Source: Ostrea edulis (Eukaryota). From it: DNA of 64,000 nucleotides. Location of the stretch: contig NC_079170.1 of the NCBI RefSeq assembly GCF_947568905.1, positions 83,638,001 through 83,702,000 on the forward strand. Direction: 5' to 3'. Positions 1 to 64,000 of the stretch are shown in pieces. A program made the translations under genes and the position numbers. Position 1 is the stretch's first letter, and each line of letters opens with the position of its first letter. The notes beneath the pieces were generated by a model. That model saw only the letters and a program-made list of their open reading frames with translations. It was not told where the DNA came from and made no database searches.

Positions 1-526
1 TTCCTAAAGAATCACAGATATCAGGAACTTGAAATAACAAATGTCAATATTCAATAGCGTTATCCATTAGTTGTTTAACTTTAATTTATATTTCATTTTA
101 AATTACTTCGTTTCACAGCTGTCTATGCAATACAACGTAAGGATTTAATAATTTATTTTTAGGAAAATGTTAGAAAATTTTAATCAAAAATATTTCTTAT
201 GACATAAATCAGTGCGTGAAAATAATTCCAAATATATTTTTTTAAATTCTCAGCTAATGTTCTGTGATAAGATATTTTACTCGCCATCAGGGTATCTATA
301 TTTCAAATGGTTCAAACTAAAATTATTTTCTAGCTCAAATTGCAGATCATATCCTGTGTATTTTCAACATTTGATATGATTTTATTTTTTAAAGCAAATG
401 AAACAGAAATCCAAATGCCATAATGAGTTACAGAAAAGAAAGAAATACTTTTGGCTGATATTTCATCATTCTATCGGGTTATGCTTATGATAATATTTTG
501 ACAAGAATTACCACAAAGCGCATTTG

Positions 527-1691
527 GTTTGCCCAACTATCTATTTTGTATTGCTTGTAGGAGTTATGAGATTGATCACTGTTCGTTATCTTCACCTTGC
601 ATATGTAACATGAAAGATGGAGATGTACATGTCATGTACACTATTCAACACGACAAGGAGACGTTTCTTCTTAAATTACACTACAAACAAAAGAAAAATA
701 AAAGTGAAATCATATACAAATTATTATTGCAACGTTTAGCCATTGATTTTATCATTAAACTTTATTTCAAGAAAAGCAGAATATTTTTCTAGGAAGCTGC
801 TGTAAATTATAGTAGAACGCGATTTACTGCTAGATCAGAGTAAGTTGAAGATTTGGGGGTTCTATTCTGTAAGTGAATACTTCATTTATTTGCGTTTAAA
901 ACCAAATCAATTACAGTGTGATATACTCTAATACAGACCAGATCGTTTATTTTCACTTTAACTGATTTAATGTTAAAAATAAGATCCCACCTCTAGTGTG
1001 TCCAGGGGTCCGTGTTTGCCCAACTATCTATTTTGTATTGCTTATAGGAGTAATGAGATTGATCACTGTTCGTTATCTTCACCTTGCATACAATTCGTAT
1101 ATTTGCCTCTTTATTCGACGCAGCACATGGTTATCAAATCATGTTATGGTGATTTGTAATAGAATAATAGTCATCTATAGTGATTAGTACACTGTTTGGG
1201 AGCAACCAAAAGTGGTAACATGGTTCAATGTGAGAGGGTTTGTGCCTCTTGAAAATTTCTAATATCTAAGGAACATATTCTGAGCTGAATATACAGTGAA
1301 TCCTGGAATTGTGAATATTTCTCTGAATTTAAATGTTCAGAACACACACCCTTTTTAAGAAGTCAAACTTCCAGAATCAATATGATAAACGCTTAAAATG
1401 TGTTACTGAAACTAATTAATTCTAATTTTTATATCTATAATTTAACTTATTTGAAAGCTTTTAGGGTTACATATGGGACTCAAAGGTAGGAAAGGAACTG
1501 CCTAGATATGTGACATTGAAATTAATCAGTATTATTTGTTCATGAAATACATAAAAATATATGTTTACAAAATTCAACATTTGAGGTTGTGTTTTTGCTT
1601 TCAATCAGCTGACCTGAATTTTGTAACATCTAATTTGTATTGCTTGTAGGAGTTATGAGATTGATCACTGTTCGTTATCTTCACCTTGCAT
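527..1691 (+). mobile_element. Three very short Naiad-like 3' termini (527-602, 983-1089, 1634-1691)
   Basis: All end ...GATCACTGTTCGTTATCTTCACCTTGCAT. Further short copies lie near 4354, 8230-8480, 9130-9240, 9620, 14010-14120, 14388-14515, 23578, 25100, 27033, 27675 and 60560-60655. Confidence 0.8.
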
Positions 1692-2559
1692 AGAAAGTAT
1701 GCCTTAAAACACGTGTATGCATTGAAATGTTTTTGAAAAATATATATCTCCATCACCGAGAACAAATTCCTGTCACTAGATGAGATTGAGAGTTACACGT
1801 AGGAAACGTGACAAAGAAAATTCGGACGAATATTGTGAGATTTTAAATTGTAATCGGAATGTACTAGAGTATACACGTTATACCTTATCAATTGATTAAC
1901 ATTTTTGTATTGTTCTTTTATATGAACAACGTTGACTTTGTTTGATGTGTACAAGATACAGTTCATTTTATGTGCACCATCTCAATCTCTGATGACTGTA
2001 ATACAATACCTTATGACTTTTTTTTTATAGATTATAAACTACAGATACACTCAGGTCGCCCAATATTGGAAAATTCGTCGTCATATATTAATCATATTTT
2101 CCATATTCATCTTAGATACATAAACATTTAAACACGAAAAAGGCTAAACAAAACATGTGCCCGACATGCATATTTTATCAAGGTTGTGTTGAATTTTCGA
2201 TAGGTGTTTAAAAGTATTATTCATTTGAAAACAGTAAAACTACACCCTTACAAAAATAATGTTTTAGCTCTTAATTAGTCCATGGGTATTTTACATGACA
2301 AAGTGAATCATTTTATGCAAGAAAAATTCATTTGCCTATGTTTTTATTCTATACACCGTCGTATTTTAACGATTTGAACTTCAATATTTTATACCTTTTA
2401 CACACAGCTGTTTTTGTTTTTAGAATTACCAATTATGATCAATGCATTTCTTTTGAGTTTTTATCAGAAAAATATGTTATCCGAATTGATGTATCTTTAA
2501 CTGATGACTGCAGATGATGACTATGAATGATGGATGGTAATTCGATTCTTATTTTACAG

Positions 2560-5500
2560 CGTTTACAGCGGTGGTTGACGGGGTATGGGGACCAGCGGGA
2601 GACCCCTTCGACAGAACATATAGAGTGACTGTTAAAAACATATATAGGGTAAGGGCTTTGAAATATTATTTCAAATGACTTTTTCTCCGCACAACATAAA
2701 GGAAGGAGGTGCAAATTATGATGCACGTGAATTATTTCGTTTAATTTGATAATAGTCAAATTTCTGTTTTCGCTTGATAGCAATGCGGTTAAAATGAATT
2801 AGTGCTGTTAAGTATTTTAAGAAATTTTAGTGCACTGAGTGAATACTTAATTTGGACATGGTGTGAAATATAGGTGTTTTCAAATAAAATAAATTTAATA
2901 TATTCTCACCACATCTGTCATTTATTAGCACAACTAAGAAATTAGCAACCTAATGCATGTGTTTGTTTTCGAAGCAAACAAAATACGATTTAAAATTGGG
3001 TTAATGAGTTTACCGTCCACGAACAGATGATTGTTTGAGATATATTGTTTTGTTTGAATTTTTAGGGTTCTGATATTGTCCCGAATACAACTATTACCTT
3101 GTATGGAAGATCACATTCTTGTGGTCCAACAATCCTCGATATAAAGAAGGAGTATGCAATTTATGGTGAGTTCAAATAGGAATCAACAAATATTACCATC
3201 AACATACTATTCCATGTTTCTAGATGCAGTATACCAAGCAGCTTTTTAGATGCTGCAGGGTTTATCATTTGTAAATGATACATACTTTATTTTATAGGTG
3301 TTTGTCTTGAAAAGAAATCTAATATAATAATTTGTGAAATTTTGTAGAAGTATCAGAGGATACTTCTTTAACCATTTCATCAAGCAATTGATATCTCTGC
3401 AAATTCTAGTGTGATTCGAAAAAGTGTCGAAAACGCATAGTGATCAATCTCATAAATCCTATAATGATTTGATTAATGATTTATGTACCGTGAACTTCCC
3501 TGTGATTCAGCAACAAAGTACGGCCCTCGATTGGAAGTTGTCACCCATGAGGAAGTTCCTCCGGCCTCCATCGCCCGACTGAAGATGTACGATTGCTCCT
3601 GTCAGGTAGAAATTCTTACGTGGTTTTAGAGTACATAGGAGAGAATCAATGATTCAAGAACAAATAACGAAAATTTACGTCACAAACTTCACCAATAGCC
3701 AGTCAATATTTAATGTGTTCATTACGTAAAGCACTGTGGTAAACGGTAACCTTCTATATACATTCCCATTCGGAAATTTATGTGTGGTTTGTATGAACAT
3801 GATGGGGTCAAGGCTTATTATATTTTATGAAACGCCAGTCTACCACTGACTTTCATATTTCTATAATCCAAATCAACAGTAAACATAGCAAGAGGTCCAC
3901 AGGCCTGATGGGTATTAATTACAATTTTAGTTTGATTATTAAGTTATTGGTTTAAAAATATAAATAGCCACAAGAGCTATGAAATCTATATTTTCCTATA
4001 GTACATGTATATGTTAGATTCTAGGATTAAGCAACAGTACATAAGACTTTGTATAATAATATATCACCATTTTGGACTCACCCAATAGTGAGGACCTTGG
4101 TGGTGCGAAATTCACAATTTGAGAACATATCATTCCGTTTTTTCTAGTTTTTAAACAGTATCTGCAAAAAGAATATATCTTTCAAATTATAGATGCAAAA
4201 ATCACTGTAAAAAATTTCCTCCAACTTGGAACCAAAGCCCTTGGTCCTGACATCATGAAACTTACAATTACGGAAAAGGGCTACCTGCTTCTTCTAAATA
4301 TCTATTTAAATTAAATTTAGCATTAATTTCATTTAACAAAATATTATCAAAATATTGATCACTGTTCGTTATATTCACCTTGCATATAAGCTTTACCCCG
4401 CCCTCGAATCAGCACCAGTACCTGGGGTCATGAAATTTGCAGCTTTTGGTATAGGCGTTCCTGCTCTACATGACTTTGCATTATCATATTTGAAAAATTG
4501 ATCTTTTTTTTTTTACAGTTCTTACCCCACCCTTAACACCTTGGGGGCAGGTATCTTGTATTCTATAACATATGCCCCATTGTCTCAAAGATGTTTGGAA
4601 CGAGAATTTGGAAACAACTGAATGGGCAGTTATTGAGAAGTTAAAAGTGTTCAATTATTAACGCATGACGAACAGCTGACGACGCACTACGACGGACGCA
4701 AAACAATAGCGATAGATCCCTGTCACGTGACATATAAAGCAAATTATTTTTTCTTTGCATTCCTAACATTTACGAAAGAAATAATTCTTCTTTTGTACTC
4801 CCCACTGTACCAAAAATAATAATTTTCTCATTTCCTTGCCGTATATTATATTCCGATAATGATAAGGTTTTATCGCCTAATGAAGACCAAAATATTACTA
4901 AACGTTGCATTCTACATAAATTACAATCCACTTGCGTTAGTGGTTGATTCGTCTTCTCTAAATTATTTCATATATGTACGGCTGATTATGCAGAGGAATC
5001 TCCATGACTCTCATATCTTGTGTCCGTCTAATAAGTGCATTAATTTACATCCCAGTGGTTTCTCTATCCTCAAAATTAAAAAGTCCTGAATTTTTTTTTG
5101 CTGAAGATGCCTCTTCTGACACTTTTAAGGCTATGATTTAAAGGGGTCATTAGCATTTCCTTCAAACTATCTCGATGATTGATACAACAATGATAAGCAT
5201 CTGAGATGTTGTGATCAATGACGTTGATCGCACATCCTAGATATAATTTTGAAAGATTGAATGAAGTAAAATAAATCAAAGATATATTTTGCGGAAAACA
5301 CTAATTGCTACTTAAAGTATCGCTTTAAAAGTTGATAATTGAAATGTATGAGGAATACTTAAAACATGATTTAATCAAAGTGTCAGAAAGTCAAATGACA
5401 CGGAAACATGTCGGTGAGACTGTGCAGACAGTAATCATCTATTCGAAATCAAAAGAGGGGACCACCGTGATAACGTTAAGTACATCTTTAGTTCAGTTGT

Positions 5501-5890
5501 TCCCAGTCGTAGCTCTAACAGTCAAGAGTAGTTGGTGTATAAATCTGTCTCATCGTTTCCTTTGTGACAACTACTTCATTTCCTGAAATGCTACCCCCAC
5601 CCCCGAGAAAACACAAACGTTTATATAGTGAATTGTCTGTATATTGTGATTGCTTGTGATTTACTAGAAAACTCTTATTTTCTTTTTATTTGCTTCAACA
5701 GATCGAAATTCACAAACCTAATATGTCCAATACATTGAGGTATGAAGATTCATTGGATAAATGTATTATAACCACGCATGGCCGGGACTGCCAATTCAGG
5801 AATGGCTACTGCAAGAAAACAAATAACCTTTGTTCATGGGAACTTTTTCCTCGTGCATACCACAGAACGAACTGTGTCCAGAACGTGTGA
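2560..5890 (+). CDS. TIMP-like / NTR-domain secreted protein, partial (5' exons not located)
   Basis: Phase-consistent exons 2560-2648, 3066-3165, 3511-3605 and 5702-5890, all with AG/GT boundaries. They give AFTAVV...RTYRVTVKNIYRG...SHSCGPTILDIKKEYAIY...YDCSCQ...DKC...DCQFRNGYC...LCSW...NCVQNV*. This matches the TIMP pattern Y.V.V..vyKG / SCG / EY.I.G / YdC.C / C...CxW. A possible upstream microexon lies at 119-136. Confidence 0.75.
3885..4735 (-). mobile_element. Degenerate Helentron-like element in a TIMP-like gene intron
   Basis: Terminus CAAGAGGTCCACAGGCC and (GAC)n/GACGGACG near the other end, resembling the elements above. Confidence 0.45.
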
Positions 5891-8800
5891 AAATGCGTTA
5901 TTTACTGCTTACATGTTATTCTTAAACATTTTATTAATGACAATGGAAATATATCATACACACATCTCACCATGCCCTCTTCCTTTATTATAATTAGTAT
6001 TTCATAGAATGAATATACATCCCATATATTTATTCTGTGAAAATACCAGAAAGTCAAGGACATTTCAACTCTAAATGGTATATAGTTCAATTATTTAAAT
6101 GTTGGTCCTTGCCAAGGACACAGGCACAAGATTCATGAAACATTTTACGCTTTAGTCAGAATATGCATTTTGCGTTAAAATGTTGTATTAATCAAGTCGA
6201 TCGCCAGTCAGAAGAAACAGGTGTGTTCGGTGCGTGCTCTTCTTTTTCCTTTCATCACCAAAATTATTTATGAATCTAACGTTATCAAACACCGTTTATA
6301 CGAATGACATTTGACTTAATTTTGAATTTGTTTCTTGATTTCATGAACCTGTTTCAGCTAGAGTTTATAGAAATGTATTATTTTTCAATAATGCATATTT
6401 TTTTTACTCAACTTGCAAATATTGCATTTCATATTGCTTAAATATATCATCATTACTCAAAATCGTCCTTTGTTTACATGTATTTTGTAACGTTAGTAAT
6501 ATTTATCAAAATGTCTAGTGTAAAAATCAGGAGTAAATGAAGTCCCTTGCAGTATCGTAACTTCTTTCATTAATGAAAATGCATGTACTTTTATATCTCT
6601 ATGTACTAAGTTGCACTTTCTATGGATTCAGTATTATTCACTTCCAGATTATCGACCTTTTGATAGATCACCTGTGTAACTTTGATTAAAGGTTTCAAAT
6701 ATAGAGATATATTTAGATTTTCAAAACGCCCTGAGAGAAGTTGTGGTTTTCATCACAACTTAGTGCAAGGTGTGAAGAAGTAAACACACTTCAATGTCAC
6801 ATATATGTACACAAAAAACGTGTACCTTTTGACTCCTTCATGCTAGAAGCCCCATGATTCATTAACCAAACGATTTTTTAAAACTCAATTCATGAAGAAA
6901 AACTTACAGGGAATAATGTAACATGATTCATTGTTTCGGATAATCAGCTTGATCGTTTAACACCGACTTCGGGTTTCTAGAACAAAGAACCATTCTTGTT
7001 CGCCAGTAGCAATTTCTTACAATACAATTTAGATTATATGTTAGTTCTACGTTTGATATGCTCCCATTGACGTAATTCAAATAGTTAAACAAAATATCAG
7101 TTCCATCATATCTTTGCAATAATACAGAGGATGTTTCATATATACATATACTTTTCAAACCGAATGATTCTTTTATCTGTTTTAGATCAAGAGAATATCA
7201 TTACACAAATTTTAGAGTTAAATGTTCAATCAGATGTATCACTATATAAATCATAATATTATCTGTTCAATTAGATGTGTTATAAAGAGAAATATCAAAG
7301 TTTCAATTTTTATCAAATTCTTGCCATATATGCATGATAATGATTAAGTTGTTCATCTCTGAACTCAGATTAGCTTTTTCGTCGATCTTCCATTGAATGT
7401 AATGTCACTCCCCATTCTATGTATTTAAACATTTATTCTTTGTTTCATTCATTTCCCCACATACTTTAATAATACTTACAAGAAAGATGTTTATACATAC
7501 ATAGAATTTAACAGTAGGTTATCTCTCTTTTATTTTGCGAAGATCATCAAAATTGTCGATCAAGCGACCGAATTATTCTAGATTTTGACGTATGCACTTT
7601 GGACATTTATATATTGTATACTACGTGAAGTTATTTTGAGTTCACCGCGATGAAGTTCAAAGAACGCACTTTAAAAGTGTACATGTTATTCCGCGAAAGC
7701 CATTAATGCCATAAAGCTGTTAAGTCTACAATTATAAGTTCAGTAGCCACCAGTTCTCTACCAGTGCACGATTAAGACTGTGTCGTTCTTTGTGACTTTA
7801 TTTTAATTTGGTTTGCAAAAATGTGTATATTCAGTTTGCTTTATATCATAATATGTATAATTGTAATGGATTTTTTATGACAAAAAACAATTTGTTTCCA
7901 CATTTCGATCATCTGTACACAAATTAATGTTCAAATGTTATTTACGTATCTGGCATTTGCATTGTGCTATACATGAGGCTAAACTATGTCCAGTCCTGGC
8001 TATATACTGTATTGGAATCAGCAATACAAAATGTTTAAAAAATTCAAGACTCATTTTATGACGAGAGCATTTGTTTGTCGTCTCTAAGCTGATCGACATC
8101 TCCTAATCATTAATACATGATTCTGTCTCTGGAATATTCTGGGATCCGTGTCGGTCCTACTCTTGATTTTGTATACTTTATGGAAGTTATTAAATTGATA
8201 ATCAACTTTTCAAAATGAAAATAACGAAGAGTAATAATTTCAATAGATGATTAGGGCAATCACAAACCCCAGAACACACTATGGCTGTTGGCGCGAGTGC
8301 CTAGGAGGAGTAAGCATCCTCTGTTGGCCGGTCTCATCCGTGCTATATCTTAATCAGATAAACGATGTAATATGCATTCAATGTTACTAGATAAAGATCT
8401 GCCTATAAAATTGGTATGAACCCGTCAGAGACCATTGGACATATTGTGAATTGGACTGTTCGTTATCTTCGCCTTTCTAAGGACCATATAATCTCAGGGA
8501 TGCAGACATTAAACGAGATTGTTGAGATCCAATGTATCATTGACTTATATGTCAGTAACCTACCTCGATTTATAAACTGATCATACGTAGAACATGATCT
8601 TACATATAGAATGATTTGGGACATGAACACCAAATGTAGGTGATAATGGATTATGAATATTTCTACATACATGTATGTATGTAGCATAATTTAGATGATA
8701 AATAGACAACCAATCTCATACATTTCATTAGGTGATTTATTTTTATGTTTCTTTTTCTAAAGTTTCCAAACGTTCTACCACAACTTACTAAAATGATTTA

Positions 8801-10978
8801 CAGATGGTTAGTTGAAAATCGGAAACACTAATTGGATAGGCGTGTGTATTCGTCGCTAATGCTGAGGGAAAATTGTATGGAAATATTCTAATTATACATA
8901 TTCCGTTGGTTTTAATGCGGGAAAGACCAATCTACTCAGTCATTTGAATTGACTTCAAATTACAGAATGTAAGGGACTTCATCATGTTTAGTGTTTCCGT
9001 AGGGATGATGGGGTGGTGGTAATTGTTGAAAACAGAGAATATTAATTCATAAGACATTTTGAAAAAATACAATCATTTAGCGAAGTGGAGTAGATTAATC
9101 TGTTATGAAAAATGTGTATGGAAACCTCAAAGATAATCGAACAGTGGTCAATCACATAACTCCCATAAGGGATACAAAATTAAGAGTTGGGCAAACACCT
9201 GGATGTAACAAAGGTGGGATCAGGTGAGCTTTATATCTTGATCAGGTAAACAAGTTTATTTGCGATCAAATTCAGCCTACCAGCTGTGAAAAACTCAGAC
9301 AGCAATTGACGCAATGCATGGGTACGCAATACATCTTAACGTTTCAATTCTCGAGAGGGACGTTAAACAAGATACAATCAATCAATCTTGACGTTCCTCA
9401 ATCGGGGTATTTGCCGTACATGACGTCACACCTAAAGGCATACATTATTCTAATGCAACTGGTTTGAAATCTGCTTTTTTGCTAATGCTTTGAGATCTGG
9501 CCTGGATATTTTAAAACTTTCACCGTACTCATGCTCAAACTCGGCCATTTTTGGTTTGAGTACAACTCTAAGCAAACTCCAAAGCATACTCGAAAAATAT
9601 TTAGAATGTACGAACAGTGATCAGTCTCATAACTACTGGAAGCAATGCAAAATAGATAGTTGGGCAAATATGAACGATATGATAAACTTTTGTTCCGAGT
9701 TCACTGGTGTATATGGATTCAACATAATATCAATTAATTTGATAGATAGAACGTCGTCAATATACTAGTATCTACATATGTAGTTGAAGGCCACAACTAG
9801 AGATTTTTTCTTCTCGTGTAGAAGTTTTTGAATAAATGTTGCCTTGTAAGAATAATAATAGATGTTTTTTAATAAAGGAGCACAAATCGTGTCCATGGAA
9901 ATTCAAACAGTATGCATGTTGGAAGACCTTGCGGCCGATTCATTAACCGATCGTAGATCGTAAACGTACGATTACGTTTGTGATCACTTTGACGCGCACG
10001 TATAGGAGCGTTTCACGAAACCTATCGTAGACTTGACACTTACCATTGCGATTTAAGTCTGACATTTTAGAACTCCTTTCTCTATGGAGATAAATCTAAA
10101 ATTAATCCTTCCATGGAAAGAAATATTCATTCATTATTTCCTCATGGTTTTAAACATGATTATCCCAATAATCTGCAGTAACTCATGGATGTTGTCAACA
10201 AAAGTAGTGGAGATGTTGAGCTCGATCTCCAGTGTAACGTAAAGAAGAATCCCTAGAGTGTTAAAACAATTGAAAGAATAATTTTATTGACTTCATGTAA
10301 CTCAGTTACAAGTGTGTGTGTGTGTGTGTGGGGGGGGGGGGGGTTGGATGATATAAGAAATAACATAAAAGATCTACATTTTATAGAATTCTAAATGCCA
10401 TGCATCGATCTGCTCAAGTGAGTCAAGTTTCCATCAATATGACCCTAAGCAAATGATATTCTAAGGATAAGAAAATAAGAAGTAAATGAAATAATATTAA
10501 TAAAAAAAATATGATAATAAAATGAAAATAAAATCGCACACAAGTATAGACAATTTTATCCTGTATCAAACACATTTCAAACCATGGCTATATACATGTA
10601 TTCGTTTAATCATTGTTGTAAAATACGCTACAACACTTGTCTATTATATCATTGTAGGGAGGTAACCTTTGTCCAGAATATGTCAATATAAAGTACATGT
10701 TATGAAAAGCACACTGGGGAATAAATTAAATTAAAATCTACTGTCTACTTCTGTACTACAAATGGTAACGTGATCGGAATACACTGTATATGCCGTAATA
10801 TATATAAAAAAACCAACATAGTATACTACACGGAGTGATAAGTGAAACTGAAACTGAAAAGTTCGAATAACAAAGTCCAAAACATACATAGTGATATACA
10901 CAGCCATATATGTCTCATCATATATTATTTTCAAAGTACTGTGTTTGGTACTTTTCTACATTAATACGTAAATACACG

Positions 10979-11069
10979 CATTTCGGTTGAGCATCACTGA
11001 AGAGACATTATTTGTCGAAATGCACATCTGGTGCATCAAAATTGGTACCGTATAAGTTTTACATTATGA
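10979..11069 (+). ncRNA. Solitary retrozyme fragment with hammerhead (probably inactive)
   Basis: Hammerhead at 10991-11034 with a broken stem III palindrome (ATGCACAT). Confidence 0.7.
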
Positions 11070-11457
11070 GCATTTGAAGTGATTTGCAAAATTTATCATT
11101 CTAACTGTAACATTATATTTTATTCGTTTTGTAGACGTTGATAAGACGATTTAAGTTGCCAAAAACAAAATTCGTTTATTGAGAATGCTGCAATAATATA
11201 TCACCATAAAGAGACACATAAGATTTCAGAAAAAATCCAGATACCATTCAAAGACTAGGTCACAACTTTCATATAGTGTATTTTTATCAACCCAACTGCA
11301 GATCAATCTCATACACTACACTATATCATGATTGGGGAATAATTAATTCATCATACAATATAACAACAACAAGAAGGCAAAATCAGTGTACATGTGTCTT
11401 CTGTGTAATCCTGTTTTCTTTCAGAAGTATGAACTACTGTTTGCAATCAGTGGATCC

Positions 11458-14400
11458 TTATACAATGGATGGCTCTAGATATTGACAAATGCACTTTCTA
11501 TGAAGATATGTATTATGTCGATTGTACTTAAACTCTTCCAGGGTTATCCAAGAAGCCAGTGCTGTCCGATTCCTATTTATAAAGTTGATGATGAGGTCAT
11601 GTGCTTTTTTCTAAAAAGTAAAAAAAAAAAGAACACTTTAACAACTACCGTCAGTTGGCAAAAATGGGAATGGATAATTATATTACAATATCCGATAGAA
11701 TGCCTTCATTAACTTCCGTGACCCAACACAAGAATTAACGAGGAAATGTTAAGTACGTTAATCACATTTCGTAAATGTGGTCAAAACATTGAAATTAGGT
11801 TTCCAACATGTTTCATCGAAAACCTGAAAACAGCATTCTCTTTTAACATTACCTTAATCGTTTCCTCATCATCATAATGCCGCTTCAGGGCGAATATACA
11901 AAATTTCTGAAAAAATAGTATATAGATATATAAAGCAGAAGGAAACTATAAAAGGACAACAACTTTCGTCCCCCACCCGAGGTTAAACTCACGACCAGTA
12001 AAACCAAAACCTAACAGCGTGTGACCAGCGAGCTAGAGCGCTCGACCATCCAGGCAAATCAAAGTACTGTTTGAAAATAATGGGATTGTCATCACGATGT
12101 CACAGTCTACAAGATGATCAATAATGGAAATAAAATATACTTAAATGTTAAAGGATAGAGCAAGATACACACTATATTTAAGCTATTATATAAAACAAAA
12201 TCAGAGATTGATATGAACTAGATAAACATAACCGTTTTAAGTGAAGGCATATTCAATATAAAGAATAGAGAAATGCACTATATATATTGATACCCACTTA
12301 AGACTTTACCTGGGACCTGTGGAAACAAAGCCTGACAGCAAAGTTGGCAACTTCTTGTTATTTAAGATTTTATTCCCTTCAGAGCATTTCAGTTTATCAT
12401 GTACCCAACAAAACAGAAATGGATTTCACTCCTAATGTTAGTCAATACAGTGTCGACCAAAATTAGTCTTACCTTGCATGGATCTGTATCATAATTTCGT
12501 AGACCGATCTGTCGTAGACAAAGACATATTAGCACATGTGGGATCTTTTTCTATTTCAGAATATTTTCAATAGTTGATCAATGAACTATCGCAATATTGA
12601 AATACTAATTTCCCCACAATGCGGTTTTATTCTATTATGTATCTAAACTTCATTTGACAACAAAATGTATTGTTCATACTTCTCCTGCAATATTCATAAC
12701 TGGCAGGACGTTCAGTGTTTGGAAGTATTGAATCAAATATTGCCAAACAATATCGTCTATTTCTTTCTCTCCCTGCAATATGTCAAATCAAAGAAGGTAG
12801 AAGGAAAACTGATTGAATACAAAATTACATAATTGCAAAAAGTAACCTAGCTCGATTTGATCAACTAAATAAACACTAGCATAAACGCTTACAGAACATT
12901 TATGAATTTTGTGTACTTATTTTCGCGAAGTCAAAATTCAGCGCAATTGGATGATAAACGAACAGTGATTAATCTCATAAATCCAATATGAAAAAGCAAA
13001 ATTGACCGTACGACAAACTCAGACTCACATCAAAGATGGGTTCAGGAGTCTAGGAAGAGTAACATTCCCTACTCACCTATCAGACAAATCATAACCTCTA
13101 TAAACAGGTGAAAATAATGAACAGTGATCAATCTCATAACTCCTATAAGGAATACAAAAACGATTTGAAAAAACACGGACTCCTGGATATGCGGCAGGTG
13201 GGATCAGGTTCTTAGGAGGAATGATTATCCCCTGTCGACCGGCCACAACCGTTGTGAGCCCTATATCTTGTTCAGGTTAACAGAGTAATCCGTAGTCAAA
13301 ATCAGTGTGCCAAGAAGGGTCTAACAATCGTTATAAAATACGTCAGACAGCATTTGATCCAATGATAGGTTGTGTTGGCTGGATCGATATAACGACCATA
13401 GAATTTACATAATACTGACTTTAAACGATACTGTCGAAACCTCTATAACGTCAACGTGTTTGTCAGTAGCCTGCTTAAATCTAAAAACTGATCATACGCA
13501 GAACAAGCTTTTGTGTATCGAGCAGTTGAGAGATATAAACACCATATACAGGTGATAATGGAACATTGCTACATAGATTTAGGAAACTGAAGATGGAGAA
13601 GCTGAAATCATTACGTTTGTCATACTGTTGAGTTGTTAGTCTGCCGTTGATATCTATTTTCAATAAAATATCTAAGTATTAAACTTACCTTTTTGTTATA
13701 CTTAGCGTAACATCCAATAATGATAGTTACTGTGATAATGGGAACAACAATAAGCACCGTACACAATCCCCCCAAACTTCCCTCTGTGATATCACCCTCA
13801 ATGACAAGATATAACAGCAATGGAATCAAAGACATAGATGACGCTCCCAGAACGGCAAAACACCACAGAAGGCGAAAGAATATAGGATCGTGGAGAAAAT
13901 ACCATCTCTTGAATTTGCTGGAATTCACTTCATCTAAGATTTTACAGCACAATGTGTCAATCTGTAAAACGAAAATTTTATCAAATAGTTTTGTTAAGAA
14001 AATACATGAAAGGTGAACATAACGAACAGTGATCAATCTTATAACTCCTATAAGCAAGATAAAGTATAGAGTTGGGAAAACACGGACCCCTCAATATACC
14101 AGCGGTGGGATCAGGTGTAAGCATCCCATGTCTACCAGTGATGTATATCTCAAGCCATTGTTAAATTTCAGATGAATTCATATTTATAGACATTGACTTA
14201 TCAAATAATAAATTCATTTCAACAAGAAGTCAAATTTTGTTTTAGTAATGTTGATTTCTTATGTAACTTTATGTTCGAAAGGTCTAGATTGGTTAGGGGA
14301 AACTAATTCTAGTTGAACCAATTTATCCAGAGCTAAAATAGACAGAGTTTTCGCTACTATTAGCTTACTAAATTTTCAGACAAATAGATGCAAGGTGAAG

Positions 14401-17400
14401 ATAACGAACAATGATCAATCTCATAACTCCTACAAGCAATACAAAATAGATAGTTGGGAAAACACGGACCCCTGGACACACCAGAGGTGGGATCAGGTGC
14501 CTAGGAGGAGTAAGAATATGATGAAAAGAAAAAGTGATCAGAGAAATCAATGAACAATACTTTTGCCCGGACATCACATTAATTTTATTTAGTTGAAGTA
14601 TATTTAGTTGATAAGAATACTGGAATACATTCAGTCACCAACGAAATCATCAGCTATTGTCTTCGTGCTGTTGAATATAAGAAATACTGTGCTATTCACA
14701 GCAGTGATAAACGTTACTAATAGCTGAAATTATGTGCAATGACACTTTAATAATCAATCCAGAATGTTGATGCCAACACGAGAATCCATTAAGGATGGTA
14801 CTGGAGATACCTTATCTTACACGAGAACTTAATGCAAGGTGAAGATAACGAACAGTGATCAATTTCATAACTCCTACAAGCAATACAAAATAGATAGTTG
14901 GGCAAACACAGACCCCTGGACACATCAGAGGTGGGATCAGGTGCCTAGGAGGAGTAAGCATCCCCTGTTGACCGGTCACACCCGCCGTGAGCCCTATATC
15001 CTGATCAGGAAACGGATTTATCCGCAGTCAAAATCAGTGTGCCAAGAACGGCTTAACAATCTGTATGAAACACGTCAGACAGCATTTGACCCAATGTGAG
15101 GTTGTATTGACGAACTAGATCGTTATAACGACCATAGAATTTGCGAAATGCTGACTTCAATCGAGACTGTTGAATCCCTGTACCATCAACTCGATTTAAA
15201 AACTGACTATACCTAGAACAAGCTCTTGCATATCGAATCAATTGAGATATATAAACACCATATGCAGGTGATGATGGAATATTGTTACATAAATATGGGA
15301 AGTTGACGATGGAGAAGCTGAAATCATCCCGTTTGTCATACAGTTGAGTTGTCAGTTTGCCGTTAATTTCTACTTTCAATAAAATATTTAAGTATGAAGC
15401 AGAAGTGGACGACTCTGTGGTGTCCTTTATTTCGAGCTCACAGGGATATATCAAATCGACATATGAATGAAAGCTATCATTGTTAATAGACAAAACGTCA
15501 TCGATATATCTAAAAGTCGAATTGAAGGTCACAGCGAGAGATTTTTTCTTCTCACGTAGAAGTTTTTGAATAAATTCTGTTTCATATGAATATAAAAACA
15601 GGTCAGCTAACAAAGGAGCACAATTCGTGCCCATGGGAATTCCAACAGACTGTTGGAAGACCTGATCACCAAAGACCACGAAGATATTGTCAATGAGGAA
15701 CTCTAGCATATTTTTTATTTCAACTTCAGAGTACTTGTGCGTGGAATCAGAGTGGTGTTTAACAAAGTAAGTTTTTGAATGACTGATCACTAGATATGAA
15801 TATTTCCGTTTTCCGTTTTTGTTGAAGGAGCAACTGTCTATGATGTCAAAAAGTCTAGTCTTTAATTTATCGTGAGGAATGGTCGTGTATAGTGTTGAAA
15901 AGTCAAAGGTTTTAATAATAATAATAATATAATAATAAAAGTACACTTATATAGCGCCTTATCTAAAAATACTCTAAAGCGCTGTACAACATACTAAAAT
16001 TTACAATTGATAATTAAAAGAAAAACCATAGAATACACAACGAATAATTCTTACACATATAAGCTATAATGCTATTGATTTGGGAAAAATTCTGTGATTT
16101 CAAGTTTACTAAAAGTTCTTTAGAACTTTTTAGAATGCACATTTGATTAACACCACTTCTGGCATATGTAGTCGCACAGTAAGTTTGAAGTTTCTCCTTC
16201 ACAGCTGTTAACATTTTCGTGAGGAGCAAAGCTATGGCGAAATGACTCGTGAACGTCGAATCATGAGAATAACAGTTGAGCAAGTGTTTACATATAATTT
16301 AGGTATATGAATATGAAAACTAGTAATTTTAATTCGCGAGTGAATATTCTCGCAAAATTACGCGATAATAAATTATTCGTGTATATTTAGGAATTTGCGA
16401 CATCCTACATAGCATTAATTAATCAAATATGTAACTGCATTACATCAGAAATAAATGCAATCATATCATGCATGTATATAACAACCTTTTGGGATCTAAG
16501 TTGATCTGATATATTCGAACGCTTATCTGTGTCTTCTGAAAAAGTGATTTTTGGAATACCATAGTCCCACACTTTAATCCTCCGTATAACACGTAATACG
16601 GATCCGTTACGTAATCCTATAGAAAATACGGAGAGAAACATCATTTGTGTATGTAAGATAATACATGTAACTATATACAGATAACAACGGTATACTCTAC
16701 ATTACAAAGACACCAACACGACTGGGAAAATAAGAGATATAATTAAAGTCTAACCTTGAAAGGAGATTACGTTTGGTAAAATGCATGTGTCAGACGCTGA
16801 AAAAGAGAGAAACTTCGTTAAATTTTGATCTGTAAACTATTTTTGAATATTTTAAAACAACTTTTAAGTTTAGACTGCTAGTCAAGGATGATAAGATAAA
16901 GATACCAAACAGTTATCAATATCGTGAATCCTATACAGTCTACAAAATTCAGAGTAGGGCTAACACGAATACCTGATCATCCCAGAGGTTGGATCAAGTA
17001 TATAATAGAAGGATTAAGCATACCCTGTCATCTAGTCACACCCATCGTAAGATCTATGTCTTGATCGGACAAACAGAGCAATCCGTAGTCACAATCAGTG
17101 TGCACAGTACGGTCTCAATTAGTATGAAACATATCAGAGAGTATTTGACTAAATGACAGGTTGTATTGGTAAATCCGATCGTTATGACGTCTATAAAATT
17201 TGCAAAATTCTGAATTTAAACGAGAATGTTGAAACCACTGTACATAACATCAACTTATGGGTTAGTAGCCTTCCTCCATTTAAAATACTGACATATACAG
17301 AACACACTCTTGCGTATCCAATCATATATTACATCACATATTAGTCTGACGTGTTTCATACCAATTGTTAAGCCGTTCTTGGCACACTGAGTTTACCTGC

Positions 17401-18133
17401 GGATAACTACATTTACCTGATCAGGATATAGGGCTCACGGCGGGTGTGACCGGTCAACAGGGGATGCTTACTCCTCCTAGGCACCTGATCCCACCTCTGG
17501 TGTGTCCAGGGGCCCGTGTTTGCCGAACAATCTATTTTGTATTGCTTGTAGGAGTTATGAGATTGATCACTGTTCGTTATCTTTACCTTGCATTAGTGGG
17601 ATGAGATGTTTCTAATTGCGCAGGTACGGGCCACGCGCCGGAGGTACTCCGTGCATTGATCTAGAACCAAAAGTGAAAGTTAAGGTATGATAGTATACTC
17701 TACCTCCAAAAACACAGGCTTCGTGTATTTTACTGGCGATATCTGTTCCATCAATTGTTGCATCAACATAGTTAATGGTTTGTAATTCTCTCGGCATTTC
17801 TGTTTTCTCAAGTAAAACTGGAATCATGCTATTCTCGCACTGTTTATGTGAAGCCGTGATTCCATATAAAATTTCAGAACTGCACCACTGATTTTGTTTA
17901 AAACTTTCGGATACAAGATAGACAATTTTCATGCTTTTTTCGATACCATTTAGAATATTGTCCATCACTGTAACCCCAGGAGTGAAGTCTCTCACGTGAC
18001 ATAGACATTTCAGTTGATATTTTTCTTCTAACTCATTTAACAACGAGAGTGCAACTTCCTCATCCTCATGACAAAACGATAAAAATATCTGATAGTTTTT
18101 TCCGTATGGAAGTGGAATTGGTGTTATATCCAT
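11458..18133 (-). CDS. TIR-domain protein with two transmembrane helices and a Cys/His-rich C-terminal domain (403 aa, 7 exons)
   Basis: Exons 18133-17704, 16616-16486, 13961-13689, 12772-12680, 12550-12473, 11906-11853 and 11610-11458 join in frame (1212 nt). TIR motifs: YQIFLSFCHED, LKCLCHVRDFTPG, IEKSMKIVYLVSESF, WCSSEI, IPVLLE. There are two hydrophobic segments in exon 3, and the C-terminus carries CLCLRQ and RH..LHRKCICQY. Exon 2 has a weak donor (GTTGTT) and is the least certain. Confidence 0.8.
11968..12056 (-). mobile_element. tRNA-derived SINE head
   Basis: Degenerate A- and B-box on the minus strand, with no complete cloverleaf. A similar head is at ~30755-30820. Confidence 0.4.
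13110..13680 (-). mobile_element. Degenerate Naiad-like PLE 3' fragment in a TIR-gene intron
   Basis: KIDINGRLTTQQYDKRNDFSFSIF (ORF 13481-13663) plus the terminus. Confidence 0.75.
14832..16240 (-). mobile_element. 5'-truncated Penelope-like retroelement (Naiad-like), RT plus 3' terminus, interrupted
   Basis: RT motifs KTFDFSTLYTTIPH, QSVGIPMGTNCAPLLADLFLY and FRYIDDVL. The ORF ends HTDC* with no downstream GIY-YIG domain. A ~260-bp 3' end finishes ...TTATCTTCACCTTGCAT. It is split by an insertion at 15917-16066. Confidence 0.85.
15917..16066 (-). mobile_element. 5'-truncated LINE/SINE 3' tail with (ATT)n, nested in the PLE RT
   Basis: The minus strand reads TGTACAGCGCTTTAGAG...AAGGCGCTATATAAG...(ATT)n. 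It is flanked by TAAT at 15913-15916 and 16067-16070, and removing it restores QINSI-KTFDF. A related tail is at ~51055-51120. Confidence 0.65.
16880..17593. mobile_element. Two Naiad-like 3' fragments in inverted arrangement (old minus copy ~16880-17300, younger plus copy 17342-17593)
   Basis: Both match the family 3' region. The plus copy ends ...CTTTACCTTGCAT. Confidence 0.7.
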
Positions 18134-18333
18134 GGTAAATACTGGTTCAGGTTTACCTAGGACCCCTCTTCTAAACAATGTTTAAGGTACACACATTACC
18201 TTATGGAATAAATCCAATATATTACGTGGAATTATAAATAGAAGTGTTGGGTATCTGGAATTTCCAAGTTCTAATTCCGTATACCTTCCTATTGTGACTG
18301 GGAATTTTATAAAACTAAAACGGAGATTTGAAT
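18134..18333. promoter_or_regulatory. Putative bidirectional promoter with a kB-like site
   Basis: 200 bp separate two divergent ATGs. TGGAATTTCC sits at 18256-18265 and a degenerate GGGAATTTTA at 18300-18309. Confidence 0.45.
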
Positions 18334-21300
18334 ATGTTAGTCCTGAAAGTTATCCACACCTTAATGTTTGGAATATTTGCTTTCTTCTATACTGGAAATT
18401 GTGAGGTATGTAACCTAAACTTAAAGTCGATTAATTTGTATGTTAAACATGCATTCACTAATTATTTTTTTTCATATTGCATGGTCTTTATCATAAATAA
18501 TAGGATTTAGAAAAGATGACATACTGCGATCATTTCATTGCTTAGAGATAACAATCGTTTTTGTAGTTTGTTTTTTTACGCATTTCATATCTAAAAATAC
18601 TTGTCTTTATAATTGCATGTACCATTCTAAATTTAAATATCAGATTCCAAATAATTTTTAAATCTAAAATTAGCGCTTTTGAATTAACAAGAAGTTCACG
18701 GGTATGCATACATGTACATATATGAATATCTGGTTATTTAGCCCACTCTTACATGTAGATTCGAATGTACTATTACATCTTAAAGATATAGAACTCAAAA
18801 TACAGGGTATCCAGGTTAGCGGATGTACAAACAATAAACCAAATGATACAAAATTTTACTCTCTATTCTAACATATTCATACATAAACATGACCTTTGCA
18901 AATTTAAAGGTATCAATATCCTATATTTAAGGTAACGTATTGTTATTTCTTTTAAAGGTCTCGTCTAGTACATTTAAATGTAAGTTTCCAAAAGGAATTT
19001 TCAATGGAGTGTGTGTTTTCTGTCCAGCAGAAACATTATATGAATTGACATGGAATTTGGGATACAAATATTTGCCTCAATATTGGTATCAACCGGTAAC
19101 ACATTTAACTTTCCATTCCAATCACAATTGTGTTAGAACATGTTCTCAGGAGAAACCGTTCATATCCAGAAGACAGTGTGTATCAAACTGTCCAGGAAAA
19201 TCGAGTCAGACCGGGAATACAAAATACTGCAAAGAAGAAGGTCTGAATGATGGCTTCTGTGACGTCAACAACTGTCCACTCCCCAAATACAAATGCTATT
19301 ATATGCAATGTTTTAGAAAATGTCCAGCCTTTACTGTTGCCTACAATAATAGTTGCGTAATTGAGTGTTTCAATGATAAACCGTTCATTCTTCATAACAA
19401 CTGTGTACGGCAGTGTCGGGAGCAGGACGTGATTGAAAACGGAGTTTGTCGCAAGAACTGTTCGATCGATCACTTTTTGTCTGGCAGATATTGTGTTGAT
19501 AAATGTCCAGAAAACCAACCCTATATCGATGGCGAACGTTGCCTTTCAGAATGCCCACATTTTAAAAAGATTCAAGATAACAGATGTGTAAAAAGTTGTT
19601 CTCATGATCGTTTCCTTGCTGGGAGAGTTTGCTTTAAACGATGCCCCTCTGGACTCTATGAACACAAACATGGTTGTGTTGCATCTTGTCCCAACAATGT
19701 ATTATTGGAGAACCAAACATGTGTTTACAATTGTTCTAACGGGCTTCTTGTTTCGGATTCAAAATGTGTAGCAGCATGTCCATCTGGACATTTCGTCTAT
19801 GGATCTGAAAGCATATGTACAAAAACATGCGATGGTTTTACATTTTATAACAACAGCATGGCGTTTTGTTTACAAAAATGTCCTGAAGGAACAGCTCGAA
19901 GGAATCAAACTTGCGTGAATAGTTGCCCAAGAAGTCGACCATTCCTACATGCAGAATCATGTCTTACTAAATGTCCGAATTCATCTAGATATGTTTTAAG
20001 AAATATAGGTCCACTCGATAAGTTATTTTTCAGATGCACAGAAAGTTGTCCAAAATACGTCTCTTTGGTAAGCAACATGTGCATTGATTCTTGTTCCCTG
20101 GGTGAAGTATTATTCCGTAATATATGTCAATCACAATGTCCTTTGTCGGACCCTTACCCTGTCCATGTACCAGCAACAGACAGATATCATATAGATTTCA
20201 CAACATCATATGACATTCAAAAACCAATATCTGCGCTAGTGATGTGTGCTGAGGAATGTCCATTTAATTTTGTGTTGGATAATAATGAATGCTTTGCTGA
20301 CTGTCCAAATTCATCAAAAATCATGGTATATAATGAAACGTGTTTTAGCGAGTGTCCTTTCCATCATCCCTTCATCGTTTCAAACGGTACCAGGAAAACT
20401 TGTGTCAGTGAATGTGACAAACAACATTTTCAAATGCATTGTGTGAATAAATGTCCAGAACCGCATAGATTTCTGCTTAATAAGGAATGTGTCAACTGCA
20501 AAGAAAAAGGATTGTACGAAGATGGCAACACGTGTGTGGAAGCATGCGAGTTTCTTCATTACGACGATCGATGCTATTATGTTTGTCCCCAAGAAGTGCA
20601 ATTTGTTTTCAATGGAACTTGTTCCAGATCTTGCCCCGTAAGTCTACCCATGGTAGATGAACAGGTACATAAAGGACATATAGTTTCAGTATGTGTCCAC
20701 GGCTGTCCGAAAGATAAGTTTATTTTTGGAAACCACTGCGTATCCAGTTGCCCCCAAAACAAAAGATTTCCAATGAATAATAGATGTATGTCCTGTCAGG
20801 ACATTGGAAAATATGATGATGGATCTAAATGTGTAGATGTATGCCCCGAGTTACATCAAAACTTTCACTGCGTATATAGTTGCCCAGATTTAAAGGTTTA
20901 CAAAAATACATGTGTGCGGGATTGCCCAACCAGTGCACCTTTCACAACAGATCGGAATTACATAACGTATTGTGTTACACATTGCTCAGAGGGTTTATAT
21001 ATTTACAATGACAGGTGTGTGTCTTCTTGCCCATATGGAAGTAATGTTCTATCAAACAACACTTGCGTACAGAAATGTCCCCGAAATGCCCCATTCACAC
21101 AGAAATTAGGTGGTGTAACGCTAGAATGCTTGAAACGTTGCAAACAAAATCATTACCAACATGGTTTTACGTGTTTAGAACGATGTCCAGATGGATATTA
21201 TGTATATAAAAGTAAGTGTGTTCAAACCTGTCCACAGGACGCCCCTTATATGTACAATAAATCGTGTGTCAGTACATGTTGGTCCTTAAAGCTAGGAATG

Positions 21301-23925
21301 AATTGCTATGATAAATGCCCTTCAGGAAATTATCGATTTGAAGATAGGTGCGTTTTGAGTTGTCCACTTGGAGTCCCGTACAAATATCAAGGAGAATGTG
21401 TTCAGACCTGTCACAATTATACAATAAACATGAATTGTTATGATCAATGCCCTGCTGGATTAATAGGATATAAGAAAAAGTGCATCCTGGAATGTCCAAA
21501 AGAAGCAATGTTTTATCATAACGGTGAATGCCTATGTAAGTGTCCAAATGACACAATTGTAATCAAAACAACATGTTACGATTCTTGTCCAGGTGGAAAG
21601 TATGAATATCAACGGAAATGTATCGAAAAGTGTCCCAAACGTGCTCCATATATTGAAGAAAAAAAATGCGTACAGTCCTGTACAATCTTAACAGATGGAT
21701 TCCGCTGTTATGACCAATGTCCCAGTCGGAAATACAGTTTCCGAGGAAAGTGTGTCAATAAATGTCCTCCGGAGGCTGCTTTTATGAATGGAAAATCATG
21801 TGTAGCAGCATGCCCTCTTTACCATGATGGAAATTTATTTTGCATAAAGAAATGTCCACAAAATTATGTTCCACATGGAAAGGAATGTAAAGATGAATGC
21901 CCAAATGATTCACCATTTTACGCTTTCACATTTCTAAGCGAAAAACGATGCACGAAAAAATGTTCCGCGTTTGAGTTAGCAGCGGAGAACAAAAGTTGTA
22001 TCTTGCAGGACAAATGTTCTGGCTTTAGAGACGGTATGTGGTGTCTAAGCAAATGTCATTTGCACAATTTTATTCTTCGGTCTGAGGATAAAAAGTACTG
22101 TCATCCATTGGTACCCGTTTATATTGCCCTCATCATCTTAACTGTGGCAGTGATTATCAGCATAGCCTTTGGGATGAGAATTATATGTCACTGTTATCAT
22201 AATCGACAGGTAAGACACACTTATTATTTCTAATTTCCCTGTGGATGATAATTGAATGTATTTTTGCTTTTGTTGTTATTTACAAATATGAAGCTTGAGT
22301 TAATGATTATTTCCACAGATAAGTATCTTAAATTCTTTACCACTTACGAATGGTGGTAATTAAATTAATGTTGTTTATGAGACATAGTCATTTATTGTAA
22401 AATCGATTTACTGAGATATTTTATTGACGATAGACACTAACGGCAAACAAACAACTCGACTTTGTAATAAATGGGATGAGTTCATTCTCTCCTTCTTCAA
22501 CTTTCCATATTTATGTAGCAATATTCCATTATCACCAACGTATGGTGTATATATATCTCAACAGATTCGATACGCAAGAGATTGTTATGTGTATGATCAA
22601 TTCTAAATCGAGGAAGGCAACTGACAAAGCTGACGGTGTAGGGGTTTCAACAGTCTCCTTTAAAATCAATGTATCGCAAATTATATGGTCATTATAACAA
22701 TCTAGTTTGCCAATACAATTTATCATTGGCTCAAATGCTGTCTGCCGTGTTTTATACCGATTGTTTGGCAGTTTTTCGCACACTGATGTTGACTACGGAT
22801 GTCTCCGTTTCCCTGATTAAGATATAGGCTCAGGGCGGGTGTGACCGGTCGACAAGGGATGCTTACTCCTCCTAGACAACTGATCCCACCTCTGGTATAT
22901 CCAGGGGTCCGTACACGTGTTTGCCTAACACTAATTTGCATTCCTTATAGGAGTTATAAGATTGATCACTGTTTTTTGTCTTCTCCTTTCATTCAAAGGA
23001 TGAATTTGACTCCACTTTTTGACAATCTGTTTTTCCTTATAATAGCTCTAGCAAGTTTATTGTTATTTCGGATTTCAAACATTTCGGTTGAGCATCACTG
23101 AAGAGACATTATTTGTCGAAATGCGTATCTGGTGCATCAAAATTGGTATCATATAAGTTTTACATTACGACTCTTGGGTCCAGGCTTCTGCTGGTGGACT
23201 GTTAGTCCCCGGGGGTCTCTACAGCCCAGTAGCTAAGTACTTCGTTACTACCTTGAAAATACGGATGTATATTTAATTGCTGTGATAAAATTTAGAAATT
23301 CATTTCAAAACTAAGGATTATCTCCTTCATGCATAGCTCTTATCTTTAGACGAATTTGACTCCACTTTTTTAGCACTCTGTTTTGCCTACAAAAGCTCTA
23401 GCAAGTTTATTGTTATTTCGTATTTCAAACATTTCGGTAGAGCATCACTGAAGAGACATTATCTGTCGAAATGTGCATCTGGTGCATCAAAATTGGTACC
23501 GTATAAGTTTTAGATGTAGATATTTTTTTTCCACTTACACTCTGCACAAACTGGCATAAAGCGGGATCCCATTTAGAATGCAAGGTGAAGATAACGAACA
23601 GTGATCAATCTCATAACTATTTCTATTAATCTGAGGTAAAGGATACTCAGGAGACTGATTTGGTCTAATCTCAACACAGCTTAGTTCGAAAGTAGAGAGA
23701 GTTTAAAATATGCAATTGCTTGCACGAGCATATCCATATTAATTAGGAGTAATATGATATTTTTACATATTTATATGAATAAAATGTTGCTACTTTTGAA
23801 TGATTATTTCAGTTCCTTTATATAATCTTTTATATACTTTATTTCAGGTAGAGAATAAAGATAAATATCAAACGCTAGCAGATGAAAACAACGATAAATT
23901 CGATGAAGATATCGCCCTCATTTAA
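18334..23925 (+). CDS. Large furin-like cysteine-rich-repeat type I membrane protein (~1133 aa), no protease domain
   Basis: Signal-peptide exon 18334-18405 (MLVLKVIHTLMFGIFAFFYTGNCE|GTATGT). A 3252-nt exon 18958-22209 holds dozens of CxxxCP repeats and the TM segment VYIALIILTVAVIISIAFGM, ending CAG|GTAAGA. Probable last exon 23848-23925 (VENKDKYQTLADENNDKFDEDIALI*). All junctions are phase 0. Confidence 0.85.
22424..22990 (+). mobile_element. Degenerate Naiad-like PLE 3' fragment in an intron of the Cys-rich gene
   Basis: DTNGKQTTRLCNKWDEF...YGVYISQQIRYARDC plus the terminus. Confidence 0.75.
22997..23512 (+). ncRNA. Retrozyme copy, ~1.5 units, two hammerheads
   Basis: Same unit as at 39352. 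Hammerheads at 23092-23135 (stem III ATGCGTAT) and 23442-23485 (ATGTGCAT), 350 bp apart. Confidence 0.8.
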
Positions 23926-24308
23926 ACATCTACATTTCAATTTCCTCATCACATCTCTAAATTTGTCTCTATTTCTTTCTATCCGTTTGCTGATTGATAC
24001 TTTAAGTTACTCTCTGTGTATATACCGTTAAGGATTCTCAGTATCAAGCCAATTACAAAATAAATTGGCTTGTAAATACGCGTGTAGGTAGTTTATATCA
24101 TTTGCAAGAAGTAGATCATAGATCAATCAGTTTCAAGAAAGTGATATTAATAGTACTCTATGCATTTCTTTCCAATATTCATGTTGACTTCAATCATTCA
24201 GAAATTGATTATTCGCGCAACATTTTTGATAGTAATACTCCGAGGAAGAATATTTTGTAAGATTCTCTTTTTCGAAGTAAAATATATTTTAAAAAACTCT
24301 AAGCACTT

Positions 24309-24481
24309 TGTAGAAATATTTCGACCATCTTACCGGTGTTCAGTCGTGTTTATATGCCATAGCAACGTAACACAAGACTTCTTACACAAAAGTACTTTTG
24401 TGTACGTAGTCTTGCGTTACGTTGCTATGAGAGATAAACACGACTGAAGAAGACCGGTAAAACGGTCGAAATATTTCTACA
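24309..24481. repeat. Fold-back inverted repeat, ~70-bp arms
   Basis: TGTAGAAATATTTCGACC...GCAACGTAACACAAGACT / AGTCTTGCGTTACGTTGC...GGTCGAAATATTTCTACA. One arm recurs at ~46050-46135. Confidence 0.7.
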
Positions 24482-24483
24482 GT

Positions 24484-24486
<3 letters not shown>

Positions 24487-24556
<70 letters not shown>
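24487..24556. repeat. Compound (GA)n(GT)n microsatellite
   Basis: Seen directly. Other microsatellites: (GT)n plus a G-run at 10313-10343, and (GA)n at 46186-46226. Confidence 0.95.
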
Positions 24557-24561
<5 letters not shown>

Positions 24562-25597
24562 GTCCTTTTGAATTCCTTTAGTGTAAATCTTCTTCCTTCG
24601 AAAGCCATTCTCTGGTTGTCGTTTTTGTATTTCTATTATTTCCCTTTACCTGTTAAATCCTTCACAGTCCCATGTTTCTTATACTTTTGGTAGTTGTACC
24701 TACTCGTGTAAACCCCACTGTTATCAGCATATAAGAAAACGTGCATTTGATTTGTTCGTGGAGCTGTATACATATATTTACTTGTATTGTAAATCTTTAT
24801 ATATTTTGCTTTTGTCTATTATCAATATTGTTGTAATAATTCCATTGCATTGGTGTTAATAAATATATCATTAAACGAAATGTTTCTTTTAATCAGTACA
24901 TCATTTGAAAATACATTTCAAAAAATACAGAATCTTCAAACATCCTATTGAAATCGCAAAATGAATAATGGGGACTTTTGTTATCATTAATATCTTATCA
25001 TATCTAAACATATAGGAATTTCAGTAAAGTGAAATCGTATTATTGATCTAGAAAATAGAATTTTTGAACCAATTACTCGAATTGGTGAATCACATATATT
25101 CAAGATAAAGGGCATACGGGGGGTATGACCACTCAACAGGGGATGCTTACAACTCTTCTAAACGTGCCTGATCGCGTTTCTGGTGTATCTAGGGGACCAC
25201 CCTTGTTCCACTTTTGATGGGATTCATGACATTCATTTCAAATGGTGTTTATAAGGGTTTACTCACCGGAATCTGCCTCATCGGCTATATTCCCACTACT
25301 TTCCAAATGCGAGCAAAAATTGATCTTTAAAAAAAGATTCTTCTCACAAGCAGATGTCAATTGTGCAAATATAGCTGTCACATATCGATTTACAAAATAT
25401 TGGTATATGTTTGTTTGACTCTGCCACAGTCCCTTATGTTTCTTCTCCTCTTTGTTAATTTAGTCAGTTAATGCATACTCAAAACTTGGCACATTTAAGT
25501 TTCGTTGATTTATATAAGTTTGACACTGCTTTACACTTTGCTGTTTTTTCTGAATAATTTGTTATTTGTTATCAGTTACAAGATAAATCATTCCTAT

Positions 25598-26017
25598 TGT
25601 AAAACTTATACGGTACCAATTTTGATGCACCAGATGCACATTTCGACAAATAATATCTCTTCAGTGATGCTTTACCGAAATGTTTGAAATACGAAATAAC
25701 AATGAAGTTTTAGAGCTAAATATAGCCAAAACCAGCGTGCCAAAAAAGTGGAGTCAAATTCGTCTAAGGATAAGAGCTATGCATGAGGGAGATAATCCTT
25801 AATTTTGAAATGAATTTCTAAATTTTATAACAGCAATTAAATATACATGTGTACATCCGTATTTTCAAGCTAGTAACGAAGTACTTAGCTACTGTAGAGA
25901 CCCCCGGAGACTAACAGTCCACCAGCTGAGGCCTCGACCCAGGGGTCATAATGTAAAACTTATACCGTACCAATTTTGATGCACTTGATGCGCATTTCGA
26001 CGAATAATGTCTCTTCA
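25598..26017 (-). ncRNA. Retrozyme copy, ~1.2 units
   Basis: Reverse-complement hammerhead at 25627-25670 and a truncated second one at 25981-26017. Confidence 0.78.
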
Positions 26018-26085
26018 TATATCATTAATAGATTGTAAACTTCTTACTGGTGTTTTTATTCCGATGTGTTGGCAATAGTTCAGGA

Positions 26086-26320
26086 ATTACCTTACGTGGG
26101 TCCCGTGGGAATCCGGGTTAGAATACGGCCTCGATACCCCTTATTTATCGTAAAAGGCGACTAAATGGGGCGGTCCTTTTGATAACACCACAAAAATCGA
26201 GGCTCCGTGTCACAGCAGGTGTGGTATAATAGAGATCCCACCCTTCTCAAATGCTGTAAGCGCCAAGCATAGGGCTTAATTTTGCAGCTCTTCAGCGCCA
26301 ATACCAAAGAGAGTAGTTTT
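26086..26320 (+). mobile_element. SINE fragment with a conserved central domain (Meta/Nin-like)
   Basis: CGTAAAAGGCGACTAAA...CCGTGTCACAGCAGGTGTGG...AGATCCC. Tails of the same family are at ~9340-9390, ~29760-29850 (minus) and ~39310-39350. Confidence 0.55.
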
Positions 26321-26543
26321 ATATACGCAGTAAAGTTAATTTTTACTTACTGGAATGATACTCATTCGTCTGACTTTGCGTAAATAAATTTTTGCCCATT
26401 AAACTAGCAAATTTTGTTGACGTTTAGACTTATGTCAACTTCACGTGTTTTGTGTTGTTATTTAAAGGCCTTATCGCTAAAACAAGATTGTTTTGAGGCG
26501 GCAACAATTACTGAATGAGATTGAAATTTGGTTTCAGTATTTG

Positions 26544-26628
26544 TTTCTTTGCCCCCGAATTCGAAAATAGGGGGTATATTGTTTTTGTCCTGTCTGTCAA
26601 ACTGTAAATCTGTAATTTTGTCATTCTG

Positions 26629-26665
<37 letters not shown>

Positions 26666-26671
26666 AAGTGA

Positions 26672-26707
<36 letters not shown>

Positions 26708-26715
26708 CAATTTTT

Positions 26716-26759
<44 letters not shown>

Positions 26760-27078
26760 ATTTTTGCGAGTAACTTTTGAACAGTAAGTGATAGAGCTAT
26801 ATTTCATATGAGTATTACTTCTGACAAGTACTTTCCGTTGGTACTAAACCTTTTGACCTTGGCATTTGACCTACTTTAAAAAAAATGACATTTGTCATAC
26901 CTTCTCAATGGTAAATATTAGAGCTTTCATATTGCACATGAGCATTTTGTGTGACAAGATATTTCTACTGGTACCATATTTGTCTTTGTGACTTTGGCCA
27001 TCTTCGGAATTGGCCATTATCGGGGGCATATTCAAGGTGAAGATAACGAACATATGTGTTTCACAATCACATCTTGTT
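26544..27078 (+). mobile_element. Helentron-like non-autonomous element, second family
   Basis: Sub-terminal inverted repeat GCCCCCG.../...CGGGGGC, (CTGT)n, internal TGACCT repeats, and a 3' hairpin ...TGTGTTTCACAATCACATCTTGTT. Confidence 0.6.
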
Positions 27079-27440
27079 TTTTCAGCTTTGTTCTTTTCCA
27101 GCAATTATTTTTTTTAATGCACACATATTTGATGAATTTATCATTTGAAGTTGTAATATATTGTTGCACGATTTGCGAACCGGAAGTGCATCTCTACATA
27201 CTGGAAACATGAACTGTCTACATGAGTAGTGTTTGTTTACATTGACTATGCAAGTATTTTATTTCTTATATACTGTATGCATGCTTGTATTGCTATCATG
27301 TACAGTCATGAACATTGTTGTTTGAGATTGATCGAACATGGAATAATTGACAAATGCATTTCTCTCTGATATCTAATATCATTTTGTGTACTTTGTATGT
27401 CTCGATAGGTACTTGCAGTGTAATTGCATACCATTGTACT

Positions 27441-29787
27441 ATGGAGTTCTCAGCAAAAGAGATTGAAAACATTGTCAATGCTTTTAAAGAAATGGATGTG
27501 AAACCAAATGTAGATTCACCGCAAAGTTTTATAGAGTGAATGTCAGATTATCATTGTTCTGTTTTGCCTATGCATATTTCTAAATTGTCATTGTTTTCAG
27601 GAAGCGGTGCGACTTCATTTCAGCTCTGGCATTATGAAGTTCGTTGTCTACTACAGGATGAATACTCTACAGATGCAAGGTGAAGATAACAAACAGTGAT
27701 CAATCTCATAACTCCTATAAGGAATACAAAATAGATAGTTGGGTAAACACGGACCCCTGGACACACCAGAGGTGGGATCAGGTGCCTAGGAGTAAGCATC
27801 CCATGTTGATATGATACTTTAAGCTATTCGACAGTCCCTTAAAGGAGAAATGAGCAGGATTGTGATGAATTTAGGTGTTGAAGCAACGCTAACTGATATT
27901 CTCACTAGATTAGACAGTGTTTATGGACTTGTCGACAGAGCAGAGGCTATTCTTGCGGAATTTTATTCAGCACGACAGAAACCTACTGAAGACGTATCAT
28001 CATGGAGTTGCAGATTAGAGAACATTTTGTGCAAAGTGTGACAAATTAAGAGTCATTCTCTGTAACCACTTAAACATTTATATAAGGGGTCCGGCACGCA
28101 CTGTCACCGATTTTTTTCAAATTTGGCACATCGACTTAATCTGGCATAAGTAATGTAAAACCATCATAATTTGGTTGCTATGCAACTCTGTTGCCATGGT
28201 AACACGTGCATGCCATTCAGGTCACAAAAGAGTCAATTTTCGCATGAAAAATGACATTTTTCATTCAACTATACTGGATTAACCTGTTTGAGTTCTTATT
28301 TAATCATTATCAAATGATACTATATAGCATTTTTATTATTTAGTTTGATATTTAGTTAAAGGTTTGAATAATTCTGTTATATTTTCATTCTGTCTGGAAA
28401 AGATGGTTGTTTGATACATTCTGAAAAAGTTAATTTAGAGGCAAATTTGAATGATGGATAAAAATTTCCGCATTCAGTTTGAAATCTATAAATGCTTGTA
28501 CATGATACATTAGATATAGTACTATCATATAACATTGAGACATGTTTGGGAATCTACCATCTAAGCTGTGTTTCCATGGAAACAAAATGATGCATTTCGT
28601 CATGATATGACAGTAGAGATACATTTTTCAATGTAATTCAAAATACAATTTTCTATGTATTCAAAGTATATAATCTTAAAAACCGATTGCTACTGATGTT
28701 AGATTTTAAATTTTAACAAATGTAATATGAGAATTCATGTTGGTTGCCATGGAAACGAAAATTGCTATTTCTTTCCAAATTCGAAATCCATGCAAAATAA
28801 ATAAATTTTTAGACCAAAAAAAAACTGCTTTTATAGACAGATTCAACTGAAGTCAATGTTATAGTTGATAAAATATTGATACTGATAGATAATTCATATT
28901 ACATTGTTGCTATGGTAACTAAATATCATAAAACAGCAAATTTGATGTTCACATTCCTTTCAAGTAAATCTCATTTTGTTATACATCATGCATGTTCTTC
29001 AATCATAAACACTCTTAATTTGTAACTAGCAGATAATTAAATCAATGCATAGTTTTTGTTTTTTTTTTAAATTATTTTTTTCTTCAAATGTGCATGATTT
29101 CTATTTGTGTATTGTACATGTATCACAAATTACAAATGTATATCTTAAGAATTCATCAAGATAACTACCATATCTAGAAAATGCATATTTGAATATTTCA
29201 GTTATTTCAAACTATCATGTACATTTTTTCACCTTGCCAATCGAATTAAGTGTGACATTGAAATTGAATCATTGATCTTAAAAATTGTTCAAGTTAAATA
29301 AACTAAATAAGATACATAGAGATTGTAATTTATCATTGATTCATGAGGAATTACCCCCCCCCCCTCCCCTATCTGCAGTTCAATATTAGCTTTGCTTACT
29401 ATGCATGTGCAAGAAATGTTATGTCAGTACCATGTATGAAATCTATTAAACTATCATTTTTTAATACATGACTTGACAATATACAGTTACTTATGATGAA
29501 GTATTTTGACCTTGACTCTTGACCTTGGCATTTGATTAAAAACAATTGAGGGCCTCTATTTTCTAGAGTATGGACGTTCATCATGGTCACTCGTTTAACG
29601 TATCTTTTTAAACATAGGTATGTGAATTATATTTCAACATCATAAGAAGACCTTGCTTGTAACTGTAACATACCAATGATGTTCATATTGAAGTCATTTA
29701 GTATGCTGGGAAAGTCAATATCTTTAATATCTGACATCGTTGGAACCCACGGGTTGATTCATTGATTATCATTTAACGTACCACCGA

Positions 29788-29821
<34 letters not shown>

Positions 29822-32800
29822 TCCGTGAGTGGCTTAATTACGGCCTTTGAGCAGTGGGTTCCGATGATGAATATTTCATAATCGTATCCTATTATAAATG
29901 GTATACCTTTATTTTAGGATCATATATTACAAAATAGACAAGATAAGCACACACAATCTTTTTCATTTTCTAATTTTGCGCATATATAGTCATCATGGCT
30001 AATTGTCTTCTCAATGGCATAGAGGCAATTAAATATAATGTGATCTGCTGTCCTGATAGAAATTCTTTCCGATTAAATGAACCACAACCTATCATATCCT
30101 TTGAGGCAACATAAGCATCGAACATACACTGATGCTTCCGACTTGGCCCCCACCAAAATGACAATATGACACTTCCTACAAAATCAATAAATAATATTGA
30201 TTTTAAGAGAATTACCAAGATGAATATATGCAAGCATATCAAAATCTTATGTCCCATCTAAAATGTATTACTTGTTCTCCCCATGTCATCTACATCTACT
30301 ACTACATGTAGCTGTAATATGTATTCCTTAAATTATATGTTTGAATGAAATCTTATTCAAACCCTTTTCTTACGGTAGGCAATAACTTACTTAAATACAT
30401 GTATTCTTATCTAGATTTAGTTTCATCTAAACTCTAAGGTGATTATATGACCTCAATTAATCAACACATGGGTTAATTATAATATTCAAAACAGTGAGAA
30501 TTGTTTTGCGGTATTTTATCACTTGATGACTTATGCGACGTTTCTCAATAATATATATAATTTCACGAATATGCACTCTATCTCGTTTCTACAAAAAAAA
30601 AATCTTGGGGTACGTCGTATTACCATGTCTGTTTTAGAGATAGCATACTAGTACTCAGTATTTTGATAGTTTCTAATATTGTTGCAATCAAAAGTTATGT
30701 ATTACATCAGGTTGTATATATAAGGACAGTACAAATATATTTTAGCAAAGAATGGATCAAATCTAGGACCCCTGCATTACAAGATAGGTTATCTAATCGC
30801 TAAGCTACCCAGGCCGGTAAAATTTGAATTTATTTCCGAAATCATACGATAGCTTTTTATATCAAGAAGATGGGAAAAAAATCAATGTCAGAAATGTTGC
30901 TTGTATGTCCTTAATAAATGCTTTTGTTTTGCTAGTGGCATGTGTAAAATGAAAACAAAATCAACCTGAACAAAAAAGAAAAAAAAAAACAGAGTAAATT
31001 CCCATGTATAACATGCATAGTCTAAGGTGTATCAGTATTGGTATTTCTACAATATTTAAATTCTGTTTAATTAATTGAATTTATTCATAGAATTTATAAT
31101 TTTTTAAAGTATCATCAAAAGTAAATAATAATTAATACGTGGATGTCTAATAATACTGAATAGTGTCCCCACCTCAATTCACTTCTCAGTTGAGTATCTG
31201 TACATGTATACGATTGTGCATTTATTATCTCAATTCCATCCTAGTCATACGATCCCTAACGGAATAAAGTGTGCTGCATTAGGCCTAAGTAGATCTAAGT
31301 ACTGTAATGTGTGACGCCACAGTCTACATTTTGACGTCATATCAATACAACTGAAGCAGTGGCGAGTTGAAGGGTGAATATTTAGCACGCACGCACATCA
31401 TATGTGCCATGCTATTGGCAGATCTAGAGAAATCCATAATTGTACACAATGTCTATGAAAACTTTTGACATCAAATGATTGTGATCAAGTTGATTAATTC
31501 TAGGTGTGTGAATGGAGTTCAAAGTAAATAGAATAATTACCTGTATTACTAGAACGCTGGTACTCGGAGATATGTCTCTCACACCTTTTTTCGTGTGGGT
31601 GAGTGGAGAGAATATTTTGAATGCCACATGTCTTCGTCTAAACTTCTGTCAGCATGCAGTAAGTCATTATCCCGCCATATTATATGTGTTTCTATGTAAT
31701 TTCCCTGCCTTATCACGTTGAAGAGTTTCAAAGGGGAATAACTCTTGCTTACAGAATGCATTTCCCCCCATAAATCATTCACTTCAAATTGTATGAAATA
31801 GGCAGATTCCCAAAAGTTTTAGTTTAGATTTATGAAGAACATAGATTAGTTGTTTTAAAAACTTGTGTCACTTTACTTGAGGTGGATGCGAATAAAAGAT
31901 ATTAAGACATAACAAACATTGAATTTAAACACAATTTTACAGATTTCTTCAATTATAAAAATCACTTAGGATTGTCCATTATTCATTTTTTTTCTTAAAT
32001 GACAAATATGGGATCTGTTTTATAATTTAATATGAAAATTAGAATTTTAAGACTATTCATAATCTTTTATATTCAAATTTTGTGCCAAAACTACCAAATT
32101 CTAGAAAATGGCCAAACTTGATAAAATTGTACCTGTTTCCATAGCAACCATGATCACTATTTAATTTTTAAATATGTTTTCTTGAATATGTTATATAGAT
32201 GTTTCATTCAGGTGAGTTTCGTGAAAATCGGTGACTATGCGTGCCGAATTTTTTTAAGTGGTTACAGAGAATGGCTCTTAAAGACATTGACTCTAGTGAA
32301 AAGGATTCCATGCTACACAACATGTTGTGAATTGGACTTGAACCTTCTTCACTAAAGAACATCAGTAGATACCTGTTTGATAGACTTGCTCAAGTATCTT
32401 TGTTTAATAATCAGTGCTCTCTTTAATACTTTTGTTCCACAGAGTGATTATAATTCGAAAGTTCCAGTTCTTATCGGAACCAATCTACTAGGTATCATTA
32501 TAGAAACCACAAAGGATATGTGTGGATACTAGTTCCTACAGAAAGCAGACATGCATACTCCATGGTACCTATCCATGAGATGTTAGTGATGCGTGAAAGA
32601 AAACTTTCCAAGAATAGGAACATACTGACTTTCATCAAATCAGCAGAGAATAGGAAAATTGCCATACCTGCAAATAGTGAAGTTGTGATCAATGGTTACT
32701 TTGACAAGAAAGTTCTGTATGAACCAGTATGTGCAATTGTACAACCAACATCTTCATCGTTCATTCCAGATGACTTGGATCTTTTGCCTACTTTGGTGAC

Positions 32801-35783
32801 ATATGATTGCCAAACGACTGAATTAGTTCCCATTCACATCAAGAACATATCAGCTAGAATAGTTACAGTTCCACCGAAAGCATTGTTGTGTGAACTTCAG
32901 TCCGTCACAGTAGAAAGTCACAGGAGTTCAAAGGAACATAAACCTCTGGATACTGACATTATGGAGAAGATCAAATTAGATGATAGCAACTTGAATGCAA
33001 CAGAATTCCAAAAAGGACTCCAGTTAATCAGAGCCTTTTACGACATCTTCTCGAAAAATTATGAGGATATTGGACTCACTGCTCGGGTGAAACATCGGAT
33101 TGAACTTACCAATCCTGTGCCATTTAAACAGCGACACAGAAAGATTTCATGATTAACGAAGTGAGGAACCATATCCAGCAATTGCTTACTAGTGGTGTGA
33201 TCAGACGTTCAAAGTCGCCATGGGCCAGTGACGTGGTGTTAGTGAGGAAGAAGAATGGTCAGCTCAGGCTGGGTATCGACTATCGACAATTGAATCAGAG
33301 GACAGTGAAGGATGCGTATGCTCCTCCGAGCATTTATGACATCTTAGACTCCCTGCATGGCAATCGTTATTTCACGGTTCTTGATATGAAGAGTGGATAT
33401 CATCAGATTGAGATAGAAGAGAATCACAAGGAGAGCACTGCCTTCACTGTAGGATCACTCGGATTTTTTTTTAGCATGAGTGAATGCCATTTGGGTTAGC
33501 CAATGCCCCTGCCACCTATCAACGACTGATAGAAGACATTTTTGCAGATCTTAACCTTACCATATGCATCATCTACCTGGACGACATCATTGTATTTTCA
33601 AGGACATTCGAGGATCATCTGGAAAGACTGGAAAGAGTTTTACAGGGAATACAGAATTTGGGATTGAAACTGTCTCCATCCAAGTGCCAATTTTTCCAGA
33701 CTAAGGTTAAGTACGTTGGACACATTATTTCCGCTGAGGTAAAAGAACCAGATCCAGAGAAAGTGGATAACGTGAAGTCCTGGCCAACACCAAGAACACC
33801 TGGAGAGGTCCGGAAATTCCTAGGATTCATTGGGTACTACCGGAAATTCATAAGAAATTTCTCCAAACCACTGACAGATTTAACACCCAGTCCACAGTCG
33901 TCAAAGAAGAAAGGGAAACAACATTCTTTTGTCAACTGGAGATGTGGTAGAAAACAACAAGAGGCCTTTGATTTTCTACGAGAGCACTTGATATCACCAC
34001 CTATACTTGGATACCCAGACATGTCAACTCCATACCGATGCTAGTTCCAAAGGACTTGGAGACATTCTTTACCAAGAACAGGCTGGGATGAAGCGAGTCA
34101 TTGGATATGCTAGCAGAGAATTTACACCAGCAGAGAGAAATTATTCTGCCCATAAGCTTGAATTTTTACCTTTGAAATGGCCCATCACTGAGAAATTTAT
34201 TTATATGGATCAAAGTTTACTGCCATTACAGACAACAACCCATTGACCTACATTTTTTCCAATGCCAAATTAGACGCAACAGGCCATATATGGGTTGCAG
34301 CATTATCTGCCTATGATTTTGACATCAAATACAGACCAGGCAAGAACAATGCAGCAGCAGATGCACTATCCAGATTGGAAGAACCAAACAGTGCAGAGAT
34401 GGTCACTATTTCATTAGATTCAATTTGCACCATCAAAAAGTCCCAAGCAACACCTTGTATAGAAACTATTTCCTTCTCAGAACAACCACTGGCTCAGTTA
34501 CAAGATCCTCATGGAATCATGAAGATTGACATCGGGAAAGCGCAGGAAGATGATCCTGAACTATTGCCTTGGATATATAGCATTGATGATGGATACAGGC
34601 CAAAGAAGAGCGAGCTATCTGGATCTTTTGCAGATCAACAACATTCTGTACAGGGAAGTGAAGGTGGATGAGAAGACAGTCAATCAACTTGTACCTTCAG
34701 GTTTAGTAGGTCATGTATTGGGATCTTTACACAACAACATGGGACATCCTGGAAGAGAGAAAACGTTAGGTTTACTTCGGGATAGATTTTTCTGGCCTGG
34801 ACAGTACAAAGATGTTGAGAATTGGATTAGAGAATGTAGGAGATGTATTCTTAGGAAAACACCAGCACAAGACAAAGCAGAACTTAACAAAATCATAACC
34901 ACCCAACCTCTTGAATTGGTCTGCATGGATTTTCTATGTCTAGAGAAAAGTAAGGGAGGATATGAAAATGTACTCGTCATAACCGATCATTTTACGTCTT
35001 GCCATTGCTGTACCAACTAGAAACACAGCAGCTAAGACAAAAGCAGAAGCATTTTTCAACAATTTTATCGTACACTATGGACTTCCTAAAGGTATTAATT
35101 CTGATCAAGGCGCAGATTTTGAGAGCAGACTTATTAAGGAATGATGTGAACTTTTTGACATTTCAAAATCAAGAACTACACCATATCATCCAATGGGAAA
35201 TGGACTTTGCGAATGTTTCAGCAGGACTTTGATAAACATGTTAGGATCTTTAGAGCAATCAAGAAAAACAGACTGGAAATCTTACATAGTCCCCATTGTA
35301 GATGCATACAACTGCATGAAACAAGAAACCACCAAATTTTCACCCTATCACCTTATGTTCAGACGGGAACCTAACTTACCAATAGACATAGAATGCGGAT
35401 TAGATAGACAGAATGAAAGATCAAAATCTCTTACCAAGTATATAGACAACCTAAAGGATCGACTGAGGAAATCCTACCAGAGGCTACACATAAATCACAG
35501 GAACGACAAAGAGATAATTATGATCTCAAGTCTAGAGCAGTTGTGGTAGAAGCAGGCGACGGAGTACTAGTCAAAGTGGTAGCTTTTGACGGACGTCAAA
35601 AATTGTCTGAGAAGTGGGAAGAAGACCCATACATAGTGATTGGTCAGTCCAATCAAGACATCCCTGTTTACAAGGTACAGAAGGAGGATGGTGTTGGAAT
35701 AGTAAGGATTCTGCACAGAAACTTACTACTACCAATTGGATATCTTTTAGAATTACAACCAAAGATGGACGCAACACCAGAGT
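27441..35783 (+). pseudogene. Decayed Ty3/Gypsy LTR retrotransposon, gag (PNMA-like) and pol (RT, RNase H, integrase)
   Basis: gag lies at 27441-28045 and resumes at 32282. Pol motifs: SPWAS.VVLVRKKNG, LDMKSGYHQI, MPFGLANAPATYQR, YLDDIIVF, DASSKGLG, GHPGREKT, ELVCMDF. There are many frameshifts and stops, and the protease region appears deleted. LTRs were not identified. Confidence 0.9.
28050..32277. mobile_element. Non-autonomous DNA transposon with TIRs and TTAA target duplication (Kolobok-like)
   Basis: TTAA|GAGTCATTCTCTGTAACCACTTAAA ... TTTAAGTGGTTACAGAGAATGGCTC|TTAA. The purine-purine 5' terminus fits Kolobok better than piggyBac (CC). The Gypsy gag continues on both sides. Confidence 0.75.
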
Positions 35784-36436
35784 ATGCAAGGTGAAGATAA
35801 CGAACAGTGATCAATCTCATAACTCCTACAAGCAATACAAAATAGATAGTTGGGCAAACACGGACCCCTGGACACACCAGAGGTGGGATCAGGTGCCTAG
35901 GAGGAGTAAGCATCCCCTGTTGACCGGTCACACCCGCCGTGAGCCCCATATCCTGATCAGATAAACGGAGTTATCCGCAGTCAAAATCAGTGTGCCAAGA
36001 ACGGCTTAACAATCGGTATAAAACACGTCAGACAGCATTTGACCCAATGCGAGGTCGTATTGACGAACTAGATCGTTATAACGACCATAGAATTTGTGAA
36101 ATGCTGACTTCAATCGAGACTGTTGAAATCCCTTACCATCAACTTGTTTGTCAGTAGCTTACCTCGATTTAAAAACTGACTATACCCAGAACAAGCTCTT
36201 GCATATCGAATTAGTTGAGATATATAAACACCATATGCAGGTGATAATGGAATATTGCTACATAAATGTGGGAAGTTGACGATGGAGAAGCTGAAATCAT
36301 CCCGTTTGTCATACAGTTGAGTTGTCAGTTTCCCGTTAATGTCTACTTTCAATAAAATATCTAAGTATGAAGCAGAAGTGGACGACTCTGTGGTGTCCTT
36401 TATTTCGAGCTCACAGGGATATATCAAATCGACATA
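35784..36436 (-). mobile_element. Naiad-like PLE 3' fragment inserted at the end of the Gypsy pol
   Basis: ORF 36110-36427 (IYPCELEIKDTTES...QLYDKRDDFSFSIVNFP...YGVYISQLIRYARAC) and the same terminus. Confidence 0.85.
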
Positions 36437-36599
36437 TTATATGATACCATATTTTAATAAACATGAATAATGTATATGGAATTAAAAGCACATTTTATGA
36501 TTGAAGTCAAATTACCAGATCCACTCCTTCGTTTACTTAGTGTGATAGGTGAGCGAAAAGGTTCACAGGTCTTGCTATTTCATTGGCTGTAGAACTGAG

Positions 36600-38583
36600 T
36601 TTTTAGATCACCTGAGCTAAAAGCTCAAGTGGGCTTTTCTGATCACCCGTATTCCGGCGTCCATCCGTCTGTCCGTCTATAAACTTTTAACATTTTTGAC
36701 TTCTTCTCAAACACCACTGGCCCAATTTCAACCAAAAATGGAACAAAGCATTCGTAAGTAAAATGAATTCTAAATTGTTATGCCCAGGCCACCTTTCGAG
36801 GGGAGATAATCAAGAAAAGGTATAAATAGAGTAGGGTCATTAAAAAATCTTCTTCTCCAGAACCACGGGGCCAGAAAAGGTGAAAATTAAAAAGCTTTAT
36901 TAGGAAGTGCAAATTCTAAATTGTTAAAATTCTGACCCCCGGGGATCGGATGGGGCCACAATAGGGGATCAAAGTTTTACAAACAAATATGTAGGAAAAA
37001 TGTTTAAAAATCTTCTTCTCAAGAACCACTGAGGCAGAAAAGCTGAGATTTATATAAAAGCTTCCTGATATAGTGCAGATTCTAAATTGTTAAGATCCCC
37101 CCCCGGGGGGGGGGGGGGGGGGTCGGATGGGGCCACAATAGGGGATCAAAGTTTTACATACAAATATATAGGAAAAATCTTTAAAAATCTTCTTCTCAAA
37201 AACCACTGAGCCAGAAAAGCTGAGATTTATATGGAAGCTTTCTGATATAGTGCAGATTCTAAATTATTCAAATCCTGGTTCCCGGGGGTCGGATGGGGCC
37301 ACAATAGGGGATCAAAGTTTTACATACAAATATATAGGAAAAATCTTTAAAAATCTTCTTCTCAAAAACCACTGAGCCAGAAAAGCTGAGATTTATATGG
37401 AAGCTTTCTGATATAGTGCAGATTCTAAATTATTCAAATCCTGGTTCCCGGGGGTCGGATGGGGTCACAATAGGGGATCAAAATTTTACATACAAATATA
37501 TAGGAAAAATCTTTAAAAATCTTCTTCTCAAAAACCAGAGCCAGAAAAGCTGAGATTTATATAAAAGCTTAAAGCTGAGATTTATATAAAAGCTTTCTGA
37601 TATAATGCAGATTCTAAATTGTTCAAATCCAGGCCCCCGGGGGATCGGATGGGGCCATAATAGAGGATCAAAGTTTTACATACAAATATATAGGAAAAAT
37701 CTTTAAAAATCTTCTTCTCAAGAACCACTGAGCCAGAAAAGCTGAGATTTATATGGAAGCTTCCTGATATAGTGCAGATTCTAAATTGTCAAAATCCTAG
37801 TCCCTGGGGGTTGGATGGGGCTACAATAGGGAATCAAAGTTTTACATACAAATACATAGGGAAAGTCTTTAAAAATCTTCTTTTCAAGAACCACTGAGCC
37901 AGAAAAGCTGATATATACCTGAAAGCTTTCTGACATAATCCAGATTCAAGTTCGTTAAAATCCAGGCCCCCGGGGGTCGCATAGGGTCACAATAGGGGAT
38001 CAAAATTTTACATACAAATATATAGGGACAATCTTTAAAAATCTTCTTCTCAATAACCACTGAGCCAGAAAAGCTGATATTTACATGATAATTTCCTGAT
38101 ATAGTGCAAATTCAAGTTTGTTAAAATGATGGTCCCCGGGGGTAAGATGGGACCACAATAGGGGTTCAAAGTTTTACATACAAATATATAGAGAAATACT
38201 TTTAAAAATCTTCTTCCCAAGAACCACTGAGTCAGAAAAGCTATTTACATGAAAGCTTCCTAACATAGTGCAGAGTTAAGTTTGTTCAAATCATGGTCCC
38301 CTGTGGTAGGATGGGGCCACAATATGGGGATTAAAGTTTTACATACAAATATATAGGGGAAAATGTTTAAAAATCTTCTTCTCAAGAACCATTGGGCCAA
38401 AGAAGTTCACATTTACATGAAAGCTTTCTGACATAGTGTATATTCAAGTTTGCAAAATCCATGGCCTCCAGGGGTAGGTTGGGGCCATAATAGGGACTAC
38501 GGTTTTACATGTAAATATATATGGAAAAATCTTCTGATATGGACCGAGGTGACTCAGGCGAGCGATGTGGCCCTAGGCCTCTT
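36600..38583 (+). mobile_element. Helentron-like non-autonomous element carrying ~10 copies of a 166-bp satellite (Cg170/HindIII type)
   Basis: 5' end TTTTAGATCACCTGAGC...CTCAAGTGGGCTTTTCTGATC followed by (GTCC)n-like sequence; 166-bp tandem units containing AAGCTT; 3' end ...GAGCGATGTGGCCCTAGGCCTCTT. Confidence 0.8.
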
Positions 38584-39351
38584 ACATTCAGTTAGAATTT
38601 CTCGAGACTTTGGTCAGGTTGGTTGTAGTTTTGAATTAAGCAGTTTTAGTATCATTGAGCTGATTTGGTATTTTGAATTTGACAAAGACATTATTAGACC
38701 TTCAAATCCAGACCTGACAGTAAGTACTAATTTTATTAACATTAATCTTCATATATGTATGTATAACTAATATCACTGTTTGAGAGAAGAGTGAAAGTTT
38801 GAATATTATGAAGAACAGTAAATACTAATTTAAAGTTATTTCATCTCAGTATATGCTTATATTATATCTATTAGGTATTATAGTGTATATAGTACTGTAA
38901 TGAAATATTTGTTATAAATAGATTAGAAGCATCCAGGCAGCATTTTGATGTATGCATGCATTGGGCCTTGTCCCATAAATATTACCTTTTGTTATATTTA
39001 AAACATGGAATTTCATAGTGTTACATTATTTGTAATGCAACTGTAAATATTTGAGTAAAGTATATTTTACTACATTTGAATTAAGGGAGATAACTCTTAA
39101 GGTTGAAATGTACTCTTTATTGATTGTAAATCACTGATATTCATTGTTACTATTTGTCTTTTAGGGCCATTTTGTAATGGACATTTTGTAATGGACATTG
39201 TAATCGTTATTGTCATCATTCCTTTTATCATGCAATAAATGACTGCATTATGTGAACCTTAAGCCAGGAGATGGTTATTTCTATCTTACAACCAACACCC
39301 CTGCAACATTCGTATGAGTGAAAAAATTCTAGATCGGAACTTTTAAAAATA

Positions 39352-40322
39352 TACTAGCTTGAAAATACGGATGTATATTTAATTGCTGTTATAAAATTTA
39401 GAAATTCATTACAAAATTAAGGATTATCTCCCTCATGCATAGCTCTTATCCTTAGACGAATTTGGCTCCACTTGTTTGGCACGCTGTTTTTGGCTATATT
39501 TAGATCTAAAACTTCATAGTTATTTCGGATTTCAAACATTTCGGTTGAGCATCACTGAAGAGACATTATTTGTCGAAATGCGCATCTGGTGCATCAAAAT
39601 TGGTACCGTATAAGTTTTACATTATGACCTCTGGGTCGAGGCCTCTGCTGGTGGACTGTTAGTCCCCGAGGGTCTCTACAGCCCAGTAGCTAAGTACTTC
39701 GTTACTAGCTTGAAAATACGGATGTATATTTAATTGCTGTTATAAAATTTAGAAATTCATTACAAAATTAAGGATTATCTCCCTCATGCATAGCTCTTAT
39801 CCTTGGACGAATTTGGCTCCACTTGTTTGGCACGCTGTTTTTGGCTATATTTAGCTCTAAAACTTCATAGTTATTTCGGATTTCAAACATTTCGGTTGAG
39901 CATCACTGAAGAGACATTATTTGTCGAAATGCGCATCTGGTGCATCAAAATTGGTACCGTATAAGTTTTACATTATGACTCCTGGGTCGAGGCCTCTGCT
40001 GGTGGACTGTTAGTCCCGAGGGTCTCTACAGCCCAGTAGCTAAGTACTTCGTTACTAGCTTGAAAATACGGATGTATATTTAATTGCTGTTATAAAATTT
40101 AGAAATTCATTACAAAATTAAGGATTTTCTCCCTCATGCATAGCTCTTATCCTTGGACAAATTTGGCTCCACTTGTTTGGCACGCTGTTTTTGGCTATAT
40201 TTAGATCTAAAACTTCATAGTTATTTCGGATTTCAAACATTTCGGTTGAGCATCACTGAAGAGACATTATTTGTCGAAATGCGCATCTGGTGCATCAAAA
40301 TTGGTACCGTATAAGTTTTACA
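39352..40322 (+). ncRNA. Non-LTR retrozyme: ~2.8 tandem 350-351-bp units, each with a minimal type I hammerhead ribozyme
   Basis: Hammerheads at 39549-39592, 39900-39943 and 40250-40293. Structure: stem I GCATCA/TGGTGC, core CTGAAGA, stem II GACA-TTATT-TGTC, GAA, palindromic stem III ATGCGCAT, cleavage triplet ATC. Confidence 0.85.
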
Positions 40323-41587
40323 TACAACCAACCGTACCTGGGTTGAACATTTTAGTAGAGGCAATGTACAGAGTTTTTGGTCATTCAATCACTTGAGTTA
40401 TTACCCCTCTTATACTGGTTCCGGTTACATATGTTTGGTGTCGTGACAAGTATTCTGGGTACACATACAATATGCAGGTCTACATTTATGATATTTCATC
40501 TATGTACAACTGGTGACGTCTCAATATAAGTGAAAATTCTATACGTGACTTAAAAACAAACAAACAGTCCACGTTTTGTCTTTTTGACTCCATGTTTTTG
40601 TCACAGTGCTTGCTAGGGAATCTCGCCGGGTACGAGTTAATTTTTGCACCGATTATCATCGTTAATCAACTCGTCCTCCTTTGAGAATGAAACGTCACCC
40701 ATTATCTCTTTGTGCGTTGTGTATTATCCCAGTGGACGCACAGGACGTGCTAATTCGCTCCTTAAAACAGATTTTGTGGTAGCTTTTTGTGCATATTCTA
40801 TCCACGTAAGACTTTTCCGTTTGTCCTGTGGAAGGGACAGATCGTCTGGAAATTGGACCATCTAATGATCATGTTTATATACCATGAATTCGTTTTTTAA
40901 TCGATAATTTTAATGTTTGTTTTCTTTTAATTTTGTGATGTCTCTCTACCAGTTTCCGCTTAAAACTTAGTCATTTATTATGAAAACTAGATAACAATAT
41001 TATATCCCTCTATCTGACATCTTGGAAACTGAAAATATATGCTATGAAAAACAAAAGAAAATTCCAATGATAAAGAAAAATCAAAACATGCTTAATCGTA
41101 TATATAGAATGCTATTGTATATAGGTTATGGAGACTTTCCCTTGATAAAAGATTCCATGGCATACCATTTCTTTAAATATGATGTCATATATTCAAATTA
41201 TTGTTCCTTCTACTTATAGGTACTTCAATGTATAATGACAATGGTTGGTTTTGACTTAAGCTGGAGAAAGTGGGAACCTGTAAGAAAAGAAACGATTTAT
41301 GTAATGACCAAAATATTCAGAATAGTTCATGTATAACAGTTTTCTTAAATTGATTTTTGAAAATGTTTTGAATTAATTTATAACTAATCAAATACCCTGA
41401 AATTTCATATGAAATCAATATACATGTATTTCACAATCAAATGAATCTCAAAATATGATCCACGTCACGAGCAAGGCAACTACAAGAAGATGCAGGAATT
41501 ATAAACCACGGTACAACTCGGACACTAGCAAGCAAATGAAGAACAAGCGCATCCAGCTAGAATAACAAAAGGACCCTGCATAACGAA

Positions 41588-42072
41588 ATTCACATTGTAT
41601 CAACTTCATCAATGTTTAGTGAAATATCGAGTTTTAATGTATCACATTATATCAACCTTATCAATGTTTAGTGAAATACCGCGTCGAAATGTATCACATT
41701 ATATCAACCTTATTAATGTTTAGTGAAATATTGAGTCTTAATGTATCACATGGTGAAATACCTAGTCTTAATGTATCGCATTATATCAATTACCTGATCA
41801 ATGTTTAGTGAAATGCTGAATCATAGTGTATCGCATTATATTGACCTCATCAATGTTTAGTGAAATATCTAGTCTCAATGTATCGCATTATATCAACCCG
41901 ATCAATGTTTAATGAAATACCTAGTTTTAATATATCCCATTGCATCAACCTTATCAATGTCTAGTATGACACCGAGTCTTGATGTCTCACATTATATCAA
42001 CCTTATCAATGTTTAGTGAAATACCCAGAGTTAATGTATCACATTGTATCAACCTTACCAATGTTTAGTGAA
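41588..42072. repeat. Minisatellite, ~52-bp unit, ~9 copies
   Basis: Unit GTATCACATTATATCAACCTTATCAATGTTTAGTGAAATACC... Confidence 0.85.
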
Positions 42073-42376
42073 CAACACAATTATAGATGTGAATGCTTGG
42101 AATTACATTGAAGTTATGTAAACATTTCAGTCGAACACAATCCCAGGTCATCGCTCTTTGTGAACGTAAATCATAAGCCCTATTGTGACCTTCACCTGTG
42201 CTCTCGAGCTATCTAACAACAAGTGTCTTTTTTGTTGTTGGTAATATACCAGTAATTGTACTTTTTCCAAAGATGAAATTTGCTGTAATGTGATTATGTA
42301 ATAATCTTTACACCTCGTTTTATTTCCGTGTTACTCACATTCATCTTTTGGTCGTAAATTTATATTCAATACCACA

Positions 42377-43090
42377 TTTAGATATATATCGACGACGATT
42401 TATCTATTAACAATGAACATTTTCATCCATATATATGTCGATTCGATATTATATCCCTGTGAACTCGAAATAAAGACACCACAGAGTCGTCCACTTCTGC
42501 TTCATACTTAGATATTTTATTGAAAGTAGATATTAACAGCAAACTGACAACTCAACTGTATGGCAAACGGGATGATTTCAGCTTCTCTCCATCGTCAACT
42601 TCCCATATTTATGTAGCAATATTCCATCATCACATGCATATGGTGTTTATATCTCTCAATTGATTCGATACACAAGAGCTTGTTCTGCATATGATAAATT
42701 CTAAATCGAGGCAGGCTACTGACAAACAAGTTAATGGTGCAGGAATTTCAACAATCTCGTTTAAAGTTAGCATTTCGCAAAATTCTATGGTCGTTATAAA
42801 GATCTAGTTAGTCAATACAACCTATCATTGGGTCAAATGCTGTCTGACGTGTTTCATACCGATTGCTAGGCCGTTCTTTGCAACACTTATCTTGACTATG
42901 GATTACTTCGTTTAACTAATGATAATCGTGTATCATTTATAGGACTCACGGCGGGTGTGTCCGGTCAACAGGGGATGCTTACTCCTCCTAGGCACACTTT
43001 GGTATGCCCAGAGGTCCGTGTTTTCCTTAATCTTTATTTTGTATCTGTTTTATATAGGAGTTATGAGATTGATCACTGTTTGTTATCTTA
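42377..43090 (+). mobile_element. Degenerate Naiad-like PLE 3' fragment
   Basis: Begins at the RYIDD-coding region, is frameshifted, and ends in the family 3' terminus. Confidence 0.8.
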
Positions 43091-44881
43091 GAAGTAAGAC
43101 GAACAAGGGGACAATAGACTGATTTATATTAGGGACCCCTCATCTTCTATATGCATTGTGAATGCAAAACAGTAGGAAGTTATCTATCTATCTATCTCAG
43201 GGCTCAAAATTAGCGAATACTCGCAAAAAGCTAGTGCATTTGAAAAATACCGAGTAAAAATAGTGGACACTCGAAAATCTTAGCAAGTGGTGATTTACAA
43301 ACCATGATCGTATCTTATCCGTTTTATACGGTGATGCGCTATTCGCTTTTCTTAAACTTGCACTCTGAATCATACAAACGGTTACATGAATGACCGATTC
43401 TAACAACCGTTTCTGTCCGGATTTTTCTTTTATGATTTTTTAAGAAACTCGGAGTCAAACAAATGCTTTAGAGGTCGGACATCGCATATGGAATGAGAGT
43501 ACCAAACCCCCATATGCGTAACCCGGACGCAGTTTACCCAAGATTGAGCGGAGGTATAAATGTCTAGGTGTTGCGTGATTGGCTAATATCAAGAGTGAAA
43601 TTATTTGGAATTGAAAAAAATATTATAGAGGTTCAAATTAATTGTTAGGATGAAAAATTATCGCACAAAATCGAGAAATGACTGAGGAAATGAACATGGT
43701 AGAGGTGTGCTTAAAACGAAGTGTGTAATTTACTACAGATTGCCATGTGTTGTATAAAAAAAAAAGTACAAATATGGCCTATAAAAGGCACGGGACCCTA
43801 TATATTTTTTGTCATTTTTTATCAGCACTTGGAATGAACTTTGAAATGTTTGCAGTCATTTGTTTAAAATCGATATAGTTAATTAGTGAGAGGGCCAAAG
43901 TTTAGCATTGAGGTCTATGGGAAATGAATTGGTACTCTTTTCCCATATGCATATGATGAAAGATATAGACATGTGCCACGATCCTGTTCACCTATAGGGG
44001 TGGTTAAATTAGATTCGAAGTATGAGGTTTTTGTTATTCATTTATTTAAAAAAAAAAATCAGAGTTTATGTTTTACCAAGTCTTCCGGTAGTCATTTTTA
44101 TTAGAATCATGAGAATGTCCTATCTAAATTAATTTATTGTCATATTGAGGTCGGGTTGTAGTGATGAAACGAAGGGCCGTGAGAGCGGAGCTCTCCTTAT
44201 AAGTAACACGTATATACATGTTTAAAAGTAAAATATAGGAAAATAATGAAATATTAAACCATATCTATGGAACTTGAAAAGTATGGTCCCAATGGCGTCG
44301 ATTCGAATACTAACGCGTTGACTTGCATTTCTCCATTTTGAATCTCGTATACCCACGTTCACGTCGTTCTGAGATGTTATATAAAATCCGTAAAAGCATG
44401 TAAATCTTATTTTCTTAATCGTATATATAATCACACGATTAGCGCGATAGTAGGTAATGTCTCCAATGTTTGTGTATTTGCTAAATACCGACGCTGAATA
44501 TGACGTCATAATGTGCTGTTTACATCAGTTGCATAGAGTTTCCCGAGTTCGATGAATTGGCGTATCAAAAATGTCTAAAGTTAAAATACTTTGATTGAGC
44601 TCTGTCCTCACACGTTAGGTGCTAATATTTCGGGATCATTTTTCTCCTGTTATGGATCTCTACTAATGCCAATTGCTTCGCCCTCAAAATGGTCACGCCA
44701 TAAGACATATTAATTAATGTTTTGTAAGACCTGTGTGCAAAGAACGTGTTATAATAACTGATTTTATTATACCTCAGTATGAGAATTCTATGCAACGCGT
44801 AATCTGATTGGTCTAGACGGTCACATGCCAGGGATAACAAAACTTCATATCTCCCTCTCAAACATCATATTTCCCTATCTT

Positions 44882-45255
44882 ATTATATACTTTCAATTTC
44901 ATCTCTTCTTTTTTCTTTAAAAGTTTGCGGGCATATATCACACGATATATGCCCGCAAACATTCCGGCCCGCAAACATTACGTCACAATCAAATTTCTAC
45001 GCCGTTAATTTTCAAATTTTTCGTGTTTTTCATCTTTTACTCAGTTAAACCGATAAAGTTATTGTTAAAAATAAAATTATTGTTAGTTTCTAAATGAAAT
45101 TGAAAGTATATAGTAAAAAGGTTATAGACTTTGTATGGGAAATAGGACGACCTCGTTTTTTGTCGCGAACGGACCTCGCAAGCTCGGTCCGTCTACGCGC
45201 CAAAAAACTCGGTCGTCATATTTTCCCATACAAAGTCTATAACCTATAAATATTT
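44882..45255. repeat. Dispersed palindromic element (possibly a Crypton-type non-autonomous element), copy 1
   Basis: Internal inverted repeat ATTATATACTTTCAATTTC / GAAATTGAAAGTATATAGT and a long terminal hairpin GGTTATAGACTTTGTATGGG...CCCATACAAAGTCTATAACC. Confidence 0.55.
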
Positions 45256-45627
45256 ACCCCTTGGGCAGCCTCGTGCATTTTCCATAAATTTAACGTCAAG
45301 GTAGACGAAGTGTATTGTGACGTCACAATAAGTCCGAGTCATTCTACTTTCATAGTTTGTAAGGCACAAACTATGCGGGTCTCTGATACACAGTTGAATG
45401 CATGGTTTTAGTTGATACAGAAAACCCAAGGAAGTTAATCTACATTCAAGGAAAATGGAAATACAAAAACTGGTTATCATTTCACTGTATTTCGTTGTTT
45501 GTATCTTCTACCGTAATACGTTGACGGCGCGGTTTTACCGTTAGGGTGATCTCAGACATATAGATGAGCGGACTCCAATTTCAAATACATTTTTGTAGTC
45601 TTGCTTTGTTTCGGTATAATAAACAAT

Positions 45628-45780
45628 TTATTGAATGAATGATCGGGAGATATGAAGATTTATTCACCCAAGAAAAATCATATTGATGATTTCCCCTCGG
45701 GCGTTGCCCTCGGGGAATGATTTTTCTTGGGTGAATAAATCTTCATATCTCCCTCACTATCATGCAATAAATTTATAATA
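45628..45780. repeat. Short palindromic (hairpin) element
   Basis: GGGAGATATGAAGATTTATTCACCCAAGAAAAATCA ... TGATTTTTCTTGGGTGAATAAATCTTCATATCTCCC. A comparable degenerate palindrome is at ~50395-50580. Confidence 0.6.
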
Positions 45781-46181
45781 ACAACATTGATGTACATGTG
45801 TATTTACGATTACCTGCTTACTGTAATATTTCTTGTTTGTTTTCACTTAGTAGTTGACTGCTGTGTGAACAAACATTACTATAATACCAAATATCTAATT
45901 GTACGCATAGTCATATTTTAGGATGTATCCACGAGGTCGGGTGAGTATTGTTCATTCTATTATTAGACTGTTACCTTTCTCAAATGTTTTTCGCGCAATA
46001 TCATCTTTGACGTTTATAATACCTTCTGTGACGTCATAGTACCTTCGTGTATGTAGTCGTGTGTTACGTTGCTATGAGAAATAAACACGACTGAAGAAGA
46101 CCGGTAACCGGTAAGACGGTCAAAATATTTCTACAAAGTGGGTTTTTTTTTTTTTTTAAAAAATATCTTACTTCCAAAAAG

Positions 46182-46230
<49 letters not shown>

Positions 46231-46293
46231 TGCAAGTCAATTAATCTCTTCTTGCAAATCATATGCATGTAGATTTAGTAAATATTTCTACTC

Positions 46294-46660
46294 ATTATAT
46301 ACTTTCAATTTCATCTCTTCTCTTTTTTTGTGGGCATATATCACACCAACATTCCGGTCCGCAAACATTACGTACGTCACAATCAATACACAAGTAAATT
46401 ACTATTAAATATAGTACGTCGTTTTAAAATTGTTCGACTTTTCATCTTTTACTCAGTTAAACCAATAAAGAAATTGTTTAAAATAGAATTATTGTTAGTT
46501 TCTATATGAAATTGAAAGTATATGATAAAAAGTTATAGATTTTGTATGGGGAAATATGACACCTCGTTTTTGGTCACAGACGGACAAACTCGGTCCGTCT
46601 ACGCGCCAAAAAACTCGGTCGTCATATTTTCCCATACAAAGTCTATAACCTATAAATATT
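46294..46660. repeat. Dispersed palindromic element, copy 2
   Basis: Direct, diverged copy of 44882-45255. Confidence 0.55.
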
Positions 46661-47820
46661 AGATTCGCTGATGGCCGGGTTTACATCACGAACTAAACGC
46701 AATTGTTGACGGAAACTGTTTACAAGTTCATCTTTTCATAAACAGACCCTTTGCGTGGTGTAGAAATGCACTCTTACCCAAAATATTGTCATGAAGAAGT
46801 GATGTTTATGAATTGCCACTGCGAAGAAGTGCTGTATGTGAATTGCCATGGCGACACACTGTTGGGTTGGGGTGATTTCCGTGTTTAGCTTTGGACAGTA
46901 GGTTTCACATGTGTTTAGCTTATTCTAAAGATTGAGACATGTTGATACCCCCCCCCCCCCCCCTCCAATAAAAATTATAAACTAACAAAGACAAAACGCA
47001 AATAGGAAAACAAAGTACAAAGAAAAATAATGAAAATGAATAAATAAAACCAGATTAAACCAGTTAGATATCGTGCATCACATGAATTCAATGACTTGTG
47101 GATTTATGTATGTTATATATATGTTTTTTATTATGTGAATTATATTTACATTACCAATGTTTTTACCTATAATATTTACATTCATTATTTTTTTCTTTTA
47201 TATTTCTTTTGATTTATTGCTTTTATCATTCAAAATGAATACATGTTTGTTTCAAACTAGACAGTTCCATCCAGTTTTTATTACCATCTGTCCATGTCAT
47301 CATTACCAAATATGGAGTGTCGTCAAGGTCAAAAGTTAGATTGGCTGTTCCGTTTCAAGAAACAAAATAGGCAATGGTATGATATTTCAGTACTTAAATT
47401 TTGTCCATATTTTAACAAAATACAGAGAAATATAAATATAAACAATAAAAAGTCTAACTCTTTTATTGTTGCTTTATTGGATAATGAAGGTAGCTAGTAT
47501 TGCAGAAAAATTCATGATCAGCATAACTTTGTTGTTTTATCTGGTGATGAAAGTAGCAATCATTGCAGAAAAAAGTTCATAACCTGCTTACCCGGGTTAT
47601 ATTTTTTTTCTGCAATGCTAGCTACCTTCATCACCCAATGAAACAACAAAGAAAGCATTTCATTGTTATAAAGGTATCTACAAATGGTAATGATAGTCAT
47701 TTTCTCATGAACGCTTTGAAGCTGTAAACAATACATGTATGAATGCAGATAAAAACAGCAGGTTAATTTCAATGACTAGGAATTCTGACAGAAATAAAGA
47801 GAATGTAAATATAAGAAATA

Positions 47821-48011
47821 CTGTAAATGTATTACATTTGGCTGTGTATTCTATTTAGCGCCTTTGGCAGAACGCAGCTTCCGCTAAATCAAGTACGTCG
47901 CTAAATGCCATCCGTAAATCTAGATGTTGAAAGTAATTCAGGAATGCGCTAAATCAAATCTACGCTAACTTGTTGAAAAAACGATTTCCGCCAAATATAA
48001 TACGTTTACAG
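47821..48011. mobile_element. Tc1/mariner-type MITE
   Basis: TA|CTGTAAATGTATTA...ATTTGGC ... GCCAAATATAATACGTTTACAG|TA. Confidence 0.65.
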
Positions 48012-48714
48012 TAAACTTCAGTTTCGAAAATACATGAAGGAATGAACTACAAACATTTCAGGCAAGCATACTTCTCAAACTTTTAACGAATCAATGTATG
48101 TGTATATTTACATACATGGAATTCAAATCGATTCACATTTAAAAAAAAAATACTTTCCAGCTATATAATCACTAAGCCACAATGATGTGAACATATTCAG
48201 CTAAATTCATTAATACACAAATGCACTCATATAATTTCAGAAGTGGATGCATATTATGTGGTCATGATAAAATACAAGGAGGAATGGCAGGAGAATGCAT
48301 GCGCTGTGTGTCTATATAAGGTTGATTATCACTATGATTATCTATATACTAGCAACTGATCGAAGCTACTCACTGGGTATGTACACAGCTGATGTAAAAT
48401 AACCATGCTACTAGTACTCCTTACAGAGTTTACCTAATGTCTCTGTTGACTACTGAATGCTTACTACAAAACAAACAAACAAAAATGATAATAATACGAC
48501 TGAGACCACAAAATGTATATACAATGGTACATTTTAATTTCCAACAACATTCAACTTTGGTTACTAAAAACCAATTTTAGTATAATCATCAAAGAAATTT
48601 TCAATAATGAATGGCAAAATAAAAATATCAGTAAAATAAATGGTATGGGTGGATAAAAGTTTTTAGCAGCAGATGGTGTGGGGTAGCTACAAGCAGGGTG
48701 ACGTCAGTTTGTAC

Positions 48715-51700
48715 CTACTTCTGAGCACACATTAGAGTTAAATTCTGTACTGCCATGAGTGTGGACTGCACATTCTGTCCCGTTATTAAATGTCTGTCAA
48801 TGATCACATGTACTGCATCCATATCACTACCTGAAAAAGGGTTAAGAATGTATCACTACCTGAAAAAGAGTTCAGTACGTATCACTACTCGAAAAAGAGT
48901 TCAGTACATATCACAACCTGAAAAAGAGTTCAGTACATATCACAACCTGAAAAAGAGTTCAGTACATATCACAACCTGAAAAAGAGTTCAGTATATATCA
49001 CAACCTGAGCAAGAGGCCCAAGGGCCACATCCCTCACCTGAGTCACCTTGGCCCATATTTAAAGATTTTCTCTATACATATTCGCATGTAAAACTTTGAT
49101 CCGAATTGTGGCCCCAGGAAGGGATGGGGTGTTAGGTTGGGGTGTACACATTTTACAAACTTGAATCTGTACTATGTCAGAAAGCTTTCATGTAAAGGTA
49201 AACTTTTCTAACCCAGTGGTTCTTGAGAAGATCTTTAAAGATTTTCACTACATATTTGTATGCAAAGCTTTGATTCCCTATTGTGGCCCCACCCTACCCC
49301 TTGGAGCAATGATGTTAACAAACTTGAATCTGCACTATATCACAAAGTCTTCATATAAATGTAAACTTCTCTGGCCAAATGATTCTTGAGAAGAAGATTT
49401 TTAAAGATTTTCCTTATATATTGCCGTGTAAAACTTTGATCCCCTATTGTAGCCCCATCCTACATGTACCCCCTGGGGCCATGGCTTTAACAAACTTGAA
49501 TCTGCACTATGTCAGGAAGCTGTCATGTTCATATAAACTTTTCTGGTTCAGTTGTTCTTGAGAAGAAGATTTTAAAAGATCTCCCTTATATAATTATATG
49601 TAAACTTTGATCCCCTATTGTGGCCCCATCCTACCCCCAGGAACCATGATATTTAACAAACTTGAATCTGTACTGGCAGGAAGCTTTCATGTAAATTTGT
49701 ACTTTCCTGGCCCAGTGGTTCTTGAGAAGATTTTAAAAGATTTCCCCTATATATTTAAATGTAAATCTTTTATCCCCTACTGTGGCCGCATCCTACACCT
49801 GAGCATCATGGTTTTAACAAACTTGAATTTGTAGTACATTGTGTGTCCCGAAGCTTTCATATGAATATCAGTTCTTCTGGCCAAGAGCATTTTTGTGATT
49901 ATCTCCCCTTTGAAAGGGGCATGACCCTTCATTTGAACAAACTTGAATCCCCGTCACCAAAGGATGTTCTGTGCCAAGTTTGGTTGAAATTGACCCGTTG
50001 GTTCTGAAGAAGATGAAAATGTGAAAAGTTTATGACGACGACAATGACAACGGACAAAGGCTCAGATGAGCTAAAAAGAGTTCAGTACGTATCACTACCT
50101 GAAAAGAAGTTCAGTACGTATCACTACCTGAAAAAAAGTTCAGTACGTATCACTACCTGAAAAAGAAGTTCAGTACGTATCACTACCTGAAAAAGAAGTT
50201 CAGTACGTATCACTACCTGAAAAGAAGTTCAGTACGTATCACTACCTGAAAAAGAAGTTCAGTACGTATCACTACCTGAAAAAGAAGTTCAGTACATGTA
50301 TCACTACCTGAAAAAGAAGCTCAGCAAAAAAAAAAAAGAAGAAGAAAAAATAAGAAAATACATGTATTAAGTTTGCCACATCAGAATTGAATATTACATA
50401 GAGGATCTTGAACGAGTGCTTATGGCATATAAAATTTATGAAATAAGTTGCCGGTTTTAATATTTTCCGAGCCTTAGTGAGAGAAATATTTAAAAACGGA
50501 AATAATTTTAAATTTTCTTAATATGCAGTAAGCGCGAGTGTAAGATTCTATTTATCACACAACTATCAATAAATGCATATTTTAGTTACTTTCCATTTCA
50601 TGTGATTGTTTTTATTTCAAGGTCAGCCTAGCCTCAATGCACATCTGAAAAATGTCCTTGAGCATAAGAAATAAGATCTAAAGATAAACATGTCAACGTG
50701 ATGGATAAATTGAAATTCATCTTAATATAAGTGATGTCATTGTATTACAACAAATGGAACTGGAATAATTATGATAGACTTGAATAGCGTTTGTAGTAAA
50801 ACTAGAAATTTGACAATATTGTATCTCTGTCAACATGCGTAATTTTAAGTTTTTCACGTTGTTATTGTTTAACGTCATCTGTTCTATCTCAGTTTGGGGA
50901 ATTAAACTTAGCCTGTCGTTTGAAATTTCTGCTTCAAAGTCAATGCCGCTTATCTTCACGTCATAAAAATACAAACTCCTCTTGGAACAAATTTGGTTAC
51001 AATTGTATGTTCTTTACTGTCATTTTCAACAGAGTCACCTACTTCAAAGGATTGTAATTGTAATTAAAAGATTTATATAGCGCCCTATCAACATTAGTTC
51101 TCTAAAGCGCTTTACAAATGTGAAAGAAAAGATAATATAAAATCGATGTGCACATACATGTGAATAAAATATTCATAGTGTCAGAATTAAAATGCATAAA
51201 TATTATTATTAATATATAGCGATATGATATGATTACCCTAATAACATATGAAGCAATTTAAAACAACCCTTAGGAATAATTAAATACATAAAAAGGACAT
51301 AGGCATAATATCAAACAGCAGGTTTTTTTTTGTTTTTTTGTTTTTTGTTTTTGTTTTGTTAACAGCACTGTAAGATCTGTATGTAAGAGCACTAAGTATA
51401 TAAAAATAATCACAAATTAAAAGGATGTCACGTTGTTTTGTTTATGTGGGGCATGAATCCATGGGATTGACCTATATGATTTGCATAGTTATTAACCTGT
51501 GCAACAAGTTTATATCGTTTTTCCAAACCTGGGATATGAACCCGGAAACAGTACTGTTGTGTGATAAAATGAATTACTAATTTAAATAACAAAAATATGC
51601 TTGTTTTACATATGCATCCTAATCTGTTTCAGTTATCAGTTTATGTATGAGTGTGTATATTTGACAAATGAGTATTTACATGTTTCAGTAATACAACGAG

Positions 51701-54623
51701 AGTGTATAGGTGTGAGTGTGTACAGGTGTGAGTATGTACAGGTGTGATTGTGTACAGGTGTGAGTGTGTACAGGTGTGATTATGTACAGGTGTGATTATG
51801 TACAGGTGTGATTGTGTACAGGTGTGATTATGTACAGGTGTGATTATGTACAGGTGTGATTGTGTACAGGTGTGAGTGTGTACAGGTGTGGGTGTGTACA
51901 TGTGTGATTGTGTACAGGTGTGAGTGTGTACAGGTGTGAGTGTGTACAGGTGTGGGTGTGTACATGTGTGATTGTGTACAGGTGTGAGTGTGTACAGGTG
52001 TGAGTGTGTACAGGTAGGAGTGTGTACAGGTTTGAGTGTGTACAGTGTGATGGTGTACAGGTGTAAGGGGACAGGAGCGAATGTTTACATGTGTGAATGT
52101 GTACAGGTGTGATTGTGTACATCTGTGAGTATGTACAGGTGTGATTGTGTACATGTGTGTACAGGTGAGAGTGTACAGGTGCAAGTGTGTACAGGTGTGA
52201 GTGTATACATGTGTGATTGTGTACAGGTGTGATTGTGTACAGGTGTGATTGTGTACATATGTGATTGTGTACAGGTGTGATTGTGTACAGGTGTGATTGT
52301 GTACAGGTGTGTGTGTACATGTGTGAGTGTGTAGAGGTGTGATTGTGTAGAGGTGTGAGTGTGTAGAGGTGTGATTGTGTACAGGTGTGAGTATGTACAG
52401 GTGTGTGTGTGTACAGGTGTGATTGTGTAGAGGTGTGATTGTGTAGAGGTGTGATTGTGTAGAGGTGTAAGTGTGCACAGGTGTGATTGTACAGGAGCAA
52501 ATGTTTACATGTGTGAGTGTGTGCAGGTGTGATTGTGTACATGTGTGAGTGTGTGCAGGTGAGTGTACAGGTGTGAGTCTGTACATGTGTGTGTGTGTGT
52601 GTACATATGTGAGTGTGTAGAGGTATGATTGTGTAGAGGTGTGAGTGTGTAGAGGTGTGATTGTGTACAGGTGTGAGTATGTACAGGTGTGTGTGTGTAC
52701 AGGTGTGATTGTGTAGAGGTGTGATTGTGTATAGGTGTGATTGTGTAGAGGTGTGAGTGTGCACAGGTGTGATTGTACAGGAGCAAATGTTTACATGTGT
52801 GAGTGTGTGCAGGTGTGATTGTGTACATGTGTGAGTGTGTGCAGGTGAGTATACAGGTGTGAGTCTGTACATGTGTGTGTGTGTGTGTACATATGTGAGT
52901 GTGTAGAGGTATGATTGTGTAGAGGTGTGATTGTGTATATCTCTGATTGTGTAGAGGTGTGATTGTGTACAGGTGTGAGTATGTACAGGTGTGTGTGTGT
53001 GTACAGGTGTGATTGTGTAGAGGTGTGATTGTGTAGAGGTGTGAGTGTACACAGGTGTGATTGTACAGGAGCAAATGTTTACATGTGTGAGTGTGTACAG
53101 GTGGGTGTGTACAGGTGTGAGTATGTACAAGTGTGATGGTGTACAGGTGTGAATGTGTACAGCTTTGAGTGTGTACAGGTGTGAGTGTATACAGGTGTGA
53201 GTGTGTACAGGTGTGATTGTGTACAGGTGTGATTGTGTACAGGTGTGAGTATGTAGAGGTGTGATTGTACAGGAGCAAATGTTTACATGTGTGATTGAGT
53301 ACAGGTGTGATTGTGTACAGGTGTGATTGTGTACAGGTGTGATAGTGTACAGGTGTGATGGTGTACAAGTTTGAATGTGTACAGGTGTGAGTAGTGTGTA
53401 CAGGTGTGAGTAGTGTGTGCAGGTGTGAGTATGTACAGGTGTGAGTGTGTACAGGTGATTGTGTATAGGTGTGAGTGTGTACAGGTGCGAGTGTGTACAG
53501 GTTTGAGTGTGTACAGGTGTGATGGTGTACAGGTGTGAGTGTGTACAGGTGTGAGTGTATACAGGTGTGGGTGTGTATGAGTGTGAGTGTGTACAGGTGT
53601 GATTGTGTATATGTGTGAGTGTGTACAGGTAGGAGTGTGTACAGGTGTGATTGTGTATATCTCTGATTGTGTAGAGGTGTGATTGTGTACAGGTGTGATT
53701 GTGTACAGGTGTGATGGTGTACAGGTGTGATGGTGTACAGGTGTGAGTGTGTTAGATAGACTTACTGTTGTATTTTCCACCATGATCTTTGATAAAATCT
53801 TCAATAATTACAGGTAGAGATGTGAAATCCTGATTTCTGGCCAGTTCATACACAGAGGGCTGAAGGATTAAAAAAAAACCCATTAAAGTTCAATAGCCAT
53901 AACATATAAACAGGTATATAACATATAAACATATAAACAGGTATATAACATATAAACATATAAACAGGTATATAACATATAAACAGGTCTATAACATATA
54001 AAAAATGAAACTTAAGTAGTATTGAGTATAATTATTTGAGTACATTTTTCTTGGTGAATTGCGGAATACTGGTACATTGTTACACCACTGGTACTTACTG
54101 CTGTCAAACTGTAGTCTGGTACTTACCCCTATCAAACTAGTCTGGTATTTATTTTTGTCAAACTGTTGTCTGGTACTTACCCCTGTTAAACTATAGTCTG
54201 TTACTTACCGCTGTAAAACTGTAGTCTGGTACTTACCCCTGTCAAACTTACTTACCCCTGTCAAACTGTAGTCTGGTACTTACCCCTGTCAAACTGTAGT
54301 CTGGTACTTACCCCTGTCAAACTGTAGTCTTGGAGTCCCCAGTGTTTTCCATCTGATGACTTTGCACAGCAAAGGGCCGCAACTCCCATTCCTATAGCGC
54401 ATATTGGCTCTGCAAGAACACACTTTTATCTATATATCATTGACATTTACTATGAAATATTGGTGTTTGGTAAATGTTCACACAATATCAACAAAATGCC
54501 CAAATATTAAAAAACAAAACAGTTATTTGATAAATGATATACAATAATGATTAGTTATAGATCCTGATACCAGGGGGAGTGGACAGGGGGCCATTTCTCC
54601 TACCAGGTCCTCCCTCACCCTCT

Positions 54624-54680
<57 letters not shown>

Positions 54681-57600
54681 TCCACCCTTCTTTGTATTCC
54701 ATTGCCTCTGTCTGCCCTTCCCTCTCACCCCTGCCTTGACCTCTCTCTCTCCCTACTCTTTCTCTCTACTGTCTCCTTTACATTGCCTTTATCTTCCCTC
54801 CTCTCTCATCTCTGCCTATTAACTCCTCTCTTCTCTCTCTCTACTGCCTCCTTTACATTGCCTTTATCTTCCCTCCCCTCTCATCTCTGCCTATTAACTC
54901 CTCTCTTCTCTCTCTCTACTGCCTCCTTTACATTGCCTTTATCTTCCCTCCCCTCTCATCTCTGCCTATTAACTCCTCTCTTCTCTCTCTCTACTGCCTC
55001 CTTTACATTGTCTTTATCTTCCCTCCTCTCTCATCTCTGCCTATTAACTCCTCTCTTCTCTCTCTCTACTGCCTCCTTTACATTGCCTTTATCTTCCCTC
55101 CCCTCTCATCTCTGCCTATTAACTCCTCTCTTCTCTCTCTCTACTGCCTCCTTTACATTGTCTTTATCTTCCCTCCTCTCTCATCTCTGCCTATTAACTC
55201 CTCTCTTCTCTCTCTCTACTGCCTCCTTTACATTGCCTTTATCTTCCCTCCCCTCTCATCTCTGCCTATTAACTCCTCTCTTCTCTCTCTCTACTGCCTC
55301 CTTTACATTGCCTTTATCTTCCCTCCCCTCTCATCTCTGCCTATTAACTCCTCTCTTCTCTCTCTCTACTGCCTCCTTTACATTGTCTTTATCTTCCCTC
55401 CTCTCTCATCTCTGCCTATTAACTCCTCTCTTCTCTCTCTCTACTGTATCTTCTTTTACATTGCCTGTATCTGCCCTTCTCTTCCTCCCATCATCTCGAT
55501 CTCTCCCTGTGACATCTCTCTAACACATACATATCATTACTATTTTCTCTGTCTTGACTAACCTTTATGAAAAGTTACTAATGATGTTGAACCTTTCACT
55601 ACATACTTACAGATTTATTACTTAATATATAAGTAAGCAATCCTCTGACCAAAGATTTTTATCTGCATGCTTATTGAGTAAGTCTTCAGATTGGGGGTGG
55701 GGTGGGGTGGGGTATGAAATGGGACCAGGGCATAGCTCTTGAGGGATGTCAAGGGGCATAGGAAAATGTTTCCAATAGTGCATAGTGGTACCTTAGTAAT
55801 CATGTGAACCCTACCTCATCGTGTATCACCTGGGTGTGGGGATTTGGTCCATTTCACCAAAAGAATTTAGATCAAGATTTTTTGTTGCTGTCTTACATGT
55901 ACAATCAACAAAAGGAATACTAATACAGTTTTTCATCCATAGATATTTGCAAGTACAAAATTACAAAGGAAATGTAGAAAAGAGAAGCTTAATTTGATAT
56001 GAACTAGTAGAATAGACTTGTGTGTTGGTTTTGAGAGAATGTTGGATTGTACAGTTTAAAGACAGGAAGTCAACTGAAAAATTTAATGAAAATCTAACGG
56101 TTGAAATATACAGTGAGAAAAAATGGGTCATTTTGGCTGTACGATGTATCTATTTCATTTTTCAAAAGAATACTGTTGGATTGTACTGTATCTTACTTTT
56201 CTCTTTGATGAAATGCGTGATGATCTGGCAGAGTTCTGGGTTGTTTGCTAAATCATGAACCGACCCCGGGGAGGACGGAATCAAAAGGGCTGAATATCTG
56301 GCCGCTTCAATGAAAAATGTCAACATGCAGTTCTAAAAAAGGAGTGAATATCTAGTCGCTTCAACGAAAAATGTCAACAATTCTCAAAAAGGGCGGAATA
56401 TCTGGCTGCTTCAACGAAAAATGTCAACAATTCTCAAAAAGGGCTGAATATCTGGCCACTTCAATAAAAAATGTCAACAGTTCTCAAAAAGGGCCGAATA
56501 TCTGGCCGCTTCAACGAAAAATGTCAATAGTTCTCAAAAAATAGGGCAGAATATCTGGCCGCTTCAACGAAAAATGTCAACAGTTCTCAAAAAGGGCTGA
56601 ATATCTGGCCACTTCAATGAAAAATGTCAACAGTTCTCAAAAAGGGCTAAATATCTGGCTGCTTCAACGAAAAATGTCAACAGTTTTCATTTTAAATTTA
56701 ATTTTTGTGTTACTTCAATATGCATTTTTAAAAAAAGATAATCTCGATCGTCACATTGAAAAAAGAATCAAGACTGTTACAAAAGTCCATTCTAATCAGT
56801 GCTTGCTTTACGTTCTAATCAGTGCTTGCTTTACGTTCTAATCAGTGCTTGCTTTACTGCTTATTTTCAAAAATTACATAGATCATTTGGAATGAGTAAC
56901 AATATATTTTATCTTTGACTGTAAAAATCTGCTTATCTTGAGACTCACAGTCAACAGTTTCAAACGGAATTGGATTCGACGAGGATTTGCTTCTGAACTC
57001 GTTAAACCACCGCCTGTTGTGGTCATCTTGCTGGACATATTCTACATTCTTACCCTGGAACAAATACCAAAAAAAAGTTTAACGTATTCTGTATTTTTAC
57101 TCTGACTTATTTGTAGGGAATTCTTAGGAACACCTATATATGTTTTCTTATAGCAATGATTTCTTGTATTGATTCCAAGGAAGTTCTTTTTCAGTTCATA
57201 TATCCATGCATATTTTCAAAATAAAAGGTTATACAAACCTAATGATATACATATTCTAACAACAACATATACTGCATTTATTATCGAAACGAATAATCAC
57301 TATACAGTTTTAAAAAAGGTTTTTGTTTGTATGTCATTTGCCTTTGTTATAAACATACAATATTTTTACAGTTAATCACATTTCTGAATGCATACATATA
57401 TAGTTATATAATTATTTACATTTCCAATGTTTTTACCTTCGAGATATCTTTATCGATTGAAATGATAGCAATTTCCTCATGAAGGTGAATAATGTGCATA
57501 TGAATCTTGATAAATGCTCGATCAACTGAGCTATCTGGCCACTAGCAATCAAACCCACCTGACCATAACACACACCCCCCCCCCCCAATGTATTCACATC

Positions 57601-59566
57601 TTGAAGACATCAATCCATGATCTTTATCCCCTCAGGCAGACATTTTCACCTTTCAGTTTGAGGGGCTGGTCGTCAGCACCAAATGTAACAGGAAGGGAGA
57701 AAATACAACAGACCAGACTGGGTATTAATTGATAAACCCGGGCCCCCTGGATCTCTAGTCAGGTGCTCTACTAATTGAGCTTAATCTGGCCACCAGCAAT
57801 CAAACCTGCTTGACCCCTCATACATGTGTAACAGGAAGAGAGAAAATGCAACGGACCAGACCGGAATTCAAACCTGGATCCCCTGAATCTCTACCAACTG
57901 ATCAGCTAACTGGCCAACGGCGATCGAACCCGACTGACCGCTACATATATATAATATCAAATCAATACAAAACATGATATATATATAACTGCCACCATCA
58001 TTACACTGCGACTGTAAAGTCTGAAACAAGAATCAGTTTTGTTCAGGTCATGCTTTGGAATATGTTATACTGATATTCAATGTCTGATTAAGCATGCAGT
58101 ATTACTTTGTAAATAATAATATTAGAAAACATTCTGTAATTTAAAATTAATTTACATTAGAGATATGATTATATATGATTATTTGAAAATACAAAGACAA
58201 AACTGAAAACCAACACTGATTAAGATTCTCATGAGTCTAGAATACCACATGGTATTCAATAAGGTATAAGAAAAAAAAAAGAAATTACTTAAAGGATCTA
58301 AATTTCTAAACTTAAGAGTTTGATGAACAGAACACCATACATCACGAGATTAAATATTGAATTCATTTCTATGCACCATGTGCATTCTCATGATGTGTTG
58401 GTGTTTTGTTCATTTCTCTGAAATGATTTGAAGATGACAATGTCATTCAGGCTGTGTATGCTGGAGGAGCTGGCAGCTGGCAGAGTGGACCCAAGATTCC
58501 ACACATTTAGTAGGCTGATCTCGCTCATAAAAATGGGATCTAAGATAGTTTTTTTTTTAATGTTCATCAGATACAATATCTAATACATGCTACACATAAT
58601 TATGATTAAATATACTGGTAACAATGTTCGATTGCACAATAAGTCACATAAACTATAATTTTCATTGTGGATCTGCGGTAAGCAGTACATCACAGACTGA
58701 CTATACAGACTCTATAATAGTAATACATAAATGTTGCACAATTACAATTTATCTATAACTGGCACAATGCACATTTTCAATTTTCTATACATGTACATGT
58801 TACACATTTACAATTTTCTATTCACGTGTTTACAATTTTTTACTTACATGTCACACATTTACATTTTTTATTTTACGCGTTTACAATTTTCTACTTACAT
58901 GAGGTGAAGATAACTGTATGGAGAAATTTGAACTTGCGAGGGTATATGCCTGAATAAAGGAATGGGCTGTAACACCTGGAAAAAACAACAACCAAGTTTC
59001 CACTCAACTACTGTACTCTTCTTAATTAACTAATATTCCCCAGTGTCAACTGCGTGATTCTAAATCTTACAATTAATATATATATATATCAACTATACTG
59101 TTCTAAATCTTATAATAAATGCTCAGCAGTATATAAACTACTGTTCTAAATCATATATAATCAATACTCCCCATTACAAACTGATGAAGGAGTCAGTCTG
59201 CCCTATTAGAAAATTAATCCTGAACTTGAGGAACTGTAGACACAATGAGGAAATTATACTCATCAAGAATTCACAGCCAGGTACAACAGTTTATAGGTAA
59301 ATGTTCATTAAACCGGAATTTATCTCTTGATGTATACATGCAGACTCCTTATCAACAAAGAAAATTTAAATCAGACACGCCCACTTTTAAAGATAATTTT
59401 CACTTAACCATTCATATTGAAATCAAAATCCGATGGTGATGGGGGAAAGGGCATGGCATCATGTCCATAATAGAGGTTTAGTCCAGATTTGATTCTTATT
59501 TTTTCTATAATTACCTTCAACGGCTGAACTTAACACCATCAAACAGTGTAATCTGGGCGCAGACAT
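48715..59566 (-). CDS. GATD1: Glutamine amidotransferase-like class 1 domain-containing protein 1 (PDDC1), 216 aa, 7 exons
   Basis: Exons 59566-59515, 58975-58899, 57054-56949, 56304-56197, 54409-54312, 53859-53766 and 48830-48715 join in frame (651 nt). Translation: [24 protein letters not shown]...[10 protein letters not shown]...[13 protein letters not shown]...[15 protein letters not shown]...DYSLTGPSVYEL...[11 protein letters not shown]...[16 protein letters not shown]...AVQNL. It is colinear with the human GATD1 motifs as I recall them. Confidence 0.92.
48821..50325. repeat. 29-30-bp minisatellite made from the GATD1 exon 7 splice acceptor, split by a Helentron
   Basis: Minus-strand unit ...CTTTTTCAG|GTAGTGATACGTACTGAA. 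Arrays at 48821-49008 and 50072-50325. Confidence 0.85.
49009..50076 (-). mobile_element. Second Helentron-like element with the same satellite, inserted in a minisatellite in GATD1 intron 6
   Basis: Reverse-complement termini CAAGAGGCCCAAGGGCCACAT... and ...GGCTCAGATGAGCTAAAA, with ~5 satellite units. Confidence 0.8.
51700..53750. repeat. ~2-kb array of a ~16-bp unit (GTGTACAGGTGTGATT/GAGT) with higher-order duplications
   Basis: Seen directly. It produces the spurious His/Thr-rich ORFs. Confidence 0.95.
53900..54005. repeat. Short AT-rich tandem repeat (CATATAAACAGGTATATAA)
   Basis: Seen directly. Confidence 0.7.
54088..54330. repeat. 28-bp minisatellite made from the GATD1 exon 5 splice donor, ~9 copies
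   Basis: Minus-strand unit GACTACAGTTTGACAGGG|GTAAGTACCA. Confidence 0.88.
54626..55460. repeat. (CT)n microsatellite followed by a 75-bp pyrimidine-rich minisatellite, ~9 copies
   Basis: CTACTGCCTCC recurs at 54841, 54916 and so on (75-bp period). Confidence 0.9.
56283..56687. repeat. 50-bp minisatellite made from the GATD1 exon 4 splice acceptor, 8 copies
   Basis: Minus-strand unit GAGAACTGTTGACATTTTTCGTTGAAG|CGGCCAGATATTCAGCCCTTTTT. Confidence 0.88.
57501..57945 (-). mobile_element. TRIM-like element whose LTRs contain a tRNA-like sequence
   Basis: LTR-like units TG...TGTTACA at 57827-57945 and 57684-57824, and a partial one at 57501-57572. They have A-box (AGCTCAGTTGGTAGAGC-like) and B-box (GGTTCGAATCC-like) remnants. 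A PBS-like TTTGGTGC (57676-57683) and a G-run PPT (57575-57586) lie between two LTRs. Confidence 0.6.
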
Positions 59567-61562
59567 CTTTATATCTAAACCTGTTCTCCGAGCCCGATGT
59601 CAAAATTCAGAGAAAAATCATCCAAACATTCAGGTTTCATAAAGTGTTTCAAGAATTCTACTCTGATTATTATGAAATGAAATATTAAAAGCCTAAATAT
59701 TTCGTGAAAAAAATGCAACATTTTTTTTTCTTCCACTGCACAAACGAAACAAGACCTTTTCCGGTTTTGATATAAACAAAATACCTATCTTCTTGTACTT
59801 CCGATGTTGAATCACGACCAATATTCGCATTGGATGGATCGAGAAGAGCGTAATACAGAGTTTGATTGGACAGATGGTTTGGAAAAATATCCAATTCACT
59901 GCAGAAACGAGGGAAAATTAATACCACGGGATATAAAGGTGCAAAACACTGTCTATTCTATTTAGAGAAGTGGACAGCCTACATCCAAGCTTTGCCTGTC
60001 CACCAATACTTATCACCATGTATATATGCCTACAAAAGTGTACATATCGCCTGTCATGAAAATGTGCGACATGACAGGTGCTTTGATTTGAATGTATAAA
60101 TGGGGGCACATAAACTACATACCATAAGTATATTTTGCACTAAGGCACAAGCACCTGTTTGTGGCATTGCCGCATTGGTGAAAATTAATGTATTGACTGC
60201 ATGTTCAGGACAAATAAAAAAAAAAATCTGCTAGTTCAGAAATATCGAGAATAAATGCCCAATCTAGTGAACGAGTGGATTTACCTTCTTACAGATAAAA
60301 TATATCAGGTAATTGTTTTGCAACCAGGGGTCCTAAAATAGACCCATGCAGCACCTGGCCCACAGGGGCCTTGTGTCACAACATATATATCTATGATGTT
60401 ACTATAACAACATGAAAGAGGCCACTCAAAACATCCCTACTTCTTTCTTGCACTTTCTACTTTGATATAGCCCCACACCTCCACCACCTCTGGCACATGA
60501 GGGAAATCCCCGAATTGGATCGAGAACTTTCTTTTACATACATGTACATGTATGGTGTGTCCAGGGGTTCATGTTTGCCCAACTTAATTTCTATTTTGTA
60601 TTCCTTGTGGGAGTTATCAGATTGATCACTGTTCGTTATCTTCGCCTTTCATGTACCAACAACTCAAATATCAGTCCTAGTAGTTATATGTATGTACTAT
60701 CTGAAGTTCCACAAAGACCTGCACTTTCTATCATTACCTTAAGAACATTCAAGAATCCACTTATGATTTTTAAAGAGGCGAGTTGGAAAATGGAAGACCA
60801 CTATACTCATCCCAATATTGACATTCTGTGGATGGTAGTACTGTGTCTTCTATAGGAGAGCTGCCTGTTTAACTGGGCCTGGACGAAGGTTCAAACACTA
60901 CGACGAAACAGAAAACTAGTTTGTTAGCATTACACTAGTTTTACACGTGTTATATCAAATTGATATAGTCAAACTCATTATCTCGAACTCGATGCAGGGG
61001 CCAAAAAAGGACCTCCAGGTATGCAATGTTTCGAGATATAATCGAGGTAAAAATACGAAGAAAATGTAGTTGGGATTTCTAACCCACTTCAACACATCCT
61101 TGGTATTTGCGATACCAAAGTTTAAATGTACATATACATATACAACAAGTCGCTTCTGGTCAGGGATCGTCACATGCTGTTGATTGTTAGACCGTGAACA
61201 AGGGCAGCATTCAGTGAGTTTGAAGAAATTTTGGAACAATACTTTCAATTTTAAAATTTATGAGATTGAAACAGTGATAAACACGATTCAGAACCCAGAG
61301 ACTACAGTATTGGAGTCATTCTCTCATAGGGATTACAGCTGATAGAGTTTTTTCAATCTTGTGTCTGTTAACCGCTGACCTGAGAAGACTTAATGGGAAT
61401 GGTTCCAATCCTGATCTGATCCAATGCACTTTCTTTTATATTAAACTGCAAAAGTTGTATATGACCCATTGATCGCACTCTTTTGGTATTACAGACAATT
61501 TTAATTATGCACCTACATGTATGTAATGTACGCATGTAAAATAATTTTATTTCATTTTTCAG

Positions 61563-62330
61563 TTTCGGTATGTGAAGCACAATCTCCCAGGGTCTGGCAT
61601 CAGTACAGAGAAATTTAACTCGGACCTGGAGGGCTGTCTCTGCAAGGAATGTCAAAACAACTGTCCATGTGTTCAGCGATTCGGGAAAAACTACTCGGAA
61701 GACGGCAAACTCTTAACCAAATACCTCTGTGGAGAGGAAAGCAAAGCAATAGTCGAGTGCAACAGTAACTGCCAATGTTCAAATAAGTGTGAAAACAGGA
61801 ATGTCCAGTATGGTGTCCGGGTACAACTGGAGCTCTTCTGTGTGGCAAACAAGGGATTGGGGGTCATAACTCTCGAAGACCTAAAACCAGGGATGTTTGT
61901 GTGTGAATATGCAGGGGAAGTACTCTCGTACGAAGAGGCCCAGAAACGGACCCTCGCTCAAGGGAAAGAAGACATGAATTACATTATAACTGTCAATGAA
62001 CACTGTAAGAGTGGGGTAATAAAAACATATGTGGATCCTCGATACTTTGGCAACATTGGTCGATTTTTAAATCACAGTTGTGATCCTAATTTGACGATGC
62101 TCCCAATTCGAGTGAACAATGAAATTCCCTTGTTGTGTTTGTTTGCCAACAGAGAAATATGTATTGGAGAAGAGTTGACTTTTCATTATGGACTCCCCAG
62201 TGAAACAGACAGTAGATTCCATTGTCATTTGGAAGATGACACAGATTTACTGCCGTGTCACTGTGGTGCACAAGCATGTACTGGTTATCTGCCCTTTGAT
62301 GAGAGTTTATTCATGAATGTGAAGAGCTAG
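61563..62330 (+). CDS. SETMAR: SETMAR-like histone-lysine N-methyltransferase (pre-SET/SET/post-SET only, no transposase), main exon
   Basis: Acceptor ttttcag|TTT. Pre-SET GCLCKECQNNCPC...ECNSNCQCSNKCENRNVQ; SET motifs GLGV, FVCEYAGEV, RFLNHSCDPN, ELTFHYG; post-SET CHCGAQACTGYLP; stop at 62330. A possible first exon is 60790-60834 (MEDHYTHPNIDILWM|GTAGTA), low confidence. Confidence 0.85.
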   Translation, partial: FRYVKHNLPGSGISTEKFNSDLEGCLCKECQNNCPCVQRFGKNYSEDGKLLTKYLCGEESKAIVECNSNCQCSNKCENRNVQYGVRVQLELFCVANKGLGVITLEDLKPGMFVCEYAGEVLSYEEAQKRTLAQGKEDMNYIITVNEHCKSGVIKTYVDPRYFGNIGRFLNHSCDPNLTMLPIRVNNEIPLLCLFANREICIGEELTFHYGLPSETDSRFHCHLEDDTDLLPCHCGAQACTGYLPFDESLFMNVKS

Positions 62331-62817
62331 ACTGAATTTGAAACTTGAAAACAAGCCTTCGATTTCTTTAAAAAAATAAACTCATATTTCATAAAAGACT
62401 GTAATTTATTTACAGAAGAAAATACTTTTCCCACATATCCATTCAGTACATATGATACTTGTACTAAAACAAATACAATAAGTCAGATGATATGATCTGA
62501 TCTACACATTTGGCATCCTAATCCATTGGCATTCTGTCATACAAATAGTTTCATCATATAATTTCAATCCAACAACTTAACCATGAATAAATATGAATCT
62601 GGCTAAAAATATGTATCCATGCAGTAATTATTCCAGATGTTCCATATGCTTTTATAAAACAACAGTTCACAATTTTCCTGAAACTTGGTAGTCAGATGAA
62701 AACTTTAGATAATAGACTGTCTCAGAAATTTACACAATAAATGACATCAAACAAAGTGTACAGAAATGTTGTTTTTATATTTGACTGTTCATACATTCTA
62801 AGATGAATTTCCATACA

Positions 62818-62975
62818 TCAGCTTGGTTCATGAGTTTGAAATAATTTGTAGATTTCTGGTTTCCTTGCTAGCATTCCTGGTAGATTGCCAGAGTTGTCAG
62901 CCTTGATTACAGCACCATGTTTCAACAGAAACCGACATGCCTCCTCATGCTGGGCCCCTGCTGCAATGTGTAATG
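62818..62975 (-). CDS. Terminal exon of an ankyrin-repeat protein (rest of gene beyond the window)
   Basis: Acceptor ctctttgcag|CA, then LHIAAGAQHEEACRFLLKHGAVIKADNSGNLPGMLARKPEIYKLFQTHEPS*. This fits the ankyrin consensus LH.AA..G...v..LL..GA. Confidence 0.75.
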
Positions 62976-64000
62976 CTGCAAAGAGTCCAATTAATGGTGA
63001 TCTTTAATGCTGTAAAGATTCTAATTATTAAACAGTGATCTTTAAAGTTGTAAAGAGGCAAATAAACAGTGATCTATCAGGCTATAAAGGGTCCAAGGAA
63101 AAGTGATCTTTTAGCCTATAAAGAGCCCAATGAACAGTGATGTGTATGACTAAAGAGTTTTATTAACAGTGATCTTTTAAGGCTGTTAAGAGTTCAAGTA
63201 ATTGTGGTGATGAGTAACTTTATAAAGAATACAATTTACAGGTCTGTGTAAAGAGCTCCATTAACAGTGATGCGTAAGGCTGTAAGGATTGTGGTGATGT
63301 GCAACGTTATAAAGAGCTCCATTAACAGTGATGCGTAAGGCTGTAAGGATTGTGGTGATGTGCAACGTTATAAAGAGCTCCATTAACAGTGATGCGTAAG
63401 GCTGTAAGGATTGTGGTGATGTGCAACGTTATAAAGAGCTCCATTAACAGTGATGCGTAAGGCTGTAAGGATTGTGGTGATGTGCAACGTTATAAAGAGC
63501 TCCATTAACAGTGATGCGTAAGGCTGTAAGGATTGTGGTGATGTGCAACGTTATAAAGAGCTCCATTAACAGTGATGCATAAGGCTGTAAGGATTGTGGT
63601 GATGTGCAACGTTATAAAGAGCTCCATTAACAGTGATGCATAAGGCTGTAAGGATTGTGGTGATGTGCAACGTTATAAAGAGCTCCATTAACAGTGATGC
63701 GTAAGGCTGTAAGGATTGTGGTGATGTGCAACGTTATAAAGAGCTCCATTAACAGTGATGCGTAAGGCTGTAAGGATTGTGGTGATGTGCAACGTTATAA
63801 AGAGCTCCATTAACAGTGATGCGTAAGGCTGTAAGGATTGTGGTGATGTGCAACGTTATAAAGAGCTCCATTAACAGTGATGCGTAAGGCTGTAAGGATT
63901 GTGGTGATGTGCAACGTTATAAAGAGCTCCATTAACAGTGATGCGTAAGGCTGTAAGGATTGTGGTGATGTGCAACGTTATAAAGAGCTCCATTAACAGT
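62971..64000. repeat. ~30-bp degenerate monomers grading into a homogeneous 61-bp dimer array, seeded on the ankyrin exon acceptor
   Basis: TAATGCTGCAAAGA (real junction) recurs as TAATGCTGTAAAGA at ~63003. A 61-bp period runs from ~63250 to the window end. Confidence 0.85.

What the first reader, a model, noticed from the sequence alone, without database searches (positions are those of the whole stretch)
11458..23925. Head-to-head pair: membrane TIR protein with no ectodomain plus giant Cys-rich receptor with almost no cytoplasmic domain - possible split immune receptor
Seen: the TIR-2TM gene (minus, ATG 18133) and the Cys-rich type I membrane gene (plus, ATG 18334) diverge from only 200 bp, in a window where most other spacing is kilobases of repeats. 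The architectures are complementary. One has a cytosolic TIR but only an ~8-residue external loop. The other has ~1040 aa of ectodomain but only a ~33-aa tail. Established analogies: head-to-head paired plant NLRs (RRS1/RPS4) and the split LRR + TIR receptors of Hydra. Inference: a co-regulated sensor/signalling pair using furin-like repeats instead of LRRs. I know of no description of this pairing.
Basis: partly seen in the sequence, partly recalled or inferred. Interest (0 to 1): 0.9.

Follow-up and report, generated by a model that had tools for sequence, protein, structure and literature searches.

The report
Conserved oyster TIR–receptor gene pair
Two flat-oyster genes that start 200 bases apart on opposite strands, one encoding a huge cysteine-rich surface protein with almost no inner tail and the other a membrane-anchored TIR signalling protein with almost no outer part, also sit back-to-back in clams, an abalone and a chiton, which makes them a strong but untested candidate for a two-part immune receptor.

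Summary
The window is Ostrea edulis chromosome OX387710.1. On the minus strand an 8-exon gene (CDS 18133→11458, 403 aa) encodes an N-terminal TIR domain, a two-helix membrane hairpin and a cytosolic domain. On the plus strand a 3-exon gene (18334→23925, 1133 aa) encodes a signal peptide, about 1050 aa of furin-like Cys repeats, one TM helix and a 36-aa tail. The ATGs are 200 bp apart.

The same divergent pairing occurs in Magallana gigas, Crassostrea virginica, two Saccostrea species, a paralogous pair on another O. edulis chromosome, Mya, Mercenaria, the abalone Haliotis and the chiton Liolophura. That is 10 of the 11 loci inspected, the window included. One scallop locus lacked it.

New here: the non-TIR part of the TIR protein has the DUF4481/TMEM268 fold. 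Human and mouse TMEM268 is reported to bind the C-terminal regions of type-I receptors (integrins).

Physical interaction, co-expression and an immune role remain untested. I found no paper describing the pairing.

First readers of this scan noted the same TIR–TMEM268 architecture and head-to-head module on other DNA of this genome (s1-279146, s1-279153). I reached both results independently.

The parts
17704..18133 (-). TIR gene exon 1. ATG at 18133. Encodes the whole TIR domain (aa 1-143), with the box-2 motif RDFTPG.
   Evidence: Pfam TIR_2 5e-19 and TIR 2e-15. The closest solved TIRs are TLR6, TLR1, TLR2, TIRAP and Hydra TRR-2. Exon limits come from splicing that gives 403 aa.
16755..16796 (-). 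TIR gene exon 2 (linker, aa 144-157).
   Evidence: Homologous to 'ANESCILPNVIPFQ' of the M. gigas protein. Low pLDDT in the AF2 model.
16486..16616 (-). TIR gene exon 3. Encodes the beta-hairpin that begins the DUF4481-like module (aa 158-201).
   Evidence: tblastn with P0002 and P0024, splice model, strands 164-185 in the AF2 model.
13689..13961 (-). TIR gene exon 4. A 273-nt phase 0-0 cassette that encodes the LNSS motif and both TM helices (aa 202-292).
   Evidence: Conserved in all oyster orthologues but absent from C. gigas isoform X3 (P0002). A homologous hairpin exon is present in Mya.
12680..12772 (-). TIR gene exon 5 (cytosolic part of the DUF4481-like module).
12473..12508 (-). TIR gene exon 6, carrying the conserved YDTxxCK motif.
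11853..11906 (-). TIR gene exon 7.
11458..11610 (-). TIR gene exon 8 with the stop codon. Carries the RHNT...KKCxCQ motif. H, C and C are invariant in 21 mollusc sequences.
18134..18333 (.). 200-bp space between the two ATGs. It is a putative bidirectional promoter and must also hold both 5'UTRs.
   Evidence: Signal-peptide mini-exons lie 115-200 bp from the TIR ATG in four other oysters. The annotated gap in Mya is 110 bp.
18257..18265 (.). GGAATTTCC, a kappaB-like palindromic 9-mer.
   Evidence: The same 9-mer lies 70 bp upstream of the C. virginica TIR ATG, and GGATATTCC lies 83 bp upstream in M. gigas. The background is 2 per 64 kb in the window. The motif was chosen after looking, so this is a lead only.
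18233..18240 (+). TATAAATA, a TATA-like element about 95 bp upstream of the plus-strand ATG.
   Evidence: Read directly from the sequence. Its function is inferred.
18334..18405 (+). Cys-rich gene exon 1, the signal peptide MLVLKVIHTLMFGIFAFFYTGNCE. Donor is GTATGT, phase 0.
18958..22209 (+). Cys-rich gene exon 2. Encodes about 1050 aa of furin-like repeats, the TM helix (aa about 1076-1097) and the juxtamembrane RIICHCYHNRQ.
   Evidence: Pfam Furin-like 83 bits against a cut-off of 26.8. Cys spacing and TM prediction. Exact reconstruction of P0025.
23848..23925 (+). Cys-rich gene exon 3. Encodes the end of the cytoplasmic tail, finishing ...DEDIALI (acidic dileucine-like).
   Evidence: Similar tail endings occur in the Mya, Haliotis and Mercenaria homologues.

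Best explanation
This is an ancient, mollusc-wide two-gene module. The two genes are transcribed divergently, in oysters from a very short shared control region.

Gene 1 encodes a type-I membrane glycoprotein. Its rod-like ectodomain of about 60 furin-like two-cysteine units would bind a ligand. Its 36-aa tail has no signalling domain and ends in an acidic dileucine-like sorting motif.

Gene 2 encodes a protein with no ectodomain. It has a TLR/MyD88-type TIR domain joined to a DUF4481 (TMEM268-like) module. That module consists of two adjacent TM helices embedded in a cytosolic alpha/beta domain.

The most likely working model is a split receptor. The DUF4481 module docks onto the TM helix or tail of the Cys-rich partner, much as TMEM268 binds the C-terminal regions of integrin beta4 and CD11b. 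Ligand-driven clustering of the ectodomains then brings the TIR domains together. The TIR domains recruit MyD88-type adaptors, or alternatively titrate them.

Shown here: gene structures, domain identities, the DUF4481-like fold, and conservation of the pairing.

Inferred: a shared promoter, physical association, ligand sensing, and TIR-dependent (probably NF-kappaB/Rel) output.
For: The divergent pair is present in:
- O. edulis, in the window
- a paralogous O. edulis pair on chromosome OX387706, whose TIR gene is 72% identical to the family member P0110
- S. echinata and S. cucullata
- M. gigas
- C. virginica
- Mya arenaria, with the ATGs 110 bp apart and a TM-hairpin exon
- Mercenaria
- Haliotis asinina
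- the chiton Liolophura

Outside oysters no other flanking gene is shared, so the pair itself is what is retained.

All TIR partners belong to one family. That family is defined by the non-TIR module: 66 representatives match the profile, and all 10 long ones scanned carry an N-terminal TIR domain.

That module folds confidently (pLDDT 90, pTM 0.81). It matches TMEM268/DUF4481 by Foldseek (E 6e-5, probability 1.0), by language-model features (0.85-0.86, 186-191 shared features) and by shape (TM 0.59).

TMEM268 binds the C-terminal regions of ITGB4 and CD11b and protects them from degradation. For CD11b this is endosome-lysosome degradation, and for ITGB4 it is ubiquitin-mediated (PMC6748091, PMC11169502).

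The TIR domain keeps the RDFxPG BB-loop and is closest to TLR1/2/6, TIRAP, MyD88 and Hydra TRR-2.

The partners all have a single TM helix and tails of 27-121 aa without any Pfam domain.
Against: - There are no expression, TSS or interaction data.
- The intergenic distance is not conserved. It ranges from 110 bp to 8 kb, and a retrotransposon sits in the abalone spacer. A strictly shared core promoter is therefore not universal.
- Proximal promoter sequence does not align between oysters.
- The TM and juxtamembrane segment of the Cys-rich protein is no more conserved than its ectodomain (38-50% against 44-46%). There is therefore no sequence sign of a constrained docking surface.
- One scallop Cys-rich paralogue has no TIR gene within 10 kb.
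- The C. virginica Cys-rich copy at the orthologous locus is uncalled and split, and may be decaying.
- The DUF4481 assignment rests on predicted folds. Pfam itself gives only E = 0.13 for one of 21 members.
Confidence: 0.5

Rival explanations
1. The two genes are a co-regulated neighbour pair that do not touch each other. They are kept together by a shared bidirectional promoter or enhancers because both are needed in the same cells or conditions. Each works with other partners.
For: Very short ATG-ATG spacing in oysters and Mya. A kappaB-like 9-mer in the spacer of three oysters. No elevated conservation of the Cys-rich TM and tail.
Against: The pair survives where the spacer has grown to 7-8 kb and taken up a retrotransposon, so promoter sharing alone does not explain its retention. 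The complementary topologies and the TMEM268 precedent for receptor binding fit a direct partnership better.
Confidence: 0.25
2. The TIR-DUF4481 protein is not a signal transducer. It is a TMEM268-like stabiliser or trafficking regulator of the Cys-rich receptor, with the TIR domain acting as a decoy or brake on TLR/MyD88 signalling. SIGIRR and the amphioxus TIR-only adaptors bbtTIRA and bbtTIRC work in that way.
For: TMEM268's known role is to protect partner receptors from degradation. The Cys-rich tails end in acidic dileucine-like sorting motifs. Amphioxus TIR-only adaptors are negative regulators and are NF-kappaB targets (PMC6043800).
Against: The TIR domain keeps the RDFxPG BB-loop that is typical of signalling-competent TLR TIRs. 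Nothing in the sequence marks it as inhibitory.
Confidence: 0.2
3. The adjacency is a historical accident between two expanded gene families and has no functional meaning.
For: TIR genes and Cys-rich repeat genes are both numerous in bivalves. One scallop locus lacks the pairing.
Against: Ten of the 11 loci inspected (window included), from nine species in three mollusc classes, keep the same two families in the same divergent orientation. Other neighbours are not kept.
Confidence: 0.03

Closest known systems
Hydra split Toll-like receptor (HyLRR-2 plus HyTRR-1/2)
   Same: The ligand-binding ectodomain and the TIR domain are on separate membrane proteins, and the TIR chain has almost no ectodomain. 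The oyster TIR matches the solved Hydra TRR-2 TIR at E 7e-10. Function is described in PMC6043800 and PMC6321704.
   Different: The ectodomain is made of furin-like Cys repeats, not LRRs. The TIR chain has an N-terminal TIR and a two-helix DUF4481 hairpin instead of one TM helix with a C-terminal TIR. The two genes are conserved head-to-head neighbours, which as far as I know is not reported for the Hydra genes.
TMEM268 (DUF4481, PF14800) and its integrin partners
   Same: It has the same predicted fold as the non-TIR module: two adjacent TM helices with a tiny loop inside a cytosolic alpha/beta domain. TMEM268 binds the C-terminal regions of type-I receptors (ITGB4, CD11b) and controls their degradation.
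   Different: Vertebrate TMEM268 has no TIR domain. Its partners are integrins, not furin-like repeat proteins. Sequence similarity is near the detection limit (Pfam E 0.13 in one of 21 members).
Head-to-head paired plant NLRs (RRS1/RPS4, RGA4/RGA5)
   Same: They are divergently transcribed sensor and executor immune genes that are inherited and duplicated as a unit. One member carries a TIR domain (RPS4/RRS1).
   Different: The plant pairs are cytosolic NLRs, not membrane proteins, and have no homology outside the TIR domain. Physical pairing is proven in plants and untested here. This comparison is from general knowledge.
DAP12 / FcR-gamma type adaptor-receptor pairs
   Same: A ligand-binding type-I receptor with a short tail relies on a separate membrane adaptor that has a minimal ectodomain.
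   Different: Those pairs dock through charged TM residues and signal by ITAMs. I saw no charged residues in the TM helix of the Cys-rich protein, and signalling here would go through TIR. This comparison is from general knowledge.
Canonical Toll-like receptors
   Same: The TIR domain is of TLR type, with best PDB matches to TLR6, TLR1 and TLR2.
   Different: There is no LRR ectodomain, the TIR is N-terminal, and there are two TM helices. NCBI's label 'toll-like receptor 6, partial' for the Saccostrea orthologue reflects the TIR domain alone.
PCSK5 / furin Cys-rich domain and the EGFR or insulin-receptor furin-like region (PF00757)
   Same: The same repeat type is present, 83 bits against a cut-off of 26.8.
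   Different: There is no subtilisin or P domain and no kinase. The protein is almost entirely repeats plus one TM helix, so the name 'PCSK5-like' is misleading.

Membership tests
TIR domain proteins (PF01582 / PF13676) | TIR fold with box 1, box 2 (RDxxPG) and the alphaC Glu | tested here: met
   TIR_2 69 bits and TIR 58 bits, both above their cut-offs. RDFTPG and WCSSE are present. The AF2 model superposes on MyD88 and TLR TIRs at about 2 A rmsd.
Canonical Toll-like receptor | LRR ectodomain, single TM helix and C-terminal TIR in one chain | tested here: not met
   No LRR hit. The TIR domain is at residues 1-143, there are two TM helices, and there is no signal peptide.
DUF4481 / TMEM268 (PF14800) | Significant match to the Pfam model | tested here: inconclusive
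   Only one of 21 family members reaches E = 0.13. The Atlas reports PF14800 on 13% of the members of one mollusc TIR cluster.
DUF4481 / TMEM268 (PF14800) | Fold: two adjacent TM helices with a minimal loop, flanked by cytosolic beta-hairpins and helices | tested here: met
   The model has pLDDT 90 and pTM 0.81. Foldseek hits TMEM268 entries at E 6e-5 to 2e-3 with probability 1.0. The Atlas shape search hits a DUF4481 cluster at TM 0.59. The feature search puts DUF4481/TMEM268 on top. No solved structure exists for comparison.
Furin-like cysteine-rich repeat proteins (PF00757) | Match above the gathering score and regular Cys spacing | tested here: met
   83 bits against 26.8. The protein has 130 Cys with alternating spacings of 4 and 11-12 residues.
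Proprotein convertase PCSK5 (the NCBI name of P0025) | Subtilisin (Peptidase_S8) catalytic domain and P domain | tested here: not met
   The Pfam scan of the full 1133-aa protein finds Furin-like only.
Split TLR-like receptor (Hydra type) | Separate ectodomain-only and TIR-only membrane chains | tested here: met
Split TLR-like receptor (Hydra type) | The two chains cooperate physically or functionally to signal | not testable with these tools
   This needs co-IP, reporter assays or a multimer co-fold. None of these was available.
Head-to-head paired immune receptor genes | Divergent orientation with a short spacer, retained across species and paralogues | tested here: met
   Ten of the 11 loci inspected, window included. 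The ATG-ATG gap is 110-200 bp in oysters and Mya.
Bidirectional promoter pair | Transcription start sites less than 1 kb apart and co-expression | not testable with these tools
   Only CDS coordinates are known. No TSS or RNA-seq data were accessible.

The most novel reading that the evidence does not exclude
Molluscs possess an ancient two-chain pattern-recognition receptor that runs parallel to TLRs. It predates the chiton/conchiferan split. A furin-like-repeat ectodomain chain senses ligands. A TIR-DUF4481 chain, encoded next door, docks to it in the membrane and signals through TIR. By extension, DUF4481/TMEM268 would be a general 'receptor-docking' membrane module, and that would explain what the orphan human protein TMEM268 does with integrins.
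Probability: 0.35. Interest if true: 0.9.

Novelty: new variant of a known kind. Interest (0 to 1): 0.78.

Why it matters
Bivalve immunity is known for huge expansions of TIR genes, and the upstream receptors of most of them are unknown. A gene pair kept head-to-head from chitons to oysters gives a concrete partner for one whole TIR family. It also suggests that non-LRR, furin-like repeat ectodomains can feed TIR signalling. The hypothesis can be tested directly with two cDNAs and a reporter assay. It would also give the poorly understood DUF4481/TMEM268 module a general role as a membrane adaptor for type-I receptors. O. edulis and M. gigas are farmed species hit by Bonamia, OsHV-1 and Vibrio, so a new receptor class is of practical interest for resistance breeding.

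Tried and rejected
- A brute-force enumeration of splice sites timed out. I replaced it with motif-anchored splicing.
- The C. gigas isoform P0002 has no gene on record, so its context could not be fetched. I used P0064 instead.
- Gerdol et al. 2017, the reference catalogue of bivalve TIR architectures, is not held. I therefore cannot exclude that it lists this architecture.
- Searches for the LOC identifiers, for 'TIR domain + furin-like + mollusc' and for 'TIR domain + head-to-head + bivalve' found nothing.
- Alignment of the proximal promoters of five oysters gave no convincing conserved block. Only the kappaB-like 9-mer recurs, and it was chosen after looking.
- I tested whether the TM and juxtamembrane region of the Cys-rich protein is more conserved than its ectodomain. 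It is not.
- The PDB sequence search with the Cys-rich protein found nothing. PDB Foldseek with the DUF4481-like model found nothing below E = 1.
- The Pfam scan of the non-TIR module gave only noise plus DUF4481 at E = 0.13.
- Fold search with the full-length model returned TIR hits only, so I modelled the non-TIR part separately.
- I considered an NADase-type TIR. The invariant Glu (WCxxE) is also present in non-enzymatic TLR TIRs, so it does not discriminate between the two.
- I considered that the TM exon might be a mis-annotation. I rejected this because it is conserved in all oysters and in Mya, a gastropod and a chiton.

Full report
**Identity of the window.** The Cys-rich ORF is 100% identical to the NCBI protein 'proprotein convertase subtilisin/kexin type 5-like [Ostrea edulis]' (P0025, 1133 aa). 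That protein maps to chromosome OX387710.1 of assembly GCA_947568905.1. The gene calls there are a TIR gene of 403 aa on the minus strand and the 1133-aa gene on the plus strand.

**Gene structures.**
- *TIR gene.* Eight exons are 18133-17704, 16796-16755, 16616-16486, 13961-13689, 12772-12680, 12508-12473, 11906-11853 and 11610-11458. Splicing them gives an open 403-aa reading frame, which matches the annotated length.
- *Cys-rich gene.* Exons 18334-18405 (signal peptide), 18958-22209 and 23848-23925 reproduce P0025 exactly.
- *Spacer.* The ATGs are separated by 18134-18333, which is 200 bp.
- *Introns.* The introns of both genes hold retrotransposon debris. One example is an RVT_1 fragment at 15053-15946.

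**The two proteins.**
- *TIR protein.* It starts directly with a TIR domain (Pfam TIR_2 5e-19, TIR 2e-15). The closest solved relatives are the TIRs of TLR6, TLR1, TLR2, TIRAP, Hydra TRR-2, the oyster TIR-STING and MyD88. The RDFxPG BB-loop is kept. After a disordered linker come a beta-hairpin and two long hydrophobic helices. The helices lie at about 232-256 and 266-290 by hydropathy and are joined by 4-10 residues. A cytosolic domain of about 110 aa follows, with an invariant C...RH-x7-C-x-C signature.
- *Cys-rich protein.* It has 130 cysteines with spacings that alternate between 4 and 11-12 residues, 41 CxxxCP motifs and 17 N-glycosylation sequons. It has one TM helix at about 1076-1097 and a 36-aa tail that ends DEDIALI. 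Pfam sees only Furin-like (83 bits against a cut-off of 26.8). No protease domain is present, so the NCBI name is a misnomer.

Ten of the 11 loci inspected, counting the window itself, carry the divergent pair.

| Species (locus) | Result |
|---|---|
| Saccostrea echinata (L002), S. cucullata (L003) | The big Cys-rich exon lies upstream of the TIR gene, on the opposite strand |
| Magallana gigas (L008) | A 1020-aa furin-like gene is the divergent neighbour of the TIR gene |
| Crassostrea virginica (L009) | The Cys-rich ORF is present in the same position. It is not called as a gene and is split into two pieces |
| O. edulis, chromosome OX387706.1 (L004) | A distant paralogue (P0050, 28% identity) is also the divergent neighbour of a TIR gene. 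That TIR is 72% identical to family member P0110 |
| Mya arenaria (L006) | CDS starts are 110 bp apart. The TIR gene contains a homologous two-helix exon |
| Mercenaria mercenaria (L007) | CDS starts are 1.8 kb apart |
| Haliotis asinina, abalone (L010) | An 835-aa furin-like gene is divergent from the TIR gene. The 7-kb spacer holds a non-LTR retrotransposon |
| Liolophura sinensis, chiton (L011) | An 855-aa Furin-like/GF_recep_IV gene is divergent from the TIR gene, 8 kb away |
| Mizuhopecten yessoensis, scallop (L005) | A Cys-rich paralogue with no TIR gene within 10 kb. This is the only negative |

Outside the oysters, nothing else in the flanks is shared with the window apart from repeats. 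Within oysters, a third small gene downstream of the TIR gene is also syntenic. So the pair itself has been retained since before chitons, gastropods and bivalves diverged. It was also duplicated as a unit at least once. The A-type and B-type TIR genes form separate clades.

**How tight is the arrangement?** Some annotations place the Cys-rich start 1.8-3.6 kb from the TIR ATG. I nevertheless found signal-peptide-like mini-exons with consensus donors, all in phase 0, within 115-200 bp of the TIR ATG:

| Species | Position | Gap to TIR ATG |
|---|---|---|
| S. echinata | 6579 | 195 bp |
| S. cucullata | 9819 | 181 bp |
| M. gigas | 9875 | 125 bp |
| C. virginica | 9886 | about 115 bp |

In both Saccostrea species the big exon begins at a strong phase-0 acceptor, with a junction homologous to the O. 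edulis one. The compact head-to-head layout therefore looks general in oysters and is annotated in Mya. In the abalone and the chiton the spacer is much longer.

The O. edulis spacer contains a TATA-like TATAAATA (18233-18240) and a kappaB-like GGAATTTCC (18257-18265). The same 9-mer lies 70 bp from the TIR ATG in C. virginica, and GGATATTCC lies 83 bp away in M. gigas. The background is 2 copies in the 64-kb window. The motif was picked after looking, and the promoters do not otherwise align. I treat it as a lead only.

**What the TIR partner is.**
- A profile of the non-TIR part (linker, hairpin and C-terminal domain) finds 66 representative proteins. All 10 long ones scanned carry an N-terminal TIR domain.
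- The long ones looked up by name come from oysters, Pinctada, Mytilus, Mizuhopecten, Mercenaria, the gastropods Gigantopelta and Haliotis, and a chiton.
- An AF2 model of this part alone is confident (pLDDT 90, pTM 0.81).
- Foldseek against AlphaFold DB clusters returns mollusc TIR proteins and an entry named 'TIRB'. It then returns several 'Transmembrane protein 268' entries (E 6e-5 to 2e-3, probability 1.0).
- The language-model feature search ranks DUF4481/TMEM268 clusters first (0.85-0.86, with 186-191 shared features).
- The Atlas shape search finds a DUF4481 cluster (TM 0.59) and a chordate TIR cluster (TM 0.57).
- Pfam itself barely sees the relationship (E 0.13 in one of 21 members). 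No solved structure exists.

I conclude that the protein is a fusion of a TIR domain with a DUF4481 (TMEM268-like) module. Membership is met at fold level and inconclusive at sequence level.

This matters mechanistically. Human TMEM268 has two adjacent TM helices inside DUF4481. Through its TM and C-terminal part it binds the C-terminal region of integrin beta4 and stabilises it (PMC6748091). Mouse TMEM268 binds the C-terminus of CD11b and prevents its endosome-lysosome degradation (PMC11169502).

**Most likely mechanism.** The furin-like-repeat protein is the ligand-binding chain. The TIR-DUF4481 protein is its membrane adaptor, docked through the hairpin or the cytosolic domain to the partner's TM helix or short tail. 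Clustering would then bring the TIR domains together for MyD88-type signalling. The acidic dileucine-like tail endings suggest that the receptor chain cycles through endosomes. Examples are DEDIALI here, DEDALL in Mya and EDVPLL in Haliotis and Mercenaria.

- Functional coupling of some kind: about 0.8.
- The specific split-receptor model: about 0.5.

Rival readings are co-regulation without contact, a TMEM268-like stabiliser or TIR decoy role, and chance adjacency. The last is now very unlikely.

Points against the model are listed in the structured fields. The main ones are the absence of any expression or interaction data and the lack of extra conservation of the Cys-rich TM and juxtamembrane segment.

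**Comparison with what is known.** In function the module resembles the Hydra HyLRR-2/HyTRR split receptor. In genomic layout it resembles head-to-head plant NLR pairs, and in logic it resembles DAP12-type adaptor pairs. It is not a canonical TLR and not a proprotein convertase.

I found no paper describing the architecture or the pairing. The key catalogue of bivalve TIR proteins (Gerdol et al. 2017) could not be read.

After my analysis I found two earlier notes of this scan on other DNA of the same genome. One is a TIR-TMEM268 architecture note with a follow-up (s1-279146). The other is a first-reader note on a duplicated head-to-head module (s1-279153). They agree with my results. They are AI notes and do not count as independent evidence.

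**Verdict.** I class it as a new variant of a known kind, the split or paired immune receptor.

Noticed in passing
window 13689-13961 (-); P0002: The exon that encodes both TM helices is a 273-nt phase 0-0 cassette. C. gigas isoform X3 (319 aa) skips exactly this exon, which would give a soluble TIR protein with a broken DUF4481 module. O. edulis isoform X2 (P0070, 339 aa) instead has an alternative 3' end after exon 6.
   Followed up: partly
L009:4955-8587 (-): In C. virginica the Cys-rich partner next to TIR gene P0065 is not called as a gene. It aligns in two pieces separated by about 500 bp, with no long ORF across the break. It may be a decaying copy or may hold an extra intron.
   Followed up: partly
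window 2550-5881 (+): Four short coding blocks are conserved with a 191-192-aa gene that lies downstream of the TIR gene in M. gigas (L008) and C. virginica (L009). This is a third syntenic gene within oysters. It has no Pfam match.
   Followed up: partly
window 15053-15946 (-), 13481-13663 (-), 22424-22606 (+): Reverse-transcriptase fragments and related '...GVYISQLIRYAR...' pieces of one retroelement family lie in introns of both genes of the pair.
   Followed up: no
window 32520-35020 (+): A run of pol-like ORFs has reverse-transcriptase and integrase-type motifs. By eye it is probably an LTR retrotransposon. I ran no family search on it.
   Followed up: no
window 51800-55550: Long, highly repetitive low-complexity arrays give fake ORFs (HTCT..., LSLS...). 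They show extreme GC skew, +0.67 then -0.42.
   Followed up: no
window 61572-62330 (+): A single ORF encodes Pre-SET plus SET domains, a histone-lysine methyltransferase-like exon.
   Followed up: partly
L010:7299-9924 (-): In Haliotis a non-LTR retrotransposon (endonuclease/RT ORFs) sits in the spacer between the two genes. It accounts for much of the 7-kb distance.
   Followed up: no
AlphaFold DB A0A0A0UEG1 'TIRB'; Atlas chordate TIR cluster: TIR plus DUF4481-like proteins seem to exist outside molluscs, possibly in amphioxus (that attribution is from memory and the organism was not shown). Whether they also have a furin-like neighbour could not be checked.
   Followed up: no
This hints at more pairs.
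   Followed up: no

What the first reader, a model, noticed from the sequence alone, without database searches (positions are those of the whole stretch)
11458..18133. Unusual TIR architecture: N-terminal TIR, 2-TM hairpin, Cys/His-rich C-terminal domain
Seen: a 7-exon model, most of it invisible in the ORF track, with no signal peptide. The TIR comes first and retains the Glu in WCSSEI, at the position of the catalytic Glu of NADase TIRs (SARM1, plant TIRs). Two TM helices follow, then ~125 aa with CLCLRQ, PCKKFC and RHNTYLHRKCICQY. The predicted topology puts both termini in the cytosol, the reverse of a TLR. Inference: the C-terminus may bind zinc, and the protein may be a membrane-anchored adaptor or NAD-consuming effector. 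Many non-enzymatic TLR TIRs also keep this Glu.
Basis: partly seen in the sequence, partly recalled or inferred. Interest (0 to 1): 0.75.

Follow-up and report, generated by a model that had tools for sequence, protein, structure and literature searches.

The report
Oyster membrane TIR protein, TMEM268-like module
This oyster gene is intact and encodes an immune-type TIR signalling domain joined to a two-helix membrane anchor and a small conserved Cys/His domain that resembles human TMEM268. In most molluscs checked it sits head-to-head with a gene for a cysteine-rich surface protein, so the two may be halves of one undescribed receptor.

Summary
The architecture is real. On the minus strand, from 18133 to 11458, I rebuilt an intact 8-exon, 403-aa gene with GT-AG at every intron. 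Its order is an N-terminal TLR/MyD88-like TIR, a linker, a two-helix membrane hairpin and a 115-aa C-terminal domain.

CLCLRQ comes from an upstream acceptor that no homologue supports. PCKKFC and RHNTY..KCICQ are genuine.
- **Family:** the same architecture occurs in Crassostrea, Saccostrea, Pinctada, Mytilus, Mercenaria and the gastropods Gigantopelta and Haliotis. All named members are annotated "uncharacterized" or "hypothetical".
- **Transcripts:** intron-less contigs from five runs carry the full-length Crassostrea form. No RNA data cover this window's own exons.
- **Conserved residues:** one Cys, one His and a CxC are invariant or nearly so, which fits a Cys3His metal site. This is untested.
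- **C-terminal fold:** it folds confidently (pLDDT 88) and matches no solved structure. By predicted shape and language-model features it resembles DUF4481/TMEM268, but the Pfam model does not hit.
- **TIR type:** it is far closer to scaffold TIRs than to NADase TIRs.
- **Neighbour:** at 9 of 12 loci, including Haliotis, a furin-like Cys-rich single-pass protein gene lies divergently upstream.

Best reading: a membrane-anchored TIR adaptor that is probably the signalling half of a split receptor. This scan noted the same family at other loci of this genome.

The parts
17704..18133 (-). Exon 1: start codon at 18133 and the TIR domain (residues 1-143). Includes the RDFTPG BB-loop motif (residues 48-53) and WCSSE with Glu87 (codon 17873-17875). 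GT donor.
   Evidence: Pfam TIR_2 6.6e-19. 73-74% identical to Crassostrea homologues. Nearest solved TIRs are TLR6/1/2, MAL and MyD88.
16755..16796 (-). Exon 2 (42 nt, phase 1-1): linker containing ASDTCILPNVISFQ.
   Evidence: tblastn with P0028/P0033/P0036. AG/GT splice sites.
16486..16616 (-). Exon 3 (131 nt): the linker beta-hairpin region (LRVIRRIK...ITFSED), ending at ..RSQK.
   Evidence: tblastn. AG/GT. The homologous part of P0028 (164-185) is modelled as a confident beta-hairpin.
13689..13961 (-). Exon 4 (273 nt, phase 0-0): a pre-membrane helix plus both transmembrane helices (residues 232-255 and 264-286) joined by the acidic loop EGDITEGS. This cassette exon is skipped in C. gigas isoform X3.
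   Evidence: tblastn E about 1e-19. Hydropathy. AF2 helices 227-255 and 261-309 in P0028. P0002 lacks this exon.
12680..12772 (-). Exon 5 (93 nt): first helix of the C-terminal domain (IVWQYL..).
   Evidence: tblastn. AG/GT.
12473..12508 (-). Exon 6 (36 nt): IGLRNYDTDPCK, with conserved Tyr329 and Cys334 (codon 12476-12478).
   Evidence: Homologues have VVILNYDTDPCK with no insertion of that length.
11853..11906 (-). Exon 7 (54 nt): KFCIFALKRHYDDEETIK. Cys338 is conserved only in the Crassostrea/window clade. The exon is skipped in P0030 and P0035.
11458..11610 (-). Exon 8: end of the C-terminal domain, with invariant His385 (11515-11517), Cys393 (11491-11493) and Cys395 (11485-11487). TAA stop.
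   Evidence: tblastn E about 1e-16. Invariant columns in A3 and A4. Residue-to-genome mapping.
18134..18333 (.). 200-bp spacer between the two divergent start codons. Presumed bidirectional promoter.
   Evidence: Read directly from the sequence. The promoter role is inferred.
18334..18405 (+). Neighbour gene exon 1: a 24-aa signal-peptide-like start (MLVLKVIHTLMFGIFAFFYTGNCE) followed by a GTATGT donor.
   Evidence: Sequence reading. The splice to 18958 is in frame. The model is inferred, with no RNA support.
18958..22233 (+). Neighbour gene main exon: about 1090 aa of furin-like Cys-rich repeats, one C-terminal transmembrane helix and a tail of about 20 aa.
   Evidence: Pfam Furin-like 2.5e-23. 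42% identical to the gene in the same divergent position in C. gigas, and 41-43% in C. virginica.

Best explanation
The locus is an intact gene for a 403-aa membrane-anchored TIR protein.

**Shown:**
- Its domain order is an N-terminal TLR/MyD88-type TIR, a linker with a beta-hairpin, a tight two-helix membrane hairpin and a 115-aa alpha/beta C-terminal domain.
- It belongs to a family with this same architecture in bivalves and gastropods.
- The C-terminal domain carries an invariant Cys...His...CxC set.

**Inferred:**
- With no signal peptide and basic residues flanking the hairpin, both the TIR and the C-terminal domain face the cytosol.
- Everything after the TIR is a TMEM268/DUF4481-like module. 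In human TMEM268 the hairpin plus C-terminal part binds and stabilises single-pass receptors (integrin beta4). TMEM268 also binds CD11b.
- The module docks the protein onto a single-pass receptor. The TIR then nucleates TIR-TIR assemblies with MyD88-like adaptors and does not hydrolyse NAD.
- The likely partner is the product of the divergently transcribed neighbour: a large Cys-rich ectodomain protein with one membrane helix and almost no tail. The two genes would then encode the sensing and signalling halves of a split receptor.
- The Cys3His set probably holds a structural zinc ion.
For: **Gene model.** Eight exons, GT-AG at all seven introns, no internal stop, 57-59% identical over its full length to Crassostrea proteins.

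**Transcription in a relative.** The full TIR-2TM-C-terminal form (P0028) is encoded without introns on contigs of 1.8-3.8 kb from five runs.

**Family.** A profile of the membrane plus C-terminal part scored against 1.84 billion proteins gave 53 hits. Ten were looked up by source; all eight that carry a name are mollusc proteins called uncharacterized or hypothetical (Saccostrea, Crassostrea, Pinctada, Mytilus, Mercenaria, Gigantopelta, Haliotis). The ten I scanned against Pfam all carry an N-terminal TIR.

**Conservation.** His and the CxC are invariant, and Tyr and the first Cys nearly so, across 28 sequences that are about 20% identical.

**Fold.** The C-terminal domain has pLDDT 87.8 and pTM 0.81.

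**TMEM268 link.**
- By shape, TM 0.66 over 108 residues to a DUF4481 cluster.
- By language-model features, the top three hits are all DUF4481/TMEM268 at 0.86-0.87 with 187-192 of 256 shared features.
- With that family removed, the best score drops to 0.76.
- Human TMEM268 has two adjacent transmembrane helices. Its 104-342 part binds ITGB4 (PMC6748091). The protein also binds CD11b (PMC11169502).

**Scaffold-type TIR.** TLR6/1/2 3e-13, MAL 2e-11, MyD88 2.5e-7, plant TIRs about 1e-3, SARM1 absent. RDFTPG motif present.

**Partner.** A furin-like Cys-rich gene lies upstream on the opposite strand at 9 of 12 loci examined. This covers three divergent paralogue clades, Pinctada and Haliotis. In the loci searched whole it was never found downstream or inside introns. 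Divergence of the neighbour tracks divergence of the TIR gene.

**Precedent.** Hydra's bipartite TLR (PMC6321704).
Against: - **No RNA evidence for this locus.** The four runs laid covered only intronic repeats, with zero depth on the exons that lie clear of them. No RNA run holds the TIR exon.
- **The TMEM268 link rests on predicted models and embeddings.** The Pfam DUF4481 model hits none of 18 members. A word search with a broad profile found only oyster proteins. The atlas score is below the tool's own 0.9 level for anything more than a lead.
- **No physical interaction was tested.** Gene adjacency shows co-inheritance and perhaps co-regulation, not binding.
- **The pair was not seen everywhere.** No neighbour was found within 10 kb in Mytilus, Gigantopelta or Mercenaria.
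- **NADase is not ruled out.** The Glu and the upstream Trp needed for NADase activity are retained.
Confidence: 0.55

Rival explanations
1. NAD-consuming effector. On clustering in the membrane, the TIR domains form an active site around Glu87 and deplete NAD or make a signalling nucleotide, as SARM1, plant TIRs and bacterial TIR effectors do. The membrane hairpin and C-terminal domain control the oligomerisation.
For: Glu87 is invariant in 13 of 13 members. The Trp four residues upstream is kept in 8 of 13, including the window. Weak matches to plant NADase TIRs and to the CRISPR-associated Cat1 TIR (3.5e-4 to 1e-2). Membrane-tethered TIR effectors are known in bacterial defence (general knowledge).
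Against: Scaffold TIRs score about ten orders of magnitude better, and SARM1 is not matched. The BB loop carries the RDFxPG motif typical of TLR/MyD88-type TIRs. The same Glu and Trp occur in non-enzymatic TLR1/2/6. The Crassostrea orthologues replace the Trp with Leu or Met.
Confidence: 0.12
2. Stand-alone membrane TIR adaptor or decoy that has no link to the neighbour. It would sit on an organelle or the plasma membrane and tune canonical TLR signalling, either as a bridging adaptor like TRAM/MAL or as an inhibitor like SIGIRR. The head-to-head arrangement would reflect only a shared promoter or conserved synteny.
For: TLR/MAL/MyD88-like TIR. C. gigas also makes an isoform lacking the membrane exon (P0002), which suggests the TIR plus C-terminal domain can act in soluble form. 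Three of 12 loci show no neighbour within 10 kb.
Against: The divergent pairing persists across deep paralogue clades and between bivalves and a gastropod. That is hard to explain by inertia alone. The neighbour has an ectodomain and a membrane helix but almost no tail. The TIR protein has the opposite arrangement.
Confidence: 0.25
3. The window copy is a silent or decaying paralogue, and its intact reading frame is incidental.
For: No RNA evidence for this locus. Introns are full of transposon debris. The partner gene at one C. virginica locus is split into three ORFs.
Against: All eight exons are open, with canonical splice sites at every intron and every invariant residue kept. The neighbour is also intact, with a 1097-aa ORF.
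Confidence: 0.05

Closest known systems
Human TMEM268 / Pfam DUF4481 (PF14800)
   Same: Two adjacent transmembrane helices with a very short loop, and cytosolic parts on both sides. The predicted C-terminal fold matches a DUF4481 model (TM 0.66 over 108 residues). DUF4481/TMEM268 clusters are the top language-model hits (0.86-0.87). TMEM268 uses its hairpin plus C-terminal part to bind a single-pass receptor, integrin beta4 (PMC6748091). It also binds CD11b (PMC11169502).
   Different: TMEM268 has no TIR. The Pfam model does not detect the mollusc proteins. I could not check whether TMEM268 shares the Cys...His...CxC set.
Hydra bipartite Toll-like receptor (HyTRR-1/2 with HyLRR-2)
   Same: A membrane TIR protein with essentially no ectodomain is proposed to work with a separate membrane protein that carries the ectodomain (PMC6321704). 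The HyTRR-2 TIR is among the PDB matches (7e-10).
   Different: In Hydra the TIR follows a single membrane helix at the C-terminus, and the partner carries LRRs. Here the TIR is N-terminal to a two-helix hairpin, the partner carries furin-like Cys-rich repeats, and the two genes are divergent neighbours.
Toll-like receptors and the adaptors MAL/TIRAP, TRAM and MyD88
   Same: The TIR sequence is closest to TLR6/1/2, MAL and MyD88 and shares the RDFxPG BB loop and the conserved Glu. Like MAL and TRAM, it is held at a membrane.
   Different: No LRR ectodomain and no death domain. Anchoring is by an integral hairpin, not by lipid binding or myristoylation. It has an extra conserved Cys/His domain.
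SARM1 and other NADase TIRs (plant TNL TIRs, bacterial TIR effectors)
   Same: It keeps the Glu at the position that is catalytic in NADase TIRs, plus an upstream Trp.
   Different: Sequence similarity is marginal (plant TIRs about 1e-3) or absent (SARM1). The BB loop is of the scaffold type. There are no ARM or SAM domains.

Membership tests
TIR domain (Pfam PF13676 / PF01582) | Profile match above the curated cut-off | tested here: met
   TIR_2 69 bits (cut-off 28); TIR 57.2 bits (cut-off 21.3)
TIR domain (Pfam PF13676 / PF01582) | Box 1 / box 2 (RDxxPG) motifs and the conserved alphaC Glu | tested here: met
   YQIFLSF, RDFTPG (residues 48-53) and WCSSE with Glu87. The Glu is invariant in 13 of 13 members.
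Toll-like receptor | Signal peptide, LRR ectodomain, a single transmembrane helix, then a C-terminal TIR | tested here: not met
   The TIR starts at residue 14. There is no signal peptide, no LRR hit and two transmembrane helices after the TIR.
NADase TIR (SARM1 / plant / bacterial) | Glu at the catalytic position | tested here: met
   Glu87 is invariant. It is also present in non-enzymatic TLRs (alignments).
NADase TIR (SARM1 / plant / bacterial) | Closer sequence relationship to known NADase TIRs than to scaffold TIRs | tested here: not met
   TLR6/1/2 3e-13 to 8e-13. Plant TIRs 1e-3 to 1e-2. SARM1 not matched at E <= 0.01.
NADase TIR (SARM1 / plant / bacterial) | Measured NAD+ cleavage that depends on the Glu | not testable with these tools
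   Needs an enzyme assay.
TMEM268 / DUF4481 (PF14800) | Match to the Pfam DUF4481 profile | tested here: not met
   No hit at E <= 10 in any of 18 members. HMMER's filters drop most matches above 0.1.
TMEM268 / DUF4481 (PF14800) | Two adjacent transmembrane helices with a short loop, flanked by cytosolic regions | tested here: met
   Residues 232-255 and 264-286 with an 8-residue loop. Human TMEM268: 104-126 and 130-152 (PMC6748091).
TMEM268 / DUF4481 (PF14800) | Shared fold of the cytosolic C-terminal domain | tested here: inconclusive
   TM 0.66 over 108 residues, rmsd 3.4, to a DUF4481 predicted model. Feature score 0.87 against 0.76 for the next family. Both sides are predictions. No profile-profile test was possible because no DUF4481 sequences were available to me.
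Bipartite (split) TLR-like receptor, Hydra type | A TIR membrane protein without an ectodomain, plus a separate ectodomain-bearing membrane protein | tested here: met
   The TIR protein exposes only an 8-residue loop. The neighbour has about 1090 aa of Cys-rich repeats, one transmembrane helix and a tail of about 20 aa.
Bipartite (split) TLR-like receptor, Hydra type | Physical and functional coupling of the two chains | not testable with these tools
   Only conserved divergent adjacency at 9 of 12 loci is shown.
Zinc-binding domain | Four conserved Cys/His ligands | tested here: met
   Cys334 nearly invariant; His385, Cys393 and Cys395 invariant in 28 sequences.
Zinc-binding domain | Ligands clustered in three dimensions, and bound metal | not tested
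   Model coordinates are not exposed to me. No known zinc-finger family matched significantly (best: zf-LITAF-like, 1 of 18 members at E 0.058).

The most novel reading that the evidence does not exclude
The TIR-TMEM268-like protein and its divergent neighbour form a true two-chain pattern-recognition receptor that dates back at least to the bivalve-gastropod ancestor. In it, the DUF4481-type hairpin module acts as a general clamp for the membrane and tail region of single-pass receptors. This would also give a mechanistic reading of how human TMEM268 acts on integrins.
Probability: 0.35. Interest if true: 0.8.

Novelty: new variant of a known kind. Interest (0 to 1): 0.66.

Why it matters
Molluscs have very large sets of TIR proteins with unknown roles. 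This family offers a concrete, testable wiring diagram. A sensing chain with no signalling part is encoded next to a signalling chain with no sensing part, and the pair has been kept together through duplications and across mollusc classes. If the TMEM268 link holds, it gives the first functional context for DUF4481 outside mammals. It would also suggest that the module is a receptor-docking device. In aquaculture species the pair would be a candidate for pathogen recognition.

Tried and rejected
- **RNA support for the window's junctions.** The four RNA or RNA-like runs laid on 11830-17829 cover only intronic transposon repeats. A second search with the TIR exon alone found no RNA holder. The junctions therefore rest on homology and splice signals.
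- **Known fold for the C-terminal domain.** Foldseek against PDB gave nothing (best E 0.96). An exhaustive VIA-align pass gave a best Z of 4.5, on generic helical matches. A profile search against PDB sequences gave only noise. Pfam found nothing on the separate exons or on P0002 146-319.
- **Sequence-level link to DUF4481.** hmmscan was negative. A word-indexed search with the 17-sequence profile returned only oyster proteins.
Rejected as probable intron.
- **Thioredoxin-like reading of DTDPCKKFC.** I considered this and dropped it. The second Cys is not conserved outside the Crassostrea/window clade, and no thioredoxin-fold match stands out.
- **Prior literature.** Gerdol et al. 2017, the main catalogue of bivalve TIR proteins, is not held. 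I cannot rule out that it lists this architecture. No held paper contains both "DUF4481" and "TIR".
- **Zinc-site geometry.** I could not measure it because the model coordinates are not exposed.
Full report
**1. What is in the window**

The window is AT-rich animal DNA (GC about 0.30-0.43). Its proteins match oyster proteins best. The only long ORF in the flagged interval is 17615-18181 on the minus strand. It is a TIR domain: Pfam TIR_2 6.6e-19 and TIR 2.4e-15.

Searching with it found Crassostrea and Saccostrea proteins at 65-75% identity. Among them was C. gigas LOC105328572 isoform X3, 319 aa. Searching with that protein's non-TIR part returned full-length relatives of 376-417 aa from C. 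gigas and C. virginica, all annotated "uncharacterized".

In alignment these proteins share one plan:
- an N-terminal TIR;
- a linker;
- an exon encoding two hydrophobic helices;
- a C-terminal domain of about 115 aa ending in ..RHNTY..QKKCICQ.

**2. Gene model**

tblastn of six of these proteins against the window located every segment on the minus strand. Reading the boundaries gave eight coding exons:

| Exon | Coordinates |
|---|---|
| 1 | 18133-17704 |
| 2 | 16796-16755 |
| 3 | 16616-16486 |
| 4 | 13961-13689 |
| 5 | 12772-12680 |
| 6 | 12508-12473 |
| 7 | 11906-11853 |
| 8 | 11610-11458 |

All seven introns have GT-AG. The total is 1212 nt, giving 403 aa and a TAA stop.

All homologues fit the 12508 acceptor, which also has the better pyrimidine tract, so CLCLRQ is probably intronic. 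Only RNA can settle this.

Exons 4-7 are all phase 0-0. This fits the database isoforms that skip exon 4 (P0002, a form without the membrane hairpin), exon 5 (P0031) or exon 7 (P0030, P0035).

**3. Expression**

Depth fell only on intronic repeats and was zero on the exons that lie clear of them. No RNA run holds the TIR exon. This locus therefore has no transcript evidence either way.

For the family the evidence is good. P0028, the 411-aa full TIR-hairpin-C-terminal form, is encoded as one uninterrupted ORF on contigs of 1.8-3.8 kb from five different runs. The genomic genes span 6-42 kb, so these contigs are spliced mRNA.

**4. Topology**

- The N-terminus has no hydrophobic signal sequence.
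- Hydropathy peaks lie at residues 232-255 and 264-286.
- The loop EGDITEGS is acidic. Lys and Arg flank the hairpin on both outer sides.
- Both the TIR and the C-terminal domain should therefore be cytosolic. This is inference from the positive-inside rule.
- The AF2 model of P0028 (pLDDT 83) places helices at 227-255 and 261-309 and a confident beta-hairpin at 164-185 in the linker.

**5. Distribution and conservation**

A profile of the hairpin plus C-terminal part was scored against 1.84 billion representative proteins. It gave 53 hits.
- I looked up the sources of ten. All eight that carry a name are mollusc proteins called uncharacterized or hypothetical: Saccostrea cucullata and S. echinata, C. 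virginica and C. gigas, Pinctada imbricata, Mytilus californianus, Mercenaria mercenaria, and the gastropods Gigantopelta aegis and Haliotis asinina.
- The ten I scanned against Pfam all carry an N-terminal TIR.
- At about 20-25% identity to the window protein, the alignments keep His385, Cys393 and Cys395 invariant, and Tyr329 and Cys334 nearly so.
- The second Cys of CKKFC is confined to the Crassostrea/window clade.

A Cys3His set in a cytosolic domain fits a structural zinc site. I could not test this, because model coordinates are not exposed.

**6. What the C-terminal part is**

It folds with high confidence: pLDDT 87.8, pTM 0.81. The layout is a helix, a beta-hairpin and four further helices.

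It matches no solved structure:
- Foldseek best E 0.96;
- exhaustive alignment best Z 4.5;
- profile against PDB sequences, noise only.

Against predicted structures it matches two clusters:
- an arthropod DUF4481 cluster, TM 0.66 over 108 residues;
- a chordate 416-aa cluster in which every member carries a TIR, TM 0.64 over 106 residues.

The full-length model again ranks the chordate TIR cluster first, with 246 residues aligned.

Language-model features of residues 158-411 point the same way. The top three hits are all DUF4481/TMEM268 clusters, at 0.86-0.87 with 187-192 of 256 shared features. With that family excluded, the best score falls to 0.76.

Against this, the Pfam DUF4481 model hits none of 18 members. 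A word search with a broad profile stayed within oysters. I rate homology to TMEM268 at about 70%. It is not proven.

Human TMEM268 has two adjacent transmembrane helices (104-126 and 130-152) inside DUF4481 (38-328). Its 104-342 part binds integrin beta4 and protects it from degradation (PMC6748091). The protein also binds CD11b and slows its lysosomal loss (PMC11169502).

**7. What kind of TIR**

| Solved TIR | E-value |
|---|---|
| TLR6, TLR1, TLR2 | 3e-13 to 8e-13 |
| MAL | 2e-11 |
| Hydra TRR-2 | 7e-10 |
| Oyster TIR-STING | 1.5e-9 |
| MyD88 | 2.5e-7 |
| Plant NADase TIRs | 1e-3 to 1e-2 |
| SARM1 | not matched |

The BB loop reads RDFTPG, the scaffold-type motif. Glu87 is invariant in the family, and the Trp four residues upstream is kept in 8 of 13 members. 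TLR1/6 keep both as well.

**8. Neighbour**

On the plus strand, 200 bp from the TIR start codon, lies a 24-aa signal-peptide-like exon (18334-18405). It has a consensus donor that splices in frame to 18958. That begins a 1097-aa ORF of furin-like Cys-rich repeats (Pfam 2.5e-23), ending in one transmembrane helix and a tail of about 20 aa.

I fetched the genomic surroundings of eleven family members. A homologous Cys-rich gene lies upstream on the opposite strand at eight of them:

| Locus | Species and TIR protein | Evidence |
|---|---|---|
| L006 | C. gigas, P0032 | 42% identity |
| L007 | C. virginica, P0033 | split into three ORFs |
| L016 | C. virginica, P0036 | 43% identity |
| L013 | C. 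virginica, P0089 | short 306-aa form |
| L014 | S. echinata, P0066 | annotated 1149-aa gene |
| L015 | S. cucullata, P0045 | unannotated ORF, E 9e-103 |
| L010 | Pinctada, P0078 | annotated furin-like gene |
| L011 | Haliotis, P0086 | E 2e-53 |

With the window that makes 9 of 12 loci. No convincing counterpart lies within 10 kb upstream in Mytilus, Gigantopelta or Mercenaria, only weak tblastn hits at E 6e-5 or worse. In the loci searched whole, hits occur only in that upstream, opposite-strand position.

Identity of the neighbour to the window's copy falls in step with identity of the TIR gene:
- neighbour: about 41-43%, then 29%, then about 25-27%;
- TIR gene: about 57%, then 37%, then about 22-25%.

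The pair therefore seems to have duplicated and diverged together. Related sequences share history, so this is suggestive only.

**9. Reading**

- **Shown:** an intact gene, a conserved mollusc-wide architecture, invariant Cys/His residues, a confident novel-looking fold, and a conserved divergent gene pair.
- **Inferred:** cytosolic orientation, TMEM268 homology, scaffold-type signalling, zinc binding and physical pairing.
- **Most coherent mechanism:** the TMEM268-like module docks onto the membrane and tail region of the neighbour-encoded ectodomain chain, and the TIR recruits MyD88-type adaptors. Hydra's HyLRR-2/HyTRR-1 pair is a precedent for a split Toll-like receptor (PMC6321704).

**10. 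Prior notes of this scan**

After I had reached the DUF4481 link, a genome-wide look-up showed two earlier findings on other pieces of this genome. They describe the same TIR-TMEM268-like architecture and the same head-to-head pairing, and one follow-up calls the animal a flat oyster. A third note on this stretch proposes the split receptor.

My results agree with these notes and add:
- the gastropod members, and the Haliotis pairing;
- the invariant Cys3His set;
- this locus's exon model;
- the cassette-exon isoforms.

No held paper links DUF4481 with TIR. The main catalogue of bivalve TIR proteins (Gerdol et al. 2017) could not be read.

Noticed in passing
window 15056-15946 (-): A 297-aa open frame inside intron 3 of the TIR gene gives a weak reverse-transcriptase match (RVT_1 1.5e-5, below the cut-off). 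A second fragment of the same kind lies at about 13484-13678. Both are retroelement debris in the intron.
   Followed up: partly
window 13072-13276, 14363-14634, 14792-15027, 17416-17615: Several copies, in both orientations, of a short repeat whose translation reads ..LTPPRHLIPPLVCPGVRV..LLVGVMRLITVRYLHLA. Contigs of RNA-labelled runs from other molluscs cover these copies at very high summed depth (up to about 8e4), while the exons between them have none. This looks like a SINE- or MITE-like element shared among molluscs.
   Followed up: partly
window 18334-18405 and 18958-22233 (+): The Cys-rich neighbour appears to have a separate 24-aa signal-peptide exon only 200 bp from the TIR start codon. 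This implies a very compact bidirectional promoter.
   Followed up: partly
L016 1-5130 (C. virginica): Beyond the Cys-rich gene lies a DJ-1/PfpI-like gene. Another note on this window mentions GATD1, a DJ-1/PfpI-family gene, near 56283. Synteny may therefore extend beyond the gene pair.
   Followed up: no
L007 4865-8179 (-) (C. virginica): At the P0033 locus the Cys-rich partner is split into three ORFs (686, 202 and 277 aa) and is not annotated. It may be frameshifted or decaying while the TIR gene stays intact.
   Followed up: no
L013 1-5707 (C. virginica): Two TIR-hairpin paralogues lie in tandem (558-aa and 479-aa products), with a short 306-aa Cys-rich gene on the opposite strand between them. 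This is a local duplication of the module.
   Followed up: partly
ESM Atlas cluster: A chordate cluster of 416-aa proteins, in which every member carries a TIR, shares the C-terminal fold (TM 0.64). It aligns over 246 residues with the full-length model. The architecture may exist outside molluscs. No sequences were available to check this.
   Followed up: no
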